From positions 1-60,232 of the forward strand of contig JBCNUW010000012.1 in assembly GCA_039630575.1 (NCBI GenBank): 60,232 bases of DNA, in the 5' to 3' direction. Under the pieces are notes generated by a model. That model was not told where the DNA came from. It saw only the letters and a list, made by a program, of their open reading frames with translations, and made no database searches. Of the stretch, positions 1 through 60,232 are shown one piece after another. Each line of letters starts with the position of its first letter. Position 1 is the first letter of the stretch. Source of the DNA: Candidatus Hydrothermales bacterium (GTDB lineage: Bacteria > Hydrothermota > Hydrothermia > Hydrothermales > JAJRUZ01). The position numbers were made by a program, and so were the translations under genes.

Positions 1-46
1 CCTTGTGGCGTAATGTAATTTTTTTTAATCTTATATAATTTTAAAA

Positions 47-1438
47 ATGAAAAATTTTAAAATAATTTTAATATTTTATCTTTTCAAAACAAGTTTGGCT
101 CAAGAAATAGTTGGAAGAATTTATTTCTTAAAAAATACTTCAGATTTAACTCCTGAGGCTAAAGAGATAATTAAAAAAATTGCCCAGGAATTAAAAGAAA
201 GAACAAATATTATTATTGATATAGTTGGTTATACTGACAGTTTAGGTAGTCTAAAGAAAAACCTTGAACTTTCAAAAGGAAGAGCAGAAGTCGTAAAGAG
301 ACATTTAATAAATGATTATGGAATTGAAAAAGAAAGAATCAACACATTTGGGTTTGGTCCGAGAAACCCAATAGCATCGAACAAGGATGAAGAGGGAAGA
401 AAATTAAACAGAAGAGTAGAAATTTATATTCGTCCACCTGATGCTATATTAAGCTGGTATAGAAATAATGTTTTTATACAGCCATCTTATTTACATTACT
501 GGATGGATGCATTCTCGGATGCCTATCTTTACAAACTCTATAAGGTTAATACAAAAAACAAATCATCTGCAGAAATCTTTTTCCCGGGAAAGGGTGAATT
601 ATTAGTGGATGAGGAAGCACTTATTATTATATATGGTTTTACAGAGAAGATAAAAAAAACCGATTTTAAAAATGTAGAAATTTCTAAAGGTGCTATCAGG
701 TCTTTACTTAGAGGTTTGAGTAAAGAGGAAAATTTTGTAGTAAATACACCAGCTGCGTTTGTTGAACTTTATTCTAAAAACAGTAAAATACACGTTAATA
801 AAAAATTGGCAACACTTTTGAGTATTTATGAGGGGAAGGCTTTGGTTTCAGCTAGTGGTATTGAGGTCACTGTAAATGAAGGGGAAGGAACAAAAGTTGA
901 AATGGGGAAACCACCTGAACCACCTAGACCTTTACCAGATGTACCAAAAGTAGTTTTACCTTTAAAAGATACCACATTATCTGGAGAAAAAATTTTGTTT
1001 AAATGGATTAAAAATAGTTTTTTAACTCATATTCAGTGTGCGCAGGATTCTATTTTTCGAGAGATTATAGAGGATACCGTTTTAATAGAGGATTCTTTAA
1101 TACTAAAACTTCCCTCAGGTGTTTATTTTTGGAGAATAAGTGGAATAGACAAAGACTCTCTTGAAGGTAAATTTTCAGATATATTTAAATTTGAAATTAT
1201 TGAAGAGATAAAATTTAATTTTTCTATAGATAGAATTGTAAAGGATGAGGCAGGAAATTTCATTATTAAAGGAAAAGTTGATCCCTACATTGAGGTATTG
1301 ATAGATAACGAAAAGGTCAAAGTTAATGAAGATGGTTCTTTTTATCATATTCTTAAAACAAAGAAAAACAAAGTTATAGTTGATTTAATCGATAGAGAGG
1401 GAAATACGATTTCTACTGAACTAAATTTAGATGAATAG
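47..1438 (+). CDS. OmpA C-terminal-like peptidoglycan-binding domain + FecR-like domain periplasmic protein
   Basis: Signal peptide, then OmpA_C motifs (GYTDSLG, NLELSKGRAEVV, NRRVEI), a FecR-like segment (VNTPAA, SIYEGKALV, EGEGTKV), a Pro-rich linker and an FN3-like YFWRI motif; overlaps the cyclase start. Confidence 0.8.
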   Translation: MKNFKIILIFYLFKTSLAQEIVGRIYFLKNTSDLTPEAKEIIKKIAQELKERTNIIIDIVGYTDSLGSLKKNLELSKGRAEVVKRHLINDYGIEKERINTFGFGPRNPIASNKDEEGRKLNRRVEIYIRPPDAILSWYRNNVFIQPSYLHYWMDAFSDAYLYKLYKVNTKNKSSAEIFFPGKGELLVDEEALIIIYGFTEKIKKTDFKNVEISKGAIRSLLRGLSKEENFVVNTPAAFVELYSKNSKIHVNKKLATLLSIYEGKALVSASGIEVTVNEGEGTKVEMGKPPEPPRPLPDVPKVVLPLKDTTLSGEKILFKWIKNSFLTHIQCAQDSIFREIIEDTVLIEDSLILKLPSGVYFWRISGIDKDSLEGKFSDIFKFEIIEEIKFNFSIDRIVKDEAGNFIIKGKVDPYIEVLIDNEKVKVNEDGSFYHILKTKKNKVIVDLIDREGNTISTELNLDE

Positions 1439-3152
1439 ACTTTTTTATCAAATAATTTTAATTTTCTCTTTTATTGTTTTTTTTACTTCCCTTATCCTTA
1501 CTTTTATTCTTTCGAGGATTAATGTTGACTCTTTAAAAACATTTGCAAAAGAGTATGCTATTGCAACATCAGATGAGATATCAAAAGATTTAAAAACAGA
1601 AATAGAAGAAATTAAAAACATTTTACAAAGCATAGTAGAAGTATTTAACGATAGAAAAAAGAGTGTAAATGAAAAAATTGATTTTGTAAAGATTCTTCTT
1701 CACCTTAATAAAGAAATTACGTATTTAGCAATATATGATGAAAATGGTCAATTTATAGATAATTTTTATTCTAAAAATATAAAAATAAGAAAAGAAATTA
1801 AGGAAGTGTTAAATTCAAAAAAAGAAATTTCTTTTTCAATTTTCTTTCCAGAAAACGATACTTTCCCTATATTTGAAATAATATTACCTTGGTTTAACCA
1901 GAATCAACTTTTGGGCTATCTTGTTGCTGGTATCAGTCTTAATTTTTTATCTTACAATATAAAAAAGATTTCTGAAAGAAGATTTGGAATCAACGATTTA
2001 ATATTCATAGTAAATAAAGATGGAACTATAATTGCTCATCCTGAAAAACAACTGATAGGAAAAAACATAAAAGAATTTGAGATTCATAGAAAACTTAAAG
2101 ATTTTCATAGCATTTTTTTAGCAGAAGTTGGTCTTTTAATAAATAACGTGGACTATAAAAAAAGAAAAGTCGTGACAACAATTATCTCACTTCCTTCAAT
2201 TGAATGGGCTATTTTTGTGTCACAGTTAGAAGACAAGGTGTACGGGAATTTGAAAAGGTTGTTTACTTACTCATTTTTTTCTTTTGTATTTTCTCTCTTG
2301 ATTTCCTTAATTTTGAGTATTTTTTCATCAAGGTATTTAACTAAACCACTTGAAGAATTAAAGAAGGGTATAGAGAGAATAGAAGAAAAAGATTTTGAAT
2401 ATGCTTTAAAAGTTAAAGTAAAGAATGAAATTGGAAAAGTTGCTAATTCTTTTAACAGGATGGTGGAAAAACTAAAGTATTATAAAGAGGAAATTAAAAA
2501 GGAAACAGCAATCAAAACCTATTTCCTTAGACATCTGCCGCCCCATATTGTCTCTGAAATTAAAATTTTAGATAAGACAACTATTTTTTCGGAACCTATA
2601 GAAAAAATAGTTTCGGTTATGTTTGCTGATATAAAGGACTTTACCTCTATTTCAGAGAAATTATCTCCTCCCCGTTTAGCTTCTTTTTTAAACAAGTATT
2701 TTAAAGTTGTTACAGAGTGTATCTTTAAATATAACGGTGTAGTTGATAAATTTATCGGTGATTCTGCTATGGTACTCTTTGGTATTGTCGGTGATACTGA
2801 AAATACTTCTGATAGTGCTATTCTTGCAGCAAGAGAGATAGTTAGAAAATTAAATGAAACAAATGAAGAGCTTTTTAATGAATTCGGACATGTTATAAAA
2901 GTTAAGATAGGTATTTCAACAGGACTTGTCTTTGTAGGTGATATTGGAGCTGAAAATAGGCTTGACTATACAGCGATAGGTAAAACAGTTAATATTGCTT
3001 CAAGGTTGGAGGAGATCGCAGGGGAAAATGAAATTTTGATAGATGAGAATACAAAAAATAAGCTAACAATTAACACAATAACTACTTTAATAGGTGAAAT
3101 TTCTTTAAAAGGAATAAAAGAAAAAATTAAAGTTTATAAAGTCTCTGAATAA
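1431..3152 (+). CDS. Membrane class III adenylate cyclase (TM-Cache-TM-HAMP-cyclase)
   Basis: Two TM helices, Cache-like IIAHP, HAMP (NEIGKVANSFNRM), catalytic FADIKDFT, DKFIGD (ATP-specifying Lys), VNIASRLE. Confidence 0.9.
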   Translation: MNRLFYQIILIFSFIVFFTSLILTFILSRINVDSLKTFAKEYAIATSDEISKDLKTEIEEIKNILQSIVEVFNDRKKSVNEKIDFVKILLHLNKEITYLAIYDENGQFIDNFYSKNIKIRKEIKEVLNSKKEISFSIFFPENDTFPIFEIILPWFNQNQLLGYLVAGISLNFLSYNIKKISERRFGINDLIFIVNKDGTIIAHPEKQLIGKNIKEFEIHRKLKDFHSIFLAEVGLLINNVDYKKRKVVTTIISLPSIEWAIFVSQLEDKVYGNLKRLFTYSFFSFVFSLLISLILSIFSSRYLTKPLEELKKGIERIEEKDFEYALKVKVKNEIGKVANSFNRMVEKLKYYKEEIKKETAIKTYFLRHLPPHIVSEIKILDKTTIFSEPIEKIVSVMFADIKDFTSISEKLSPPRLASFLNKYFKVVTECIFKYNGVVDKFIGDSAMVLFGIVGDTENTSDSAILAAREIVRKLNETNEELFNEFGHVIKVKIGISTGLVFVGDIGAENRLDYTAIGKTVNIASRLEEIAGENEILIDENTKNKLTINTITTLIGEISLKGIKEKIKVYKVSE

Positions 3153-3315
3153 AATTCTTCATAAAGAGAAGTTTACATTACCTGTCTTTTAACTCTCTTA
3201 GCTGTTTTTGATGGTGAAAACTAGAAATATTTTAGTTCGAACCTTTAACTAATTTTCATTAAACTTATGATAGGTTTTCTTCTTCATAACTTTGATTCAC
3301 TAAATGTTAAAAAGA

Positions 3316-3343
3316 TTGACAAATTGAAAACTCTCATTAAAAT
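3316..3343 (+). promoter_or_regulatory. Orphan sigma70-like promoter TTGACA-N16-TAAAAT
   Basis: Near-consensus hexamers; an SD-like AGGAGG at about 3430 has no start codon after it. Confidence 0.4.
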
Positions 3344-3447
3344 TTTAATTCATATGATTAAATAAATAGCTGTGTCAAAAAAATTTTTAAAGCTAAAACC
3401 TATTGAAACAAAAATAAAAGTAAAAAATTAGGAGGGATATAAATTTA

Positions 3448-4536
3448 TCACTTTTTGATGCTTTCTTCTTTAAAAGATTTAGTCTGATTTTTTATCTCAA
3501 CGTATATGTTCTGCCCCTGTATTTCCCTAAGTTTTAGATCACTATATTTATTTATCAGAATATGAGAAATATTAGAAGGTGTTTCTGGAGTTATAACTTC
3601 TATTATTCCGGTATTTTCAATAAATTCTCTTAAGATAATTTTTTTAACTCTTTTTAAATTAAGAAGCAAAAAGTTTCTTATTTCTCCTATTTTTTCGAAG
3701 CTAACATTGTATAAATAAATCTTTACAATATTTTCACCTCTTTGCCAGTTTTCTATTATCTCTCTCTTAAGAACAGAAAAAAGAGAATCAACAAGCCTTT
3801 TCTTAACCGAAGACGTTATTTGAGGATAAGTCTTCTCTATTCTCTCAGAAGATAATATTTCAGCAGAAAGAGGATCTATAATACGGGCAGTTATAACAAC
3901 TTCTTTAAGTTTTTTCCCTTTAAAATATGGAGATTCTTCTTCTTTTTCGCCTTCTACATATTCTGAGAATACAATCATTTCTGCTCCTTCCCTTAAGGCA
4001 TATCTTGCAAGAGCTGTGTCATTTGCCCCTGAATAAATAGCTCTCAATTTCTCTTTATCCATTTTCCTTTTTAAACTTAAAGGATCTAAGACAGGGAAAC
4101 CCGCATCACGAAAAGAATTCTGCAGCATATCCTCCAAAAAGGATGCGCTTGATACCACAAGTACCCTTGGTCTTTCTTTCTCAAGAACAAGAAGCCTTAA
4201 AGCTTCTAAATCATCCTTCAATTTACCTTCTGCTACCTTAGCTTTTATTTTTACTCTGTAAAGCCCTGCTTCCTCTTTTTCAGAGATTATACTGTATTCC
4301 TTTATATAGCCTTCTGCTTTAGAGAATATTTTATCTTGTAAGAGTTCAAAATTTTCTATAATTGTTTCAGAGGAAATAAAAAGTCCTGTACCTTGCTCTA
4401 CTAGATTTCTTAATGCATCCTGGATGGCTCTTTCCCTTGCAACTCCTTTTGAAATCCCTTCAACTGATGAAGCACCTTCTGCTAATATCGTTTTTTCAAC
4501 CTGATTAAAGAAAAAAATTAAAATTAAAAATTTCAT
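3448..4536 (-). CDS. Secreted protein with FlgT N-terminal-like domain
   Basis: AEG..ARERAIQDALRNLVEQGTG..I.SET..AEGYIKEY..YRVKIKAKV pattern; likely start 4536 (MKFLILIFFFNQ) rather than 4572. Confidence 0.65.
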   Translation of the reverse strand: MKFLILIFFFNQVEKTILAEGASSVEGISKGVARERAIQDALRNLVEQGTGLFISSETIIENFELLQDKIFSKAEGYIKEYSIISEKEEAGLYRVKIKAKVAEGKLKDDLEALRLLVLEKERPRVLVVSSASFLEDMLQNSFRDAGFPVLDPLSLKRKMDKEKLRAIYSGANDTALARYALREGAEMIVFSEYVEGEKEEESPYFKGKKLKEVVITARIIDPLSAEILSSERIEKTYPQITSSVKKRLVDSLFSVLKREIIENWQRGENIVKIYLYNVSFEKIGEIRNFLLLNLKRVKKIILREFIENTGIIEVITPETPSNISHILINKYSDLKLREIQGQNIYVEIKNQTKSFKEESIKK

Positions 4537-4540
4537 ATTC

Positions 4541-5344
4541 TTAAAATAAAGTGAGAATAAGCTTTTTTCCAACCTTATAAAGTGCCTTTATCCATTTGAG
4601 CTTATCAGCTTCATCTTTATCTATAACAAAATCCCTTTTATTAATTGCAGATTTTATTTTTATTACAAGAGGCAATTTAGAAACTTCAGGGTCTGAAAGA
4701 AGATCATTTAGATTACTTACAAAATTTATAACCTTTTGTGCATTTGGATTTTTAGGATCAACAAGTTCAGAAGTATCAAAAATTAAATTTCCTTTCTCAT
4801 CATATATCTTGGGTAATACCGCTGGAGAAACATCTGTGCCTGATGCATCAAAAATCACCCCTGTGTATTGAGGAGTTTTAACAGCCACCTCCTCAGCAGG
4901 TCTTTTTTCTATCTTTTGTGCCAATTCTGTTAAAACAGGAGTTAAAACACCGTTTTCTCCATAAAAATCTACCATGAGCTCAACCTCAACAATACCATTT
5001 TCCCTATCAATTTTAGGTTCACCATTCATTCTTGCATTCTTTACTACACCCTGAACTCTTGCGACTATAAAATCACTTTTAAGTAAATAGTCTTCTACGA
5101 TAGTTTCAGAAGTTATATGAACACCTTTAATTACTTCAAGAAGATTTCTTTGTGCTACCACAGTTGCAACTCTTATTGCTTTTAATATCTCCTGTGAAAC
5201 ATTTTTCGCATTAGGATCAAAAGCGCCGTAACCTTTCGCAGTGATAACCCCTTTTACCCAATCAATTTTTCCATTTTCTATATATTCCTGCCCTCTTTGA
5301 ACTTGAAAAATTAAAATAGTTATGAATAAACCTATCTTTATCAT
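4541..5344 (-). CDS. LPP20-like periplasmic protein
   Basis: IDWVKGVITAKGYG, A.VVAQRNLLEVIKGVHITSET, YTGVIFDASG, PKIYDEKG motifs. Confidence 0.65.
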   Translation of the reverse strand: MIKIGLFITILIFQVQRGQEYIENGKIDWVKGVITAKGYGAFDPNAKNVSQEILKAIRVATVVAQRNLLEVIKGVHITSETIVEDYLLKSDFIVARVQGVVKNARMNGEPKIDRENGIVEVELMVDFYGENGVLTPVLTELAQKIEKRPAEEVAVKTPQYTGVIFDASGTDVSPAVLPKIYDEKGNLIFDTSELVDPKNPNAQKVINFVSNLNDLLSDPEVSKLPLVIKIKSAINKRDFVIDKDEADKLKWIKALYKVGKKLILTLF

Positions 5345-5967
5345 TTTGCCTCCTCTTTATAAGATTCTTTTAATTTTTTTAGTGAATTTTTAATACCATC
5401 TCTTATAGCTTCAATTTTAGCTTCACTTTCTGAAAGTGGGCGAATCTCAGATGATATAGCTTCTCCATCACCACTTCCATAGTATAAAATCTCACCTTTT
5501 TCCACATCAATAAGTTTAAAAACAAGTGAAATTTTATATTTTTGCCCTCCTAATATATCATCCCAACCCTTTGAGGCACTCATAACCTCATATACACCTA
5601 TAAAATCAGCAGCAAGGAGTTTACCAAACTCAACAGCCTGGCTTTCATCAACAAGTCCTGAATATTGAAAATTCTGTTCATTCAAAATCACTTCAATATT
5701 CTTTCTATCAATAATTCTAAAAAACGGGAAAGATAAAAGTACTAACTGGTAATATTCGTACACTTTTTCAAGATCAGGTTGCTTTAAATAATTAGAGTGA
5801 AGCTGCGGAATAAGAGCAAGCTTATAAGTTTTTTTAACATCAAAACCATGTACTACATAACCAACTCCTCTTTGTGTCGCACAAGAATGTAAGAATAGAG
5901 AAGATATAAAAAATAAAAAACTACCAATCTTCCAACTTATCTTCATCTTTTTTACTACCTTTTTCAT
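5341..5967 (-). CDS. CsgG/HfaB-family lipoprotein
   Basis: Lipobox-like LHSC; IIDRKNIEVILNEQNFQYSGLVD..AVEFGKLLAAD; KLIDVEKGEI; real start may be 5946. Confidence 0.75.
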   Translation of the reverse strand: MKKVVKKMKISWKIGSFLFFISSLFLHSCATQRGVGYVVHGFDVKKTYKLALIPQLHSNYLKQPDLEKVYEYYQLVLLSFPFFRIIDRKNIEVILNEQNFQYSGLVDESQAVEFGKLLAADFIGVYEVMSASKGWDDILGGQKYKISLVFKLIDVEKGEILYYGSGDGEAISSEIRPLSESEAKIEAIRDGIKNSLKKLKESYKEEAK

Positions 5968-6718
5968 ACTCTTCTATCCATTTTTTTAGCTCCTCTTTTG
6001 AAGAAGAATAGGTAAATACAGAATAAACTTTATAAAATTTCCCCTTTTCAACTGTTCTTGGATATAAAGTTTTAGCAGCTTCGATCTTGTTATCTTCAAA
6101 AGTGAAAATTTCCACAAGCTCCATTACCTGATCTACTGTAAAATAATTTTTTTCTGCTACATCAGATAAAATACTAAGTTTTGTTTCCTCAAATGTTTCT
6201 TTTTTAATCATTTGTATAAGATCTCTAAAATCAGCAGAAGACATCGGGGTGGGTATCTCCTTTTTCGCTTCCTTAACTTCCTTCTCTACCTGTTTTTCTT
6301 TTTCTTCAATTTTTACAACTATTTCACCTTTTACCTCTTTAAAAAGTGCTTTAACATAGAGTTCATGTTCAAATCCCTTTTTCACTTCGATTTTCTTTTC
6401 CCATTTCCCTTTTTCAAAGTATACGATGATTTTATAAAAACCTTCGTGAAATAACTCTTTACTTGTGGGAATTTCAGCTTTATGAATAGGTGTTGTAGAC
6501 TTTTCTGAAAATATTTCAACAGTTGCACCTTCTGGTTCAAGAATCTTAAGAGTGGTAGTAGGGATTTTTCTCCTTATAAGTGTATAGTCTTCTTTATCAA
6601 TTTTTTCCTCTTCTTTTTTCACTTCTTCTGTTTTGATTTTTATTTCAATTTCACCTTGTCCTGGTATGGTTATTCCTCCCTTTATTTCCTCCTCGGCATA
6701 GAGGAGGAGAGCAAGCAT
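5921..6718 (-). CDS. DUF4476-like domain protein
   Basis: C-terminal PMS..DF..L...IKKETFE.TKL..NYFTVDQV..FTFEDNK..A..LY pattern; start uncertain. Confidence 0.7.
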   Translation of the reverse strand: MLALLLYAEEEIKGGITIPGQGEIEIKIKTEEVKKEEEKIDKEDYTLIRRKIPTTTLKILEPEGATVEIFSEKSTTPIHKAEIPTSKELFHEGFYKIIVYFEKGKWEKKIEVKKGFEHELYVKALFKEVKGEIVVKIEEKEKQVEKEVKEAKKEIPTPMSSADFRDLIQMIKKETFEETKLSILSDVAEKNYFTVDQVMELVEIFTFEDNKIEAAKTLYPRTVEKGKFYKVYSVFTYSSSKEELKKWIEEYEKGSKKDEDKLEDW

Positions 6719-7184
6719 ATGTTTCTACCATCTATATATGTAACACCTTCATAATTCCTCCTTTGTTCAAATTAAATTTTAAAAGAAAAAAAATTTCTTG
6801 TTAATACCCTAATATTTCCATAAAATTTTAGACAGATAAAAGTTATAAGATATTTTTCTTTAAAATTTTCCAGTTCAATAAGATTTTAGAAATACCTTCT
6901 AAAGAGGCATGATTTTAAATTATAAAAACTTAAAAAGTTTCTCCCAACTACCAAATTTTTCCATCATTTCTCTCACCATAAATAACATCAATTTCATTTC
7001 TCTAAAATGTATTTAAATTAAAATAAGACCTTTTTAAAAGTACAGAAGAAAAAATAAAAGGACATATTTTTGATGGAACAGCAAAGTTAGAGTATATCTA
7101 ACAGAAGTACGCCTTAAGACGTTAACGAAATTCTCTATAAATCAAAGTGTCAACAAAACTTTAATTTTTAATGGTTAAAACTTA

Positions 7185-7213
7185 TTGAAAAAACATGATT
7201 CACAAAATAAAAT
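7185..7213 (+). promoter_or_regulatory. sigma70-like promoter TTGAAA-N17-TAAAAT for trpB2
   Basis: Hexamers at 7185-7190 and 7208-7213. Confidence 0.5.
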
Positions 7214-7222
7214 ACAAGTATT

Positions 7223-7366
7223 ATGCTGACAAACATATTTAAAAATTATTTTCGGCATATACATTATCCAAAAATACATAAACCCTTTCTTTTTAATTTA
7301 AAAAGTTCCTTCTATTTCAAAATCAACTTCTTTTATTCTATAATTAAAAAAAGGAGTGAAAAATGA
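7223..7366 (+). CDS. Putative 47-aa upstream ORF coupled to trpB2
   Basis: Open frame MLTNIFKNYFRHIHYPKIHKPFLFNLKSSFYFKINFFYSIIKKRSEK*; its TGA overlaps the trpB2 ATG (ATGA). Confidence 0.3.
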   Translation: MLTNIFKNYFRHIHYPKIHKPFLFNLKSSFYFKINFFYSIIKKRSEK

Positions 7367-8658
7367 GGAAAATAAAATACGTGAATTTAAAGCCTGAGGA
7401 AATTCCTAACCATTGGTATAATATATTACCAGATTTACCTGAACCACTTCCGGAACCAAAAGATCCACCAGAAGGTGAATCGAGAATAAAGAATTTACCA
7501 AAGATGATGCTTGAAGAATGTTTGAAACAGGAATTCTCAAAGGAGAGATGGATAGAAATACCAGAGGAATTGAGATTCTATTATATGCAAGCAGGGAGAC
7601 CAAGACCCCTTTTTAGAGCATATGCTCTTGAAAAATATCTTGATACACCAGCCCATCTTTATTATAAAGCAGAATTTTATAGTCCAACTGGCTCTCATAA
7701 GGTAAACACAGCACTTGCACAATGCTATTATGCAAAAAAGGAAGGATATAAAAGAGTTGTAACAGAAACAGGAGCAGGTCAATGGGGTTCTGCTCTCTCA
7801 TATGCTGCAAGACTTTTCGGATTAAAATGCACAGTATATTGGGTTAGGGCAGTTTATAAATGGAAAAAAGAAAGAAGGGTATTCATGAAGATGCTTGGCT
7901 CAGAAGTCTTTGCATCACCTTCTCCAAATACAGAAGCAGGGAGAAAACTTTACAAAGAAAATCCTGACCATCCTGGTTCTCTTGCAATAGCCATATCAGA
8001 AGGACTTGAAGATGCTTATAAAAACTCCGATACAGTCTATCTTTTAGGCTCTGTTCTAAATCATGTTCTTCTCCATCAAACAATAATAGGACTTGAGACA
8101 AAAAAGCAATTTGAGTATTTTGGTGAATATCCAGACATAATAATTTCCTGCCTTGGAGGCGGCTCAAATTTTGGTGGGTTTGCAATTCCTTTTTATCATG
8201 ATGTTCTAAAAGAAGGAAAAAAAATAAAATTTATTGCTGTTCAGAATGAAGTTGCACCAAACCTTTTAGGTGAATACAAATATGATTTTGCTGACCACGC
8301 TGAAATTACACCAATGCTTAAGATGTATACACTTGGACATAAAAAAGAGATGGATCCGATAAAAGCAGATGGTTTAAGATATCATGGAGCAGCTCCAATT
8401 CTAAGCCTCTTGAGATATAAAGGTCTTTTGGATGTTAAAGTTTATCCAAAGGATGAAAAATATGTATTTGAAAAGGCGAGAGAATTTTTCCAATTAGAAG
8501 GATTTCTTCCTGCACCTGAATCAGCTTATAGTATAGCCTGTGCAATTGATGAGGCATTAAAATGTAAAGAAAGAGGAGAGAAGAAAATAATAGCCTTTAA
8601 CATTTCAGGACATGGCTTCTTAGATTTAGAAGGTTATGGAGAAATTTTAGGAATTTAA
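7363..8658 (+). CDS. trpB2: Tryptophan synthase beta chain 2 (TrpB2-type PLP enzyme)
   Basis: WYNILPDLP, PLP-lysine SPTGSHKVNTA, TETGAGQWG, GSVLNHV, GGGSNF, GLRYHG, SGHGFLD; SD AAGGAG. Confidence 0.93.
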   Translation: MRKIKYVNLKPEEIPNHWYNILPDLPEPLPEPKDPPEGESRIKNLPKMMLEECLKQEFSKERWIEIPEELRFYYMQAGRPRPLFRAYALEKYLDTPAHLYYKAEFYSPTGSHKVNTALAQCYYAKKEGYKRVVTETGAGQWGSALSYAARLFGLKCTVYWVRAVYKWKKERRVFMKMLGSEVFASPSPNTEAGRKLYKENPDHPGSLAIAISEGLEDAYKNSDTVYLLGSVLNHVLLHQTIIGLETKKQFEYFGEYPDIIISCLGGGSNFGGFAIPFYHDVLKEGKKIKFIAVQNEVAPNLLGEYKYDFADHAEITPMLKMYTLGHKKEMDPIKADGLRYHGAAPILSLLRYKGLLDVKVYPKDEKYVFEKAREFFQLEGFLPAPESAYSIACAIDEALKCKERGEKKIIAFNISGHGFLDLEGYGEILGI

Positions 8659-8922
8659 ATTCTTTTAAAATTTATTGAAATTCCGAGATCGCTTTTTTGA
8701 ATTGAAAAGTTCTATCGGTTTTAATTATTAACTTATTTTACAGCTATTTCACAAAAATCAATTTATAAGTACAACAACCAAAAAAATTTATATATTTTGA
8801 AACTCTTATAAAATTTAAAATATACAAAGTGTAGTAGAAAACCTAACAAAAAATTAAAGGTAAAAAATAAATTCATCGTATTTTTTAAAAAACATACAAC
8901 CAGATTATTTATTTTCCCTTAT

Positions 8923-8978
8923 AAAGGACAATTTCTTATTATACTTAATTGTCCTTTGATATCTTGTGGCAGTATAAT
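8923..8978 (+). promoter_or_regulatory. Inverted repeat AAAGGACAATT-N13-AATTGTCCTTT overlapping promoter TTGTCC-N18-TATAAT
   Basis: Perfect 11-bp arms at 8923-8933 and 8947-8957; TATAAT at 8973-8978; upstream of the 9055 gene. Confidence 0.55.
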
Positions 8979-9054
8979 TTATGGTATTGGAAAAACACCT
9001 AAATAAATGAAAAGTTTCCCTTTATAAGCTCTATCATTTTTAAGGAGGTTAAAA

Positions 9055-11271
9055 ATGATTAAAGCAATTTATCTTTTAACTTTAATTCAACTGAAAGAAG
9101 AAGTGATTCTTAAAAAGCTTACCCCTAAAGTTGATGGAATTGTTTCTTATGAAGAATGGGCTAAAGAAGCTGCGCTTTATAACTTCTTTGAGATTCAGCC
9201 AGAAGAGGGTAAAATTCCTCCATTTAAAACAGAAGCCTATACAGGTTATGACAATGAAAATCTTTATTTTGCTTTTAAATGCTATGATGATATAAAGACT
9301 ATTAGAAAGACTCTTACAAAAAGAGATGAAGTAGTGATGAATGATATGTTGGTAATTTATCTTGATACTTATGGAAAGGAAAAAGAAGGTTATATTTTTG
9401 GAACAAATCCATTAGGTGTCCAATTTGATGGAATTAAAGGACCTCCACCGCAAATGAATGAAGACTGGTCATTTGATACCTATTTTGAGGTAAAGTCCTT
9501 TATTTCTGATTCTTTCTGGTCCTGTGAATTTAAAATCCCCTTTTCATCTTTAAGATTTGAAAACAAAGATAAACAAGAATGGAATTTAATACTTATAAGA
9601 ATAAGACCAAGGGAAACTTTCACAATTTATTCATTTCCTTTAGTTTCAAAAAATATTCCTTCCTTTTTTGGGCAAGGTGCAAAGATAATAATTCCTGAAA
9701 AGATTTATTCAAAAGAAAAAAAGAACGATTTTATTCCCTATTTAATAGGTTCTCAGAGTGGAATAAGAAAAATAAATTATGAAAATGATAGAGGTAAATT
9801 TAATCTTGGTTTATCAGGGAAAGCAAGATTTTTACAGAATTTAGTTCTTGATTATGCCCTAAACCCTGATTTTGCTCAAATAGAGACAGATATTCCACAG
9901 ATAGATGTAAATACAACTTATGCATTGTATTATCCAGAGAAAAGACCACTTTTTATGGAAGGTTCAGAGTTTATAAAAATGCCCATTAATCTATTTTATA
10001 CAAGGATGGTTAATAATCCATTGTATGCATTAAAACTTACAGGAAAAGTTTCTATTTTTGATTTATACTTTCTTTCATCCTATGATGAGAATACTTTTTA
10101 TCTTTTGCCCTTTGAAGATGCAAGTTTTGATTTTTGTAGCAATAAAAAAAGTTTTATAAATCTCTTAAGGATTCGTTCAGAATTTTTAAACAAAGAATCC
10201 CATATAGGTATTTTTATAGGAGATAGAGAGGTAAAAAATGATGACTTCGATAATGGTTTTAATAGGATATTTGGATTTGATGCAAAGTTAAGATTTTTAA
10301 AACATTATACAATAAGTTATCATGGGGGATATTCCATTACAAAGGAGCCAGAAGACGCAAGTTTATTTAGTGGAATAGGTATAATCTTTAAAGATTATAC
10401 GGATAGATTTGATGGCGAAAAATTTTTAGGTTATGCAAATCGTTTAGTATTCAGCTCTTCATTCAAAAATTTACATTTTTCCCTATATTACGATGAATAT
10501 TCACCGACTTTCCGTTCAGATATAGGATTTATTAATGGAAACAATATAAGAGAAAGGGGGTTCAACATAAGCCCAATTTTTTATCCCAATAGATTTTATT
10601 TAACAGAGATTTCATTTTGGACAAGATATGAAAAAGAAACAAATTTTGAAAAAATATTTAAAGAAGAAGAGATAGAAGCTGGTTTTAATACAAAATTTTC
10701 CTTTGCTCAACTTGAACTTGGTTTTGAATATTCAAGGGAAAACGAGAATGTTTTTAACATTTATTTTCTTGATTATTCAAGGTTTAATAACATATATTTC
10801 TCTTCTTTTTGGTTAAAAGGGATGCCTTACAAATTCTTACTTTTCCATTTATACTATGGAGAAGGTAAAGATATATTTTATCAAGTTGATACACTTGTTT
10901 ACCAAAATGTTTTTTCAAGTAATATTAGTTTTTTATATACAAAATTAATTATTTCTTTAGGTTTAGAAAAACAAAATTTTTATTTTAAAAGATATAAAGA
11001 AAAGATAACAGAAGCCTCTGTCTTTTACTCTTCTTTAAATTATAGTTTTACTCAAAAGATTTCTTTGAGATTTACAATGTCATATTATAAAGGCTCAATT
11101 GGAATCTATCCCTTATTCACCTATCAAGTTAATCCCTTTACATTCTTTTATCTTGGTGCAAATGTAAATGCTTTTAAATACGGAGATTTATTTAAAGGCA
11201 AAAAACCTTTTAAATTGGAAGGAGAAGACCATCAGATATTCTTAAAATTACAGTATGTTTTTAAAATCTAA
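9055..11271 (+). CDS. CBM9-like + DUF5916 outer-membrane protein
   Basis: GYDNENLYFAFKCYD, WSCEFKIPFSSLRF, NPDFAQIETD, YPEKRPLFMEG, LFYTR; beta-barrel-like aromatic C-terminus; SD AAGGAGG. Confidence 0.8.
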   Translation: MIKAIYLLTLIQLKEEVILKKLTPKVDGIVSYEEWAKEAALYNFFEIQPEEGKIPPFKTEAYTGYDNENLYFAFKCYDDIKTIRKTLTKRDEVVMNDMLVIYLDTYGKEKEGYIFGTNPLGVQFDGIKGPPPQMNEDWSFDTYFEVKSFISDSFWSCEFKIPFSSLRFENKDKQEWNLILIRIRPRETFTIYSFPLVSKNIPSFFGQGAKIIIPEKIYSKEKKNDFIPYLIGSQSGIRKINYENDRGKFNLGLSGKARFLQNLVLDYALNPDFAQIETDIPQIDVNTTYALYYPEKRPLFMEGSEFIKMPINLFYTRMVNNPLYALKLTGKVSIFDLYFLSSYDENTFYLLPFEDASFDFCSNKKSFINLLRIRSEFLNKESHIGIFIGDREVKNDDFDNGFNRIFGFDAKLRFLKHYTISYHGGYSITKEPEDASLFSGIGIIFKDYTDRFDGEKFLGYANRLVFSSSFKNLHFSLYYDEYSPTFRSDIGFINGNNIRERGFNISPIFYPNRFYLTEISFWTRYEKETNFEKIFKEEEIEAGFNTKFSFAQLELGFEYSRENENVFNIYFLDYSRFNNIYFSSFWLKGMPYKFLLFHLYYGEGKDIFYQVDTLVYQNVFSSNISFLYTKLIISLGLEKQNFYFKRYKEKITEASVFYSSLNYSFTQKISLRFTMSYYKGSIGIYPLFTYQVNPFTFFYLGANVNAFKYGDLFKGKKPFKLEGEDHQIFLKLQYVFKI

Positions 11272-11540
11272 TCTTTAAAAAGAAGGTTTTTCCACATAAG
11301 AAAAAGTATTAGGAATTGATATAATAAAAAAATAAGGTAAATTCTTTACGAGGTATGTCAAATAGCATCACAAGTTAGGTTGTAAATGAAATTCTTTAAA
11401 TTAAACATGTAAAAGCAAAATTTTAGAACTTAAAAATTATTAAGGACAATTAAATTTAAAATTCCTTATTATTTGGAGAGAAACCAAAAATTAAAACTTA
11501 CTTTTTTTAAAAATTATATAAATTGCTCTATAATTCAAAT

Positions 11541-11861
11541 ATGGAGATAGCGCTTTCAATAATAGGTTCTGGAGTTACCTTTTTAGCAGTTGCTGTCACA
11601 TATCTTGCCTGGAGAAATAGAAAAATTACAAGAGAAAATACTTTAAAAATTGTTGAAGAAATGCGTAAAGGATTTGAAAGGACTCATGAAGAGATTAAAA
11701 TGGGATTTGAGAAGATGGAAAAAGAGTTTGAAAGGATACATACTGAGATTAAAATCGGGTTTGAGGGGATGCATGAAGATTTAAAACTTATCGCACTTTT
11801 AATTCTTGAAGAAACAAAAGAGGAAAAAGAAAAACTTGCAAAAAAAATTCTAAGAGAATAA
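11541..11861 (+). CDS. Small membrane-anchored coiled-coil protein with short internal repeats
   Basis: N-terminal TM helix; repeats GFERTHEEIK / GFEKMEKEFERIHTEIK / GFEGMHEDLK; ATG at 11541 lies 6 nt after TATAAT. Confidence 0.7.
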   Translation: MEIALSIIGSGVTFLAVAVTYLAWRNRKITRENTLKIVEEMRKGFERTHEEIKMGFEKMEKEFERIHTEIKIGFEGMHEDLKLIALLILEETKEEKEKLAKKILRE

Positions 11862-11866
11862 AAGGA

Positions 11867-12592
11867 GTGTATAAAAAAATAATTAAATTGTTACTCTTTG
11901 GAGTAATAAATATGTGAAATCTCAGCGGAAAAAAACCAGAAAGTAGGAGAAGCATCTTCATGGCTTAGAGGTGATCAATTTGACAGATTTAAAAACCTAC
12001 AAATTTTTATTAGGTGTGGTGTGGATATTTTAAATGTCTTAGATCCTAAAAAAACCAGTTAAAATCGGAGAAATTCATACAAGAGGTGTAGTTTATAAAC
12101 TATTTTATCATCAATCAACTTAAAACTTTACATTGCAGCAGGTATGGAAAGTATTGAGATATGGGATCTTTCACAAGCTACAAATCCTATAAAACTTTAA
12201 TTATTATTTCACACCTGGCTATGCTGTTGGTGTTTATGTTCTGACGATTGTGCTTATGTTGCTGATAATGAAACCGGCTTACAGATTTATTAACTCCTTT
12301 AAGTAAATACAGAAGAAAATACTCATCCAAGTATAAAAAGTGTAAAGTTATTAAAGAATCCTGTTAAAAATAAGATTGAACTTGAGCTAAATTTAAAATG
12401 TAACAAAAAAAATTTGTTATTGAACTTTATAATGTCCTTGGCAAAAGGATTAAAACTTATAATCTACTTGGATCTTATAGTGGCAAAGTTTTTCTTAACA
12501 TAGACAAAATTCCATCTGGTATCTATTTCTTAAAGAGTAGTAAAGAAATTCCAACTTGTTATAAAGTGGTAATTAAAGGTAGGTCAAATTAG
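11867..12592 (+). pseudogene. Decayed LVIVD-repeat protein with T9SS-type C-terminal sorting domain
   Basis: Fragments broken by stops and frameshifts: GVDILNVLDPK, LYIAAGMESIEIWDLSQATNPIKL, TPGYAVGVYV, AYVADNETGLQIY, then NPVKNKIEL..ELYNVLGKRIK..IPSGIYFLK..KVVIK. Confidence 0.75.
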
Positions 12593-12862
12593 GGTTAAGC
12601 TCATAGTTTTACATATCCTTATAGTAAGTTAATCTCCTTATCCCTTTTTACTTTTACCCCTTAAAAACTAAATCATATATTTCTTTTTATCAGCGCAACG
12701 TTCCAAATATGTCTCCATCCAAACTACTTTTAGACAATAAATCAGAAGTTGCCAGCAAGATCTTTATCATAGAGTTTGTTTTAGATATAAACACATTCAA
12801 GTAAACTTTCTGGAATAATTTTTCTCCCTAATTTTTCTCGATATTTTCTTAAAATTTAGATC

Positions 12863-13885
12863 TTAACTTATATAATCCTTTAAATTTTTAACAATATCTT
12901 TTAACGGTTTTACCTTAAACCATTCCCTTTCTGTTAACTCATTTGCGTAAGCTTTATATATATCCTCTATCATTTTTTTTAACTCAAAAGGTAAGTTGGG
13001 AGGCAAAATTTCCACATGTTTTTTCCAGTTTATCCTGTCTATCTCTTTCGCCTTTTCAACTTTCTCATACCATTCGGTTTTTCTATAAAATATTCTCGCT
13101 ATCTCTTTACTTAAATGAATTCCCTCATAGGTAAAACGGCACTCATCAAGTGTACCAATCGCATCTACAACTATTAAATTTCTATTCTCATCAAAACCAA
13201 ATTCAAATTTACCATCTTCGTTTGAAAGGTAAATTCTTTTTACTTCATCAGTAATTAAATTGTTTATAAAAAGAGTCTTTGTCTTTATCTCTTCTATTTC
13301 TTCATCTTTCAGAGCAGCAATCTTTTTAGCTTCACTCAAATTAATATATCTATCTGTTATTTCAAGTTTTGTTGATACATCGATCAAAGGACTACTTAGT
13401 CTATCTCCTGGTTTTGGCATCTCTTTCAAACCAATATCCTCAAGTCTTAACTTACCCTCTTTTAGCCTCTTAAAGACTGATGAACCCTCAGGAAGTGAAT
13501 TTCTGTAAATTATCTCAAGGGGTATTAAAAAGTTACCCTTTTCTTTTTCATAAATTGAATAATCGTAAATTCCCTCCCTAATTTCTGGTTTTAAAACCCT
13601 TAGTAGTTTTATTTCCATAACACTACAAGGATCCTTTAAATCTTTGAGTCTCTTTAAAGTACCATTTTCAAGAAGTCCTATGTAATGAGTTTTAATACCC
13701 ATCTCTTCAAGTTTTTCAAAAAAGTAAGCAGTTACTATACATGTGGCTTTCCCTTTACCATCTATATGATCAGGCATTTCACCCCAATCAAAAACAGAGT
13801 ACCTATCTGAAAATTCAAATCTTCCAATACCAGAAATTTGATTCTCGGGCTTTTTAATTATCATCAAATCTTTTACACTACCCAT
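12863..13885 (-). CDS. purC: SAICAR synthase (long, archaeal-like type)
   Basis: MGSVKDL, FSDRYSVFDWG, PLEIIYRN, STKLE, DGKFEFG, DAIGTLDECRF; adjacent to purE. Confidence 0.92.
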   Translation of the reverse strand: MGSVKDLMIIKKPENQISGIGRFEFSDRYSVFDWGEMPDHIDGKGKATCIVTAYFFEKLEEMGIKTHYIGLLENGTLKRLKDLKDPCSVMEIKLLRVLKPEIREGIYDYSIYEKEKGNFLIPLEIIYRNSLPEGSSVFKRLKEGKLRLEDIGLKEMPKPGDRLSSPLIDVSTKLEITDRYINLSEAKKIAALKDEEIEEIKTKTLFINNLITDEVKRIYLSNEDGKFEFGFDENRNLIVVDAIGTLDECRFTYEGIHLSKEIARIFYRKTEWYEKVEKAKEIDRINWKKHVEILPPNLPFELKKMIEDIYKAYANELTEREWFKVKPLKDIVKNLKDYIS

Positions 13886-13888
13886 AGT

Positions 13889-14359
13889 TTAACTCCCTAT
13901 AAGCTCTCTGTCAGACTCTTCAATTTCTTTTATTTTAACTTCTTTATATTTTCTTAACTTTTCCTCCAGATTTTTATCTTTCATAGCCATTATTTTTAGA
14001 GTCGCCAAAGCGGCTCCTTCAGGTTCCAGGACAGTTAAAGGTGCAACACCAGATGGCATTCTTAAACTTGAAAATATATCTACACCACTAAACTTATCAC
14101 TGTATGGTGGAGCTGCTATACATGGTTTTGTAGTGTTAGCATCAACAAATCCACTTAAAGCGTTGCTCCTTCCTGCCACAGTAATAAACACAACATCTTG
14201 ATTTTCGTATTCTTTTAAAATCTCTAAAACTTTCAAAGGGGTTTTGTGAGCTGAAGCAATCCTTAGAACACAATCAACACCAAACTCCTTTAATTTGTTA
14301 AGTATTTTTATTGCATGATCATAATCAGCCTTTGATCCCATTATAATTATAGCTTTCAT
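13889..14359 (-). CDS. purE: AIR carboxylase / N5-CAIR mutase
   Basis: IIMGSKAD, IASAHKTP, AGRSNALSG, SSLRMPSGV. Confidence 0.93.
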   Translation of the reverse strand: MKAIIIMGSKADYDHAIKILNKLKEFGVDCVLRIASAHKTPLKVLEILKEYENQDVVFITVAGRSNALSGFVDANTTKPCIAAPPYSDKFSGVDIFSSLRMPSGVAPLTVLEPEGAALATLKIMAMKDKNLEEKLRKYKEVKIKEIEESDRELIGS

Positions 14360-14427
14360 ATATTTCCTCTTTTTAATTTTTTAGTATATAATTAATTAAA
14401 ATTAAAATTCAACTTTCATATAACGAT

Positions 14428-14937
14428 ATGAATAACTCTCAATTTGCAATTGTTATGAGAGGGGCTCCACGAGCAGGTAAAACAGTTATTTCTAAAAAAA
14501 TCTTCGAAAACCTTAAAGAAAAAGGAGTAATATTAGTTCAATACGATGAAATTTTTAAAATTAAAAAAAATTTTGAAAAAAATAGAATAAGATTTTCAAT
14601 CTTCTATGAGATTGTAAAAAAACTATTAAAAGAGGGATACTCCCTAATTCTTGATTACTCGTTCACCCATAGAAACGAATTGATGAAAATTTTAAAATAT
14701 ATAAAGAAAAAGAAAATAAGATACAGAATTTATCTTTTAAACCCTCCCTTTGAAACCCTTTTAGAAAGAGACAAAAAATCTATTGAACCAAAGGGAGAAG
14801 AAAAACTTCTTAAATTTTATAATAGACTTTTAAAAAACATAAATCCATGCTCAATAACAATAGATACAGCTAAATTATCTGAAGAGGAGTCTTTAGAATT
14901 AATCTTAAAAGATTTAAAAGAAAATGATATTATTTAA
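14428..14937 (+). CDS. P-loop small-molecule kinase (AAA_33 / NMP-kinase-like)
   Basis: GAPRAGKT Walker A, LILD Walker B, LLERD lid motif, IDT C-terminal strand. Confidence 0.75.
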   Translation: MNNSQFAIVMRGAPRAGKTVISKKIFENLKEKGVILVQYDEIFKIKKNFEKNRIRFSIFYEIVKKLLKEGYSLILDYSFTHRNELMKILKYIKKKKIRYRIYLLNPPFETLLERDKKSIEPKGEEKLLKFYNRLLKNINPCSITIDTAKLSEEESLELILKDLKENDII

Positions 14938-15577
14938 AGCACACCCTGACTCAAAACCAAAAGACGGAATAATCTCAAAATACTTAAACAGATACATCTC
15001 CTCACTCTTTACAAAAATTATAATTAAAACAAACATAACTCCTAATAGGATAACTTTTATTTTCCTTATAATATTCTCAAGTTTACTTATTTTATCAGGA
15101 ATACTTAAAAGTGTTTTTTTAACCGGGCTTTTTTATCAACTTGCATCAATTTTTGATGGTGTTGATGGAGAACTTGCAAGAAAGAAAAAACTCAGCTCAC
15201 AAGGTGGAGCACTCCTCGATACAGTATGCGACTACACAATTGACTCTATCGCTGCCTTTTCTTTTGGCTTATCCCTTACAAAATATAAAATAAATAATAT
15301 CATTATTCTTTTCACTGTCTCATTTACAATCACAACAAGACTTATTACCCAGTTCATAGTTAAAAATACAAGGGGTTTCAAAAGACACCTAGTAAGGGAT
15401 ACAAGGGATATCGTGGTTTTTGTTATATTTATATTTTCTATCTTAACAGAAATCTTTAAAAATCCCTACATCATGATTTTGGGACTGATACTTGTAAACA
15501 TATGGAGATGGGATAACGGAATTTATAGGTTGCATTGCTTTATAAAAAGTGAAAAAATAAATTCTCCTCAAAATTAA
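14924..15577 (+). CDS. CDP-alcohol phosphatidyltransferase, DIPP-synthase-like
   Basis: DGVDGELARKK..S..GALLDTVCD signature; N-terminal DGIISKYLNRYIS..ITPNRIT and a TRD motif as in DIPPS domains. Confidence 0.8.
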   Translation: MILFKAHPDSKPKDGIISKYLNRYISSLFTKIIIKTNITPNRITFIFLIIFSSLLILSGILKSVFLTGLFYQLASIFDGVDGELARKKKLSSQGGALLDTVCDYTIDSIAAFSFGLSLTKYKINNIIILFTVSFTITTRLITQFIVKNTRGFKRHLVRDTRDIVVFVIFIFSILTEIFKNPYIMILGLILVNIWRWDNGIYRLHCFIKSEKINSPQN

Positions 15578-16041
15578 ATTCTTTTTACCCAAATCTCCTT
15601 TGACTCTCCCTCTGCATAAAAATCTTTAATTTCAGCCTCCCTTTCAAAACCCATCTTCCTATAAAACGATCTTGCTCTTTTATGTCTGGCCTGCGTCTCC
15701 AAAACAATCAACCTCGCATTCCTCACTTTAACTTCTCTAAAAAATTCCTCCCAAAGGATTTGAGCAACACCTTTACCATAAAACTCTGGATCAACTGCTA
15801 TCCACAAAAGCTCTATAACAGAATCAGCAAGAAGATTTTCTGAAAAGAATATAAATCCTATGAGTCTTTCATCCTCAAATATACCTAACCCCTCGTACTC
15901 ACCCCTTTCTATTCCATCAAAAACGTAAAGACAGGTTTTTCTATCCCTCTCTAAAAATTCCTCTGTTTTATTTACTATCTCCTCAACAAAACGCCTATGC
16001 CCATTGAAAATCTTAGATATTTTTAATTCCTTTACTTTCAT
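15574..16041 (-). CDS. GNAT N-acetyltransferase
   Basis: WIAVDPEFYGKGVA acetyl-CoA motif, ARSFYRKMGF, IKDFYAEG. Confidence 0.88.
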   Translation of the reverse strand: MKVKELKISKIFNGHRRFVEEIVNKTEEFLERDRKTCLYVFDGIERGEYEGLGIFEDERLIGFIFFSENLLADSVIELLWIAVDPEFYGKGVAQILWEEFFREVKVRNARLIVLETQARHKRARSFYRKMGFEREAEIKDFYAEGESKEIWVKRI

Positions 16042-17012
16042 AACCTCCTCATTAAAGCCCTCTCTATTAGTCTTTCAATAAAAACACTATAAGGAATACC
16101 AGCATAATTCAAAGCTTTATAAAAACCAGAATCAACAGAGATATCGGGATTCGGATTTGCCTCAATAAAGTAAATTTCACCACTTTTATTCATCCTTAAG
16201 TCTATCCTACCGTAATCCCTCATTTCAAGTATTTTAAAAACTTTCAGTGAAAGACTTTTAATCTCCCCTATTTTATCCTCTTCAAGTTGAGCAGGATAGA
16301 TAACAGGCGTTAAATGGTATTCTTCACTTTTTTTGTTCCACTTTGAATTATAGGTTAAAATTCTTGGTTCTGTCTTAAAAATAACCTCACCTATCCCTAT
16401 TACTCTATCCTCAAAAATAGAAACATTAAACTCTCTACCATCTATGTACTCTTCAGCAAAAAACTCGACATCTAATTTTTTTATCTCTTCTAAAATTTTA
16501 AAATAATCATCCCTTTCATAAATTACATTTTTTTTCTCAATAAAAAGACTAGAATCACATCTTATAGGTTTTAAAATTAAAGGTAAAAATTTTATCTGAT
16601 CTGAATCAGGCAAGAAAAAAGAAGGTGTTTTTATACCGTAAAAGGAAACCAAAATTTTTGCCTTTATCTTATCTAAACAGATTGAAAAACTCCTTGGCGG
16701 TGAACCTGTATAAGGTATTTTAAATGCCTCAAGTACACCAGCAACCCAGCTCTCCCCCTCTGGATTACCCTCAAAATCTTCACAGAGATTAAAAACAACA
16801 TCAAAATCCTTTTTTCTTAACCTGTCTATCCATAAATAACTTTCATCTACTGGGAGCAAAAAATAGCTATAAGATAAATTCTCTAAAACTCTCTTGACTG
16901 CATTTACCTCATCATAGACACTCTCCCTATCAGGCTTATCTCTATATCTTGAACTGTTAAATAGTAAACAAACTCTTAACTTATTTTTTAATACCATACC
17001 TCTCAAAAGCAC
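16038..17012 (-). CDS. ATP-grasp ligase, D-Ala-D-Ala ligase-like (copy 2)
   Basis: VFNLCE, PYTGS, DKIKAK, EEYIDGREFNV, DYGRIDLR, IEANPNPD; start may be 16997. Confidence 0.85.
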   Translation of the reverse strand: MLLRGMVLKNKLRVCLLFNSSRYRDKPDRESVYDEVNAVKRVLENLSYSYFLLPVDESYLWIDRLRKKDFDVVFNLCEDFEGNPEGESWVAGVLEAFKIPYTGSPPRSFSICLDKIKAKILVSFYGIKTPSFFLPDSDQIKFLPLILKPIRCDSSLFIEKKNVIYERDDYFKILEEIKKLDVEFFAEEYIDGREFNVSIFEDRVIGIGEVIFKTEPRILTYNSKWNKKSEEYHLTPVIYPAQLEEDKIGEIKSLSLKVFKILEMRDYGRIDLRMNKSGEIYFIEANPNPDISVDSGFYKALNYAGIPYSVFIERLIERALMRRL

Positions 17013-17973
17013 TATCTAATATCATTCTTATTATTTCACTATAGGTAAATCCCTTCTTGTAAGCCATTATAGGAAAATCACTTGTCTCAGGATTTAACCC
17101 TGGAAGTGGATTTATCTCAAGAAAATAAGGTCTTAAATCCTCATCAAGTCTAAAATCAAATCTTGAAAAATCTCTCAAATTTAAATATCTAAATAACTTT
17201 AAAACATATCTTTTTATCTCCTTTAATACATCCTCTGGTATTTCAGGCGGTACAATATATTCAACTTCTTCTTTAAAATTTCTTTTTATCTCTAAAGAAT
17301 AAAGGAAATTAGAAAGCTCTAATCTCTTTGGCCTTAATTCCATAAAGCCCAAAAATTTAACTTTTTCATTACCTATAATTCCAACCGTAATCTCTTTTCC
17401 AGAAATAAATTTCTCTACAAGAATCTCCTCGTTATAAATATCAAAAAGCTCCAAAGCCTTTTCCCTTAACTCCTCTATACTGTTTACCTTTGAAGATAAC
17501 CTTAAACCTATACTGGAACCCTCGTTTTTTAATTTCAAAACACAAGGGAAACTATTAAATTTAAAATTTTTAATGTCACTTTTATTTTTAATAACCTTAA
17601 AGTAAGGTGTCCTAATATTCAAAGATTTTGCAAACCTCTTACAAAGTTCCTTATCAAGAGTTACGCTCAAAGCTAAAGGATCAGAACCTGAATAGGGTAT
17701 GTTAAAAATTTCACAAATAGATGGAATATGCCCCTCTCTTGATCTTGTTCCAAAACCTTCAGCTATATTGAATACAAAATCAGGCTTATCCTTTAAAATT
17801 TTTTCAATAAAACTTTTTCCGCTCCCAAGATAAATAACTTCAAATCCAAAACTCTTTAAAACTTTTCCTATTGAATCAACAGTTTGCTCTGAATCGAATT
17901 CTTCAAAAATGTCCTCCGGTAAAGAATCAGGTATTTCTTGGGGTTTCAAATCAAAAGCAACACCTATCCTCAT
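16981..17973 (-). CDS. ATP-grasp ligase, D-Ala-D-Ala ligase-like (copy 1)
   Basis: VFNIAEG..SRE, PYSGSD, EGSSIG, EKFISGKEITVG, RFDFR, LEINPLPGL. Confidence 0.87.
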   Translation of the reverse strand: MRIGVAFDLKPQEIPDSLPEDIFEEFDSEQTVDSIGKVLKSFGFEVIYLGSGKSFIEKILKDKPDFVFNIAEGFGTRSREGHIPSICEIFNIPYSGSDPLALSVTLDKELCKRFAKSLNIRTPYFKVIKNKSDIKNFKFNSFPCVLKLKNEGSSIGLRLSSKVNSIEELREKALELFDIYNEEILVEKFISGKEITVGIIGNEKVKFLGFMELRPKRLELSNFLYSLEIKRNFKEEVEYIVPPEIPEDVLKEIKRYVLKLFRYLNLRDFSRFDFRLDEDLRPYFLEINPLPGLNPETSDFPIMAYKKGFTYSEIIRMILDSAFERYGIKK

Positions 17974-18002
17974 AAATTTTAAATACTATTTTAAATCTTA
18001 AC

Positions 18003-19328
18003 TTATTTTCTACCTCTCCTTCTTTCCATCCTAATCACACCCTCTGGAACTAAATAACTTCCCTCACCTTTAATAAGTCCATACACACCCTCCTTACTTA
18101 AATACTCTGATTTTTCTCTACTCTTTTCATTATTCCAGGAATAGGAAACTATCATACCTTCGTAATTCCTTAAAATAACTTTTTCATCTGAGAGTGATAT
18201 AATGTAGTTCGGCATAACCGGAATTTTACCTCCTCCATAAGGTGCATCTACAACATAGGTGGGTATTGCAAGCCCTGAAACATGTCCCCTTAAAGATTCC
18301 ATTATTTCTATTCCTTTATAAACTGAAGTTCTAAAATGAGATACACCTTTTGTAGGGTCACAGTGAAAAAGGTAATATGGTCTTACCTTTATTTTCAAAA
18401 GACTTTTTAAAAGATCTCTCATAGTCTCAACATCATCATTTATTCCCTTTAAAAGAACAGCTTGATTGTTAACTGGTATCCCACATTTTAAAAGATTTAA
18501 AACTGCTTTTTTTGAAATCTCTGTTATTTCATTAGGATGATTAAAATGGGTATTTAGCCAAAGAAAATCATAACTTGAAAGAAGTTTTAAAAGTTCCTCA
18601 TCAAAAAGTCTCATAGGAAGAGTTACAGGAACTCTTGAACCTAACCTTACAACTTGAATTGATGGTATTTTACTTAGTCCATCAAGAATAAACTTTAGCT
18701 TCAGCAAAGGTAATGTCAAAGGATCACCACCTGAAAGTATAACTTCATTTATCTCTGGATGTTTTTTAAGATAGTCTTGTACCTTATCAAACTCACCGTA
18801 AAGTCTTATAGTTCCACCTTTTCCAAGCAACCTTTTTCTTGTGCAATGTCTACAATAAGTTGTGCAGAAGTTTGTTGTTATTAAAAGAGCTCTATCAGGA
18901 TACCTATGTATAAGTCCTGGAGCAGCTTCATCCTCCTCTTCTTCGAGAGGATCCCTTAAACCTCTTTGATCTTTAATTTCAAGAATTGTTGGAATAGCTT
19001 GCTTTCTAATAGGATCGTCGGGATCATTAGGATTTATGAGAGAAAGGTAATATGGAGAAATGAGAATTGAATAATTTCTTGCAACAAGCCTTATCTCTTT
19101 TTTCTCCTTTTCACTCAAAAAGGGGAAAGCTTCAAAAAGTTGTTCAGCTGTTCTGATTAAATTTTTTATCTGCCATCTCCAATCATAGAAAACTTCAGGT
19201 GGAATATCTCTATAAAGAGGATACCTTTGCCAGAAAAGTTTTTCTTCGGTATTTAATGAAGTACCTATAGGGGGAGGTTCTTCCCCCCTTAAGGTTTCCT
19301 TATTTTTTTCCTCCCTTTTTATTTCCAT
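18003..19328 (-). CDS. kamA: KamA-family radical SAM lysine 2,3-aminomutase-like enzyme
   Basis: HRYPDR, CTTYCRHC, SGGDPL, NTHFNHP, NQAVLL, RPYYLFHCD, GGGKIP (PLP lysine). Confidence 0.9.
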   Translation of the reverse strand: MEIKREEKNKETLRGEEPPPIGTSLNTEEKLFWQRYPLYRDIPPEVFYDWRWQIKNLIRTAEQLFEAFPFLSEKEKKEIRLVARNYSILISPYYLSLINPNDPDDPIRKQAIPTILEIKDQRGLRDPLEEEEDEAAPGLIHRYPDRALLITTNFCTTYCRHCTRKRLLGKGGTIRLYGEFDKVQDYLKKHPEINEVILSGGDPLTLPLLKLKFILDGLSKIPSIQVVRLGSRVPVTLPMRLFDEELLKLLSSYDFLWLNTHFNHPNEITEISKKAVLNLLKCGIPVNNQAVLLKGINDDVETMRDLLKSLLKIKVRPYYLFHCDPTKGVSHFRTSVYKGIEIMESLRGHVSGLAIPTYVVDAPYGGGKIPVMPNYIISLSDEKVILRNYEGMIVSYSWNNEKSREKSEYLSKEGVYGLIKGEGSYLVPEGVIRMERRRGRK

Positions 19329-19356
19329 ATTTTCCCTTTTAAAAGTTATATTTTAC

Positions 19357-19430
19357 TTAACAAAATTTTCAGTTAATAATAATAAAATAAAAAAAGAAAT
19401 TTGTCAAGAGTCTGTGGAAAACTTTAAAAT
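19357..19430. promoter_or_regulatory. Overlapping divergent promoters with a candidate operator
   Basis: Minus strand TTGACA(19407-19402)-N17-TATTAT(19384-19379) toward kamA; plus strand TTGTCA(19401)-N18-TAAAAT(19425) toward the regulator; TTAAC-N10-GTTAA dyad at 19357-19376. Confidence 0.6.
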
Positions 19431-19436
19431 AATTAT

Positions 19437-19997
19437 ATGTCTTTTGAAAGGGAAATTGGTGAGAAAATAAGAAAATTGAGAAAAGCTGAGGGAATAACTT
19501 TAAATGAACTTGCTTTAAGATCAGGAGTTACAAAATCTGCACTTTCTCAAATTGAAAGAGGTAAAATAACCCCCACAATTTTAACATTTAAAAATATACT
19601 TGATGCTCTCGGGTTATCCTTCTCTGAATTTTTTGAAAGAGAAGAAAAGGGATTTTTCTTTAAATTCGATAAATTAAACTATAAGTATATTGAAAAGGAA
19701 AATGTTAAAATTTTACTGTTAACACCCTTTGGTGGTAATAAATCCTTTGACATACTTAAGATTGAGATTCCACCTTTCACTTCAACAAGACCTGAAACAC
19801 CTCATGAGGGAGAAGAAGGAGGTTTTGTTTTAAAAGGTGCTGTGTTTTTTCAGTTTGGAAAAAAGAAATTAAAAGTTTTAAGAGGAGAAAGTTATTATTT
19901 TTATCCTGACAAGGTTCATTTCTTCGAAAACCGCTCAAAAAATAAATCTGCAGTTCTTATCCACATTGTTTCTCCCCCCAATATTGATATATTTTAA
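19437..19997 (+). CDS. XRE-family HTH + cupin transcriptional regulator (PuuR-like)
   Basis: LNELA.RSGVTKSALSQIERG HTH; HEGEEGGFVLKG..H.FEN cupin. Confidence 0.88.
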   Translation: MSFEREIGEKIRKLRKAEGITLNELALRSGVTKSALSQIERGKITPTILTFKNILDALGLSFSEFFEREEKGFFFKFDKLNYKYIEKENVKILLLTPFGGNKSFDILKIEIPPFTSTRPETPHEGEEGGFVLKGAVFFQFGKKKLKVLRGESYYFYPDKVHFFENRSKNKSAVLIHIVSPPNIDIF

Positions 19998-20003
19998 AAA
20001 TTT

Positions 20004-21239
20004 TTATCTTGTTAAAAATTTTGATAATAAATACTTTACAATAAATAGCATCGCCCTTTTTGTTGGCATGATTTTCCCCACATTAAATTTGGGCAAATAA
20101 AGAGCAATGAAAAATCTAAAAAGAAAGGAGAGAAAAAAAGAAAACTTAATCCCCACCTCCTCATTAATAAAGCACTTTACTAAAAAACCCCCGATATTGT
20201 TTCCTATAAAACTACCTATTCCTCCAACAGTAAGAAAAACAACCTGATAGATTGGATTTTTAATGAGCATTAAATTAATGTAAGAATGGGCAAGATTTAT
20301 TCCAGACCAACCAAAAGTACTTAAAAAACCATCTAAATATATAAAATACCACATCCAAGCAGGTCTTATTATCCAAATTAATGGAATAGTTGTAATGAAA
20401 AAAAGATTTATTTTTAGTGTTGCTCTTGGAGAAATCTTTTCTATAAACTTACCCCAAAAGGGCTGAAAAACAGCGCTCCCTAATCCCATAGATACAGTCC
20501 AAAGTGCTATCTCAAAATTTTTTAACTTCATATACTTAACAGCATAATAACCAAACATTGGAGCAGTTATGTTTATTAAAAGATTAAAAATAAAAATATA
20601 AAATATAAACACCATAAACTCCTTATCAGTTGCTACCTCTTTTAAATAATCTTTTAAATTGAACCTTTCCTCTAACTTAATTTCATCTTGAAAAAGGTAA
20701 AGAATCAAAGATAAAAGCGAAAGCAAAAAAAGAATAAAAAAAAGAGACTTAAAACCTACTTTTTCAAAAATCAAACCAACAATAAAAAAAGATATTGACT
20801 GAAAAAATGTTATAACACCTAATCTTGTTCCAAGATATTCACCCTTTCCTGACTCTAATTTTTTTAAAATATTTGAAAACCAAAAACTCCAGGCTGTTGA
20901 AGAGATATTTAAAAAAAGACCTGAAAGAAATATTACTAAAAATAGTATTTTTACATTCCAGAAAATCTCAAAGAGAAAAATAACCCATATACCTCTTGAT
21001 ATAAAACCTGTTATCCCAGCAATGATCATAGGTCTTTTTAAAATCAAAAGAAAAAAAATTGAAACAAAGGTAAAAACAAAAGAAATATTGAAAAGAGAAC
21101 TCATAAAGGCAACCTCTTGAGCTAAAGCACCTATCTTTACAGCAAAAGCAGTAATAAAAACACCATTTGATATTCCAAAATGAATACCAGAAATAACTCC
21201 CTCAACAAGTGAAATATTCAAATTTTTCCTTATATTCAT
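20004..21239 (-). CDS. MFS transporter
   Basis: About 12 hydrophobic segments in two halves; QPFWGKFIEK motif A-like. Confidence 0.8.
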   Translation of the reverse strand: MNIRKNLNISLVEGVISGIHFGISNGVFITAFAVKIGALAQEVAFMSSLFNISFVFTFVSIFFLLILKRPMIIAGITGFISRGIWVIFLFEIFWNVKILFLVIFLSGLFLNISSTAWSFWFSNILKKLESGKGEYLGTRLGVITFFQSISFFIVGLIFEKVGFKSLFFILFLLSLLSLILYLFQDEIKLEERFNLKDYLKEVATDKEFMVFIFYIFIFNLLINITAPMFGYYAVKYMKLKNFEIALWTVSMGLGSAVFQPFWGKFIEKISPRATLKINLFFITTIPLIWIIRPAWMWYFIYLDGFLSTFGWSGINLAHSYINLMLIKNPIYQVVFLTVGGIGSFIGNNIGGFLVKCFINEEVGIKFSFFLSFLFRFFIALYLPKFNVGKIMPTKRAMLFIVKYLLSKFLTR

Positions 21240-21285
21240 CGTTTATCCTATAATTATAAACAAACGTTTAAAAAGGAGGGGAAAA

Positions 21286-22005
21286 ATGAAGATAAAAGTT
21301 TTTCTCTTGGTTGCAATCACAATGTATGCTCACCATTCTAAGGAATATATAGCTCTTGAATCATATTCTACATGTGCAAAAAACGAAAAAATCTTTCACC
21401 TTATATACGATTACTATGTTGAAAATAAAGATAATCCAGATTTTGACCATTGGGAACTTACTCCTGGTTTTTCTTATGGAATAACAGATCATATAATGTT
21501 TGGAGCACATACTCATTTTGCAAAGTTTGGAAAAGCCTTTACACTAAATGAAAGTGAACTTTCACCCTTAATTGAAGCAGCCAACTTTGCCATCCAAATA
21601 AGACTCAAAAGTTTAGGATTCCTGAATTTGGCTTTCCTTTTTTCTTATGAGATCCCCTCTGATAGAAGCAGAAAATACCTTGATGGTAAAGAAGTTATTG
21701 AGGGAAAAATAATATTAAGTAAAAATTTTTTAACTCACTCAAATATATCCGTTAATTTTTCCTTTGCTAAAGAAGGTAATGAATTTATAAAAGAATGGGC
21801 ATTAGGAATTAAAAATCCCCTATCAGCTGATCCCCATGGTATTGCAGGTGGAATTGAAATCTTAGGAGACTATAATAACGCTTTCTTTTTACTTCCAGCC
21901 ATTTATTTTCCAATTGAACGCTCCATAATAAAAACAGGAATCGGTTTTGGAAACCAAAAAACAACTTATCTCAGAGCTAACATTTCTCTTATGTATATCT
22001 TTTAA
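21286..22005 (+). CDS. Putative small outer-membrane beta-barrel heading the Ni/Co uptake operon
   Basis: Signal peptide ending MYA|HH, amphipathic beta strands (FSYGITD), terminal Phe (MYIF); SD AGGAGG. Confidence 0.55.
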   Translation: MKIKVFLLVAITMYAHHSKEYIALESYSTCAKNEKIFHLIYDYYVENKDNPDFDHWELTPGFSYGITDHIMFGAHTHFAKFGKAFTLNESELSPLIEAANFAIQIRLKSLGFLNLAFLFSYEIPSDRSRKYLDGKEVIEGKIILSKNFLTHSNISVNFSFAKEGNEFIKEWALGIKNPLSADPHGIAGGIEILGDYNNAFFLLPAIYFPIERSIIKTGIGFGNQKTTYLRANISLMYIF

Positions 22006-22009
22006 AAAA

Positions 22010-22573
22010 ATGAAAAAAATACCTCTTATCTTAATTTTTAGCTTTTTATACTCTCATGACTTCTGGATAGAAATTTCAAATCCATTTCCAGTAGAAAAAG
22101 AAAAAATTAACATCTTCTTAAAGGGAGGTCATAAACTATTTGAATCTGAAATTGTTCCAAAGGAAAACCTTCTAAAAGAATTTGGGGTAAAAAAACCATC
22201 CGGTGAAGAAATCAAACTTGAATATAAAAGGGAAAAAAAATACATAATTTCGGAATTTACACCTGATAAAGAAGGAACTTACCTTGTTTTCTTTACCCTC
22301 TCAAGAGGAGATGAAGTATTTTATATTGGTAAAAGCTACTTCTATGTAAGAAAAATTACTGATTTTATAAATTTTGGGTATGATTTTGAAATTAATATAG
22401 AAAACTTTGAATTTAAGGAGAGTGAAATTAAATTTAAACCCTCCAATTATGAATTTCTAAACGAAAAAGGGAAAGGTTATTTTAGAGATTTTTATAAATC
22501 TAAAAAAGGACTAAATTTAATAATTAAAAGAAAAAACGGAAAGGTATGTACATTAACTTTTTACTCACAATAA
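22010..22573 (+). CDS. DUF4198-like periplasmic Ni/Co uptake protein
   Basis: Signal peptide followed by HDFWIE, GGH, FTPDKEGTY; likely start 22010. Confidence 0.65.
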   Translation: MKKIPLILIFSFLYSHDFWIEISNPFPVEKEKINIFLKGGHKLFESEIVPKENLLKEFGVKKPSGEEIKLEYKREKKYIISEFTPDKEGTYLVFFTLSRGDEVFYIGKSYFYVRKITDFINFGYDFEINIENFEFKESEIKFKPSNYEFLNEKGKGYFRDFYKSKKGLNLIIKRKNGKVCTLTFYSQ

Positions 22574-22962
22574 AAATTTTTTCACATGGAATAGGTTATG
22601 AATTTTTTGAGAATGCAAAAGGATTAAGATTTTTTTACGAAGATAAAACACCACTATCTTTAGCAGAGTATAAAATTTATTCTCCCGATGGAAAAATATT
22701 CTCAGAGGGAAAACTCGATAGAAACGGAAGAGTTTTATTTTTACCTAATAAAAAAGGAAAATGGAAAATAGAAATTGACGATGGAATGGGGCATGGAATT
22801 GTTAAAGAAATTATGATTGAAAATTTAGAGAAGGATCCTTTTTTAAATAACAGAATTTCATTTAATTCTAAATTAGTTTTAGGACTTTCAATTATACTTA
22901 TGTGCTCTGGAATCACCTTTTACATTCTTGCTTACAGAAAGTTAAAAAATGCACATTCCTGA
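22546..22962 (+). CDS. CbiL/NikL-like accessory component of Ni/Co ECF transporter
   Basis: SHG start, G.LDRNGR..FLP..G.W.IE.DDGMGHG, C-terminal TM helix. Confidence 0.65.
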   Translation: MYINFLLTIKIFSHGIGYEFFENAKGLRFFYEDKTPLSLAEYKIYSPDGKIFSEGKLDRNGRVLFLPNKKGKWKIEIDDGMGHGIVKEIMIENLEKDPFLNNRISFNSKLVLGLSIILMCSGITFYILAYRKLKNAHS

Positions 22963-23578
22963 TGGTTTTTTAGATACAAAAACACTTTTTATAACGAACA
23001 CAGTTTCCTATTTAACCTTTTTTTATTCTGGAAGAAAAATATTAAAAAAAATAGAGGCTGAAAGAGTTCCTATACTTGGTCTATCGACAGCCTTTATTTT
23101 CTTAATAAGTAGTATAAGTTTTCCTTTGCCCTTTGGAACATCAATTCACCTACTTGGCAGTTTCTTCATTTCACTTATCCTTGGACCCTTTTCAGCTTTT
23201 TTTATAAATTTTTTATCACTTTTTCTTCAATCTCTTTTACTTTCCCATGGTGGAATCCTTACACTTGGTGCAAATTCAATAAACATTGCTTTTTCAAGTT
23301 GTATTTTAGGTTTCTATTTTTATAAATTTTTAATAAGAATTTTACCAAATTTTGAAAACTTTATTATATTTATTATAACTATTTTTACAGCTTTTATTGG
23401 TAGTTTTCTTTTAACCTTAGAACTCAATTTTTCAGGAAAAATCTCCTTTCAAAAAAGTTTTCTCCCAATAATCTCTTTTCATTTAGTTTCTGGCTCATTT
23501 GAAGGTCTATTTACAGTTTTTCTTATCAATTTCATTAAAAAGTTAAAGCCTAAACTTTTAGAAGTTGAAAAAATATGA
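22949..23578 (+). CDS. cbiM: Ni/Co ECF transporter S component
   Basis: MHIPDGFL N-terminus, GTSIHLLG, HGGILTLGAN. Confidence 0.9.
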   Translation: MHIPDGFLDTKTLFITNTVSYLTFFYSGRKILKKIEAERVPILGLSTAFIFLISSISFPLPFGTSIHLLGSFFISLILGPFSAFFINFLSLFLQSLLLSHGGILTLGANSINIAFSSCILGFYFYKFLIRILPNFENFIIFIITIFTAFIGSFLLTLELNFSGKISFQKSFLPIISFHLVSGSFEGLFTVFLINFIKKLKPKLLEVEKI

Positions 23579-24186
23579 AACATCATTTTATCGATAGATT
23601 TGCCTACGAAAGGGGTTTCTTACAAGCATTATCCCCTATAATTAAGTTTATAACTCTTATTTTTTTTCTTTTCCTTTTAATTATCTTGTCCCCAAATTTG
23701 TACTTTTACTTTACTATATCTTTAATTTTGTTAATTTTACTTTTCATATCAAAAATTCCTTTTTTTTACTTTTTAAAAAGAATCATACTAATAACACCCT
23801 TTTTAGCAGTAATATTTTTTCTTTCCCTTTTAAGTCATAAGAATCTTTCACAATTTTTTCTTGCTTTGATAAGGTCGGTACTTTCTCTTTTTGGTGTAAT
23901 TCTTTTCCTTTCAACTACTAAAACTGAAGAATTTATAAAGATTTTTGAGAAAGTTCCTTACGGCAACTTGATATCTCTAATTTTTTCTTTTTTATACCGT
24001 TACTTTTATATACTTGAAGATGAATTACAAAAAATGAAAAGGTCGATGATTTCAAAAGGTAAAAAGCTCGATTTTAAAAGTTATCTTATATTATCAGGTT
24101 TATTGTTTTTAAGATCCTATGAAAGATCAGAAAGGGTTTTAAAAGCTATGATTTCAAAGGGATGGAACATAGAAAGGTTAAAATAG
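23575..24186 (+). CDS. cbiQ: ECF transporter T component
   Basis: YRYFYIL.DE...M, LFLRSYERSERV..AM.SKG. Confidence 0.85.
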   Translation: MKHHFIDRFAYERGFLQALSPIIKFITLIFFLFLLIILSPNLYFYFTISLILLILLFISKIPFFYFLKRIILITPFLAVIFFLSLLSHKNLSQFFLALIRSVLSLFGVILFLSTTKTEEFIKIFEKVPYGNLISLIFSFLYRYFYILEDELQKMKRSMISKGKKLDFKSYLILSGLLFLRSYERSERVLKAMISKGWNIERLK

Positions 24187-24860
24187 AGGTTATAAATTTG
24201 AGCTTTTCTTATGAAGAAAAAAAAGATGTGCTTAAAGATATAAATTTAAGGGTTTTTGAAAATGAGAGGTTAAGTTTAATAGGAGAAAACGGATCCGGTA
24301 AAACTACACTTCTTTTATGTATCTGTGGACTTTTAAAATTTAAAGGAAAAGTTATCATAGATGGGGAAGATTTCAAAGAAAGTTTAAGAAGAAAGATTGG
24401 TTTTCTTTTTGAAAATCCAGATGATTCACTTTTTATGCCAAGAGTTTACGATGATGTAGCTTTTGGACCAAAAAATTTTAAAATACAAGGAAAACTAGAT
24501 GAGATAGTTAAAAGTTCTTTAAACAAAGTGGGGCTAAAAGATTTTGAGAATAGGGTACCCCATCACCTATCTTTTGGTGAAAAAAAGAAGGTATCTCTTG
24601 CCAGTTTACTTTCATATGATCCTGAAATTTTTCTTTTAGATGAACCCACATTAGGACTTTCTCCTTTAGCAAGGAAGGAGTTTATAAAGTTGGTTAAAAA
24701 TTTGAGGGGAACGGTAGTTATTGCAACTCATGATATAGATTTTGCAATAGAAATTTCCGATAGAATAATTTTTTTAAACAAAGGTAAAATAAAAAGAGAA
24801 TACAAAGAAAATTTCAATAAAGACGAAATAATTAAACTCTTTGAAGAAAACATAACTTAA
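24162..24860 (+). CDS. cbiO: ECF transporter ATPase
   Basis: GENGSGKT, FENPDD, DVAFGPKN, LSFGEKK, LLDEPT, ATHD. Confidence 0.88.
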   Translation: MEHRKVKIEVINLSFSYEEKKDVLKDINLRVFENERLSLIGENGSGKTTLLLCICGLLKFKGKVIIDGEDFKESLRRKIGFLFENPDDSLFMPRVYDDVAFGPKNFKIQGKLDEIVKSSLNKVGLKDFENRVPHHLSFGEKKKVSLASLLSYDPEIFLLDEPTLGLSPLARKEFIKLVKNLRGTVVIATHDIDFAIEISDRIIFLNKGKIKREYKENFNKDEIIKLFEENIT

Positions 24861-24916
24861 TTTTATAATATAAATAATTAGAAATCCTTACAGAAAAAAA
24901 TAAAAATATAATTAAT

Positions 24917-25513
24917 ATGAGTGGAATTGACATAAAAATAATATATGTTTTTGAAAAATTAGTTAATCTTTACAGATCTTTACTCTGGGACGCATCAAAG
25001 GATACAGATATTTCACCACTTGGTATACAAGTAATACTTTTTATCTCAGAGAATCAAAGGGAAAGACGTCTTCCCTCAATAATATCTGAAGAACTGGGTA
25101 TAAAAAGAGCAACTCTTTCGGACTCTTTAAAAGTTTTAATTGAAAAAAATATACTAATTGAAGAAAAAAACCTAAATGATAGAAGGTACAAATTTTTAAG
25201 CTTAACTGATAAAGGTAGAGCTCTTTTAAAAAAAATTCTTTTAAACTATAGAAAGGAAATTTCTAAAAGTTTAAAGTCTTTAACAAGAGAAGAAAAGATA
25301 GAAATCTTTAGAATACTACTTAAAATAATTGCTGAGCTTCAAGATAAAAATATAATAAAAGTTTCACCTATGTGCATAAACTGTAAGAACTTCATAAAGG
25401 ATGCACACCCTGACTCTGAAAAAAAACATCTGTGTAAATTAACAGGAAGAAGAATGAAAGATTACGAAATAAAAGTCAGATGTAACAGAAGTGAAGTCTC
25501 TTTTAAGTTATAA
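24917..25513 (+). CDS. MarR-family regulator with C-terminal Cys/His cluster
   Basis: wHTH with DRR..LSLTDKG; C-terminal MCINCKNF..H.C..C. Confidence 0.8.
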   Translation: MSGIDIKIIYVFEKLVNLYRSLLWDASKDTDISPLGIQVILFISENQRERRLPSIISEELGIKRATLSDSLKVLIEKNILIEEKNLNDRRYKFLSLTDKGRALLKKILLNYRKEISKSLKSLTREEKIEIFRILLKIIAELQDKNIIKVSPMCINCKNFIKDAHPDSEKKHLCKLTGRRMKDYEIKVRCNRSEVSFKL

Positions 25514-27043
25514 ACTAAAACTACCCCTTTTCCTTCTAAATTCCTTAAAAATATTTTCAACCTCATCAATCTTCGATATATCATCTTTACTTTTATCATA
25601 TCTTATTCTCTTTATTCTTGCGAATCTTAAGGCGTATCCACTTTCATAAAAGGGAGATCTTTCTATTTCTGAAAAATCTACCTCTACAACTAATTCAGGT
25701 CTTACAATTATTCCGTTTTCCTTATCCTTAACCTTTTTAGTAATTAAAATTTCTGTTATTTCCTCAAATTCATTATCAGATAAACCTTTAAAAGTTTTTC
25801 CAAGGGGTAAAAATCTTTTATTTTCTCTATCAAGACATCCAAGTAAAAAATCAGAGAGCCAATTCTTTCTCCTTCCATGTCCCCATTCAGCCTCAAGAAT
25901 AACAAGATCAAGTGTGTATGTCCTTTTTAATTTAAACCAATACCTCTTTCTAGAACCTATAAAGTATGGAGAGTCGATCTTTTTTATCATAATACCTTCG
26001 TTCCCTTCTTCAATACTTTGATAAAAAAATTTTTCTATTTCTTTTATTTGGTCAGTTTCAATTCTTTTAATTAGAAAATCTTGTGGTACTGTTTCTTTTA
26101 AAATTTTCCATCTCTCAAAGTTTTTATTTTTAAAAAGCTGTTCACCGTTTTTATAAACAATATCAAAAAAGAAAGGTTTAATTGAAGAAACTTTCTCTCT
26201 ATTCTTTCTTGCTATTATGCTGAGCATGTCCTGAAAGGGAATTATTTTATTTTCTCTATCAAAAATAACAACCTCACCATCAAGAACAAAGTCACCGTCT
26301 AAATTTTTAATAATTTCTTTTACTTCTGAGAGATTTATGGTTATGTCTCTCAGATTCCTCGAAAAAATCTTAATATCCTTGCCTTTTTTGTGAACTTGAA
26401 TTCTTATTCCATCAATCTTATATTCAACAGCATATTTACTCCTTGGGAGTTCTTCTAATGAGTGTATCATCTCACCTAACATAGGCAAAAAGGGTGTAAA
26501 CACCTCAAAAGATAACTCTTTTAAATCCTTGTTACCTTTATTCACTAAGCTATCAACTACTTCTAAAAAATTACCTCTTTTTAATAAAATTTCGTCAATT
26601 TCTTCTTCCTTTATATTTAAAAATTTTGAAATGGCTTTCTTCAGTATACCCTTTGAAACACCTTGCCTTACTTCTCCAATGAGAAAAAGACTAAAAAACT
26701 TTCTTTCGCTTATATCAAGTTTTTTAAAAAGATTATAAACTATCCCTAATTTTCTTCTCTGAGAACCAACCCCTTTAATCTCACTTAATCTCTTTAGAAT
26801 TTCATCCAATTCTAAAAGCTCAACACTATCGTTCCCCTCTTTCAAAAGAAAATAATTACTTAGGCTTTTTAAACCTATCTGAAGTTTTCCATAGAAAATT
26901 TTTCCCATCAAAAGTGATATCGCTATCTTAAATTCTTCCCTCCTCAGTCTTTTAAAAAAATCTAATAGAATGAGGACCTTTTCGTTTATACTAGATATTT
27001 CACTTAATTTTTGGGAAAGTAATACTACCTCCTTTAATTTCAT
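25508..27043 (-). CDS. lig: ATP-dependent DNA ligase (archaeal/LigB-like)
   Basis: EYKIDGIRIQVH adenylation motif, LDGEV, EGIMIK, WFKLK, DLVIL.AEWGHGRR, ALRFARIKRIRYDK. Confidence 0.9.
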   Translation of the reverse strand: MKLKEVVLLSQKLSEISSINEKVLILLDFFKRLRREEFKIAISLLMGKIFYGKLQIGLKSLSNYFLLKEGNDSVELLELDEILKRLSEIKGVGSQRRKLGIVYNLFKKLDISERKFFSLFLIGEVRQGVSKGILKKAISKFLNIKEEEIDEILLKRGNFLEVVDSLVNKGNKDLKELSFEVFTPFLPMLGEMIHSLEELPRSKYAVEYKIDGIRIQVHKKGKDIKIFSRNLRDITINLSEVKEIIKNLDGDFVLDGEVVIFDRENKIIPFQDMLSIIARKNREKVSSIKPFFFDIVYKNGEQLFKNKNFERWKILKETVPQDFLIKRIETDQIKEIEKFFYQSIEEGNEGIMIKKIDSPYFIGSRKRYWFKLKRTYTLDLVILEAEWGHGRRKNWLSDFLLGCLDRENKRFLPLGKTFKGLSDNEFEEITEILITKKVKDKENGIIVRPELVVEVDFSEIERSPFYESGYALRFARIKRIRYDKSKDDISKIDEVENIFKEFRRKRGSFSL

Positions 27044-27068
27044 TTAAATTTTTGATTATAAAAATTTT

Positions 27069-27533
27069 TTAAAGTCTTATGCCTTCCTTTTCTTCCTTTT
27101 TTTCTAAATCAATTTTCATTTTTTCAAAGACTTTCTCATCAACGTATATTTTTACTTTCTCTCTAATAGCAAGATTTATCGCATCAGAAGGTCTTGCATC
27201 AACTACTATTCTTTTATTACCCTGTTTAAAATGAATACTTGCAAAATAGGTGTCCTCCTCAAATCTATCTATAGTAACTTTTTCTACTTGGGCACCAAGT
27301 TTATCAATTATATTCTTCATTAATTCATAGGTAAGGGGTCTTTTCAGATTAACCTTATTTAAAGCTCTTATTATTGATAAGCCTTCATTTTCTCCTATTG
27401 ATATAAAAAGTAAAGACTCAGAATTTACTTTCCTTAAAATCAGGGTGTAACCACCTTCTCTTTGAGGCAAGATATTAAAGACTTCAACTTCTATGAGCTT
27501 TACAAGAATAAAAAAGCTAAAAAAGAATTTCAT
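27069..27533 (-). CDS. Bifunctional nuclease (DUF151) family protein
   Basis: I.IG..E, RPLTYEL, DARPSDAINLA; unusual hydrophobic N-terminus. Confidence 0.85.
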   Translation of the reverse strand: MKFFFSFFILVKLIEVEVFNILPQREGGYTLILRKVNSESLLFISIGENEGLSIIRALNKVNLKRPLTYELMKNIIDKLGAQVEKVTIDRFEEDTYFASIHFKQGNKRIVVDARPSDAINLAIREKVKIYVDEKVFEKMKIDLEKKEEKEGIRL

Positions 27534-27555
27534 GATTTTTCCCTCCTTATTTAAA

Positions 27556-28374
27556 TTATAAAGTTTTAAGAGACTTTTTTAAAAATTCTGGTATTTTAAA
27601 ACAGGTTTCATGAATATCTCTGTTATAGTATTTTGTTTTTTTTGGTATTCTTATTGGTTTTATTATACTTTTTTTTCTTTTGAAAACCAAGAAATAAAGC
27701 CATAATCCTCCAGGATATGTTGGCATTGGAGAAAGATATGGGAAGATGCTTTGGAATTTTTTATTTAATATGTTATAAATTTTTTTGATAACTTTTAGGT
27801 GGAAAATTGGGGATTCAGCTTGAAGAGAAATGCCACCATCTTTTTTTAAAATTTTTTTTAGATTTTCATAAAAGTCTTCAGTATAGAAAACTTTTGCAGG
27901 TCCTACGGGGTCAGAAGTATCAAGAATTATGGCATCGAATTTTTCTTTTACTTTTTTAATAAAATCTCTTGCGTCTTCAAAAATTATTTTGACCCTTTTA
28001 TCTTTATAAGCCTTATTAGCCCAAGGGAAAAAATTTTTGCAGGCTTTAAAGACTTCTTCATCAATTTCAACTTGAGTAACTTCTTTAACTGGATGTTTTA
28101 AAACTTCTTTTAAAGCTCCTCCGTCTCCTCCTCCTATTATCAAAACCTTTGATGGTTTTTTTATTGTTGAAAGCAAAGGATGAACTAAGGATTCATGGTA
28201 AAAAAATTCATCTTTCTCAGTTACCATAAAAAGAGAGTCAATGGCAAGAACTTTACCCCAGTCTAAACTGTCAAAAATTTCTACAAGTTGGAATTTAGTT
28301 TTTTTTCTAAAAAGTACTTTTTTAATCTTTATTCTGAGTTCAGTACCTTTTGATTGTTTTTCTGAGAAGAACAT
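27556..28374 (-). CDS. speE: Polyamine aminopropyltransferase (spermidine synthase)
   Basis: DEFFYHE, LIIGGGDGG, VEID, ILDTSDP, PTYPGG.W. Confidence 0.92.
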   Translation of the reverse strand: MFFSEKQSKGTELRIKIKKVLFRKKTKFQLVEIFDSLDWGKVLAIDSLFMVTEKDEFFYHESLVHPLLSTIKKPSKVLIIGGGDGGALKEVLKHPVKEVTQVEIDEEVFKACKNFFPWANKAYKDKRVKIIFEDARDFIKKVKEKFDAIILDTSDPVGPAKVFYTEDFYENLKKILKKDGGISLQAESPIFHLKVIKKIYNILNKKFQSIFPYLSPMPTYPGGLWLYFLVFKRKKSIIKPIRIPKKTKYYNRDIHETCFKIPEFLKKSLKTL

Positions 28375-28439
28375 ATAAAATCTTAAGAGAAAGAAATTTG
28401 AAAATTCCTTAATAAGTTGTTTATTATTTTAAGTATATT

Positions 28440-28523
28440 GCCGGGGTGGCGGAATTGGCAGACGCGCATGGTTGAGGGCCATGTGAGATTAATCTCGTGC
28501 GGGTTCAAGTCCCGCCCCCGGCA
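28440..28523 (+). tRNA. tRNA-Leu(GAG)
   Basis: Cloverleaf; anticodon arm CATGG-TTGAGGG-CCATG; long variable arm; no encoded CCA. Confidence 0.95.
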
Positions 28524-28544
28524 TTTCTCTGAGTGTTTTTTTAC

Positions 28545-28573
28545 TTGAATAGCCCCTTTAATGTAGTTATAAT
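28545..28573 (+). promoter_or_regulatory. Promoter TTGAAT-N17-TATAAT for tRNA-Ser and the downstream ABC operon
   Basis: Near-consensus hexamers with 17-nt spacer. Confidence 0.65.
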
Positions 28574-28597
28574 ATATTAAAAATTATCATACATAAA

Positions 28598-28687
28598 GGA
28601 GGGTTGGCCGAACTGGCTAAGGCGTCGGATTTGAAATCCGATATCCCGATTATATCGGGATTGTGGGTTCGAGTCCCACACCCTCCG
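28598..28687 (+). tRNA. tRNA-Ser(TGA)
   Basis: Anticodon arm TCGGA-TTTGAAA-TCCGA; long variable arm; discriminator G; no CCA. Confidence 0.95.
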
Positions 28688-28701
28688 AAACCTAAATCTA
28701 A

Positions 28702-29637
28702 ATGATCGAAGTTATAAACCTTTATAAGTACTACGGTGAAGAGCCTGCTATCCAAGGTATATCCTTTAACGTAGAAAAAGGTGAAATCTTGGGATTCCTT
28801 GGACCAAACGGAGCAGGTAAAACAACGACACTGAGAATAATAACAGGATATCTATACCCAACAAAGGGAGAAGTACTTATTGACGGAAAAAAGTTAACTC
28901 AAGATCCCTTATACTGCAAAAAAAAATTAGGTTACCTTCCAGAAGATAACCCCCTTTACACAGATCTAACTCCAAGAGAGTATTTAACTTTCTGTGCAAA
29001 CGCAAGGGGTATAGAAGAGAAAAAGAAAAAACTTGATGAAGTTATGGAAAAAACTCAAATAAAGGAAGTATGGGAAAAGCCCATAGGAGAATTATCTAAG
29101 GGTTATAGACAGAGAGTTGGCATAGCACAAGCCCTTTTACATGACCCTGATGTTCTTATAATGGATGAACCTACAACAGGTCTTGATCCAGTTCAAATAA
29201 TTGAAATAAGAAATCTGATTAAAGAGCTATCTAAGGAAAAAACAATTCTCCTTTCAACCCATATTCTTCCAGAAGTAGAAATGCTTGCTTCAAGAGTTAT
29301 AATCATTCATAAAGGAATAATAAGAGCTGAAGGGAAGCCTTATGAGCTTTCAAGAAAATTTAAATCTAAAGAAATATACTTTGTCTTAAAGGGTGACGAA
29401 AAGGAAATAAGGGAAAAAATAAATAAATTAGATTTTGTTGCCTCCTATGAAATTGAAAAGAAAGAGGACGGTATTCATGGAAAATTCATTCCAAAAGAAA
29501 ACGACGATGTAAGAGAAAAATTTGCCAAATTTGCCTATGAAAACAAATTTTTAATTTTAGAACTCTATTCAAAATCCCTTGGACTTGAAGAAATTTTCAT
29601 TGAATTAACAAAGGAGGAGAAAAGTGAAAGGAATTAA
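28702..29637 (+). CDS. ABC transporter ATPase, GldA-like
   Basis: GPNGAGKTT, GYLPEDNPLY, LSKGYRQRVG, DEPTTGLDPVQI, STHIL. Confidence 0.9.
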   Translation: MIEVINLYKYYGEEPAIQGISFNVEKGEILGFLGPNGAGKTTTLRIITGYLYPTKGEVLIDGKKLTQDPLYCKKKLGYLPEDNPLYTDLTPREYLTFCANARGIEEKKKKLDEVMEKTQIKEVWEKPIGELSKGYRQRVGIAQALLHDPDVLIMDEPTTGLDPVQIIEIRNLIKELSKEKTILLSTHILPEVEMLASRVIIIHKGIIRAEGKPYELSRKFKSKEIYFVLKGDEKEIREKINKLDFVASYEIEKKEDGIHGKFIPKENDDVREKFAKFAYENKFLILELYSKSLGLEEIFIELTKEEKSERN

Positions 29638-30334
29638 AGCAATATTTGTGAAAGAATTTCTATCGTATTTTAACTCAACTATAGGATACCTCTGGCTTGT
29701 TGTATTTATTGGTCTCAATTTCTGGCTTTTTTTTAGAGGTTTCTTTCTTATGCCTGAAGCGGATTTAAGACCTATGTTTTCAATGTTCCCTGTTCTCTTT
29801 ATAATTTTTATTCCAGCAATCACAATGAGACTTTGGGCTGAAGAAAAAAAACTTGGGACACTTGAAATCCTTTTCTCCTTACCTCTCAGAACTGAAGAAA
29901 TAATACTTGGAAAATTTCTTGCTGCAGTTTCCTTCTTTGGAATATCTCTCCTTTTAACATTTCCACTACCTTTTATTCTCTCCTTTTTAGGCAATTTAGA
30001 TTGGGGAAGTGTTATATCAGGTTATATAGGCTCCTTTCTCTTTGGATCAACCTTAATCTCGTTAGGGATGTTTCTATCCGGATTTACAAGAAATCAAATC
30101 GTAGCCTTCATCTTAGCAGCTTCACTTTCTTTTCTTTTATATATAATTGGTGAAGAAGTTATCCTATCCTTTCTCACAGGCTTCTGGGCAGACTTTTTTT
30201 CAACCCTTTCTGTTAAAACACATTTTGAAAGTATTGTAAGAGGAGTAATTGATCTTAGAGATATTGTTTATTATCTTTCTTTTATTATATTTTTTATATA
30301 TGCTAACTATTTACACCTGGAGGTTGCAAGATGA
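29624..30334 (+). CDS. ABC-2 permease, GldF-like
   Basis: KEF.SYFNS, PAITMRLWAEEKKLGTLE, TRNQIVAF, RGVIDLRDIVYY. Confidence 0.88.
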   Translation: MKGIKAIFVKEFLSYFNSTIGYLWLVVFIGLNFWLFFRGFFLMPEADLRPMFSMFPVLFIIFIPAITMRLWAEEKKLGTLEILFSLPLRTEEIILGKFLAAVSFFGISLLLTFPLPFILSFLGNLDWGSVISGYIGSFLFGSTLISLGMFLSGFTRNQIVAFILAASLSFLLYIIGEEVILSFLTGFWADFFSTLSVKTHFESIVRGVIDLRDIVYYLSFIIFFIYANYLHLEVAR

Positions 30335-31926
30335 AAAGAAAAAAAATCTTTTTAGCCTGTGGAGTTTTAGCACTTTTAAATCTTTTTCTCTTAAATATAT
30401 TTCTGAGAAACTTTGTATATAGAATTGACCTCTCACAAAAAAAGATATACACTCTTCATCCTGTATCTAAAGATGTATTAAAAAATCTTAAAGACTACCT
30501 GAACATAGAAATTTATATGTCTAGCAAACTTCCTGCTGAAATGAACCCCCACAAACAGGATTTATTTGATTTACTTGAAGAATACAGAAATTATTCAAAA
30601 GGACTTCTAAAGTATGCTGTTTATTATCCTGATAAAAACAAAGACATAGAGTTAAAAGTAAGAAGAATTGGTATACCGGAAATAACCTTCAATGTGGTTG
30701 AAAAAGATCAGGTTAAAGTTGTAAATGGTAACTTCGGTCTTGCTATATTTTACAGAGACAAAAAAGAAATTATACCTATCATTACAGAAACAGAAAACCT
30801 AGAGTACGATCTTACCTCAAAAATTCTCAAATTGATAGAAGGAGAAAACATAAAAACTGTTGGAATGTTATTTCTTGGACAAAAGCAGGAAAATTATTCA
30901 ATAATTAAAAGAGAGCTTGAAAAAATTTTCAATATTCGAATTTTATCACCTATAACAAAAATTTCTGAAGATATAAATGTCCTTTTGGTCTTCGGAATTA
31001 AAAAACTTTTACCCAAAGAACTTTATAATTTAGATCAATTTATAATGAAAGGGGGAAAAGTCATTTTCTTCTTACAACCAGTTGAGATAAATTATGAAAA
31101 CTTTATAGCTAAACCACTTTTTGAGAAAGATCTTGAATTTTTAAAAAATTACGGTATTCACCTTAAACCAAACATTGTTAAAGATCCAACTATACCTTTT
31201 ATCCCTATAATGGCCGGACAAAGAATTGTCTATATTCCCTATCACTATTTTGTAAAAATCACTCCAAAAGGTATAAAACATCACTTTGCTCGTGACCTTA
31301 CACAACTTGTACTCTTTTGGCCATCTGCTATAGATACACTTGAAAATAAAGACAAAGAATTTAAGTATATACCTATAATAACAAGTACTGATAAAGCTTA
31401 CAGAAAAGATGGGAACTTTTCTATTCATCCCTTTATTCAAGAACCTCCTCCTATCCCAAGCGAAACAAAGAGGCATCTCCTTGCTGTTTTAGTAAGATCT
31501 AAATTTAAATCAGTTTTCACTACTGATACCAATCTTTTCAAAAATTGGACAGATATAACTCCATCAGATACTACAGGCTTTTTAAAAGAAACAAAAGATG
31601 AAAACACAATAATTTTTGTAGGGAACTCTATGCTTCTTGAAGATAACTTTATTACCATGTACAGAGACAATGGGCTATTCTTTATGAATATGGTAAATAC
31701 TTTAACACTTGGTAAAGACCTAACTCAGATAAAGGCAAGAGAGATAAAGGAAAGACCGATAGCTCCTTTAAATTCATTTCAAAAATTCTTATTACAAAAT
31801 GGAATCACTTTTGGAATCCCATTGTTAGTAGTAGTTTTTGGAATGATAAGATTTTCTCTTAGAAGAATTAAAAAGAGGAAATATATGGAGGAAAAAGTAG
31901 AAACAAAGGAGGAAAAAAATGATTGA
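30331..31926 (+). CDS. GldG-family ABC auxiliary component
   Basis: RIDLSQKKIYTL, LLEEY, LEYDLT, LDQFIMKGGK, C-terminal TM helix. Confidence 0.85.
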   Translation: MKRKKIFLACGVLALLNLFLLNIFLRNFVYRIDLSQKKIYTLHPVSKDVLKNLKDYLNIEIYMSSKLPAEMNPHKQDLFDLLEEYRNYSKGLLKYAVYYPDKNKDIELKVRRIGIPEITFNVVEKDQVKVVNGNFGLAIFYRDKKEIIPIITETENLEYDLTSKILKLIEGENIKTVGMLFLGQKQENYSIIKRELEKIFNIRILSPITKISEDINVLLVFGIKKLLPKELYNLDQFIMKGGKVIFFLQPVEINYENFIAKPLFEKDLEFLKNYGIHLKPNIVKDPTIPFIPIMAGQRIVYIPYHYFVKITPKGIKHHFARDLTQLVLFWPSAIDTLENKDKEFKYIPIITSTDKAYRKDGNFSIHPFIQEPPPIPSETKRHLLAVLVRSKFKSVFTTDTNLFKNWTDITPSDTTGFLKETKDENTIIFVGNSMLLEDNFITMYRDNGLFFMNMVNTLTLGKDLTQIKAREIKERPIAPLNSFQKFLLQNGITFGIPLLVVVFGMIRFSLRRIKKRKYMEEKVETKEEKND

Positions 31927-32872
31927 AAAACATCTCAGGTTCTTAAGCATCACTTTTATAATTCTTTTTATACTAACTGCAATAACAGAAAGCCCTTTTT
32001 TTAAGAGGGGAAAATTACCAAAAGAGATTGAAGTTTCAAGTGTATTTAAGGAGGAAAACATAGAAAAAATTACTCTTAAAAGAGGAGAAGAAAAACTTGA
32101 ATTAAGAAAACTAAACGGTATCTGGGTGGTAATGGAAGATACTCATCCAAGAACAGCTGATAAAGAAAGAATCATTCGTTTACTTGAGAATTTAAGTTCC
32201 CTTAAAGGCAAAGTTTACGGAAAAAGTGAATCTGAATATCCATACTATAATGTTGATGATAAAAATGGAACTTTTCTTGCACTGTTTGATAAAAGCGATA
32301 AAAAAATTTTTGAAATCATAGTAGGAAAACAGGGTGCAGATTTCTCAACAAATTTTGTCAGATTCCCTGGCAAAAAAGAAGTGTTACTTGTTGAAAAACC
32401 TATACAATCACATATGTATAGCTTACATCCCTCAAATTGGAGAAATAGAAAAATTACTGAATTTAAATACGAAGATGCCCAGAGAGTTGAATATAACGAT
32501 AAAGAACAGAGGTTTATGTTATATAAAGAAGGTGAAAGATGGGTTATTGATTCACCTGATTTAAATGCAGATCAGTCTAAAATTCAAAACTATGTAAGAA
32601 TGTTAAGCTCAGTTTTTTCACTTGGTTATATTGATACACTAAATATAAAAGAATACGATGGTAAAGAACCTTTCTTGACTATACTTATAACTCTTAAAAA
32701 TGGTGAAAAACAAGGTTTTAAAGTAGTAGAAAAGATAGATAAAGATAGGTATTTAATAAAAAAAGAAAATGATAACTATACACTATATACCCTTTCGACC
32801 CATTTTGTGGAAGTTTCATTAAAAAAAGAAAGAAACTGGTTTTTAGCTGAGGAGGTAAAGAGGCAAAACTAA
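31919..32872 (+). CDS. DUF4340-like protein
   Basis: N-terminal anchor, two repeats with W.V/W.I and AD motifs, WRNRKI; usual fourth gene of this operon type. Confidence 0.75.
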   Translation: MIEKHLRFLSITFIILFILTAITESPFFKRGKLPKEIEVSSVFKEENIEKITLKRGEEKLELRKLNGIWVVMEDTHPRTADKERIIRLLENLSSLKGKVYGKSESEYPYYNVDDKNGTFLALFDKSDKKIFEIIVGKQGADFSTNFVRFPGKKEVLLVEKPIQSHMYSLHPSNWRNRKITEFKYEDAQRVEYNDKEQRFMLYKEGERWVIDSPDLNADQSKIQNYVRMLSSVFSLGYIDTLNIKEYDGKEPFLTILITLKNGEKQGFKVVEKIDKDRYLIKKENDNYTLYTLSTHFVEVSLKKERNWFLAEEVKRQN

Positions 32873-32893
32873 TTTAAGATTTAAAATTAATAG

Positions 32894-34759
32894 ATGGTGA
32901 AAATTTTTGATGTAATAGTTATAGGTGGGGGACACGCAGGTTGTGAAGCAGCTCTTGCCTCAGCAAGAATGGGGGCCAAAACTCTCTTAATTACATTAAG
33001 AAAAGATAAGATAGCACAAATGTCCTGTAATCCGTCAATTGGAGGAGTTGGAAAAGCCCAACTTGTTAAAGAACTGGATGCATTAGGAGGTGAAATGGGA
33101 CTTGCTATAGATGATACAGGAACCCAATTTAGAACCCTAAACATAAAAAAGGGACCTGCGATGCATTCTCTAAGGGCAATAGCAGATAGAGAGGCATATA
33201 AAAAAAGGATGCAAGAAGCAATTTTTAATCAAAAAAATCTTTTTGTTATCCAAGATGAAGTTAAGGCTTTTTTAATAGAAGAAAAAAACAAAAGGAAAAT
33301 ATATAAGGGTGTCCTCACAATAAAGGATGAAAAATTCTATTCAAAGTCATGTGTTCTAACAACTGGGACATTCTTAAGAGGACTTATACACATTGGAAAG
33401 AAAAAAATAAAAGCAGGTAGAATGGGAGAAGATCCTTCTTACGAACTCTCTGAATTTTTAAAAAATTTGGGATTTCAAATGGGTAGATTAAAAACAGGAA
33501 CATCTCCAAGAATAGATTTGAAAACAATAGATTTTAGCTTAGCTCAGGAACAAAAGGGAGATGAACCTCCAAGAGGTTTTTCCTTTAGAAATAACTATTT
33601 AAATACTTTACAAATTCCAGCATGGATCACATACACAAATGAAGAAACTCATAAAATTGTTATGGAAAATTTAAATGAATGTCCACTTTTTACAGGAGAA
33701 ATAATAGGAATAGGTCCGAGGTATTGTCCCTCTATTGAACTTAAGGTAGTTAATTTTCCTCATAAGGATAGACACCAACTATTTCTTGAAATTGATGGTA
33801 GAGATTCGGAAATAGTCTATATAAGTGGTCTTTCCACATCTTTTTCAGAAGAAATTCAATATGAGATTTTAAAAACAATACCACCTTTAAGAAATGCTAA
33901 GATAGTTGTTCCAGGCTATGCTATAGAATATGACTTTGTAAATCCTTTAGAACTTGAACCATGGCTTGAAACAAAAAAAATAGAGGGTCTTTTTTTGGCT
34001 GGCCAGATAAATGGTACAACAGGTTACGAAGAGGCTGCTGCTCAAGGAATTTTGGCTGGAATAAATGCGAGTTTATACATAGATAAAAGGGAACCATTTG
34101 TAATAAAAAGGAATGAGGGTTATATTGGTGTAATGATAGATGACCTTGTAACAAAAGGCGTTGATGAACCTTACAGAATGTTCACTTCAAGAGTTGAATA
34201 TAGAATAACATTAAGACAAGACACAGCAGAAGAAAGAATGCTACCTTACGGATACAAATTTGGTCTAATAAGCGAAAAAGACTTTCTCAACTTTCAAGAG
34301 GAAAGAAAATTATTTAATGAGATAATTGAAAAACTGAAAAAAACACGAATAAAAAGAAAGGAAGCACAAAAATTAACCTCTGTTAGTGATTTACCTGAAT
34401 CAATAACCCTTTTTGAACTTGTAAAAAGAGAGAAAAACGTATATAACATTTTGGAAGAAAGAGGAATAATAAAAAAAGTTAAAGAAAAAATTAGAGAAAG
34501 AGTTTTAAGTGAAATTCACTATGAAGGTTATATTGAGAAAGAAAAAAGGGAAGCAAGTAGAGTAAGTAAGATAGAGTTAAGAGAAATACCTGAAAAGATT
34601 GACTTTTGGAAAATACCTAATGTTTCGTATGAGGCAAAGGAAAAATGGAGTAAAGTAAAACCAAAAACCTTTGCTCAAGCTATGAGAATTCCTGGAATAA
34701 GAATTACCGATGCACTTTCTCTTTATTACTACCTAAGAGAATCAAAGAAAGAATATTAG
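32894..34759 (+). CDS. mnmG: tRNA uridine-5-carboxymethylaminomethyl modification enzyme
   Basis: [60 protein letters not shown]. Confidence 0.97.
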
Positions 34760-35343
34760 GGTTCCCAATTCAGTTTAATTTCAATATAGCCTTCCCCCTT
34801 TGCAATACTTTTGGTTATTTTACTTTTTAGGTTTTTTAAACCTTTTATTTTAAAAACTGAATAAATACCACCCTCTATTCTTTTCTCAAACTTGAAATCT
34901 TTAAAGGGAATGTTACTTAAAGAAAAAGTTGCCTTTCCCTTTTCAAAATTTAGCTCCTTAACCTCAAAATTTCCAAAATTAAAAAAAAATTTGTAACCAA
35001 ACTCAATAACATTATTTGTAAAACTTTTAAAATCTAAGGTATCTGCGATAACTTTAAAGGGACCTTCATAGGCTCTTTTAACAGAAAATTCCCCAATTCT
35101 AAACATAAGTTCTTCTATATCTTCTTTATAGATCTTACATAAGTAATCTATACTCTCAAAATAGGCTTTAATAGGATAATACTCGCTCTCTCCAATTTCT
35201 TGATTAAAAAATTTCATTAAATTAGCTGGAAGAAGACTTAAAAACTCCTTATAAAATTTTTCACCTAATTTCTCAACTATAAAGAATTTTAAACTGAAAA
35301 AAGCAAACCCTTTTATTTTTAAATTTTCATTTAGTTCCATCAA
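34756..35343 (-). CDS. Hypothetical protein, possibly H-NOX/V4R-like fold
   Basis: Full-length ORF; weak resemblance to DUF2378/V4R-like proteins; start TTG 35343 or ATG 35340. Confidence 0.55.
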
Positions 35344-35352
35344 ACGCTTGAA

Positions 35353-35426
35353 TGCCCCCGGCGTGACTTGAACACGCGACCTGCAGTTTAGGAAACTGCC
35401 GCTCTATCCTCCTGAGCTACGGGGGC
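35353..35426 (-). tRNA. tRNA-Arg(CCT)
   Basis: Anticodon arm GCAGT-TTCCTAA-ACTGC; no CCA. Confidence 0.95.
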
Positions 35427-35433
35427 TTTTTTT

Positions 35434-35486
35434 ATTTTAAAAAAAATTCATAAATTTTGCAACTTTAACTTATAAAACTTTATAAA
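35434..35486. promoter_or_regulatory. Back-to-back promoters sharing palindromic -35 TTGCAA (35457-35462)
   Basis: Minus strand TTGCAA-N17-TAAAAT toward tRNA-Arg; plus strand TTGCAA-N18-TATAAA toward the 35492 gene. Confidence 0.55.
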
Positions 35487-35491
35487 TATGT

Positions 35492-35734
35492 ATGCAGAAA
35501 ATCACTGAAAATAATACAATTGAAGAAATTTTAGTCTTATACCCTCAAGCAATCAAAGTATTTCTAAAATACGGAATACCTGCAATATCCTGTGGTGAAC
35601 CCATTTGGGGAACAATCAAAGAAAATGCAGAAAAGTATGGAGTTAAAAATTTAAAAAATTTAATAGAAGAACTTAATGAAATTATAGAAAAAGGTTCTAA
35701 ACTAAACATCACCTTTGAAGATTCTACCCTCTAA
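35492..35734 (+). CDS. DUF1858-domain protein
   Basis: IT.N.TIEEIL..YP.A.KVF.KYG...C...TI.E.A..YG. Confidence 0.8.
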   Translation: MQKITENNTIEEILVLYPQAIKVFLKYGIPAISCGEPIWGTIKENAEKYGVKNLKNLIEELNEIIEKGSKLNITFEDSTL

Positions 35735-36373
35735 AATAATACCAGCAAAAGTCTCTCTAATTTTCTCTATTAAAACCTCAACTTCTCTACCAAGGAATTC
35801 AGAACCTCCCTTAACAATACAAGGTGTATCATCTTCAAGAAATCCTATACCTTCATCAAAATATCTACCCCTTCTTGAAATTTTTAGTTTTATCACTTCA
35901 CCCTTCTTTAGAGTTGGTTTAAATAATTTCACAATATCAGGAAAATAAATAAACTCTAATCCCTTTTCCTCAAAACTCCTTTTAAGTTCTCTGTTTGATA
36001 AAATAACTTTTGCCTTTCTTTTTCTTAACACAAAATTTTCAATATCAAAATTTACAATTTTCAAAAATCTATTTTTTTTCTTTTTTTCAAGATCTTTTAA
36101 ATAAAGTATAAATTTCTCTTTTGTTTCTTCATCCAAAGTTTTTATAAATTCCTTAAATTTTTCATAATCTGATTTTGATATAATTACTTTAAAATAAAAA
36201 AGGTCAGTTGAAAAAAGCTCAAGAAATCTGTGATCTTTTAATGTATCAAAATCCAGTACATAAAAAGGCACTTTTTCTTTTTTTCTAAAAACAAAATAAA
36301 TCAATAAAGCAACAAAAAAAATTAAGATTGCAATAACAGCATAATTTAAATAAAAAAACATATAGAGACTCAC
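35702..36373 (-). CDS. Membrane PIN/TRAM domain protein (YacL-like, degenerate PIN)
   Basis: TM helix; C-terminal GRYFDEGIGFLEDDTPCIV..G.EVEV TRAM domain; follows radA. Confidence 0.75.
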   Translation of the reverse strand: MSLYMFFYLNYAVIAILIFFVALLIYFVFRKKEKVPFYVLDFDTLKDHRFLELFSTDLFYFKVIISKSDYEKFKEFIKTLDEETKEKFILYLKDLEKKKKNRFLKIVNFDIENFVLRKRKAKVILSNRELKRSFEEKGLEFIYFPDIVKLFKPTLKKGEVIKLKISRRGRYFDEGIGFLEDDTPCIVKGGSEFLGREVEVLIEKIRETFAGIILEGRIFKGDV

Positions 36374-36374
36374 T

Positions 36375-37691
36375 TTAAAAAAAATTTTTTGAGACTTCCT
36401 TTAAGTTTCTAACCTTTAAAAGATCATCGTTAAAATTATCAAAGAAAGGAACAACACCTCTTTTAAAACCAATCCTTTTTGCCTCCTGTATTCTCCTTTT
36501 ATAGTTCCTTACATTCCTTATCTCACCTGCAAGACCTATTTCACCGAAACTGAAAAGCTTTTCAGGAAGTTCTTTACTTTTAAAAGATGAAATAACTGCA
36601 AGAGCAAGTGGAAGATCCCCAGCTGTTTCTGTAATTTTTATTCCACCTGTAACATTAACATAAACATCGTATTGATACAAAGGTAGTTGAATATACTTTT
36701 CTATTACTGTTAAAATCATAGAAAGTCTTCTAATATCATAACCCTGTGACTCTCTCTTTGGTACAGGAAAAAAAGTCTTTGAAACAAGAGCTTGAATCTG
36801 AACCATTATAACCCTTTTGCCCTCCATCATTGGGAAATAAGAAATACCCTCTGATTTAATATCCGACAGAAAAAGTCCCGATGGATCTTTAACTTCAATT
36901 AGACCTTCTTCTTTCATCTCAAAGATTCCAATTTCCTCAGTTGAACCAAATCTATTTTTAAAAGGTCTTAGTATTCTTAAACCTTCCTTTCTTTCTCCTT
37001 CAAGATATAAAACACAATCAACCATATGTTCAAGAGTTTTTGGTCCAGCTATCTCTCCAGTTTTTGTAACATGTCCTATAAGAAAAACTGCTATGTTTTC
37101 TCTTTTTGAAATTTTTAAAAAAAATGATCCTACGTCCCTTACCTGTGAAACACTACCTGGTGAACTTGGGTTTAAAGGATTATAAACTGTCTGAATTGAA
37201 TCGACTACTACAATATGAGGTTTTAATCCTCTAATTTCTTCCTCTATAGAATCAGTGTCTAAACTCTGAGAAATCCATATATTTTCACCCCTTACCTTTA
37301 TTCTTTCAGCCTTCATCTTTATCTGTTCCTTTGATTCCTCAGCTGATATAAAAAGAACTTTTTTTCCCTCCTGTGAAATTCTATCAACAATTGTAAGTAA
37401 AAGTGTGGTCTTACCTATTCCTGGGTCACCCCCAATAAGGTAAAGTCCTCCTTCTACAATTCCACCTCCCAAAACTCTATCAACTTCCTCTATTTTAGTT
37501 TCAATATAGTTTTTTGCTTTTATTTCAATTTCGTCAAACCTTAAAACTTTTGATTTTTCTGTTTCTTTTAAAACCTTACTTTTTATCTCCCTGAATGTAT
37601 CCCACGACTCACAGGAGGGACACTTCCCGAGCCACTTTGGAGACTCATAAAGGCAGTTTTCACAAACATAAATTATTTTTTCCTTTTTCAT
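36375..37691 (-). CDS. radA: DNA repair protein RadA/Sms
   Basis: C4 zinc finger, GDPGIGKT, GHVTK.GEIAGPK.LEH, KNRFG. Confidence 0.96.
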   Translation of the reverse strand: MKKEKIIYVCENCLYESPKWLGKCPSCESWDTFREIKSKVLKETEKSKVLRFDEIEIKAKNYIETKIEEVDRVLGGGIVEGGLYLIGGDPGIGKTTLLLTIVDRISQEGKKVLFISAEESKEQIKMKAERIKVRGENIWISQSLDTDSIEEEIRGLKPHIVVVDSIQTVYNPLNPSSPGSVSQVRDVGSFFLKISKRENIAVFLIGHVTKTGEIAGPKTLEHMVDCVLYLEGERKEGLRILRPFKNRFGSTEEIGIFEMKEEGLIEVKDPSGLFLSDIKSEGISYFPMMEGKRVIMVQIQALVSKTFFPVPKRESQGYDIRRLSMILTVIEKYIQLPLYQYDVYVNVTGGIKITETAGDLPLALAVISSFKSKELPEKLFSFGEIGLAGEIRNVRNYKRRIQEAKRIGFKRGVVPFFDNFNDDLLKVRNLKEVSKNFF

Positions 37692-37695
37692 TAAT

Positions 37696-38475
37696 TCAAA
37701 AAATTGAAAACTTAAAATACCTCCTTGGATCTTTCTTTATATCTCTTATGAGATCTTTAACCTCTTTTAAAAGTGAATCAACTTTTCTGTAAGTTGAGTC
37801 ATCAATTAAAAGTTTTTTTAAAGTACCGTTACTTTCCTCAACTTTTTTAAGTAGTGAATCAGCTCTCGTTATAAGTGCGTAAACATTTGAGATCTTTTCC
37901 ACAACAGAATTAATATTTTCTCCTGCTCCTTTCCAAGTTAAAAGAAATTCTGAAAGATCTTTGGATATATTTTTAAACTCCCTTAAAAGTTCTTCTCCAC
38001 CTAGTTTGTATGTTAAGATTAAAGTCTTGACCTCTTTCAAAAGTAAGTTAAGTGAATCAATAATTTTTTCTCCGGCAGATAGAAGGTTACCAAGATCCCA
38101 TCCTGTTTGGCCCTCTATACGAGTAAAAGGTGGAATTTCTTTTCCGTTTCCCTGTTTTATAACAAGTCTTTTTCTACCAAGGAAACCCTGGTTTTCAACT
38201 ATTATTTTTACTCCTTCTTTTAACTTAACCCCATCAACAAAAAATTTAATAATAACTTTGTCTTTTTCTATCCAAAGTTTTTCAACTCTACCCAAATTGA
38301 CACCCATAACTGTTACAAGATCTCCTCTTTCGAGCCATGAGGCATCAGGAACAACAGCTTCATAGTAATATCTATTTTTTGCTATTTTAAATTCAGTGAA
38401 GAAGACATAGAGAAAAACCAAAATAAAAAGTGAAGAAAGCACAAAAAGTCCTGAAAGTAATTTTCTTTTATCCAT
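37696..38475 (-). CDS. MCE/MlaD-family protein
   Basis: TM helix, MCE domain (G..V...GV..GRV, GFLG), helical tail GTL.KLL.D..Y..DIKKDPRRY. Confidence 0.85.
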   Translation of the reverse strand: MDKRKLLSGLFVLSSLFILVFLYVFFTEFKIAKNRYYYEAVVPDASWLERGDLVTVMGVNLGRVEKLWIEKDKVIIKFFVDGVKLKEGVKIIVENQGFLGRKRLVIKQGNGKEIPPFTRIEGQTGWDLGNLLSAGEKIIDSLNLLLKEVKTLILTYKLGGEELLREFKNISKDLSEFLLTWKGAGENINSVVEKISNVYALITRADSLLKKVEESNGTLKKLLIDDSTYRKVDSLLKEVKDLIRDIKKDPRRYFKFSIF

Positions 38476-38510
38476 TTGAATTTTAGATTATAAGGTTTTT
38501 AAAATAAAAA

Positions 38511-38966
38511 ATGAAAGAATTTCCTCCATTTATTTTAACAAGAGTAGAAGATGTTATAAATTGGGGAAGGAAATACAGTTTATGGCCTCTTACTTTTGGA
38601 CTTGCTTGTTGTGCAATAGAAATGATGGCTTCCACTGATCCTGTTTTTGATTTATCAAGATTTGGAGCCGAGGTTTTTAGGCCTTCGCCGAGACAAGCAG
38701 ATTTACTTATTATAGCTGGAACGGTTACTTTAAAAATTACACCGGTAATAAAAAGACTTTACGAGCAGATGCCTGAACCAAAATGGGTAATATCGATGGG
38801 AATCTGTGCTTCAACAGGTGGACCTTATTATAGAAGTTATTCTGTACTAAAAGGAATAGATAATGTAATTCCTGTAGATGTCTACGTACCTGGTTGTCCA
38901 CCAAGACCAGAGGCTCTTTTATATGCAATACAAAAACTTCAAGAAAAAATAACTAAAAAAACTTGA
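38511..38966 (+). CDS. nuoB: NADH-quinone oxidoreductase subunit B
   Basis: [34 protein letters not shown]. Confidence 0.95.
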
Positions 38967-39445
38967 GCGAACTGATAAATTTAATTCAAGCAAAATTTAA
39001 AGAAGATAAAGTAGATATAAAAATAGAATTAAAAGATATTGTAACCTTAAACGTTAAAAAAGAAGATTTAATAAATGTTATAAAAAAGTTAAAAAATAGT
39101 GAGGAACTTTTATTTGATTATTTAGTTGATATTACAGCTTGCGACTATTTAGAGAAAGGACATTTTGAAATTATCTATACTCTTTTATCTTTTGCACGAA
39201 ATGAAAGGGTCAGAGTAAAAACAACTGTTGAAAGGGAAAAACCAGAAATAAACTCTATTACGTCAATTTACAAAGGAGCAAATTGGTTTGAAAGAGAAGT
39301 TTACGATCTTTTTGGAATAGTTTTTATAGATCATCCCAACTTAAAAAGAATACTTTTATGGGAAAAATTTCCCGGATATCCTTTGAGAAAAGATTTTCCT
39401 ATGGATAAGGATGTATCTCCTCCAGAAATTGAGGATATCTATTAA
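38963..39445 (+). CDS. nuoC: NADH-quinone oxidoreductase subunit C
   Basis: [29 protein letters not shown]. Confidence 0.93.
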
Positions 39446-40611
39446 TGGAAGATTTAATTGAGCTAAATATAGGTCCACAACATCCAGCTACCCATGGTGT
39501 TATGCGTATTAAGATTTATCTTGATGGTGAAAAAATTAAAAAGGCTGAAACATTTATAGGCTTTTTACATAGAGGTTCAGAAAAAATCATGGAAAATTTA
39601 CCATATCAGAAAGCTATGATCTGGACTGATAGAATGGATTATACAGCTCCAATTTTACAAAATTGGGCATATGTTCTTGCAATTGAAAAACTTTTGAAAA
39701 TAAATGTTCCTGAAAGAGCAGAATATATAAGGGTAATACTTGGTGAACTTCAAAGAATTGCAGCTCATCTTGTATGGCTTGGAACTCATCTACTTGATCT
39801 CGGTTTAATGACAATTTTTATGTATACCTTTGAATTAAGAGAAAAAATACTTGATCTTTTTGAGGAAATTTCTGGCCAAAGGATGAATCCATCCTTTTTC
39901 AGAATTGGTGGTGTTGCTGCTGATGTACCTCATAACTTTCTCTCAAATGTAAAAAAGCTCTTACCAGAGATCTTAGAGAAAATTGACGAAATGGACAAAG
40001 TAATAAGAAATAACATAATATTTCAAAAGAGAACAAAGGGAATAGGTGTAATCCCACCTGATCTTGCAGTAGAGTATAACATCACAGGTCCTGTGCTGAG
40101 AGGTTCGGGTATAAAATATGATGTAAGAAAAAACTTTCCTTATTCAGTTTATAAAGATCTTGATTTTGATATACCAGTTTTTTATGAAGGAGATGTTTTT
40201 TCAAGATACATGGTTAGAATGGAAGAGATGAGATGGTCCACAAAAATAATAGATCAGGCAATAGAGAAAATTCCAGATGGAGAAATTCTAATAGATGATT
40301 TCAAAATTGTTCCACCACCAAAGGCAAAGATTTATAATTCAATCGAAGAAATGATACACCACTTTCTTTTAGTAACGGAGGGTTTTAAAGTTCCTGAAGG
40401 GGAAATTTATACTTCAGTTGAAAGTGCAAAGGGTGAATTTGGAGTTTACGTTATTTCGGATGGCTCCTCTAAACCTTATAGAGTCCACATAAGGTCTCCT
40501 TCTTTTGCAAACTTACAGATTCTTGAAAAAATCTTACCGGGACACTATATAGCAGATCTTGTAGCAATAATTGGGTCTTTAGATCCAGTTTTTGGAGAAG
40601 TTGATAGATAA
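39445..40611 (+). CDS. nuoD: NADH-quinone oxidoreductase subunit D
   Basis: GPQHPATHGV, LHRG.EK, DRMDY, ESAKGE, DPVFGEVDR; no Ni-binding CxxC. Confidence 0.95.
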   Translation: MEDLIELNIGPQHPATHGVMRIKIYLDGEKIKKAETFIGFLHRGSEKIMENLPYQKAMIWTDRMDYTAPILQNWAYVLAIEKLLKINVPERAEYIRVILGELQRIAAHLVWLGTHLLDLGLMTIFMYTFELREKILDLFEEISGQRMNPSFFRIGGVAADVPHNFLSNVKKLLPEILEKIDEMDKVIRNNIIFQKRTKGIGVIPPDLAVEYNITGPVLRGSGIKYDVRKNFPYSVYKDLDFDIPVFYEGDVFSRYMVRMEEMRWSTKIIDQAIEKIPDGEILIDDFKIVPPPKAKIYNSIEEMIHHFLLVTEGFKVPEGEIYTSVESAKGEFGVYVISDGSSKPYRVHIRSPSFANLQILEKILPGHYIADLVAIIGSLDPVFGEVDR

Positions 40612-41984
40612 TGAAACTCTTTGTTTTTGGTCTTGATGGAGTTCCTTTTAATTTTGTTGATGAAAAATTAAAAGATAAAATTCCAAACATAAAAAATTTG
40701 ATAGATGAATCACAGTACGGAATACTTAAAAGTATAATACCCCCTATTACTGTTCCTGCTTGGATTTGTATGTTATCAGGTAAGACACCAGGGGAGTTAG
40801 GAATATACGGTTTTAGAAACAGGAAAAGTGACGATTACAAATTAAAAGTTCTTTCCTCTTATGATGTCAAAGAGGATACTGTCTTAGAATTCTTATCAAA
40901 AAAAGGAAAAAAAGTAGTATCAATAGGAATACCACCATCTTACCCTCCAAGACCAATAAATGGAATTAGAATTTCTTGCTTTTTAACACCTGAGAAGGAA
41001 AGCAAATATTCCTATCCCGAAGAAATTAGTGGAATTATAGAAGAAAATTTTGGAAAATATATTTTTGATGTGAGAGGTTTCAGAACAGAAAAGAAAGAAT
41101 GGTTAAAGGAAGAAATTTTTAAAATGACTGAACAGCATTTTGAAATTGTTAAATATCTTGTGAAAAATATAAATTATGATCTTTTTTTCTTTGTAGAAAT
41201 GGGACCTGATAGAATTCACCATGGATTCTGGAGATTCTTTGATAAAACTCACAATCTCTATGAAAAGAATAATCTCTATGAAGAAGTAATACCTGAGTAT
41301 TATTCATTTCTTGACAAAAAGATTGGTGAAGTTCTTGAAATTTTACCAGAAGAGACATGGATCATGATTGTTTCAGACCATGGAGCAAAAAAAATAGAAG
41401 GATGTGTAGCTGTTAACGAGTTACTGATAAAGGAAGGTTTTCTTAAACTTAAGGAAAATATAAAAGAGCAAAAAAGACTAGAACCTGAAATGATTGACTT
41501 TAAAAAGACATTGGCCTATGGGGAGGGAGGTTATTATTCAAGAGTTTATTTGAACATAAAAGAAAGAGATAGAGAAGGAGTTATCGATAAAAGAGATTAT
41601 GAGAGAATAAGAAAAGAGTTAAAAGAAATTTTTGAAGGTTTAAAAAATGAGGAAAATAAAAACATCGGTACAAAAGCCTATTATCCTGAGGAAATATATC
41701 CTGAAGTTAAAGGTTTTCCACCGGATTTGATTGTAATTTTTGGTGATCTTGATTATAGAAGTGTTGGTTCAGTTGGGATTGGAAAAATATTTACACTTGA
41801 AAACGATACAGGACCTGACGATGCTAATCATTCTTATGAGGGAATTTACATTATAAGAGCACCGGATAAAAAACTAAAAGGTAGAAAAGATGGAAGTATA
41901 TACGATATTACAAACACAATAATGAAGATTTTTGAATTTGATGAAATTGAAATATCACCTTTGAGGGGGAAAAGTTTGATTTAA
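40611..41984 (+). CDS. Alkaline-phosphatase-superfamily phosphodiesterase / nucleotide pyrophosphatase
   Basis: GLDG, PPITVPAW (Thr nucleophile), DRIHHGFW, VSDHG, DDANH. Confidence 0.85.
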   Translation: MKLFVFGLDGVPFNFVDEKLKDKIPNIKNLIDESQYGILKSIIPPITVPAWICMLSGKTPGELGIYGFRNRKSDDYKLKVLSSYDVKEDTVLEFLSKKGKKVVSIGIPPSYPPRPINGIRISCFLTPEKESKYSYPEEISGIIEENFGKYIFDVRGFRTEKKEWLKEEIFKMTEQHFEIVKYLVKNINYDLFFFVEMGPDRIHHGFWRFFDKTHNLYEKNNLYEEVIPEYYSFLDKKIGEVLEILPEETWIMIVSDHGAKKIEGCVAVNELLIKEGFLKLKENIKEQKRLEPEMIDFKKTLAYGEGGYYSRVYLNIKERDREGVIDKRDYERIRKELKEIFEGLKNEENKNIGTKAYYPEEIYPEVKGFPPDLIVIFGDLDYRSVGSVGIGKIFTLENDTGPDDANHSYEGIYIIRAPDKKLKGRKDGSIYDITNTIMKIFEFDEIEISPLRGKSLI

Positions 41985-43096
41985 TGATTGAAGAAAAACC
42001 TAAACTGAGATATTTTGACGTAGTACCACAAAGTAAGGGGTTTATTTTAGTTGATCCCTTTTCCATATCAAAAGAAATGTTTTTATCAAAAAACTCTTTT
42101 CTTTTATTGACACTAATTGATGGAAAAGGTACTATTTCCGATATAAAGTCAAAATATTTGAAAATAACAGGTATTATTTTATCTGATATTGAGATAATTA
42201 ACTTTATAAATGCCCTTGATCAAAATTTTTTACTTTATAATGAGAGATTTTTAGAGAGAGTAAAAAAAGAAAAAGAAAAAATTAAAAATGAAAACTTTAA
42301 GGAAATAAAATATGGGAATAATTTAGAAGAATTAAAGGAAAGTATAAGTAAAAAATATTTTGAATTTACAAAAAGAATTAAGGGGGTTATAGTTCCTCAT
42401 ATTGATCTTAAGGCTGCAATTACAACTTATCAGAAATTTTTTTCTATACTTCAGAGCATAAAAGAAAAAATAATATTTGTATTTGGTGTTCCTCATTTTT
42501 GGTATGAGTTACCTTTTTCAATTTTTCCGAAAAACTTCATGGTTGGAGAAAAGATTGTTGAGAGTGATTTGGCGCTTATAGAAAAAATTTCAAAAGTATT
42601 TGATTACGATATAACTGCTGACTTTTTTGCCTACAAAAGAGAACATTCAATTGAATTTCCTGTTTTATTTATAAGTTTTCTTAATGAAAACAAAAAGGTA
42701 ATCACATCTCTCGTATCAGAAAGTAACGTAAAAAAACTTAAAGAGATTTCAAAGAAAATTACAGAAGTTTTGAAGGATTTAAAAGAGGATATATTTTTGA
42801 TATCAAGTATTGATCTTTCTCATGTTGGTAGAAAATTTGGTGATGAAAAGAGTTATGATCCAGAAGAGGTAGATAAAATATATATCGATTCAATATTAAA
42901 TCTTGAGAACGAAAAGGCTTTTGAACTTTTAGAAAAAAACGAAAACAGAACAAGAATAGATGGTAAAAATACAAACTTTTTATTTTTGGAAATCTTGAAA
43001 GAATTTAACATAAAAAAAGGAAATTTAATAGATTATAAAAAACATTACGAAGAACTGTCAGACTCAATAGTTACCTATGCTCTTATGGTTTTTTGA
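41984..43096 (+). CDS. MEMO1 / AmmeMemoRadiSam protein B family
   Basis: VPHID, EHSIEF, SIDLSHVG.KFGD; N-terminal small winged-helix-like extension. Confidence 0.82.
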   Translation: MIEEKPKLRYFDVVPQSKGFILVDPFSISKEMFLSKNSFLLLTLIDGKGTISDIKSKYLKITGIILSDIEIINFINALDQNFLLYNERFLERVKKEKEKIKNENFKEIKYGNNLEELKESISKKYFEFTKRIKGVIVPHIDLKAAITTYQKFFSILQSIKEKIIFVFGVPHFWYELPFSIFPKNFMVGEKIVESDLALIEKISKVFDYDITADFFAYKREHSIEFPVLFISFLNENKKVITSLVSESNVKKLKEISKKITEVLKDLKEDIFLISSIDLSHVGRKFGDEKSYDPEEVDKIYIDSILNLENEKAFELLEKNENRTRIDGKNTNFLFLEILKEFNIKKGNLIDYKKHYEELSDSIVTYALMVF

Positions 43097-43347
43097 TTAT
43101 TTTTAAGAGTTCTCAAAATACATAATCGGCGATTTGAAAATAAAATAATAAAAAAGGCTTATGAAATTTTCCTTATTTTAAAGATACTCTCATTTTTTCC
43201 TAATTATTTTTTTCTCCTAACTTTTTATTAATACTTAGCAAGGTTAATTTTACTTTTTGCAATTTCATAATCATGTCAACCTCCGCAAAATTTAAAATTT
43301 GTTTGAGAGGTATCAAAGTTAATACTATCACAGGATATTTTTGGCCA

Positions 43348-43440
43348 TTACCACTTTCTTAAATAATTTTCTTTAACATAAGAATTACATTTTTCACAAA
43401 ATTCATGAACTTCTTTATATCTATTATGGTTATCATATAA
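43348..43440 (-). pseudogene. Possible FdhE C-terminal remnant
   Basis: Start-less frame LYDNHNRYKEVHEFCEKCNSYVKENYLRKW* resembling the CxxCxxY.K motif of FdhE. Confidence 0.3.
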
Positions 43441-43497
43441 AAGATTAAAAGAGTTAAAACTTTTATAGGAAATTTATAAAATTTTTATTTTCTTTTT

Positions 43498-45681
43498 TTA
43501 ACCTTCCTTTTTATTTTCTGAATTTATATTATAAGTTAAAAGTATCACTTTATCTTTAAACATATATGTATTAAGAGGATAGACGTCAGGATCAAAAATT
43601 GTAAAGTAAAAATGCCATACGAGTATGGAAAGTGTTGCAAGTATTGCTTCATAGAAATGAATAATAAGAAAAACTTCAAATAACCAGGCAGGAAAGAGAT
43701 TTAGGAAAAAATTCTTAAACCAAAGAAATATACCTGTTGTTCCCATTATACCTGTCCCCCATATTAAAGCCCAGAATTCAAACTTTTCATAAAAAGTAAA
43801 AGGGTGACCCAGTTCAGGTTTTTCTTTTTTTATACCAAGGTTATAAAGAAAAAGATTTATAGCATCAGTTAGATCCTTAAAGTTAAATATAAGTCTTTTA
43901 AACTTTTCTCTTCCACTTGATGTAAAGATTACTAAAACAAACATCAAAAGAAAAATCATTAACATAAGTGTTCCTGCAATCCTATGAAGATAGGCTCTCA
44001 AAGCACCGTCACCTATTCTTACGAAGAAACTGAATAATATATTATCAGGATAATGATGAGCAAACCCTGTATACACAAGGATGAAAAAAGAAATTATATG
44101 AATCAAATGCATTCTCCTCTCTATTTTTGAAAATCTTGAATTTTTTACTTCTTTAGCTTCCAAATTTCTAAATTTATCAATCCTATATTCTCTTACTTTC
44201 TTCAAATAATCTAAAAAACAATAAATTATCATTCCTCCTATTGTTATTAATATGAGCAATGTGTAAAATATTCTAACAATTTTTTTAACCATAGCTACTT
44301 TCACGCTAACAACTTCATGAACTGGTCCGATTGCTACGCTTTCAGCTATCCCCTTATGGCATTTTCCACATGTTTGAGGCAGATTTTTCTTATTAACAGG
44401 AGATTCAGGGTCATCTGAAGGTAATATAGAATGATTACCATGACAAGATGCACAGTTTGCAGCCTTTATATTACCAGCCATCAGTTTAATTCCGTGATAA
44501 CTTGAAAGGAAATCCTTAAGTTCCATAACAGGGATTCCATATCGCTCGTAAAGTCTTACACTTTCGTGACAATCCGTGCATGTTTTAGGAACATTAATAG
44601 GATACACAGGTGATAGAGGATTCCAAGGGGGTAAAATCCTATGTTCTGAATGGCAGTCAATACAGGATGGTGCTTGAAAATTACCATACCTTATGGCTCT
44701 AAAATGATTACTTTTTACATAATCTTCGTACTCTAATTTGTGACATTTTGAACAAGTCAAAGGAACATTCTGTTTATAAATTGAAGATTTTATATCAGTA
44801 TGAGATCTTATGTTATGAATACCATGGCAATCAGAACAAGAGGCTCCTTTTTTTCCTTTTAAAATCATTTCATGATGGATTCCCTGTTCATACATTTCAT
44901 AGGGATTTTTTATTGGAATTCCCCATTTTTCGGCAAATTCAGGAATTGAATGGCATTTTCCACATGTCTTTGATAGATTTGAATAATATACACTTGAATT
45001 TTTATCAAAAGAATAAAAAATATCATGACTACCATGACAATCCCAACATTGTGCTGCAGGTACCTTCTCCTTCAATGCTAATCCATGAATACTTTCTTTA
45101 TACTCCTCAAACTCTCTTCTATGGCAATATCCACAATCCTCTGAACTAGTTTTCTTAACATGCTTTTTATCAGGTTTTAAACTAAATACTATTCTGTGGC
45201 AATCAATACACTCGTGTTTCTTGTGAACAGACTTTTTAACTATTTCACTTAATTTTACCCCATGACAACTGATACATTTTTGGGATGGATACAAAATTAC
45301 ATGGTATTTTTGTGGAACCATAATAGATGGGTGACAGGTTATACAAAACTTATCTAAATCAACAGGATGTAATTTCGAACCCTTCTCTAAGACAAATGGA
45401 ATATCATGTGTCCCATGACAATCTTTGCAGTCAGGAGCCTTCAAATTCCCCCTTCTTCTTGCTCTTTCATGAGGATCTATCTCATAGGCACCCATCTCCT
45501 CTCTGTGACACATAATACAGTCAACCTTTGTTAAGGGAACATCATGGGGTAATTCTCTTATAGTCCTATGACAGTCAACACATTTCATATCTTGGTGTGC
45601 TCTTCCCGGTAATTTAACATCTTCATGACATTCAAGACATTGAAAATTCTCGAGGGAAACAAGAAAATATAATATTAACAT
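43498..45681 (-). CDS. 16-heme cytochrome c fused to FdnI-type cytochrome b (extended CbcL-like)
   Basis: 16 CxxCH; C-terminal cytochrome b with ERRMH, LHRIAG, YEKFEFWALIWG, HFYEAILA, WHFY. Confidence 0.88.
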   Translation of the reverse strand: MLILYFLVSLENFQCLECHEDVKLPGRAHQDMKCVDCHRTIRELPHDVPLTKVDCIMCHREEMGAYEIDPHERARRRGNLKAPDCKDCHGTHDIPFVLEKGSKLHPVDLDKFCITCHPSIMVPQKYHVILYPSQKCISCHGVKLSEIVKKSVHKKHECIDCHRIVFSLKPDKKHVKKTSSEDCGYCHRREFEEYKESIHGLALKEKVPAAQCWDCHGSHDIFYSFDKNSSVYYSNLSKTCGKCHSIPEFAEKWGIPIKNPYEMYEQGIHHEMILKGKKGASCSDCHGIHNIRSHTDIKSSIYKQNVPLTCSKCHKLEYEDYVKSNHFRAIRYGNFQAPSCIDCHSEHRILPPWNPLSPVYPINVPKTCTDCHESVRLYERYGIPVMELKDFLSSYHGIKLMAGNIKAANCASCHGNHSILPSDDPESPVNKKNLPQTCGKCHKGIAESVAIGPVHEVVSVKVAMVKKIVRIFYTLLILITIGGMIIYCFLDYLKKVREYRIDKFRNLEAKEVKNSRFSKIERRMHLIHIISFFILVYTGFAHHYPDNILFSFFVRIGDGALRAYLHRIAGTLMLMIFLLMFVLVIFTSSGREKFKRLIFNFKDLTDAINLFLYNLGIKKEKPELGHPFTFYEKFEFWALIWGTGIMGTTGIFLWFKNFFLNLFPAWLFEVFLIIHFYEAILATLSILVWHFYFTIFDPDVYPLNTYMFKDKVILLTYNINSENKKEG

Positions 45682-45683
45682 TA

Positions 45684-47600
45684 TTAGCCTCTTAAATTAT
45701 TATACATCTTTATTTTATCTAAAAACTCTCTCATAAAAATTAAGTTATGAGAACCAAAAGAACCTTCAATTTTAAATTTTTCGTAGTCTTTTAAAAATTT
45801 GTAAAAAATTTCAATTTCTTTCTTACTTTTAATTTTTTTTAATATTTCATGAACATTAACTTCAAAATTACTTATCTCTCTTTTAATGCTATCAAGATCT
45901 TTTTTAAAGTTTTCTTCATAATCTCTCTCGTGACAGTTTGAACAAACTGAAGGAGAGGGCTTTACTATAAATCTGTTCTGTAGGTGGCAATCCACACACC
46001 CAATTTCAGCATTTTTCATATAATCAGGTGAGCTTGACAAATATTCTCCACTATAGAACTTTTTTTGAATTTCATGGCATTTTTCACAATCTTTTTCGTT
46101 CTTCATATGATGACAAGAATTACAATCTTCTGCAACCTCTTTTAGTTTTCCATGAGAAACTTCACTTGGTTTAACTTCAAAATGACATGTTATACAACTG
46201 TTTTTGAAAAGATGAGGTCCGTGGGTAAACTCTCTGTCTTTAAAATTAATAACACTGTTTTCTATCCCGAAATGGCAATTTATACACTCTGAATTTTCTG
46301 AATAAATTTTTTCTAAGGTCGGTTTTTTTGTCTCAATTTTCAACTCCCTTTCAACTTCGTCAAGTAAAAGATTTACATATTTTATATTATGGGCTCCAAA
46401 ACTTTTATCTTCTTCGATTAGCAAGAGATTTAAATCAACTTTCCTTTTATTATAATTTAAAATCCCAAATTCTCTTAAAACTGAGTAGATTTTTTCCTTT
46501 TTCTTTATTAATTCTATTCTTTTTTTAATTAAACTTTGCCATCTTAAAAGTAACTTGTCAAATTTCTTCCCATGACATGAAATACAGGAAGATGGTTTTG
46601 CCTTTGGAATTCCAAAATGAATTCCAAGATCAGTCTTTTTGAGTTCAGCTTTGTGACAACCTTGACATATTACACCGGCTAGAAACATTCTGTCAGGTAA
46701 ACTTGGCACATCAATACCTCCCACACCAGAATAAATTTTTTCTTGAATAAGATGAGTATTTCCATGACATTCTTGACATACTGGAGAAAAAACCTGAAAA
46801 GTACTAAACTTTCCATGCTTTATTTCTTCATGACATTTAAAGCAAGATATATTTTTAAAATTAACATGCATCTCATGAATTTTTTTATAATTTTTAAAAT
46901 CAAAAGTAGGCTTTAAATGGCAATCCTTACATCTTTCCGAATCAACATCCCCCCTACCTGTGGTTGTTTCTCTATGACAAGTTTGGCAGTTTATACCAAC
47001 TTTAATATAATCTGAGTGTTTAAAGGGTACACCCCAAATTAAAAGTTCTTCCGCTGGTGAGTGATGGCAAGTAGTGCACTCTCCCCTAGCCTCAAAATCT
47101 CCACCAATGAAATGACATAAAAAACAAACTTTTTGAGAAATAGCTGTATGACTACCCTGGACTAATTCAGAATGGCAGTTTTGACAGTTAAATTTAAATT
47201 TTATCTTGTTCTCATCCAAATGGAACAGATGAGTAAAATAAACATTTTTTCCCTTTAATTTTAATTTTCTATTTATGTAATCTTCTTTCTTATGGCATGA
47301 TAAACAAACCTCATCTTTAACTTTTGTTTGTATTTCTGTATTATAGACACCAGCAAAGTATCTGATAATTTCTCCAAAGAGCCTCACCTTTCCTCCCAAA
47401 TAATCTTTGAAAGTAGGACCATAGTGGCATTTATAACAAGGTACAGTGTTATGAGTAGAAGTAAGCCAATTTTCATAGAAACCTTTCATAAAATGGCAAT
47501 TTTTACAGAACTCTGGGTCATCTGTTACTCTAACAAAAAGTACAAAAAGGTAAATTGAAAAAATTAAAAATAAAGAAAATAATATTAAGATTTTTTTCAT
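45684..47600 (-). CDS. Membrane-anchored 18-heme cytochrome c with NapC/NrfH-like N-terminus
   Basis: TM helix, then [20 protein letters not shown]; 18 CxxCH; GAHN and GSHN after helical segments. Confidence 0.85.
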
Positions 47601-48457
47601 ATCTCCTCTTTTTCTTTGATAATTTTTTCGTATTCAAGAGGGTGTTCTTTAATCATTCTCTCTTTCGAAATTTTCCCAGTAAATATTGTTGGATTAAATG
47701 GAAAAACATCAGGATTAAAATGGGCATTATAAAAGTGCCAAATAAGGATAGCAAGTGTTGCAAGAAGAGCCTCATCTGAATGAGCTTCCTTTGCAATATC
47801 TATGACAAACTTTGGTAATATTCCAAGAAAAAAATTATGAAACCATAGAATTATACCAGTTGAAACCATTATAACCATCCCCCAATACACAGCCCAATAA
47901 TCAAATTTTTCTATATATGAAAATCTTCCAAACTTGGGGGGTTCTTTAGAGAGACCAAGAAAGAATTTTATATTTTGGAAAAAATCTTTAAAATCTTTTT
48001 TTCTTGGAAGAAGTTCAAAAAAATTCATTCTACCTTCTTTCGTAAAAACTAAATAAAGCATATGCCATACTGAAACAAAAATTAAAATAACAGCACCAAT
48101 CCTATGTAAAAGTCTTGATACCTGAATACCACCTATAAGCTTAAAAAATACCTTTGCCCATAAAGCATCATGAAACTTTATTGGTAAACCTGTGATGATT
48201 AGAATCAAAACACCAGTTGCAAGAAAAAAATGCTGAAGTCTAACATTTAGACTAAACCTTATAAAATATTCCCCCTCTCTGAGTTCCCTCTTCTCTCTTT
48301 CTTTCTTTTCCCTCTCTCTTTTTATTTTCTCAAACTCAGCCTTATACTTTTTTTTAATTTCGCTTTTTATTTTTTCTCTTAATTTACCTTCAAGTAAAAC
48401 TTCCTCTTCAATTTCAATTTCCTTTAAAACCTCTTCTTCAAAGTTTTTATTCTCCAT
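47597..48457 (-). CDS. FdnI/HydC-type di-heme cytochrome b subunit
   Basis: [36 protein letters not shown]; start 48457 after SD AGGAG; charged N-terminal coil. Confidence 0.88.
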
Positions 48458-49466
48458 ATCTTTTACTCCTGAATCTTCCATAAAGATCAAGGAGTATATG
48501 TAAAACAAGTGCAGTAATTACAAAAATAGTAAAAAATTTAAAAAAATTATAAACATAAAATACAACTCCAGATTCCCTCTCCCAAGGCAATAGATGAACT
48601 CTTCCTTTTGCAACATTATGTGAAGCATTGGGGTGACATTTGCCACATGTCTTCGGAAGGTTTTCTGGATGAATTGGAGAGAGCGGATCATCCTGAGGCA
48701 AAATCTTATGATATTCGTGACAGGAAACACAGTTAGCAGCCTTCAAAACACCGAATTCTAGAGCAATCCCATGAAAACTCTCTTTGTAAGCTTCTATATT
48801 TTTAACAGAAACACCTGCTTTTTTCATTAACTCTAAATTACCATGGCATTTCTCACAGGTTCTTAGAACATTTTTAGGGTACAAACTAGATCTAGGATCT
48901 TCAGCTGGTAATATATCATGTTCTCTATGACAATCAATACATACAGCTGAGGAAAGAAAACCTTTTTTAATTCCATTCCAATGAACTGAAGCTTCATAAT
49001 CACCCCGTTGAGTAGAGTGACACTTTCCACAAGTTGTAGGAATATTCTTTTTAAAAATACTCGATAAACTATCATTAGGTGGTCTAACATTATGAATACC
49101 ATGACAATCGAAACAATCTGGTGCTTTTTTACCCTCAGTTTTTGCTCTACTGTGGATACTTTCCTTATATTTTTCAGGTCTTTTTAAAACAGGGGCATCA
49201 ACCACATTACCTTCAAAGTGACATTGTAAACAATGTATTTCTCTCGGTTTTGTAAGATGTGGAATAACCGTTACATCATTGTGACAGTTTACACAAATAA
49301 ACTTACTATGAACAGAATTCTTAATATCATCATAATTCACATAAAGACTTATAAAATCACTGTTTTTTAAAATACCGAAATCTTTTTTTCCGTGACACAT
49401 AAGGCACTTTAAGTTTTCTTCCTCCTTAAATTGAATTAAAATAAACAAAAATAGTAAAGATTTCAT
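48447..49466 (-). CDS. Nonaheme cytochrome c with C-terminal TM helix
   Basis: 9 CxxCH; TM helix ending LHILLD. Confidence 0.88.
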
Positions 49467-50131
49467 TTTTCCTTCAGTCTTTTATATTCAAGATAATGAT
49501 TTTCCTTTAACCACTCTTCATCTACATAACCATTCCAAAAAGATAGATTAATCGGAAAGTTGGAAGGTGAAAGATGAACAATATAAAAATGCCATAAAAC
49601 TAAAAAAATTATAAATAAAGTAGCAGTCCAAGAATGAACTGCAAAAGAAAGGTCAAAAATCCATTTTGGAAAAACATAAAAAAAGAAATCATGAAACATA
49701 AGAATTACACCAGAAAAAATCATCAAGAGCAAAAAAAGGGAAACCGTCCAGTATTGCAATTTTTCTTTGTAGGAATACCTGTCAAATTCTGGCTTTTTAT
49801 CTATTTTACCTATGTTGTAAAGAACACTGTTAATGAGATCAAAAAAATCTCTTTTACAAGGTAAAAGTAATTTGAACTCTTTTCTACCCTCTTTTGTAAA
49901 AAATATATAAAAAACATGGTATATTGTAGTAAAAATTAAAATAAAAGCTGAAAATCTATGAAGACTACCCCTTGCTTCGAATCCACCCTCAAGAAAAATC
50001 AAAACTTTCCCAAAAAGGGTGTGAGAATACTTTAAAGAAAATCCTGAAAGAATTAGCAAAAAAACACTTATCATAAGTAACATGTGTTGAACTCTCCATG
50101 TTCTTGAAAATCTTAAGATTTTATTTTCCAT
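49463..50131 (-). CDS. FdnI/HydC-type cytochrome b subunit
   Basis: RVQH, LHRFSA, YKEKLQYW, VHSWTA, WHFY. Confidence 0.87.
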   Translation of the reverse strand: MENKILRFSRTWRVQHMLLMISVFLLILSGFSLKYSHTLFGKVLIFLEGGFEARGSLHRFSAFILIFTTIYHVFYIFFTKEGRKEFKLLLPCKRDFFDLINSVLYNIGKIDKKPEFDRYSYKEKLQYWTVSLFLLLMIFSGVILMFHDFFFYVFPKWIFDLSFAVHSWTATLFIIFLVLWHFYIVHLSPSNFPINLSFWNGYVDEEWLKENHYLEYKRLKEK

Positions 50132-50133
50132 AT

Positions 50134-51012
50134 CTACCTCCTTTTCTTGATATTTATATAAAGATCAAATATTATATGGGTAACAAAACCAATTAAAAGA
50201 ACTGAAATTAAAACAGTATAAAAGACTCTAACAGCAAAAACATAAGGTGCAACCTCCCTTCTTGCTTCAACGTGAATCTTTCCCTGAGCAAACTTAATAT
50301 CGGCTTTGGGATGACACTTTCCACAGGTCTTTGGAATATTTTCAGGATGTATAGAACTTTTCTTATCACTATTTGGTAATATAAGGTGAGTTTCATGACA
50401 GGAAACACAGTTTGCTGATTTCAAAAATCCCTGCTCCAAGTAAAGCCCATGATAGCTACTTAAATAAGTTTTATACCTCCGTGGTGGTAATCCATATTTT
50501 TCTGTTATTGCTTTATTTTCATGGCAATTAGCACAGGTTTTAGGAATATTCTTAAAATAGATAGGTGACTCTTTCTTCTCAGAGGAGAGAATAAAGTGTT
50601 CTGAATGACAATCTATACATGAAGGAGCATCTTTAGATCCCTTTTTAAGAGCAGTAAAATGAATACTCTCATTATACTCTTTACCCTCCTTTACATGGCA
50701 GTTTGAGCATTTCTCCGAAATTAATATTTTATAACCGGAAAATTTAAAAGATAAAACTTTATGGGTTCCGTGACAAGAATAACATTCAAGATGTCCATAG
50801 TGTTCACTTTTATAAAAAAATACTAAAACATCTTCATGACAGTTTAAACAGATTTTCTTTTTTTCAGGATGTGGATACTTATCAAAATCTATATGACAAT
50901 CAACACAACTTAGGGCTCTATGAGGAGAACTTTTTAAACTGTCGTATATCTCCTTTAGATGACATTCTAAACAGTTAAAATTGTTTATTAGTAAGCTTAA
51001 ACATAATATCAT
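50134..51012 (-). CDS. Nonaheme cytochrome c with C-terminal TM helix
   Basis: 9 CxxCH; TM helix ending THIIFD. Confidence 0.88.
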   Translation of the reverse strand: MILCLSLLINNFNCLECHLKEIYDSLKSSPHRALSCVDCHIDFDKYPHPEKKKICLNCHEDVLVFFYKSEHYGHLECYSCHGTHKVLSFKFSGYKILISEKCSNCHVKEGKEYNESIHFTALKKGSKDAPSCIDCHSEHFILSSEKKESPIYFKNIPKTCANCHENKAITEKYGLPPRRYKTYLSSYHGLYLEQGFLKSANCVSCHETHLILPNSDKKSSIHPENIPKTCGKCHPKADIKFAQGKIHVEARREVAPYVFAVRVFYTVLISVLLIGFVTHIIFDLYINIKKRR

Positions 51013-51098
51013 AGTTTTATCTCTTTTAATCTTTCTTTTATGTCTCTCGTTTCGTTATAACTCTTAATAATCTTATAAAAAAGTTGACTTAATCTCAT
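51009..51098 (-). CDS. Putative 29-aa leaderless uORF coupled to the multiheme operon
   Basis: MRLSQLFYKIIKSYNETRDIKERLKEIKL*; ATG 5 nt after TATAAT; TGA overlaps the next ATG (ATGA). Confidence 0.35.
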   Translation of the reverse strand: MRLSQLFYKIIKSYNETRDIKERLKEIKL

Positions 51099-51133
51099 AT
51101 AAAATTATAAGCCTTTTAAAGGTTATTTTTTTT

Positions 51134-51994
51134 CTAAACTTCAATTCCAAAAATTTTCCTTAAAAGAGTTCCTATTAAAAAACTCAAGAAAGATACAGAG
51201 GTTATAATTAAAAACATTTCAAAAAACTTCTTTTTATAATCTTCATCGTAAACAACTGAAACATAAAAAGTAAAAAGTGCGATTATTATAAAGGAAAATA
51301 ATAAAGAAAATAACAGAGACAAAAAAGGATTTTTAAATAAAAAATAGGGAATTAGAAGTGTAACAACTACAAACAAATACATAATACCAGTATAAAGGGC
51401 TGATAAGAGGGGTTTCCTATCACCTAGTTTTTCAGTCTTAACAGATAAATACTCTGATCCGGCCATTGATAGCGAAGCCGAAAAACCAGCTATAAATGCA
51501 GCTATGGATATAAAGAGAGAATTTCTTAAAGCAAAAGTTAAGCCAGCAAGGGCTCCGGTCAATTCAACAAGAGCATCAGATACTCCTAAAATCATAGAAC
51601 CAACATACTTTAGTCTCTCTTCCTCAATAAAGGAAATAAGTTTCATCTCATGTTCTTTTTCCTCCTTTCTTATATTTAAAAACTCCTCAAAGTTACTTTC
51701 AAGAAACTCGTAGGTTTTTTCAGAAAGTTCCTCACCTTTCTCCATCAGTTTTAAGCCAAAAACTATTCCAAATAGCCTTATTACCAATTTATAAAATAGG
51801 ATCTTTATAATATTTGGCTTAACTTCAACTTTTGTAATCTCCCTTAACTTTTCGTAATGCTTTAGTTCATCTTCTCCAATTTTTTTAATTTTTTCTCTCT
51901 CTTTCCCCTTAATTTTTTCTGATAAGTAAAGGTATACGTAATACTCGGTAATTTCCTTTTTTTGGGCATCAATAAGGATCTTTTTTAATTCCAA
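51134..51994 (-). CDS. Rubrerythrin/ferritin-like domain + VIT1/CCC1 iron transporter (MbfA-like)
   Basis: ExxH pairs (DELKHY, EEKEHE), G..DALVELTG.LAG, LSMAGSEYLS. Confidence 0.85.
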   Translation of the reverse strand: MELKKILIDAQKKEITEYYVYLYLSEKIKGKEREKIKKIGEDELKHYEKLREITKVEVKPNIIKILFYKLVIRLFGIVFGLKLMEKGEELSEKTYEFLESNFEEFLNIRKEEKEHEMKLISFIEEERLKYVGSMILGVSDALVELTGALAGLTFALRNSLFISIAAFIAGFSASLSMAGSEYLSVKTEKLGDRKPLLSALYTGIMYLFVVVTLLIPYFLFKNPFLSLLFSLLFSFIIIALFTFYVSVVYDEDYKKKFFEMFLIITSVSFLSFLIGTLLRKIFGIEV

Positions 51995-52013
51995 ACTCTT
52001 AAGTTTTTTTAAA

Positions 52014-52508
52014 TCACTTTTTAGCTACAGGGTGTTTTATCTTTTCAAAAAATTCTTTAGATTTAAATTCCTTATATGTGGGAGATTCTGGATTATGACA
52101 TCTTTTACAAAATTCTTCGTTAGGTTCTATCATTCCTACTTCCTCAGGCTTGGTTTTACCTTCATAGACATTTTTCATAACTTGCATTGATTTATACTCA
52201 GAACCTGGACCATGACAATCCTGACAACCTACCCCCTCTTCACCATCCCATCCATTATGACAGGTAACACATTTTTCGGAAGTTAAAGGATCATCTATTC
52301 CCATTTTCTTTGCAATCTCTTTTGACTTTTCAGTTTTTAAAGTTTCAAAAGCCTTTGCATGAGTAGAATTTTCCCATATTCCCCATTGATTTCCTCTTGC
52401 TTCTGCCTTATGACACATCTTACAAACAGTATTTTTAACATATTCAAATTTCTTTTTTTCCTGAGAATACAAAGTTAAATTTAAAATTCCTAAGATTAAA
52501 ATCACCAT
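52014..52508 (-). CDS. Tetraheme cytochrome c (c554/c552-4 family)
   Basis: CKMCH, W..S.HAKAF, CVTCH, EGVGCQDCHGPGS.Y, CKRCH; signal peptide. Confidence 0.85.
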   Translation of the reverse strand: MVILILGILNLTLYSQEKKKFEYVKNTVCKMCHKAEARGNQWGIWENSTHAKAFETLKTEKSKEIAKKMGIDDPLTSEKCVTCHNGWDGEEGVGCQDCHGPGSEYKSMQVMKNVYEGKTKPEEVGMIEPNEEFCKRCHNPESPTYKEFKSKEFFEKIKHPVAKK

Positions 52509-52603
52509 CTGTTTATCCTCTAATTTGAAAATTTAGGATTTGAACCTTATTATTAATGATAGAATATCTTTTTAAAAATTTTCAAACAAAGGGTTTTAAA
52601 AAT

Positions 52604-53890
52604 ATGACACAACTTGAATACGCAAGAAGTGGAAAAATAACTGACGAAATGAGATATGTTGCAGAAAGTGAAGGAAAAAAACCAGAAGAAATAAGGGAAC
52701 TTATAGCATCGGGCAGAGTGATTATTCCAAGGAATATTAATCACAAAAACCTTTTAAAATTTAGTGGAGTTGGGGAAGGTTTAAAAGTAAAGATAAATAC
52801 AAACATAGGGACATCATATGATTATGTAAATTTAGAGGAAGAAATAGAAAAAGCAAGAATTGCAATCGAATACGGTACTGACACCTTGATGGATCTTTCA
52901 ACTGGAGGAGATATTAAGCAAATAAGGAAAAAAATTTTAGAGATATGTACTGTACCATTTGGAACAGTTCCGATTTATGAAGTTGAATTTACTGTAGCAA
53001 GGGAAAAGGGTTCAATTTTTGAGATGAAAGGGGATGATATTTTTAAGGTAATTGAAGAACACGGGAAAGACGGTGTTGACTTTATAACTGTTCACAGTGG
53101 TATAAACATAGAAACTTTAAAGATCTATCAAAATTCAGGTAGATTAACAGGGATAGTATCAAGGGGTGGAGGGTTAATTGCTGCCTGGATGATTGAAAAT
53201 AAGGAGGAGAACCCTTTATACAAGTATTTTGATAGGCTTTTAGAGATAGCACGGGAATATGATATTACACTTTCACTCGGAGATGGTTTAAGGCCTGGGT
53301 CTATAAACGATTCAACTGATAGAGCTCAAATAGCTGAGTTACTTATAATAGGGGAGCTTGTAGAAAAAGCCAGAAGGGCAGGTGTTCAGGTAATGGTAGA
53401 AGGTCCAGGGCATGTTCCATTAAATGAAATAAAAACAAATATTCAAATACAAAAAAAATTAACAAAAAATGCTCCTTTTTATATTCTTGGGATGCTTCCT
53501 ACTGACCGAGCTGCTGGTTTTGATCATATTGCTGGTGCTATAGGTGGTGCAATTGCCGGATGGTACGGAGCTGATATGCTTTGCTATATAACACCTGCAG
53601 AACATCTTGGTTTACCCGATGTAAATCATGTTAAAGAAGGTGTAATTGCCTTTAAAATAGCAGCTCACATCGCTGATATTGCAAGAGGAAATATTAACGC
53701 ATTAAAAGAAAACAGAGAAATGAGTGAGGCAAGATATAGACTTAATTGGGAAAAACAATTTGAACTTGCCCTTTTTCCTAAAGAAGCAAGAGAAATATTT
53801 GAAAAAAGAAAAAGTAACACTCAAGCTTGTTCCATGTGCGGACCCTTCTGTCCCATGAATCTTGTTGAAAAAATTCTTAAAAGAGTTTAA
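52604..53890 (+). CDS. thiC: Phosphomethylpyrimidine synthase (ThiC/Bza radical SAM family)
   Basis: MTQLE, KINTNIGTS, MDLSTGG, SRGG, GDGLRPG, EGPGHVP, TPAEHL, C-terminal CSMCGPFC; likely start 52604. Confidence 0.85.
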   Translation: MTQLEYARSGKITDEMRYVAESEGKKPEEIRELIASGRVIIPRNINHKNLLKFSGVGEGLKVKINTNIGTSYDYVNLEEEIEKARIAIEYGTDTLMDLSTGGDIKQIRKKILEICTVPFGTVPIYEVEFTVAREKGSIFEMKGDDIFKVIEEHGKDGVDFITVHSGINIETLKIYQNSGRLTGIVSRGGGLIAAWMIENKEENPLYKYFDRLLEIAREYDITLSLGDGLRPGSINDSTDRAQIAELLIIGELVEKARRAGVQVMVEGPGHVPLNEIKTNIQIQKKLTKNAPFYILGMLPTDRAAGFDHIAGAIGGAIAGWYGADMLCYITPAEHLGLPDVNHVKEGVIAFKIAAHIADIARGNINALKENREMSEARYRLNWEKQFELALFPKEAREIFEKRKSNTQACSMCGPFCPMNLVEKILKRV

Positions 53891-53919
53891 ATATAAAATA
53901 GCTTCTTCAATATTTATAT

Positions 53920-54357
53920 AAAAAAAGCCGGGTTCTCTTTAATTTTCAATTTAGTTTTTCTAAAATTCAGGAACCTTTTCTTTAAACTCCTTTAATTTAG
54001 GAACAGCTCCCTCGGCTTGAATCTCTCCGTAAGGTGTTATAACCTGGGCTCTTCCTACTATCTTAAAAGCAGAAGTGTATTCTGTTAATTGACAGACTAT
54101 TATCTCTCCATTTGATAAAATTTCTGTATGAGAAACTCTTGTCTGCAAACCTCTTGTAAGCCCCATTATTCTAACTCCATCTTCGAGTGCTTTTATAACA
54201 AGATACGGGTTACCATGGACAGGGTTTCTGTCCTCATATATATTCTTTTTTATTGTTTGCTCTCTTTTTGTCCCTTCTTCGTAATTTAACATACTTTTCC
54301 TCCTTTTTAAAACTTTCTTTTTAAAATACGGAAAATTTTAAAATAGAGAACCCGGCT
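53920..54357 (-). repeat. Perfect 13-bp inverted repeat bracketing the mtrB-like gene, followed by a U-tract
   Basis: AGCCGGGTTCTCT at 53926-53938 and AGAGAACCCGGCT at 54345-54357; on the minus strand the distal arm runs into a T-tract (plus-strand A run 53920-53926). Confidence 0.9.
53960..54292 (-). CDS. mtrB: Divergent trp RNA-binding attenuation protein (TRAP) homolog
   Basis: VIKALEDGV..GLTRG..T..H.E.L..GE..Q.TE.TSA.K..G.A...T.YGE aligns ungapped to TRAP; SD AAGGAGG. Confidence 0.88.
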   Translation of the reverse strand: MLNYEEGTKREQTIKKNIYEDRNPVHGNPYLVIKALEDGVRIMGLTRGLQTRVSHTEILSNGEIIVCQLTEYTSAFKIVGRAQVITPYGEIQAEGAVPKLKEFKEKVPEF

Positions 54358-54360
54358 CAT

Positions 54361-55677
54361 TTATAATTTTAAATCATTTTTAACAAAATCTTCAAGAACC
54401 TTTAGACTCCTTTGAGCAACAAATTCCATCTTCTTTTTTCTATTTTTTATAGCATCAATACCTGGATATAAGGAAAGATTAATGTTCATAGGAGAGAACC
54501 TTTTTGGATCTGAGGAGGTTATATAATTAATAAGAGCTCCAACTGATGTTTCTTTTGGAAAAACAATAGTCCTTTTGTGTTTTAAATAAAAATAAGCATT
54601 TAAACCAGCCACAAGACCAGAAGCTACTGCCTCTGTATAACCCTCTGTCCCTGAAATCTGTCCTGCAAAATATATTCTTCTTTCTTTCTTTAAACTTAAA
54701 TCTGGATTTAAAAGTTTAGGACCTAAGATATATGAATTTCTATGAACTGCACCATACCTTAAAAATTCTGCCCTTTGAAGACCTTTTATCATCCTAAAAA
54801 TCCTCTCCTGCTCCTTTATTTTTAGCTGAGTTTGAAAACCCACTAAGGAGAAACTTTTACCTTCCAAATCTTCTCTTCTTAACTGAACACAGGCAAAAGG
54901 TGTTTTACCTGTTTTCGGATCCTTAATACCATCAGGTCTTAAAGGACCGTATCTCAAAGTATCGAAGCCTCTTCTTGCCATTTCCTCAATAGGTAAACAG
55001 CCTTCAAAAAAATTTACTTCTCTTTCAAAATCATGGGGCCTGTGAATCTCTCCGTTTACAAGTTCTTTCCAGAAAATAGTATACTCCTCATAGTCCATTA
55101 TGGAGTTTAAATAGCCCTCATCATCTAATCCGTGTCTATCTTTAAAAAATAGCTTACTCATATCTAAGGAATCTCCTGAAACAATAGGTGAAAGTGCATC
55201 GTAAAAGTAGAAAAACTCTGAACCAGTTAGTTTTTTAATTTCATCGGCTATTTCACCTTCTGTTAAAGGTCCTGTAGCAACTATAACTATACCATCATCC
55301 GGTATCCTCGTAACTTCCTCTCTTTTTACCTCTACGTTTGGATGATGCTCAATTATTTCTGTAAGATACTTTGAGAATTCTTCTCTGTCTACTGTTAGGG
55401 CTTTACCACCAGGTAAAGAAAACTTAAAGGCAGCTTCTATGACAATTGAGCCGAGTCTTCTCAGTTCTTCTTTCAAAAGTCCGTGTGGGTGAGTAATTTC
55501 TTTTGATTTAAATGAGTTTGAGCAAACAAGTTCAGCAAAATAAGGAGTCCTGTGTGCAGGTGTGCTTTTTTTGGGTCTTTTTTCAAAAAGAATTACTTTA
55601 CAGTTTCTTTTTGCTATTTGCCAAGCTGCCTCTACTCCTGCTAATCCAGCTCCTAATACATATATCTTCTCACTCAT
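54361..55677 (-). CDS. trmFO: Folate/FAD-dependent tRNA m5U54 methyltransferase
   Basis: GAGLAGVEAA, ELVCSNS, FYDALSPIV, FEGCLPIE, RYGAVHRN, AGQISGTEGY; likely start 55677. Confidence 0.95.
   Translation of the reverse strand: MSEKIYVLGAGLAGVEAAWQIAKRNCKVILFEKRPKKSTPAHRTPYFAELVCSNSFKSKEITHPHGLLKEELRRLGSIVIEAAFKFSLPGGKALTVDREEFSKYLTEIIEHHPNVEVKREEVTRIPDDGIVIVATGPLTEGEIADEIKKLTGSEFFYFYDALSPIVSGDSLDMSKLFFKDRHGLDDEGYLNSIMDYEEYTIFWKELVNGEIHRPHDFEREVNFFEGCLPIEEMARRGFDTLRYGPLRPDGIKDPKTGKTPFACVQLRREDLEGKSFSLVGFQTQLKIKEQERIFRMIKGLQRAEFLRYGAVHRNSYILGPKLLNPDLSLKKERRIYFAGQISGTEGYTEAVASGLVAGLNAYFYLKHKRTIVFPKETSVGALINYITSSDPKRFSPMNINLSLYPGIDAIKNRKKKMEFVAQRSLKVLEDFVKNDLKL
54366..54395 (-). promoter_or_regulatory. 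Promoter TTGAAG-N18-TAAAAT inside the trmFO 3' end
   Basis: Predicts a start site at about 54360-54358, next to the first arm of the inverted repeat. Confidence 0.5.
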
Positions 55678-56401
55678 CTGTAACAAAATTATCAATCAGT
55701 TTTTTTGGAACCTCCTCAAAAAGATCGCTAATCCTTTTTAAATTTTTAAAATTATTTGAAATTTTCATTCTACTTGTCAGACAAAAAGAAGGAATTTTGA
55801 AATAATTTCCTATTAAAACAAGGGAGAAAGTTCCAACCTTATTTATTATCTTATCTTCATAAACTGCATCTGCCCCAAATATTATGGCATCTAATTGATT
55901 TGTAACCTTCGTAACATAGAAATCGGGAATTAATTTTGTCTCAAAACCAACTTTTTTTAACTCCTTCTCTGTAATTCTACCCTCTTCACCAGGTCTTGAC
56001 TCAGTACAGTATACAGTGGGACTAAAATTACTATCGATTCTTTTTAATTCTTTTAAAACCTTAATAGTAGTTGAACTTCTTGAGTGTAAAAGGATACTCT
56101 TTACATCTTTTAAAAGGTCATAAACTTTTTCCGATATCTTTTTTGGTGTCTCTTCAACTCTTCTGGTTAAATCAATTAAAAAATCTTTCAAATTCTCTTC
56201 ATTTACCTTAACTGTTTCTTCTAACAATTTGTAGAAAACAGCCATTGAGGGGTGAGTTTCTATAATTTTTGAGATAGCTTTTAAAAATTCTTCCTTTTCA
56301 ATTTTTTTTCTTGAGGTTAAAACACCTTTAAGAAAAATCAAAAGAAGTTCTTCACTACCTGATTTAAAATCTTTAAGTATTTTATGAACGATAGATTCCA
56401 T
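55670..56401 (-). CDS. eIF-2B alpha/beta/delta / sugar-phosphate isomerase family protein (short form)
   Basis: HPSMA, ESRP..EG, GADAV, NKVGT, LFEEVP; Ser (HSRSST) at the usual catalytic Cys position. Confidence 0.8.
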   Translation of the reverse strand: MESIVHKILKDFKSGSEELLLIFLKGVLTSRKKIEKEEFLKAISKIIETHPSMAVFYKLLEETVKVNEENLKDFLIDLTRRVEETPKKISEKVYDLLKDVKSILLHSRSSTTIKVLKELKRIDSNFSPTVYCTESRPGEEGRITEKELKKVGFETKLIPDFYVTKVTNQLDAIIFGADAVYEDKIINKVGTFSLVLIGNYFKIPSFCLTSRMKISNNFKNLKRISDLFEEVPKKLIDNFVTDE

Positions 56402-56413
56402 TTAAAAGCTTTG

Positions 56414-56486
56414 AGCGGGGGACGGGGCTTGAACCCGCAACCATCGGCTTGGAAGGCCGATGCTCTACCCATTGAGCTACCCCCGC
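56414..56486 (-). tRNA. tRNA-Gly(TCC)
   Basis: Anticodon arm TCGGC-CTTCCAA-GCCGA; no CCA. Confidence 0.95.
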
Positions 56487-56492
56487 ATTAAA

Positions 56493-56576
56493 TGGGAGGG
56501 GAAGGATTCGAACCCTCGAAGGCGTAAAGCCAGCGGGTTTACAGCCCGCCCCCTTTGTCCACTTGGGTACCCTCCC
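56493..56576 (-). tRNA. tRNA-Tyr(GTA)
   Basis: Anticodon arm GCGGG-CTGTAAA-CCCGC; long variable arm; no CCA. Confidence 0.95.
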
Positions 56577-56579
56577 AAA

Positions 56580-56651
56580 AGCCGGGGGAGGGATTTGAAC
56601 CCACGCCCTGCTGATTACAAATCAGCTGCTCTACCTCTGAGCTACCCCGGC
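56580..56651 (-). tRNA. tRNA-Thr(TGT)
   Basis: Anticodon arm GCTGA-TTTGTAA-TCAGC; one U-U mismatch in the T stem; no CCA. Confidence 0.93.
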
Positions 56652-56664
56652 TTTTTACTAATTT

Positions 56665-56693
56665 ATTATAAAATCAATGGACTCAAAATTCAA
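56665..56693 (-). promoter_or_regulatory. Promoter TTGAAT-N17-TATAAT for the tRNA Thr-Tyr-Gly cluster
   Basis: Near-consensus hexamers ending 13 nt upstream of tRNA-Thr. Confidence 0.65.
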
Positions 56694-56698
56694 TAACC

Positions 56699-58672
56699 CT
56701 ATGAAACTCTTAAACCAGGTTCCACTAACTTTTCAGTTGTTAATAGCACTATACCTCCCTTATCCTTTTCAACCGCCAAAAGCATACCCTCTGACAAAAT
56801 TCCTTTTATCTTTCTTGGTTTCAAATTATTTAAAATTATTACATTTTTACCTTTTAACTCATCCTTACTATAACTTTCCTTTATTCCAGCTACTAATGTC
56901 TTAACCTCCTTTCCTATATCAACTTCTAGTCTATAAAGCTTATCTGAACCCTCAATGTCGTAAACATTAACAATCCTTCCAACAACTAAATCTAACTTAT
57001 TAAAATCCTCAATACTAACATAATCCTTTTTTTCCTTCAAAACTTCTTCCTTTAAATTTTCCCTTATCCTTGGGAAAATTATCTCTACATTCCTTAATAT
57101 TTTTCCTTCATCAAGAAAGGGATTATATACTTCATCCCATAAGGGATCATTTAAACCCAAGGAATTTCTCAGTTTTCTCATTGAATACGGTAAAAAGGGG
57201 AAAAGAAGACAGGATAAAAGTCTAATTGCACTTAATGAATTATAAATTATCTTTCCCCCTTTTGACTTATCATTTTTTAAAACATCCCATGGTTTTGTAA
57301 AATCTATATACCTATTCACCTCTTGAGCAATTTCAATAATCTCTTGGAGAGCCTGTCGAAATTTAAAATTATCGAAATTTTCTTCAACCTTTTTTGACTT
57401 CTCTTTTATTACACTCCACATTCTATTTTCAAATTCTCCCTCTATTTTTTTCTCAGGAACCCTTAAAGAAAAATACCTCTCAAAAAGTTTAAAAACTCTT
57501 GAAAAGAGGTTGCCTATATCGTTAGAAAGATAAGTATCACAATCTTTTTCAAAATCCTCAATAGAAAATTCTGAGTCCTTTGTCTCAGGTAAAACCCTTG
57601 CAATTCCAAATCTTATGTAATCAGGATGGTACTTATCTAAAAAATCATCAAGCCATAGAGCCATTCCTCTTGATGTAGACATCTTTCCTTCCTTTGTTAC
57701 AAGATACTGGTTTGCAGGGATTTCAGATGGAAGTATAAAATCACCGTGTGCCATAAGCATACAAGGCCAAATAACTGCATGAAAAACAATATTATCCTTG
57801 CCAAGAAAATGAACAAGCCTAACTTCCCTATTTTTCCACCAATCCTCCCAATCTTTTTGAACTTTAAAAGCCCACTCTTGAGTTATTGTTATATATCCAA
57901 TAGGTGCATCAAACCAAACATATAAAACTTTACTCTTTGCCTCCTCAAGTGGAACTGGCACTCCCCAGGATAAATCTCTTGTTATGGACCTTGCCCTTAA
58001 ACCCTCTCTCACCCAGGAAAGAGCAAAATTTCTCACAAAATCTTTCCAACTCTTTTTTTCTTTTAACCAATTTTCTAAATCCTCTTTGAGCTTGGGGAGT
58101 AAGAAATAATAATTAAAAGTATCTTTTAAATGAGGTGTATTACCACATATTTTACATTTTGGGTCTAAAAGTTCAAAAGCTTCAAGCCATCTACCACAAA
58201 ACTCACACTGATCTCCTCTTGCACCTTCTGATTTACAATATGGACAAGTTCCTTCTATATACCTATCAGGTAAAAACCTTTGACAATTAAAGCAGTAATA
58301 ATTTTTTTCCTCTCTTTTTTCTATAAAACCCTTCTCATATAATCTTAGAAAAAAATTTTGAGAAAAACTTTTATGATGATCTCTTGTAGTCCGACCAAAA
58401 TAATCAAACGAAATATTTAACCTCTCAAAGGAATTTTTTATCAATTCGTAGTAATGATCAACAAGCTCCTTAGGAGACTTACCCTCTTTTTCTGCACTAA
58501 TTGTAATAGGAACACCGTGTTCGTCAGTTCCACATATATGAATAACATTCTCATTTTTTACCTTTAAATAACGAACATAAATATCAGCTGGAAGGTAACA
58601 ACCTGCTATATGACCCAAATGTAAAGGACCATTAGCATAAGGTAAAGCAGAGGTAACAAGTGTTTTTCCCAT
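56699..58672 (-). CDS. metG: Methionine--tRNA ligase
   Basis: PYANGPLHLGH, zinc knuckles, YVWFDAPIGY, GKDN, KMSTS, C-terminal tRNA-binding OB domain. Confidence 0.97.
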   Translation of the reverse strand: MGKTLVTSALPYANGPLHLGHIAGCYLPADIYVRYLKVKNENVIHICGTDEHGVPITISAEKEGKSPKELVDHYYELIKNSFERLNISFDYFGRTTRDHHKSFSQNFFLRLYEKGFIEKREEKNYYCFNCQRFLPDRYIEGTCPYCKSEGARGDQCEFCGRWLEAFELLDPKCKICGNTPHLKDTFNYYFLLPKLKEDLENWLKEKKSWKDFVRNFALSWVREGLRARSITRDLSWGVPVPLEEAKSKVLYVWFDAPIGYITITQEWAFKVQKDWEDWWKNREVRLVHFLGKDNIVFHAVIWPCMLMAHGDFILPSEIPANQYLVTKEGKMSTSRGMALWLDDFLDKYHPDYIRFGIARVLPETKDSEFSIEDFEKDCDTYLSNDIGNLFSRVFKLFERYFSLRVPEKKIEGEFENRMWSVIKEKSKKVEENFDNFKFRQALQEIIEIAQEVNRYIDFTKPWDVLKNDKSKGGKIIYNSLSAIRLLSCLLFPFLPYSMRKLRNSLGLNDPLWDEVYNPFLDEGKILRNVEIIFPRIRENLKEEVLKEKKDYVSIEDFNKLDLVVGRIVNVYDIEGSDKLYRLEVDIGKEVKTLVAGIKESYSKDELKGKNVIILNNLKPRKIKGILSEGMLLAVEKDKGGIVLLTTEKLVEPGLRVS

Positions 58673-58679
58673 CTAATAA

Positions 58680-59618
58680 TTATAAAGAAAAATTTTTTTT
58701 ACTTTCTTTATTATTACCCCTTATAACAGAAATAAAGATTGTAAAAGCAAGAACTAACAAAACAAATAAAAGAGCAAAAATTGTCGGAATCTTATAAAAA
58801 TCACTTATGAGCATCTTAAAGCCAATAAAAACAAGAATCACAGAAAGTCCCTTATCAAGGTAAGTAAAAAGTCTCATAATATTTTCAATCAAAAAATAAA
58901 GAGACCTTAAACCTAATATGGCACATATATTTGAAGTAAAAACAATAAATGGATCCACTGTTATAGCAAATATGGCAGGAACAGAATCAATTGCAAAAAC
59001 AACATCAGTACTTTCTATAACTAAAAGAACTATAAAAAGTGGTGTTGCCATATATTTTTTACTAGATCTTACAAAAAATTTTTGCCCATGGTATCCAGTT
59101 GTAACAGGAATAAATTTTCTTGCCAACTTAAGTAAAGGATTCTTTTCTGGATGAATCTCTTCCTTTTTTCTAAAAAGTAATTTTATTCCTGAATATATAA
59201 CAATAAATCCAAAAATATAGATGACAAAGTGAAACTTTTTAATTAAAGTAACCCCTGCTAAAATGAAAAATAACCTCATTAATATTGCACCAAGAATACC
59301 CCAAAATAAAACCCTAAATCTATACTCATTTGGAACTGCAAAGTAATTGAAAATTACAAGAAAAATAAAAATATTGTCAGCTGAAAGAGAAAGTTCTACT
59401 AAGTATCCTGTTAAAAACTCAAGAGCTTTCTGATAACCCCATGAAAAAAACACAAATGTATTTACAAGAAAAGAGATAAAAACCCAAACAAGATACCATA
59501 AAAGAGCTTCCTTAAATCTTGGAACATGAGCTTTCCTGTGAAAAACACCTAAGTCTAAAAGCAAAACAAAAAGAATAAAAGATAGAAAAACAACCCATAA
59601 AAGAAAATTTTCTTTCAT
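58680..59618 (-). CDS. TerC/Alx-family membrane protein
   Basis: LDLGVFHR, E.SLS.DNIF, RVLFWGILGA..MR, DVVFAIDSVPA, SNICAILGLRSLYF. Confidence 0.9.
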   Translation of the reverse strand: MKENFLLWVVFLSFILFVLLLDLGVFHRKAHVPRFKEALLWYLVWVFISFLVNTFVFFSWGYQKALEFLTGYLVELSLSADNIFIFLVIFNYFAVPNEYRFRVLFWGILGAILMRLFFILAGVTLIKKFHFVIYIFGFIVIYSGIKLLFRKKEEIHPEKNPLLKLARKFIPVTTGYHGQKFFVRSSKKYMATPLFIVLLVIESTDVVFAIDSVPAIFAITVDPFIVFTSNICAILGLRSLYFLIENIMRLFTYLDKGLSVILVFIGFKMLISDFYKIPTIFALLFVLLVLAFTIFISVIRGNNKESKKNFSL

Positions 59619-60096
59619 AGAATTTTATAAAATTTATTATTTTATATTTAATTTTTTTAAATTTTCAAACTATAACCTATATTTGCCATTTTTTAAGTCA
59701 GATAGAACCCTTTAATTTTTTAATTTTTGATGGGAACAAATTTTTAATGGTAAATTAAACAAAGAACAACTTGCGCGCCCTATTTTTTTCTTTAAGAAAA
59801 TTTTTGAAATTAAAAGAAGATGAATTTACTCCCTATAAATTTTTAGATGTTTGAAGAAATTTTTGGTGCTGAAATAGGTGAAAAAAAACTTTTGTACTTG
59901 TTGCTTTTTTGTATGTAATGCTTACATATCCTATAAAAAGGATTTTGTTTATGATAAAAAGGCAACTTATGAGATTTTTGGGGGTGAAGGTAGGCAAAAT
60001 TTGCTGTTAGGACAAGTTAAAAATTAAAATATTTGAAATCCAGTAATTCCCAAATTGCGTTGGTAAACTCGAGTTTAACCCTTATTTGCTTTTTCT

Positions 60097-60232
60097 CTAA
60101 TCTCCTTTTGAAATCACCACCTTAAAACAACTTGGAACTTCTCTACTACTTGTCCTTAAAAAGTAAACCCCAGAAGGAATATTATCTATGTTAAGATAGA
60201 TTTTGCGATGATAAGATCCAAATAGCTTATAA
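60097..60232 (-). CDS. 3' end (partial) of a T9SS-type C-terminal-domain protein
   Basis: YKLFGSYHRKIYLNIDNIPSGVYFLRTSSREVPSCFKVVISKGD*; runs off the window edge. Confidence 0.7.
   Translation of the reverse strand, partial: YKLFGSYHRKIYLNIDNIPSGVYFLRTSSREVPSCFKVVISKGD

Follow-up and report, generated by a model that had tools for sequence, protein, structure and literature searches.

A KamA, Twin-Ligase and Acetyltransferase Cassette in a Hydrothermales Bacterium: A Candidate Pathway to N-Acetylated Beta-Lysine Oligoamides

Organization of the Locus

The window, a stretch of 60,232 nucleotides from a Candidatus Hydrothermales bacterium (GCA_039630575.1 JBCNUW010000012.1:1-60232), carries a cluster of four genes encoding a KamA-family aminomutase, two ATP-grasp ligases (Lig1 and Lig2), and a small N-acetyltransferase (GNAT; Table 1). 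The source organism is a hot-spring bacterium. As a sequence-only reading of this DNA had described, the four genes form a packed kamA-ligase1-ligase2-GNAT operon, all on the minus strand, with a 4-nt overlap between GNAT and Lig2, a 32-nt overlap between Lig2 and Lig1 (taking the listed GTG start), and a 29-nt gap between Lig1 and KamA. The divergent XRE-cupin regulator and adjoining MFS gene of that reading are likewise present, the latter lying 6 nt beyond the former. No description of the cassette was found in the searchable literature.

Table 1. Genes and sequence features of the cassette and its flanks (positions counted from the first nucleotide of the window).
Feature	Position	Strand	Description
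KamA	18003-19328	-	441 aa; KamA-family radical-SAM/PLP 2,3-aminomutase; first gene of operon
Lig1	16981-17973	-	330 aa; Ddl-like ATP-grasp ligase
Lig2	16038-17012	-	324 aa; second, more divergent Ddl-like ATP-grasp ligase
GNAT	15574-16041	-	155 aa; small N-acetyltransferase; last gene of operon
XRE-cupin regulator	19437-19997	+	186 aa; HTH_3 + Cupin_2; divergent from operon
MFS transporter	20004-21239	-	411 aa
Divergent control region, kamA/XRE-cupin	19329-19436		108-nt spacer
Imperfect palindrome ACTTAA-N7-TTCAGT	19355-19373		Candidate operator at predicted kamA transcript start

The XRE-cupin protein is PuuR-like, with a score of 77.9 bits that lies below the model cut-off of 211. Its gene adjoins kamA in WOR-3 relatives, and in five Deferrimicrobiaceae-type loci (L035, L036, L038-L040) it is found upstream in the same orientation. 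Conservation of the control region extends to six WOR-3 relatives. The best kamA promoter-like site consists of TTGACA (19407-19402) and TATTAT (19384-19379) on the minus strand, an 11/12 match, and the promoter scan overall returned 22 sites vs. 26.0 +/- 4.6 in shuffled sequences, which is no excess. Two more distant relatives (G108 and L001) have a perfect palindrome, ACTTAA-N7-TTAAGT, in the same place as the imperfect one of the window, and we infer that this candidate operator is bound. The MFS gene is syntenic in all three genus relatives fetched (L101-L103) and is matched in only 4 of 80 surveyed loci; unrelated MFS genes adjoin the cassette in L004 and L045. Both the XRE-cupin and the MFS association are confined to particular lineages and fall outside the conserved core, that of the MFS gene being limited to the genus.

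The KamA Aminomutase

KamA, the sole KamA-family gene product in the genome, contains Radical_SAM and LAM_C domains in profile searches. Among the NCBIfam models it exceeds the cut-off of the KamA-family subfamily model alone (304.3 vs. 199.2 bits). The top-scoring equivalog model is AblA (459.5 bits, cut-off 525.4), with lower scores for the models of glutamate 2,3-aminomutase (420 bits, cut-off 650), arginine 2,3-aminomutase (372.8 bits, cut-off 600), and EpmB (229.7 bits, cut-off 369.3). AblA is also the top model in seven of eight KamA relatives scanned, the exception being the Gln-variant L043.

KamA aligns to the lysine 2,3-aminomutase (LAM) of C. subterminale (2A5H) with 443 bits, and residue numbering was verified against this alignment. 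The CxxxCxxC radical-SAM motif is provided by C155, C159, and C162 (C125, C129, and C132 of 2A5H) and the PLP lysine by K368 within YGGGK (K337 of 2A5H), both being kept in all 61 linked KamA proteins. Both lysine-type Asp residues (FHCD and VVD) singled out in the sequence-only reading are confirmed by the alignment, in which D324 and D361 correspond to D293 and D330 of 2A5H, and R164 to R134. Asp293 and Asp330 of the solved enzyme presumably hold the lysine epsilon-amine, and Arg134 the carboxylate. An Asp/Asp pair occupies these positions in 59 of 61 cassette KamAs, with Gln at the D293 position in a minority class (2/61). The claimed loss of the C-terminal Zn cysteines also holds: none of the four Cys (268/375/377/380 of 2A5H) that we take to bind Zn in the solved LAM is kept, C268 being replaced by Asp, and no Cys follows the PLP lysine in the window KamA. 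Of the 61 linked proteins, 42 likewise have no Cys at all after the PLP lysine.

Judging from these residues, KamA is probably a lysine 2,3-aminomutase, the kept Asp pair favoring lysine-type substrates. A substrate other than lysine is nonetheless possible because KamA falls below every equivalog cut-off and lacks the Zn site, and specificity appears to vary within the module since two linked KamAs have Gln at the D293 position. Were the substrate another basic amino acid, such as arginine or ornithine, the product would not be based on beta-lysine, and the score that KamA still attains on the arginine model is in keeping with such a substrate. Retention of the lysine-holding Asp pair and of the Arg134 equivalent, together with the first rank of AblA for KamA and most relatives scanned, makes this improbable.

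Two Ddl-Like Ligases

Lig1 and Lig2 both match Dala_Dala_lig_C in profile searches, and all of their nearest relatives of solved structure belong to the Ddl/VanA enzymes (VanA, profile E 4.5e-42). Both score below the 245.65-bit cut-off of the Ddl model TIGR01205 (Lig1, 161.4 bits; Lig2, 114 bits), and a canonical Ddl that exceeds this cut-off (299.7 bits) is encoded elsewhere in the genome. Functional Ddl enzymes are taken here to be marked by a GGxSxE motif, an omega-loop Lys-Tyr pair, and the Arg, Asp, Glu, and Asn residues of the Mg/phosphate site. The absence from the ligases of the N-terminal GG.S.E motif, an element of the earlier reading, is seen in the alignment as a 9-residue gap opposite CGGTSGEKE of the genome's own Ddl. 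Opposite the omega-loop AKY of that Ddl, Lig1 has IKR and Lig2 has SKW, such that Lys is kept and Tyr becomes Arg or Trp, and a His of the Ddl is replaced by Glu in the ligases (E72 in Lig1). The ATP-grasp catalytic residues are found in both Lig1 (R271, D273, E286, N288) and Lig2 (R269, D271, E284, N286). R231, at the omega-loop Tyr position of Lig1, is conserved in 70-89% of 80 Lig1 sequences and invariant in a 21-sequence set (A1). The Lig2 family keeps K148, R269, D271, R273, and N286, with the K224-W225 pair invariant and E284 conserved in at least 90% of a larger sequence set. Asp299 of Lig1 was considered as a diagnostic residue and dropped, as the genome's own Ddl shares an Asp at this position. 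A housekeeping Ddl function for Lig1 or Lig2 was rejected on the basis of the separate canonical enzyme, the deleted motif, and the changed omega-loop Tyr.

A role in cell-envelope chemistry, with the ligases making a beta-lysine dipeptide or side branch for peptidoglycan or another wall polymer, would be in line with the solved relatives of the ligases, with the LD-carboxypeptidase (S66) gene found after the cassette in a single Margulisiibacteriota locus, and with the top PDB hit for the GNAT (2r7h, 45.7 bits), annotated as a 'putative D-alanine N-acetyltransferase'. However, the 80 loci share no conserved wall genes such as mur or fem, and the cassette is frequent in Dehalococcoidia and also occurs in Thermoplasmatota, groups which include many members without peptidoglycan. 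Given also the normal Ddl of the genome and the altered D-Ala-binding features of Lig1 and Lig2, an envelope role is highly improbable.

Structure modeling predicts a Lig1-Lig2 heterodimer with a score of 0.81 (best of three controls, 0.00). Of 157 solved complexes 116 attain this mark, as do 2 of 215 mismatched pairs; the high score of the ligase pair may reflect likeness to, or memory of, solved Ddl homodimers. At least 96% of contacts are shared between runs, with a partner pLDDT of 85 or higher, and the modeled interface comprises N-terminal and central helices. Lineages carrying Lig1 alone must use it differently.

Distribution and Linkage of the Cassette

Linkage was surveyed in 80 loci picked by Lig1 similarity alone, counting a partner as linked if it lay no more than 7 kb away and shared the strand of Lig1. 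These loci span Chloroflexota, Planctomycetota, Desulfobacterota-type lineages, Omnitrophota, Dadabacteria, Margulisiibacteriota, WOR-3, and others. KamA is linked to Lig1 in 65 loci, Lig2 in 58, and GNAT in 42, and the co-occurrence of all four genes in other genomes is borne out in 39. In the 63 loci that have sufficient flanking sequence the corresponding counts are 54, 48, 34, and 34. Because it recurs in other phyla, the gene set represents more than a chance association. Ten of the 16 long Lig1 relatives (E<=1e-30) are fusions of KamA with a Ddl-like ligase and two are double ligases; three of the ten fusions come from named Thermoplasmatota archaea, and a check of P0121 and P0128 confirmed their domain order. 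These KamA-Lig1 fusions tie the ligase directly to the predicted aminomutase product. The two proteins also co-vary: a short KamA whose GGGK loop is gapped is always accompanied by a Lig1 lacking the R231/D299 pair (3/3), and none of 56 loci with a full-length KamA and an R231/D299 Lig1 breaks this rule.

The cassette is patchy in its own phylum (15 of 201 genomes) and is kept vertically across whole families (4/5, 5/5, and 3/3). All four genes are present in the genus. A sister family has XRE-KamA-Lig1-Lig2 with no close GNAT anywhere (best 39 bits vs. 217-271 bits in the genus), and another family has KamA-Lig1 alone, the Lig2 orthologue being absent. Within the phylum the module is thus graded, from KamA-Lig1 through the addition of Lig2 to that of GNAT, and the end product is presumably not uniform since both GNAT and Lig2 are dispensable in relatives. 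According to record titles the cassette is found in freshwater, marine, and hot-spring MAGs; a pure osmolyte role is not favored because these habitats show no obvious salt link.

The GNAT and Its Possible Substrates

The GNAT matches Acetyltransf_1, and its best NCBIfam match is RimI (56.5 bits, below the cut-off of 86.4). NCBIfam presumably includes an AblB-type beta-lysine N-acetyltransferase model, and no such model is among the 16 NCBIfam GNAT matches at E<=0.01. Weak PDB relatives include RimI, Naa30, and diamine/polyamine acetyltransferases, and there are faint matches to streptothricin acetyltransferases (E ~1e-3; 3pp9, E 0.0017). Approximately ten Chloroflexota loci have an extra gene, placed directly after the cassette GNAT in most and 2-4 kb downstream in L033 and L071. 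The N-terminal half of its product is GNAT-like (atlas score 0.97) and the C-terminal half most resembles acetylpolyamine amidohydrolases (9gkz, 248 bits), a hint of acetyl-amine chemistry.

The likeness to RimI, and the finding of no EpmA (GenX, TIGR00462) over cut-off in the genome (best 229.8 bits, in a 487-aa frame), are compatible with a protein or peptide modification, in which the ligases would add beta-lysine, and another residue, to a side chain or terminus for acetylation by the GNAT, as an ATP-grasp alternative to EpmA/EpmB or to RimK-type tailing. Protein modification is established for ATP-grasp enzymes from other families. A cassette present in so few genomes of the phylum is, however, a poor fit to translation-factor modification, and the fused KamA-ligase occurs in Thermoplasmatota, archaea which use aIF5A, not EF-P. 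Further, no small substrate gene is conserved in the 80 loci, the ligand-sensing cupin regulator and transporters better fit small-molecule metabolism, and KamA is much nearer to AblA than to EpmB. Modification of a protein accordingly carries a low probability.

The cassette could instead direct synthesis of a secreted bioactive compound, a cationic beta-lysine peptide that resembles the beta-lysine chain of antibiotics of the streptothricin type, is masked by the GNAT as an acetylated pro-form for self-protection, and is exported by the MFS transporter. The MFS genes that adjoin the cassette here, in the genus, and (unrelated ones) in L004 and L045, the faint streptothricin acetyltransferase matches, the deacetylase or peptidase genes adjoining the cassette in some lineages, and the patchy distribution would all suit such a compound. 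Yet the MFS linkage is not conserved, the acetyltransferase matches come nowhere near any cut-off, there is no apparent resistance target or immunity gene, and vertical retention in whole families is unlike typical antibiotic clusters, leaving a bioactive product unlikely.

A Proposed Pathway

It is rather likely that the cassette is an intact copy of a widespread modular pathway, the predicted product of which is an N-acetylated beta-lysine oligoamide. Products based on beta-arginine, polyamine conjugates, and protein modification are ranked below this beta-lysine amide. The beta-amino-acid peptide pathway put forward in the sequence-only reading gains support from the separate Ddl, the changed ligase motifs, the co-occurrence of the four genes, the KamA-Lig1 fusions, and the Asp pair in nearly all cassette KamAs.

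As suggested by its conserved residues, KamA would turn L-lysine into beta-lysine. Lig1 would then make the first amide bond with beta-lysine, a step to which gene fusion, linkage, and co-variation all point. Most likely, Lig1 would convert the carboxylate of beta-lysine to an acyl phosphate, in the way that Ddl activates D-Ala, and join it to an amine on a second amino acid, which may itself be lysine or beta-lysine. Beta-lysine may be the acyl donor (likelier) or the amine acceptor. Lig2, a paralogue probably acting as a Lig1-Lig2 heterodimer, would add a second amide bond, and the GNAT would acetylate a remaining free amine, probably a terminal, polyamine-like one. The resulting small N-acetylated beta-lysine di- or tri-amide could serve as an intracellular stress or charge-balancing solute, or be exported via the neighboring MFS transporter. 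The XRE-cupin protein is probably a repressor that acts through the palindrome overlapping the transcript start and releases the operon once its cupin domain takes up a small ligand.

More tentatively, with confidence just short of even, the module may make an undescribed class of metabolites: short beta-lysine oligoamides assembled without ribosome or NRPS by heterodimeric Ddl-derived ligases, in three evolutionary grades, and with an acetyl on/off switch provided by the GNAT and, in some phyla, by the fusion of a GNAT with an acetylpolyamine amidohydrolase. If so, the oligoamide would be a common and overlooked polycationic or zwitterionic constituent of uncultured anaerobes and thermophiles.

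Comparison with Known Systems

In methanogens (AblA/AblB) and Bacillus (KamA/YodP), a lysine 2,3-aminomutase and a beta-lysine N-epsilon-acetyltransferase are described as producing the solute N-epsilon-acetyl-beta-lysine (PMC3543383). Like AblA/AblB, the cassette combines in one operon a GNAT and an aminomutase of the KamA family that has the lysine-binding Asp pair and AblA as top model. It differs in the two ATP-grasp ligases between aminomutase and GNAT, in a KamA that lacks the Zn cysteines and scores below the AblA cut-off, and in a RimI-like GNAT with no AblB-type model among its matches. Lig1 and Lig2 share with Ddl/VanA the ATP-grasp fold family, the catalytic Arg, Asp, Glu, and Asn, and the omega-loop Lys, and depart from Ddl in scoring far below its cut-offs, in the deleted GGxSxE, and in the His-to-Glu and omega-loop Tyr-to-Arg/Trp changes.

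In beta-lysylation of EF-P, EpmB/EpmA similarly has a KamA-family enzyme feed beta-lysine to a dedicated ligase, whereas EpmA is a lysyl-tRNA-synthetase paralogue and the cassette KamA falls short on the EpmB model. Ngg/AsnO pairs a GNAT with an ATP-grasp ligase to yield the N-acetylated dipeptide solute N-acetylglutaminylglutamine amide, and carnosine synthase shows that an ATP-grasp ligase can activate a beta-amino acid; both are likened to the cassette by description, and involve other ATP-grasp subfamilies and substrates with no aminomutase. In pyrrolysine biosynthesis, the product of the radical-SAM lysine mutase PylB is joined through an amide to another amino acid by the ATP-grasp ligase PylC. 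PylB, unlike the cassette KamA, is not a KamA-type PLP enzyme, PylC is absent among the solved relatives of Lig1 and Lig2 at E<=1e-5, and no PylD, tRNA, or synthetase genes occur at the cassette. The likeness is one of design, in that a radical-SAM mutase makes an unusual diamino acid and an ATP-grasp ligase forms the amide, and if the proposed pathway is correct, assembly of the oligoamide would follow this PylB/PylC logic.

Organization of the cassette

The cassette comprises four genes on the minus strand, encoding a KamA-family 2,3-aminomutase (KamA), two Ddl-like ATP-grasp ligases (Lig1 and Lig2) and a small acetyltransferase (GNAT), within a window of about 30% G+C whose nearest protein relatives are named Candidatus Hydrothermales or candidate division WOR-3. 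KamA and Lig1 are separated by 29 nt, and the Lig1/Lig2 and Lig2/GNAT pairs overlap. The linkage described in the sequence-only reading, including the divergent XRE-cupin gene and the neighbouring MFS gene, is confirmed by the coordinates, and the gene labels given there agree with Pfam and NCBIfam. KamA exceeds the NCBIfam cut-off solely for the general KamA-family model; AblA is the top-scoring KamA model (459.5 bits), yet this score lies under the AblA cut-off. In both ligases the Ddl C-terminal domain is recognized, with scores far under the Ddl cut-offs (Pfam, NCBIfam), and the family assignment of GNAT in these databases is generic and RimI-like.

On the GNAT side, an AAA_33 kinase-like gene overlaps the start of a CDP-alcohol phosphatidyltransferase gene, and the pair converges on GNAT with a 4-nt overlap at its 3' end. 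The top NCBIfam match of the phosphatidyltransferase is the DIPP-synthase half of a bifunctional IPCT/DIPPS model (77 bits vs a cut-off of 580), and an inositol-1-phosphate synthase gene is present on another contig of the same genome; the pair may serve inositol-phosphate solute or lipid chemistry. Its synteny with the cassette is confined to the genus. Beyond the MFS gene lies a block of three overlapping genes, syntenic in the closest relative (locus L101), which runs into a membrane-protein gene that is CbiM-like by reading alone; for the 239-aa ORF of the block, neither Pfam nor NCBIfam gives a match at E<=0.01.

Features of the cassette, its flanks and selected relative loci
Feature	Location	Strand	Remarks
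AAA_33 kinase-like gene	14428-14937	+	
CDP-alcohol phosphatidyltransferase gene	14924-15577	+	
GNAT	15574-16041	-	155 aa
Lig2	16038-17012	-	324 aa
Lig1	16981-17973	-	330 aa
KamA	18003-19328	-	441 aa
Imperfect palindrome ACTTAA-N7-TTCAGT	19355-19373		at expected transcript start
Promoter-like site TTGACA-17-TATTAT	19407-19379		upstream of kamA, in spacer
XRE-HTH/cupin gene	19437-19997	+	divergent from kamA across 108-nt spacer
MFS gene	20004-21239	-	adjoins XRE-cupin gene
Three overlapping genes, together with the membrane-protein gene	21286-23578	+	overlapping ORFs of 239, 208 and 138 aa
Membrane-protein gene	22949-23578		
Spermidine-synthase-family gene	27676-28209	-	193 bits to PF01564; ~8 kb from operon
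~580-aa GNAT/APAH-like protein	L070:10658-12397	+	Dehalococcoidales; equivalents in L029, L060, L064, L077
KamA-Lig1 locus of a Margulisiibacteriota MAG	L004:9021-12422	+	
Double-ligase protein of a Pseudobdellovibrionaceae MAG	L066:6969-9002	+	677 aa
Loci with Lig1 apart from KamA-Lig2, 'Deltaproteobacteria' MAGs	L009, L015, L018, L046, L059: about 9000-12300		
Cassette of same-order relative L104	G083:C12, ~6929-9491		KamA match split over ORFs 8144-9121 and 9078-9491

Co-occurrence and distribution

A search of a one-genome-per-species collection, seeded with a 21-sequence Lig1 alignment, returned at least 588 stretches with Lig1 relatives. The best 80 of these loci span Chloroflexota/Dehalococcoidia, Planctomycetota, 'Deltaproteobacteria'/Thermodesulfobacteriota, Omnitrophota and Dadabacteria, and also include Margulisiibacteriota, Krumholzibacteriia, Nitrospirota, Bacillota and WOR-3. 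Linkage was scored by phmmer of the window proteins against the ORFs of these 80 loci, as a match on the same strand and within 7 kb of Lig1. By this measure KamA is linked in 65 of the best 80 loci (54 of the 63 with enough flank), Lig2 in 58 (48/63) and GNAT in 42 (34/63). All four genes, which had been expected to recur together in other genomes, do so in 39 of the 80 and in 34 of the 63, most commonly in the order found in the window, KamA-Lig1-Lig2-GNAT. Among the remaining loci with enough flank, 13/63 have KamA and Lig2 without GNAT, 7/63 KamA without Lig2, and 8/63 neither KamA nor Lig2. All-against-all ORF clustering, in which a crude overlap filter lost many GNAT ORFs and retained some antisense ORFs, gave no further conserved partner in more than 15 of the best 80 loci besides the ligases and KamA. 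Fusions provide independent support for a grouping not due to chance: in 10 of the 16 long Lig1 relatives (E<=1e-30) a single chain carries LAM_C, Radical_SAM and Ddl-like domains, with three of these ten coming from named Thermoplasmatota archaea, and two of the 16 are double ligases.

Several loci depart from the common layout. In five loci of 'Deltaproteobacteria' MAGs, genes for a PAS histidine kinase, a sigma-54 response regulator and an isolated receiver domain stand between Lig1 and KamA-Lig2, and no GNAT was detected near the cassette. In L004, KamA-Lig1 is followed by genes for a 328-aa protein with faint RimK/LysX matches only, a member of the S66 LD-carboxypeptidase family and an MFS transporter. 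The L066 protein consists of two Ddl-like ATP-grasp halves, and KamA is absent from its 17-kb locus.

Within the phylum, Lig1 (E<=1e-50) occurs in 15 of 201 sampled genomes, clustering in a small number of families (4/5, 5/5 and 3/3) and scarce outside them; the cassette is an accessory trait rather than a housekeeping one. Three grades can be distinguished. In its own genus the whole MFS / XRE / KamA-Lig1-Lig2-GNAT arrangement is syntenic in all three relatives compared. The sister family keeps XRE-KamA-Lig1-Lig2, and in three genomes of that family the best GNAT match reaches 39 bits vs 217-271 bits for matches inside the genus. In a third family KamA-Lig1 stands alone, the Lig2 query returning Lig1 itself and a weaker second match that is probably the normal Ddl. 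By these grades KamA and Lig1 form the core, Lig2 an extension and GNAT a cap, which fits stepwise elaboration of one scaffold. In L104, from a relative in the same taxonomic order, about 1.2 kb separates the split KamA match from Lig1 and Lig2 has no following GNAT; the copy may have been disrupted or may carry an insertion.

The aminomutase and the ligases

KamA aligns to the solved lysine 2,3-aminomutase (LAM) of C. subterminale (2A5H) with 443 bits. C125, C129, C132, R134, D293, D330 and K337 of 2A5H are all retained; C268 is replaced by Asp, and the C375-x-C377-xx-C380 stretch by a Cys-free segment. The alignment thus bears out the earlier observation that the Asp pair is kept and the C-terminal Zn cysteines are absent. 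The roles of all these residues are presumed to be those of the LAM structure paper, whose numbering fits the alignment.

The host genome encodes a separate canonical Ddl (contig C14, 299.7 bits), and a cell-wall Ddl identity for the cassette ligases was rejected on this ground. Both Lig1 and Lig2 are gapped exactly at the CGGTSGEKE of this Ddl, in line with the reading that they lack the N-terminal Ddl motif. The His of its NILHG is Glu in both, and at the Tyr of its omega-loop AKY Lig1 has Arg and Lig2 has Trp. Alignment to the genome's own Ddl and family conservation show the phosphate/Mg-site Arg/Asp/Glu/Asn set retained in both. By this combination, the two look like active ATP-grasp ligases and are not D-Ala-D-Ala ligases.

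The best of three controls scored 0.00 and a predicted Lig1-Lig2 complex 0.81, a mark that 116 of 157 solved complexes attained, as did 2 of 215 mismatched pairs. Contact agreement between runs was at least 96%, partner pLDDT was at least 85, and the predicted interface joins residues 51-117 of Lig1 to 57-124 of Lig2, in the N-terminal/central region. Because solved Ddl enzymes form homodimers, the score may mirror likeness to these. Given the complex model and the double-ligase fusions, a Lig1-Lig2 heterodimer is a reasonable working model rather than a finding.

Substrate of the pathway

The D293/D330 equivalents are Asp/Asp in 59 of 61 linked KamAs and Gln/Asp in the other two (Nitrospirota, Brocadiaceae). 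A second class comprises loci L043, L045 and L057, in which KamA is short and lacks two residues in the GGGK loop; L043 and L057 have Gln at the D293 position, and the third locus is from Bacillota. All three short KamAs are paired with a Lig1 without the R231/D299 combination, R231 being His, Ser or Cys and D299 Leu or Ile in this class, as also in the Lig1-only Bacillota loci L047, L050, L051 and L063. There are no exceptions among the 56 loci with a full-length KamA and an R231/D299 Lig1, in a sample that is small and of related sequences. D299 by itself was dropped as a specificity marker, since Ser-Asp stands at the corresponding position of the genome's own Ddl. Such co-variation would be expected of a Lig1 pocket that follows the aminomutase product, and the second-class pair probably acts on a different substrate.

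These comparisons make beta-lysine the likely intermediate, and we conclude that it would be handled directly by Lig1. A role as the activated carboxylate (donor) is attractive because the first-subsite His of Ddl is replaced by Glu; beta-lysine may possibly be the amine acceptor of Lig1 instead. From its two spermidine-synthase-like genes and its AdoMet decarboxylase, the host is predicted to make ordinary polyamines and does not need the cassette to replace them; a polyamine-substitute role was therefore rejected. A polyamine is a possible acceptor of the cassette ligases. A spermidine-synthase-family gene lies in the window.

The acetyl group

A gene for a ~580-aa protein lies downstream of the cassette GNAT in about 10 Chloroflexota loci; it adjoins GNAT in most of them and is 2-4 kb distant in L033 and L071. 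The C-terminal half is nearest to acetylpolyamine amidohydrolases (9gkz, 248 bits; 6phr, 239 bits), and the N-terminal 262 residues are GNAT-like in a protein atlas (0.97, 207/256 features), a match that serves as a lead only. This APAH-like neighbour points to a terminal polyamine-like amine, e.g., the epsilon-amine of beta-lysine, as the site of acetylation, which in some lineages may be reversible. No such gene adjoins the cassette in the window genome. Its sole HDAC-family gene (contig C89) was considered as a cassette deacetylase and no link was found: its similarity to the cassette-linked APAH-like protein is local only (32% over 113 aa), and it is flanked by cytidylyltransferase-like and LpxC-FabA-type genes.

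Regulation

The spacer between kamA and the XRE-cupin gene is strongly conserved in six WOR-3 relatives. It holds a kamA promoter-like site matching the consensus at 11 of 12 positions, in a scan that overall gave no excess over shuffles. The imperfect palindrome takes the perfect form ACTTAA-N7-TTAAGT in the two most distant relatives and is read as a candidate operator for the XRE-cupin protein. Five Deferrimicrobiaceae-type loci likewise have an XRE-cupin gene attached to the cassette; in other lineages the cassette is accompanied by either a small winged-helix gene or genes of a sigma-54 two-component system. A riboswitch or leader RNA was rejected: two tRNAs were the sole Rfam families at gathering score in eight diverse cassette loci (129 kb), no credible Rfam match at E<=1 was found in window positions 11000-24000, and the kamA leader is only ~45 nt.

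Significance and relation to known systems

Beta-lysine serves prokaryotes as an osmolyte precursor, in EF-P modification and as an antibiotic building block. Here it would be coupled to two dedicated Ddl-type ligases outside cell-wall synthesis, in a gene set retained in hundreds of species of mostly uncultured phyla, and the proposal of a beta-amino-acid peptide pathway is supported at the genomic level. Identification of the product would give a function to many genes auto-annotated 'D-alanine--D-alanine ligase', would correct metagenome inferences that equate any kamA with N-acetyl-beta-lysine synthesis, and could uncover a new stress solute or polyamine-like compound. Full-text literature searches, judged by titles and the starts of abstracts, returned no description of an aminomutase together with Ddl-like ATP-grasp ligases. 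The 2009 survey of ATP-grasp gene neighbourhoods by Iyer et al. (Mol Biosyst 5:1636, PMC3268129) might mention the cassette.

An EpmAB identity was rejected given the lack of any EpmA over cut-off, the patchy distribution and the archaeal fusions. AblA/AblB is among the functionally nearest described systems; the cassette differs in its two inserted ligases and in having no AblB-type match, and plain AblAB identity was likewise rejected. Three further systems are also among the nearest: PylB/PylC, similar in logic, in which a lysine mutase feeds an ATP-grasp ligase; Ngg, in which a GNAT and an ATP-grasp enzyme yield an acetylated dipeptide solute; and carnosine synthase, an ATP-grasp enzyme that acts on a beta-amino acid.

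Follow-up and report, generated by a model that had tools for sequence, protein, structure and literature searches.

A TRAP-fold protein with an altered RNA-contact belt encoded in a tRNA/trmFO gene module of one WOR-3 order

Background

TRAP, the product of mtrB, is a textbook model of ligand-gated RNA binding and of ring-protein engineering. In the sections of a 2006 paper that bear on its binding sites (PMC1474065), E36, K37, K56 and R58 are given as the principal RNA contacts, where alanine substitutions drop the affinity 26- to >400-fold, and D39A is said to leave the RNA affinity unreduced. K37 meets the A base via main-chain atoms and the first base via its aliphatic side chain. According to the same sections, tryptophan forms hydrogen bonds with the T49, T52, T30 and S53 side chains and is also bonded through main-chain atoms of T25, G27, D29 and Q47, with T30 and T49 being essential and S53 dispensable for TRAP. 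The RNA- and Trp-binding residues are described there as completely conserved among the sequences known at that time, and K37, K56 and R58 as the residues that are recognised by the Anti-TRAP protein (PMC1474065). H33 and H34 have been placed on the strands connecting adjacent Trp sites.

Here we analyse a TRAP-like gene found in a 60,232-nt contig of Candidatus Hydrothermales bacterium (JBCNUW010000012.1, assembly GCA_039630575.1), which is referred to below as the window. A preliminary description of this DNA, made from the letters alone, proposed that the gene encodes a TRAP homolog that has lost its RNA-binding surface and remodelled its ligand pocket. Searches of the literature outside subscription journals for TRAP/MtrB in WOR-3 and for the TrpBP family (PF02081) found no account of the WOR-3 clade described in this work.

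Results and discussion

The TRAP-like gene and the fold of its product

The TRAP-like gene occupies positions 53960..54292 of the minus strand, starts with ATG, and encodes 110 amino acids followed by a stop codon. A Shine-Dalgarno sequence GGAGG, recognised from the sequence at 54299..54303 (minus strand), is located 6 nt 5' of the ATG and is kept at every clade locus. The protein matches the Pfam TrpBP profile (PF02081, gathering score 21.3 bits) with 95 bits and an E-value of 2.5e-27, residues 29-94 covering positions 4-69 of the 69 in the profile; against the NCBIfam MtrB equivalog NF009724 it reaches 94.4 bits, which is under the cut-off of 117, and it is thus not assigned to this equivalog. 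In a phmmer comparison with PDB sequences, its residues 23-94 and residues 2-73 of B. subtilis TRAP (1wap_A) form an ungapped alignment. Based on this alignment, core residues are numbered below as in B. subtilis TRAP, the position in our protein being the B. subtilis position plus 21. The comparison bears out the ungapped match to B. subtilis TRAP given in the preliminary description.

The TRAP-fold core (residues 29-94, 54011..54208, minus strand; profile match 54011-54211) comprises the amino-acid-binding loops and the outer belt. In an AlphaFold2 model it is predicted as a seven-stranded core with pLDDT ~95, for which the best Foldseek match is the TRAP chain 1c9s_G (target-normalised TM 0.95, rmsd 0.7 A); every one of the 41 Foldseek matches with E <= 0.001 is a TRAP chain. 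The open reading frame at 53960-54292 is a true TrpBP/TRAP-fold protein. Given ~50% core identity and the near-identical predicted fold, it probably still forms a TRAP-type ring.

The core is flanked by two extensions, which had been estimated at ~20 and ~13 amino acids and measure 21 and 14 in the alignment to the 75-aa B. subtilis chain. The N-terminal one (residues 1-28, 54209..54292, minus strand, 21 residues beyond B. subtilis TRAP) is predicted to be disordered, with pLDDT <50 at residues 1-24, and contains five clade-invariant residues, M1, L2, E11, K15 and N28. The Lys/Glu-rich C-terminal one (residues 95-110, 53963..54010, minus strand, 14 residues beyond the B. subtilis chain) has pLDDT values of 63-81; across the clade its E102, K104 and E109 are invariant, and G95, P98 and K101 are nearly so.

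Distribution and phylogeny of the WOR-3 clade

A word-indexed search returned 18 relatives, which are labelled Hydrothermales or WOR-3 wherever they are named, and a HMMER pass through 1.84 billion representatives identified only 76 family members. Among 272 genomes of the phylum, nine carry the TRAP-like gene, and all of them belong to one WOR-3 order: four of the five genomes of family f1, four of the five of family f2, and the genome from which the window is derived. A one-genome-per-species scan with a 12-sequence alignment as the query detected at least 541 TRAP-encoding stretches; the best 80 loci comprise 76 from Bacillota, three from WOR-3 and one from Vulcanimicrobiota. The proposed occurrence of a TRAP homolog outside Bacillota is thus confirmed, the clade being restricted to a single order. 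The Vulcanimicrobiota locus (L098, from a metagenome-assembled genome) encodes a TRAP with the canonical belt residues K37, K56 and R58, together with F46 and Y51; another transfer or a binning artefact are possible explanations. One clade bin (G050, 8% contamination) has two TRAP-like loci, one of f2 type and one of f1 type (contigs C6 and C196; L011 and L016), and probably mixes two populations.

In the phylogenetic tree the WOR-3 clade (13 rows) is monophyletic with support of 100/100, and its stem branches have lengths of 2.01 and 1.62 substitutions per site in an 80-column alignment. Since the other relatives found are essentially from Bacillota, an old horizontal acquisition of the TRAP gene followed by divergence appears most likely from the sequences; the donor lineage cannot be named because the alignment has only 80 columns and the stem is long. 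Among the checks suggested in the preliminary description, the gene neighbourhoods gave a fixed tRNA/trmFO context and the phylogeny a monophyletic clade on a very long branch.

The clade genes are under purifying selection, with median dN/dS of 0.062 for 28 f1 pairs and 0.158 for 11 f2 pairs. These values and the belt states shared by 19 clade proteins argue against decay.

Re-specified residues of the RNA-contact belt

The outer belt of the TRAP-like protein (V53, S54, E57, I58, S60, K77 and V79 in its own numbering) retains E36 and K56 and carries the substitutions K37I, R58V, D39S, F32V and H33S, each of which had been listed correctly before and is reproduced in the alignment to the PDB chain. 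Of the principal RNA contacts, two out of four are therefore replaced (K37I and R58V), and the protein lacks the full set of RNA-binding residues expected of MtrB. The changes are a property of the whole clade: V32, S33, E36, I37, S39, K56 and V58 are present in 19/19 clade proteins, and three further metagenome loci of the clade have L33. Close homologs thus do not keep K37 and R58, all 19 having I37 and V58, and the idea of strain-specific decay conflicts with both these clade-wide belt states and the purifying selection. Outside the clade the canonical states are almost universal, as 79 non-clade loci have F32 in 79 cases, H33 in 78, E36 in 79, K37 in 79, D39 in 79, K56 in 79 and R58 in 75. 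Loss of both K/R37 and R/K58 occurs in only one of 75 non-clade family representatives, a truncated 69-aa entry.

Judged from the aligned sequences, with K37I, R58V, F32V, D39S and H33S fixed, the belt has ceased to match the surface that reads (G/U)AG. The proposal that the RNA-binding surface was lost is therefore correct as far as K37 and R58 are concerned, but seven clade-invariant belt positions do not look like a surface plainly abandoned. The two families are only ~60% identical, and the belt and the C-terminal tail are still invariant or nearly so. This belt is solvent-exposed in canonical TRAP, yet it is invariant across f1 and f2, which argues for a binding surface that was re-specified rather than abandoned.

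The same observations bear on the possibility that the protein is a small-molecule-binding ring without a macromolecular partner, such as a chaperone-like ring or one that buffers or stores amino acids, in which the belt changes only removed an RNA affinity made harmful by the absence of the trp regulon. Such a role would agree with the conservation of the hydrogen-bonding residues of the pocket while the canonical targets are absent. However, mere loss of function does not predict a surface belt and C-terminal tail that are (nearly) invariant between ~60% identical families, nor does it fit the tight coupling to trmFO, with an 8-nt gene overlap in f2, and we regard this explanation as quite improbable.

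Conservation of the ligand pocket

All of the Trp-contact residues inspected in the 1wap_A alignment (T25, G27, T30, Q47, T49, T52 and S53) are kept in the TRAP-like protein. Within the clade, T30, T49, T52, T25, G27 and Q47 do not vary and position 53 is either S or A, so that the earlier claim of retained amino-acid contacts holds for the whole clade with this one variation. At the level of sequence, the pocket thus has an intact amino-acid anchor. Because the Trp-anchoring residues are invariant, an L-amino acid is probably still bound between the subunits, and the putative ligand is probably tryptophan or another bulky hydrophobic amino acid.

Differences are found at the putative indole-pocket positions, namely I22M, H33S, A46C, H51Y and I55F, with H34 being kept. 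These substitutions had been read as a remodelled pocket. They are real, and S/L33 and F/Y55 are indeed specific for the clade in comparison with 79 non-clade TRAP loci; the other states, M22 (8/79), C/V46 (3/79) and Y51 (1/79), also occur in canonical TRAPs, so that the pocket sets the clade apart only in part.

Absence of the canonical tryptophan regulon

Searches for TrpA, TrpC and TrpE, which found their positive controls in 14/14 genomes, gave no match in the genome of the window, a 94.7% complete draft. In the order as a whole TrpA is present in only one of 11 genomes, and eight of the nine TRAP-bearing genomes are without it. Neither an Anti-TRAP homolog nor a Trp_Tyr_perm transporter (PF03222) was detected in the same draft genome, where the match to the tryptophan-related family PF01212 is a 347-aa frame. 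From this gene content the host, a hot-spring bacterium, seems unable to make tryptophan and would have to import it.

The search for RNA targets covered both strands of the 94.7% complete genome, on the assumption of one recurring triplet with spacers of 2-3 nt. The longest GAG/TAG chain has five units, as compared with the 9-11 repeats of canonical targets; when one skipped unit is allowed, GAG and TAG chains each reach six, versus five and six in a simulated genome. Other G/C-containing triplets at periods of 5-6 nt form no arrays beyond chance except AGA/TCT, with a chain of nine versus six expected by chance that is located in a low-complexity tract, and TRF found only AT-rich low-complexity arrays in the genome. 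The lack of a trp operon and of a GAG-repeat leader, noted before in the window, thus extends to the whole draft genome. G041 is the sole clade genome with trp genes, which form an operon that runs from trpE to trpA and is fused with genes of the aromatic pathway (L114, G041:C11:44000-63900). No GAG/TAG chain longer than three units is present within 20 kb around its trpE, and the 450-nt trpE leader contains neither a GAG/TAG array nor an Rfam family above threshold.

It is most improbable that the protein is an ordinary TRAP with affinity for Trp and (G/U)AG repeats, or the decaying relic of such a TRAP. The NCBI and JGI pipelines call the clade members MtrB and the Pfam score is high, as an ordinary TRAP would require. 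Against it stand the replacement of K37 and R58 in every clade member, the MtrB equivalog score of 94.4 versus the cut-off of 117, and a genome without arrays, TrpA/TrpC/TrpE or Anti-TRAP, while the relic is excluded by dN/dS of 0.06-0.16. The automatic MtrB naming of the clade proteins is probably functionally wrong.

A TRAP-type RNA-binding regulator that reads some other repeated RNA element, and whose regulon is unrelated to tryptophan synthesis, is a serious rival reading, though on balance doubtful. Such a regulator would account for the retention of E36 and K56, for an invariant belt as expected of a working binding surface, and for a conserved basic C-terminal tail that exits at the outer rim; it would also be eased by the way in which K37 is described to act in TRAP, contacting the A base by its main chain while its side chain acts hydrophobically (relevant sections of PMC1474065). 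On the other hand, no G/C-containing triplet arrays beyond chance occur at 5-6 nt periods apart from the low-complexity AGA/TCT tract, alanine at the principal contacts costs canonical TRAP 26- to >400-fold in affinity (same sections of PMC1474065), and a conserved leader was not seen, the module that contains the gene beginning 11 nt after a tRNA gene.

A conserved module on a tRNA operon

The TRAP-like gene is preceded on the minus strand by a cluster of tRNA-Thr(UGU), tRNA-Tyr(GUA) and tRNA-Gly(UCC) (56413..56652, identified by ARAGORN and Rfam), a gene of the IF-2B family (55670..56401) and trmFO (54361..55695). Above gathering scores, Rfam reports nothing in the region 52000-57500 beyond the three tRNAs. 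The IF-2B-like gene encodes 243 aa and is the first protein gene of the module; it starts 11 nt after the tRNA trio, which suggests a tRNA-mRNA co-transcript, and overlaps trmFO by 26 nt. Its product matches Pfam IF-2B with 101 bits, and all of its NCBIfam matches are under their cut-offs. TrmFO, the folate/FAD-dependent tRNA U54 methyltransferase encoded directly upstream of the TRAP-like gene, is assigned by two scores to the NCBIfam TrmFO equivalog, 583.6 and 557.3 bits, both above cut-off.

This arrangement is strictly conserved. The TRAP-like gene directly follows trmFO in 10/10 genome-derived clade loci, and in the f2-type loci its start and the trmFO stop overlap by 8 nt. The IF-2B-like gene precedes trmFO in 8/8 clade loci whose contigs reach that far, and the tRNA-Thr/Tyr/Gly trio is located upstream of the IF-2B-like gene in 8/8 loci (the window and seven others); in G045 and G043 the module is cut by contig ends. 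Genes for TrmFO above cut-off are present in 126/272 genomes of the phylum, and in the sister lineages trmFO has neither an IF-2B-like nor a TRAP-like neighbour in 7/7 informative loci, a count that leaves out L140, where the examined region is without trmFO. Close orthologs of the IF-2B-like protein (E <= 1e-50) are found in the same order only, in 9/11 genomes. One genome of the same genus as the window (G048, 96% complete) is without the IF-2B-like, trmFO and TRAP-like genes together. The adjacency in all loci, the restriction to the order and the joint absence from G048 indicate that the three genes constitute one order-specific module on a tRNA operon.

Elsewhere in the window, on the minus strand at 43498-52508, multihaem cytochrome c genes alternate with cytochrome b561-type membrane genes, and a VIT-family gene and a c554-like cytochrome come after this run. 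The region has the appearance of a gene cluster for extracellular or periplasmic electron transfer.

A long-range RNA helix around the TRAP-like cistron

An inverted repeat brackets the TRAP-like gene. Its 5' arm (54345..54362, minus strand) starts ~4 nt past the trmFO stop codon, and its 3' arm (53921..53938, minus strand) lies ~25 nt past the TRAP-like stop with a T-run after it in the window. An equivalent GC-rich helix of 12-17 bp brackets the TRAP-like ORF in 9/9 f1-type loci (the window, L015, L016, L017, L019 and L100-L103), in which the arms are ~420 nt apart and the 3' arm is located 20-45 nt past the stop; f2-type loci have no such helix. The helix is part of the MFE fold of each f1 locus with 12-21 pairs, and the arm duplexes have predicted energies of -27.6 to -34.7 kcal/mol, while none of 3000 random window pairs reaches -20. 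RNAalifold on the f1 loci gives 14 pairs, three of which are changed on both sides (for instance, UA in five and CG in four sequences), with two rows of the alignment being partly misaligned at the helix and counted as broken. The U-G pairs of L015 and L101 can be formed only on the TRAP-sense strand, and the sense duplex is stabler than the antisense one in 8/9 f1 loci; together these two observations speak for a helix in the RNA transcribed in the TRAP sense.

The 12-mer core of the helix occurs only at its two arm sites in its own genome, where exact inverted repeats that are GC-rich, >=13 nt long and spaced by 100-3000 nt number only three, the helix included. The other two 13-nt repeats (C3:23017/23534 and C34:25642/27100 of the same genome) may be end-pairing helices of structured RNAs. 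A reading of the inverted repeat as the ends of a mobile cassette was considered and rejected, because the 12-mer is unique, the arms covary, the U-G pairs are sense-only and the sense duplex is stabler in 8/9 loci.

The helix could serve in processing, in end-pairing stabilisation of the transcript, or in long-range termination. A weak sigma-70-like promoter match (54366..54395, minus strand) lies inside trmFO near its 3' end and stops ~7 nt short of the 5' arm; it agrees with the consensus, the only basis of the match, at 9/12 positions, with five such sites observed versus 2.2 expected.

A tentative model of the TRAP-like protein

The reading that we favour, and to which we give roughly even chances, is a neofunctionalised TRAP-fold amino-acid-binding ring whose outer belt has been re-specified for a new partner tied to the module. 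In this scenario, the ancestor of one WOR-3 order would have acquired a TRAP gene from elsewhere, which then became fixed as the last gene of the module composed of the tRNA-Thr/Tyr/Gly, IF-2B-like, trmFO and TRAP-like genes. The Lys/Glu-rich C-terminal tail would have been added at the outer rim, the site of the canonical C-termini, and the occupancy of the ligand site would gate the binding of a new macromolecular partner on the belt and the tail. This partner would most likely come from the module itself, as TrmFO, the IF-2B-like protein, a tRNA or the module transcript; a module partner is the most economical choice because of the synteny, although trmFO could also have been a neutral landing site whose adjacency was then inherited. 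Gating of the module partner would replace the attenuation of a trp leader.

A more specific version of this model, which we consider distinctly unlikely, is an amino-acid-gated regulator of tRNA maturation, in which the ring, once loaded with tryptophan or another imported amino acid, would use its altered belt and lysine-rich tails to bind TrmFO, the IF-2B-like protein or a tRNA, and the helix would set the dosage of the protein independently of trmFO. If true, it would couple the supply of an imported amino acid to the m5U54 methylation of tRNA in a thermophile, and would give the TRAP fold its first function other than attenuation and outside Bacillota.

Conclusions

The TRAP-like proteins of WOR-3 form a natural, non-Bacillota clade under strong selection, in which the ligand site is kept and the output surface of the protein has been rewritten, and thus provide a ready-made experiment on the re-targeting of an allosteric ring. 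Their genomic context draws attention to a three-gene module around TrmFO that has yet to be characterised.

Compared with the TRAPs of B. subtilis and Geobacillus stearothermophilus (1wap, 1qaw, 1c9s), the WOR-3 protein shares the Pfam family, the fold, ~50% core identity and the Trp-bonding residues. It differs by: i) the substitutions K37I, R58V, F32V, D39S and H33S and the 21-aa N-terminal and 14-aa C-terminal extensions, and ii) a genome without a trp operon, (G/U)AG arrays or Anti-TRAP, in which the gene belongs to a tRNA/trmFO module of WOR-3. The clostridial TRAPs L058, L063 and L068 likewise have an altered RNA-belt residue, R58 being replaced by K or N, but they keep F32, E36, K37, D39 and K56 and belong to Bacillota hosts, whereas in the WOR-3 clade five belt positions are changed at once, tails have been added and the genomic context is another. 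The TRAP-Anti-TRAP complex provides a precedent for the outer belt as a protein-binding surface; in contrast to that system, no Anti-TRAP homolog is found here and the recognised residues K37 and R58 are changed, so that any partner would be a different protein. Finally, end-pairing helices are known to bracket structured RNAs, as in the processing stalks of rRNA. The f1-type loci resemble these stalks in having a GC-rich helix that joins the flanks of a ~420-nt unit and shows covariation, but the unit that is bracketed here is a protein-coding cistron.
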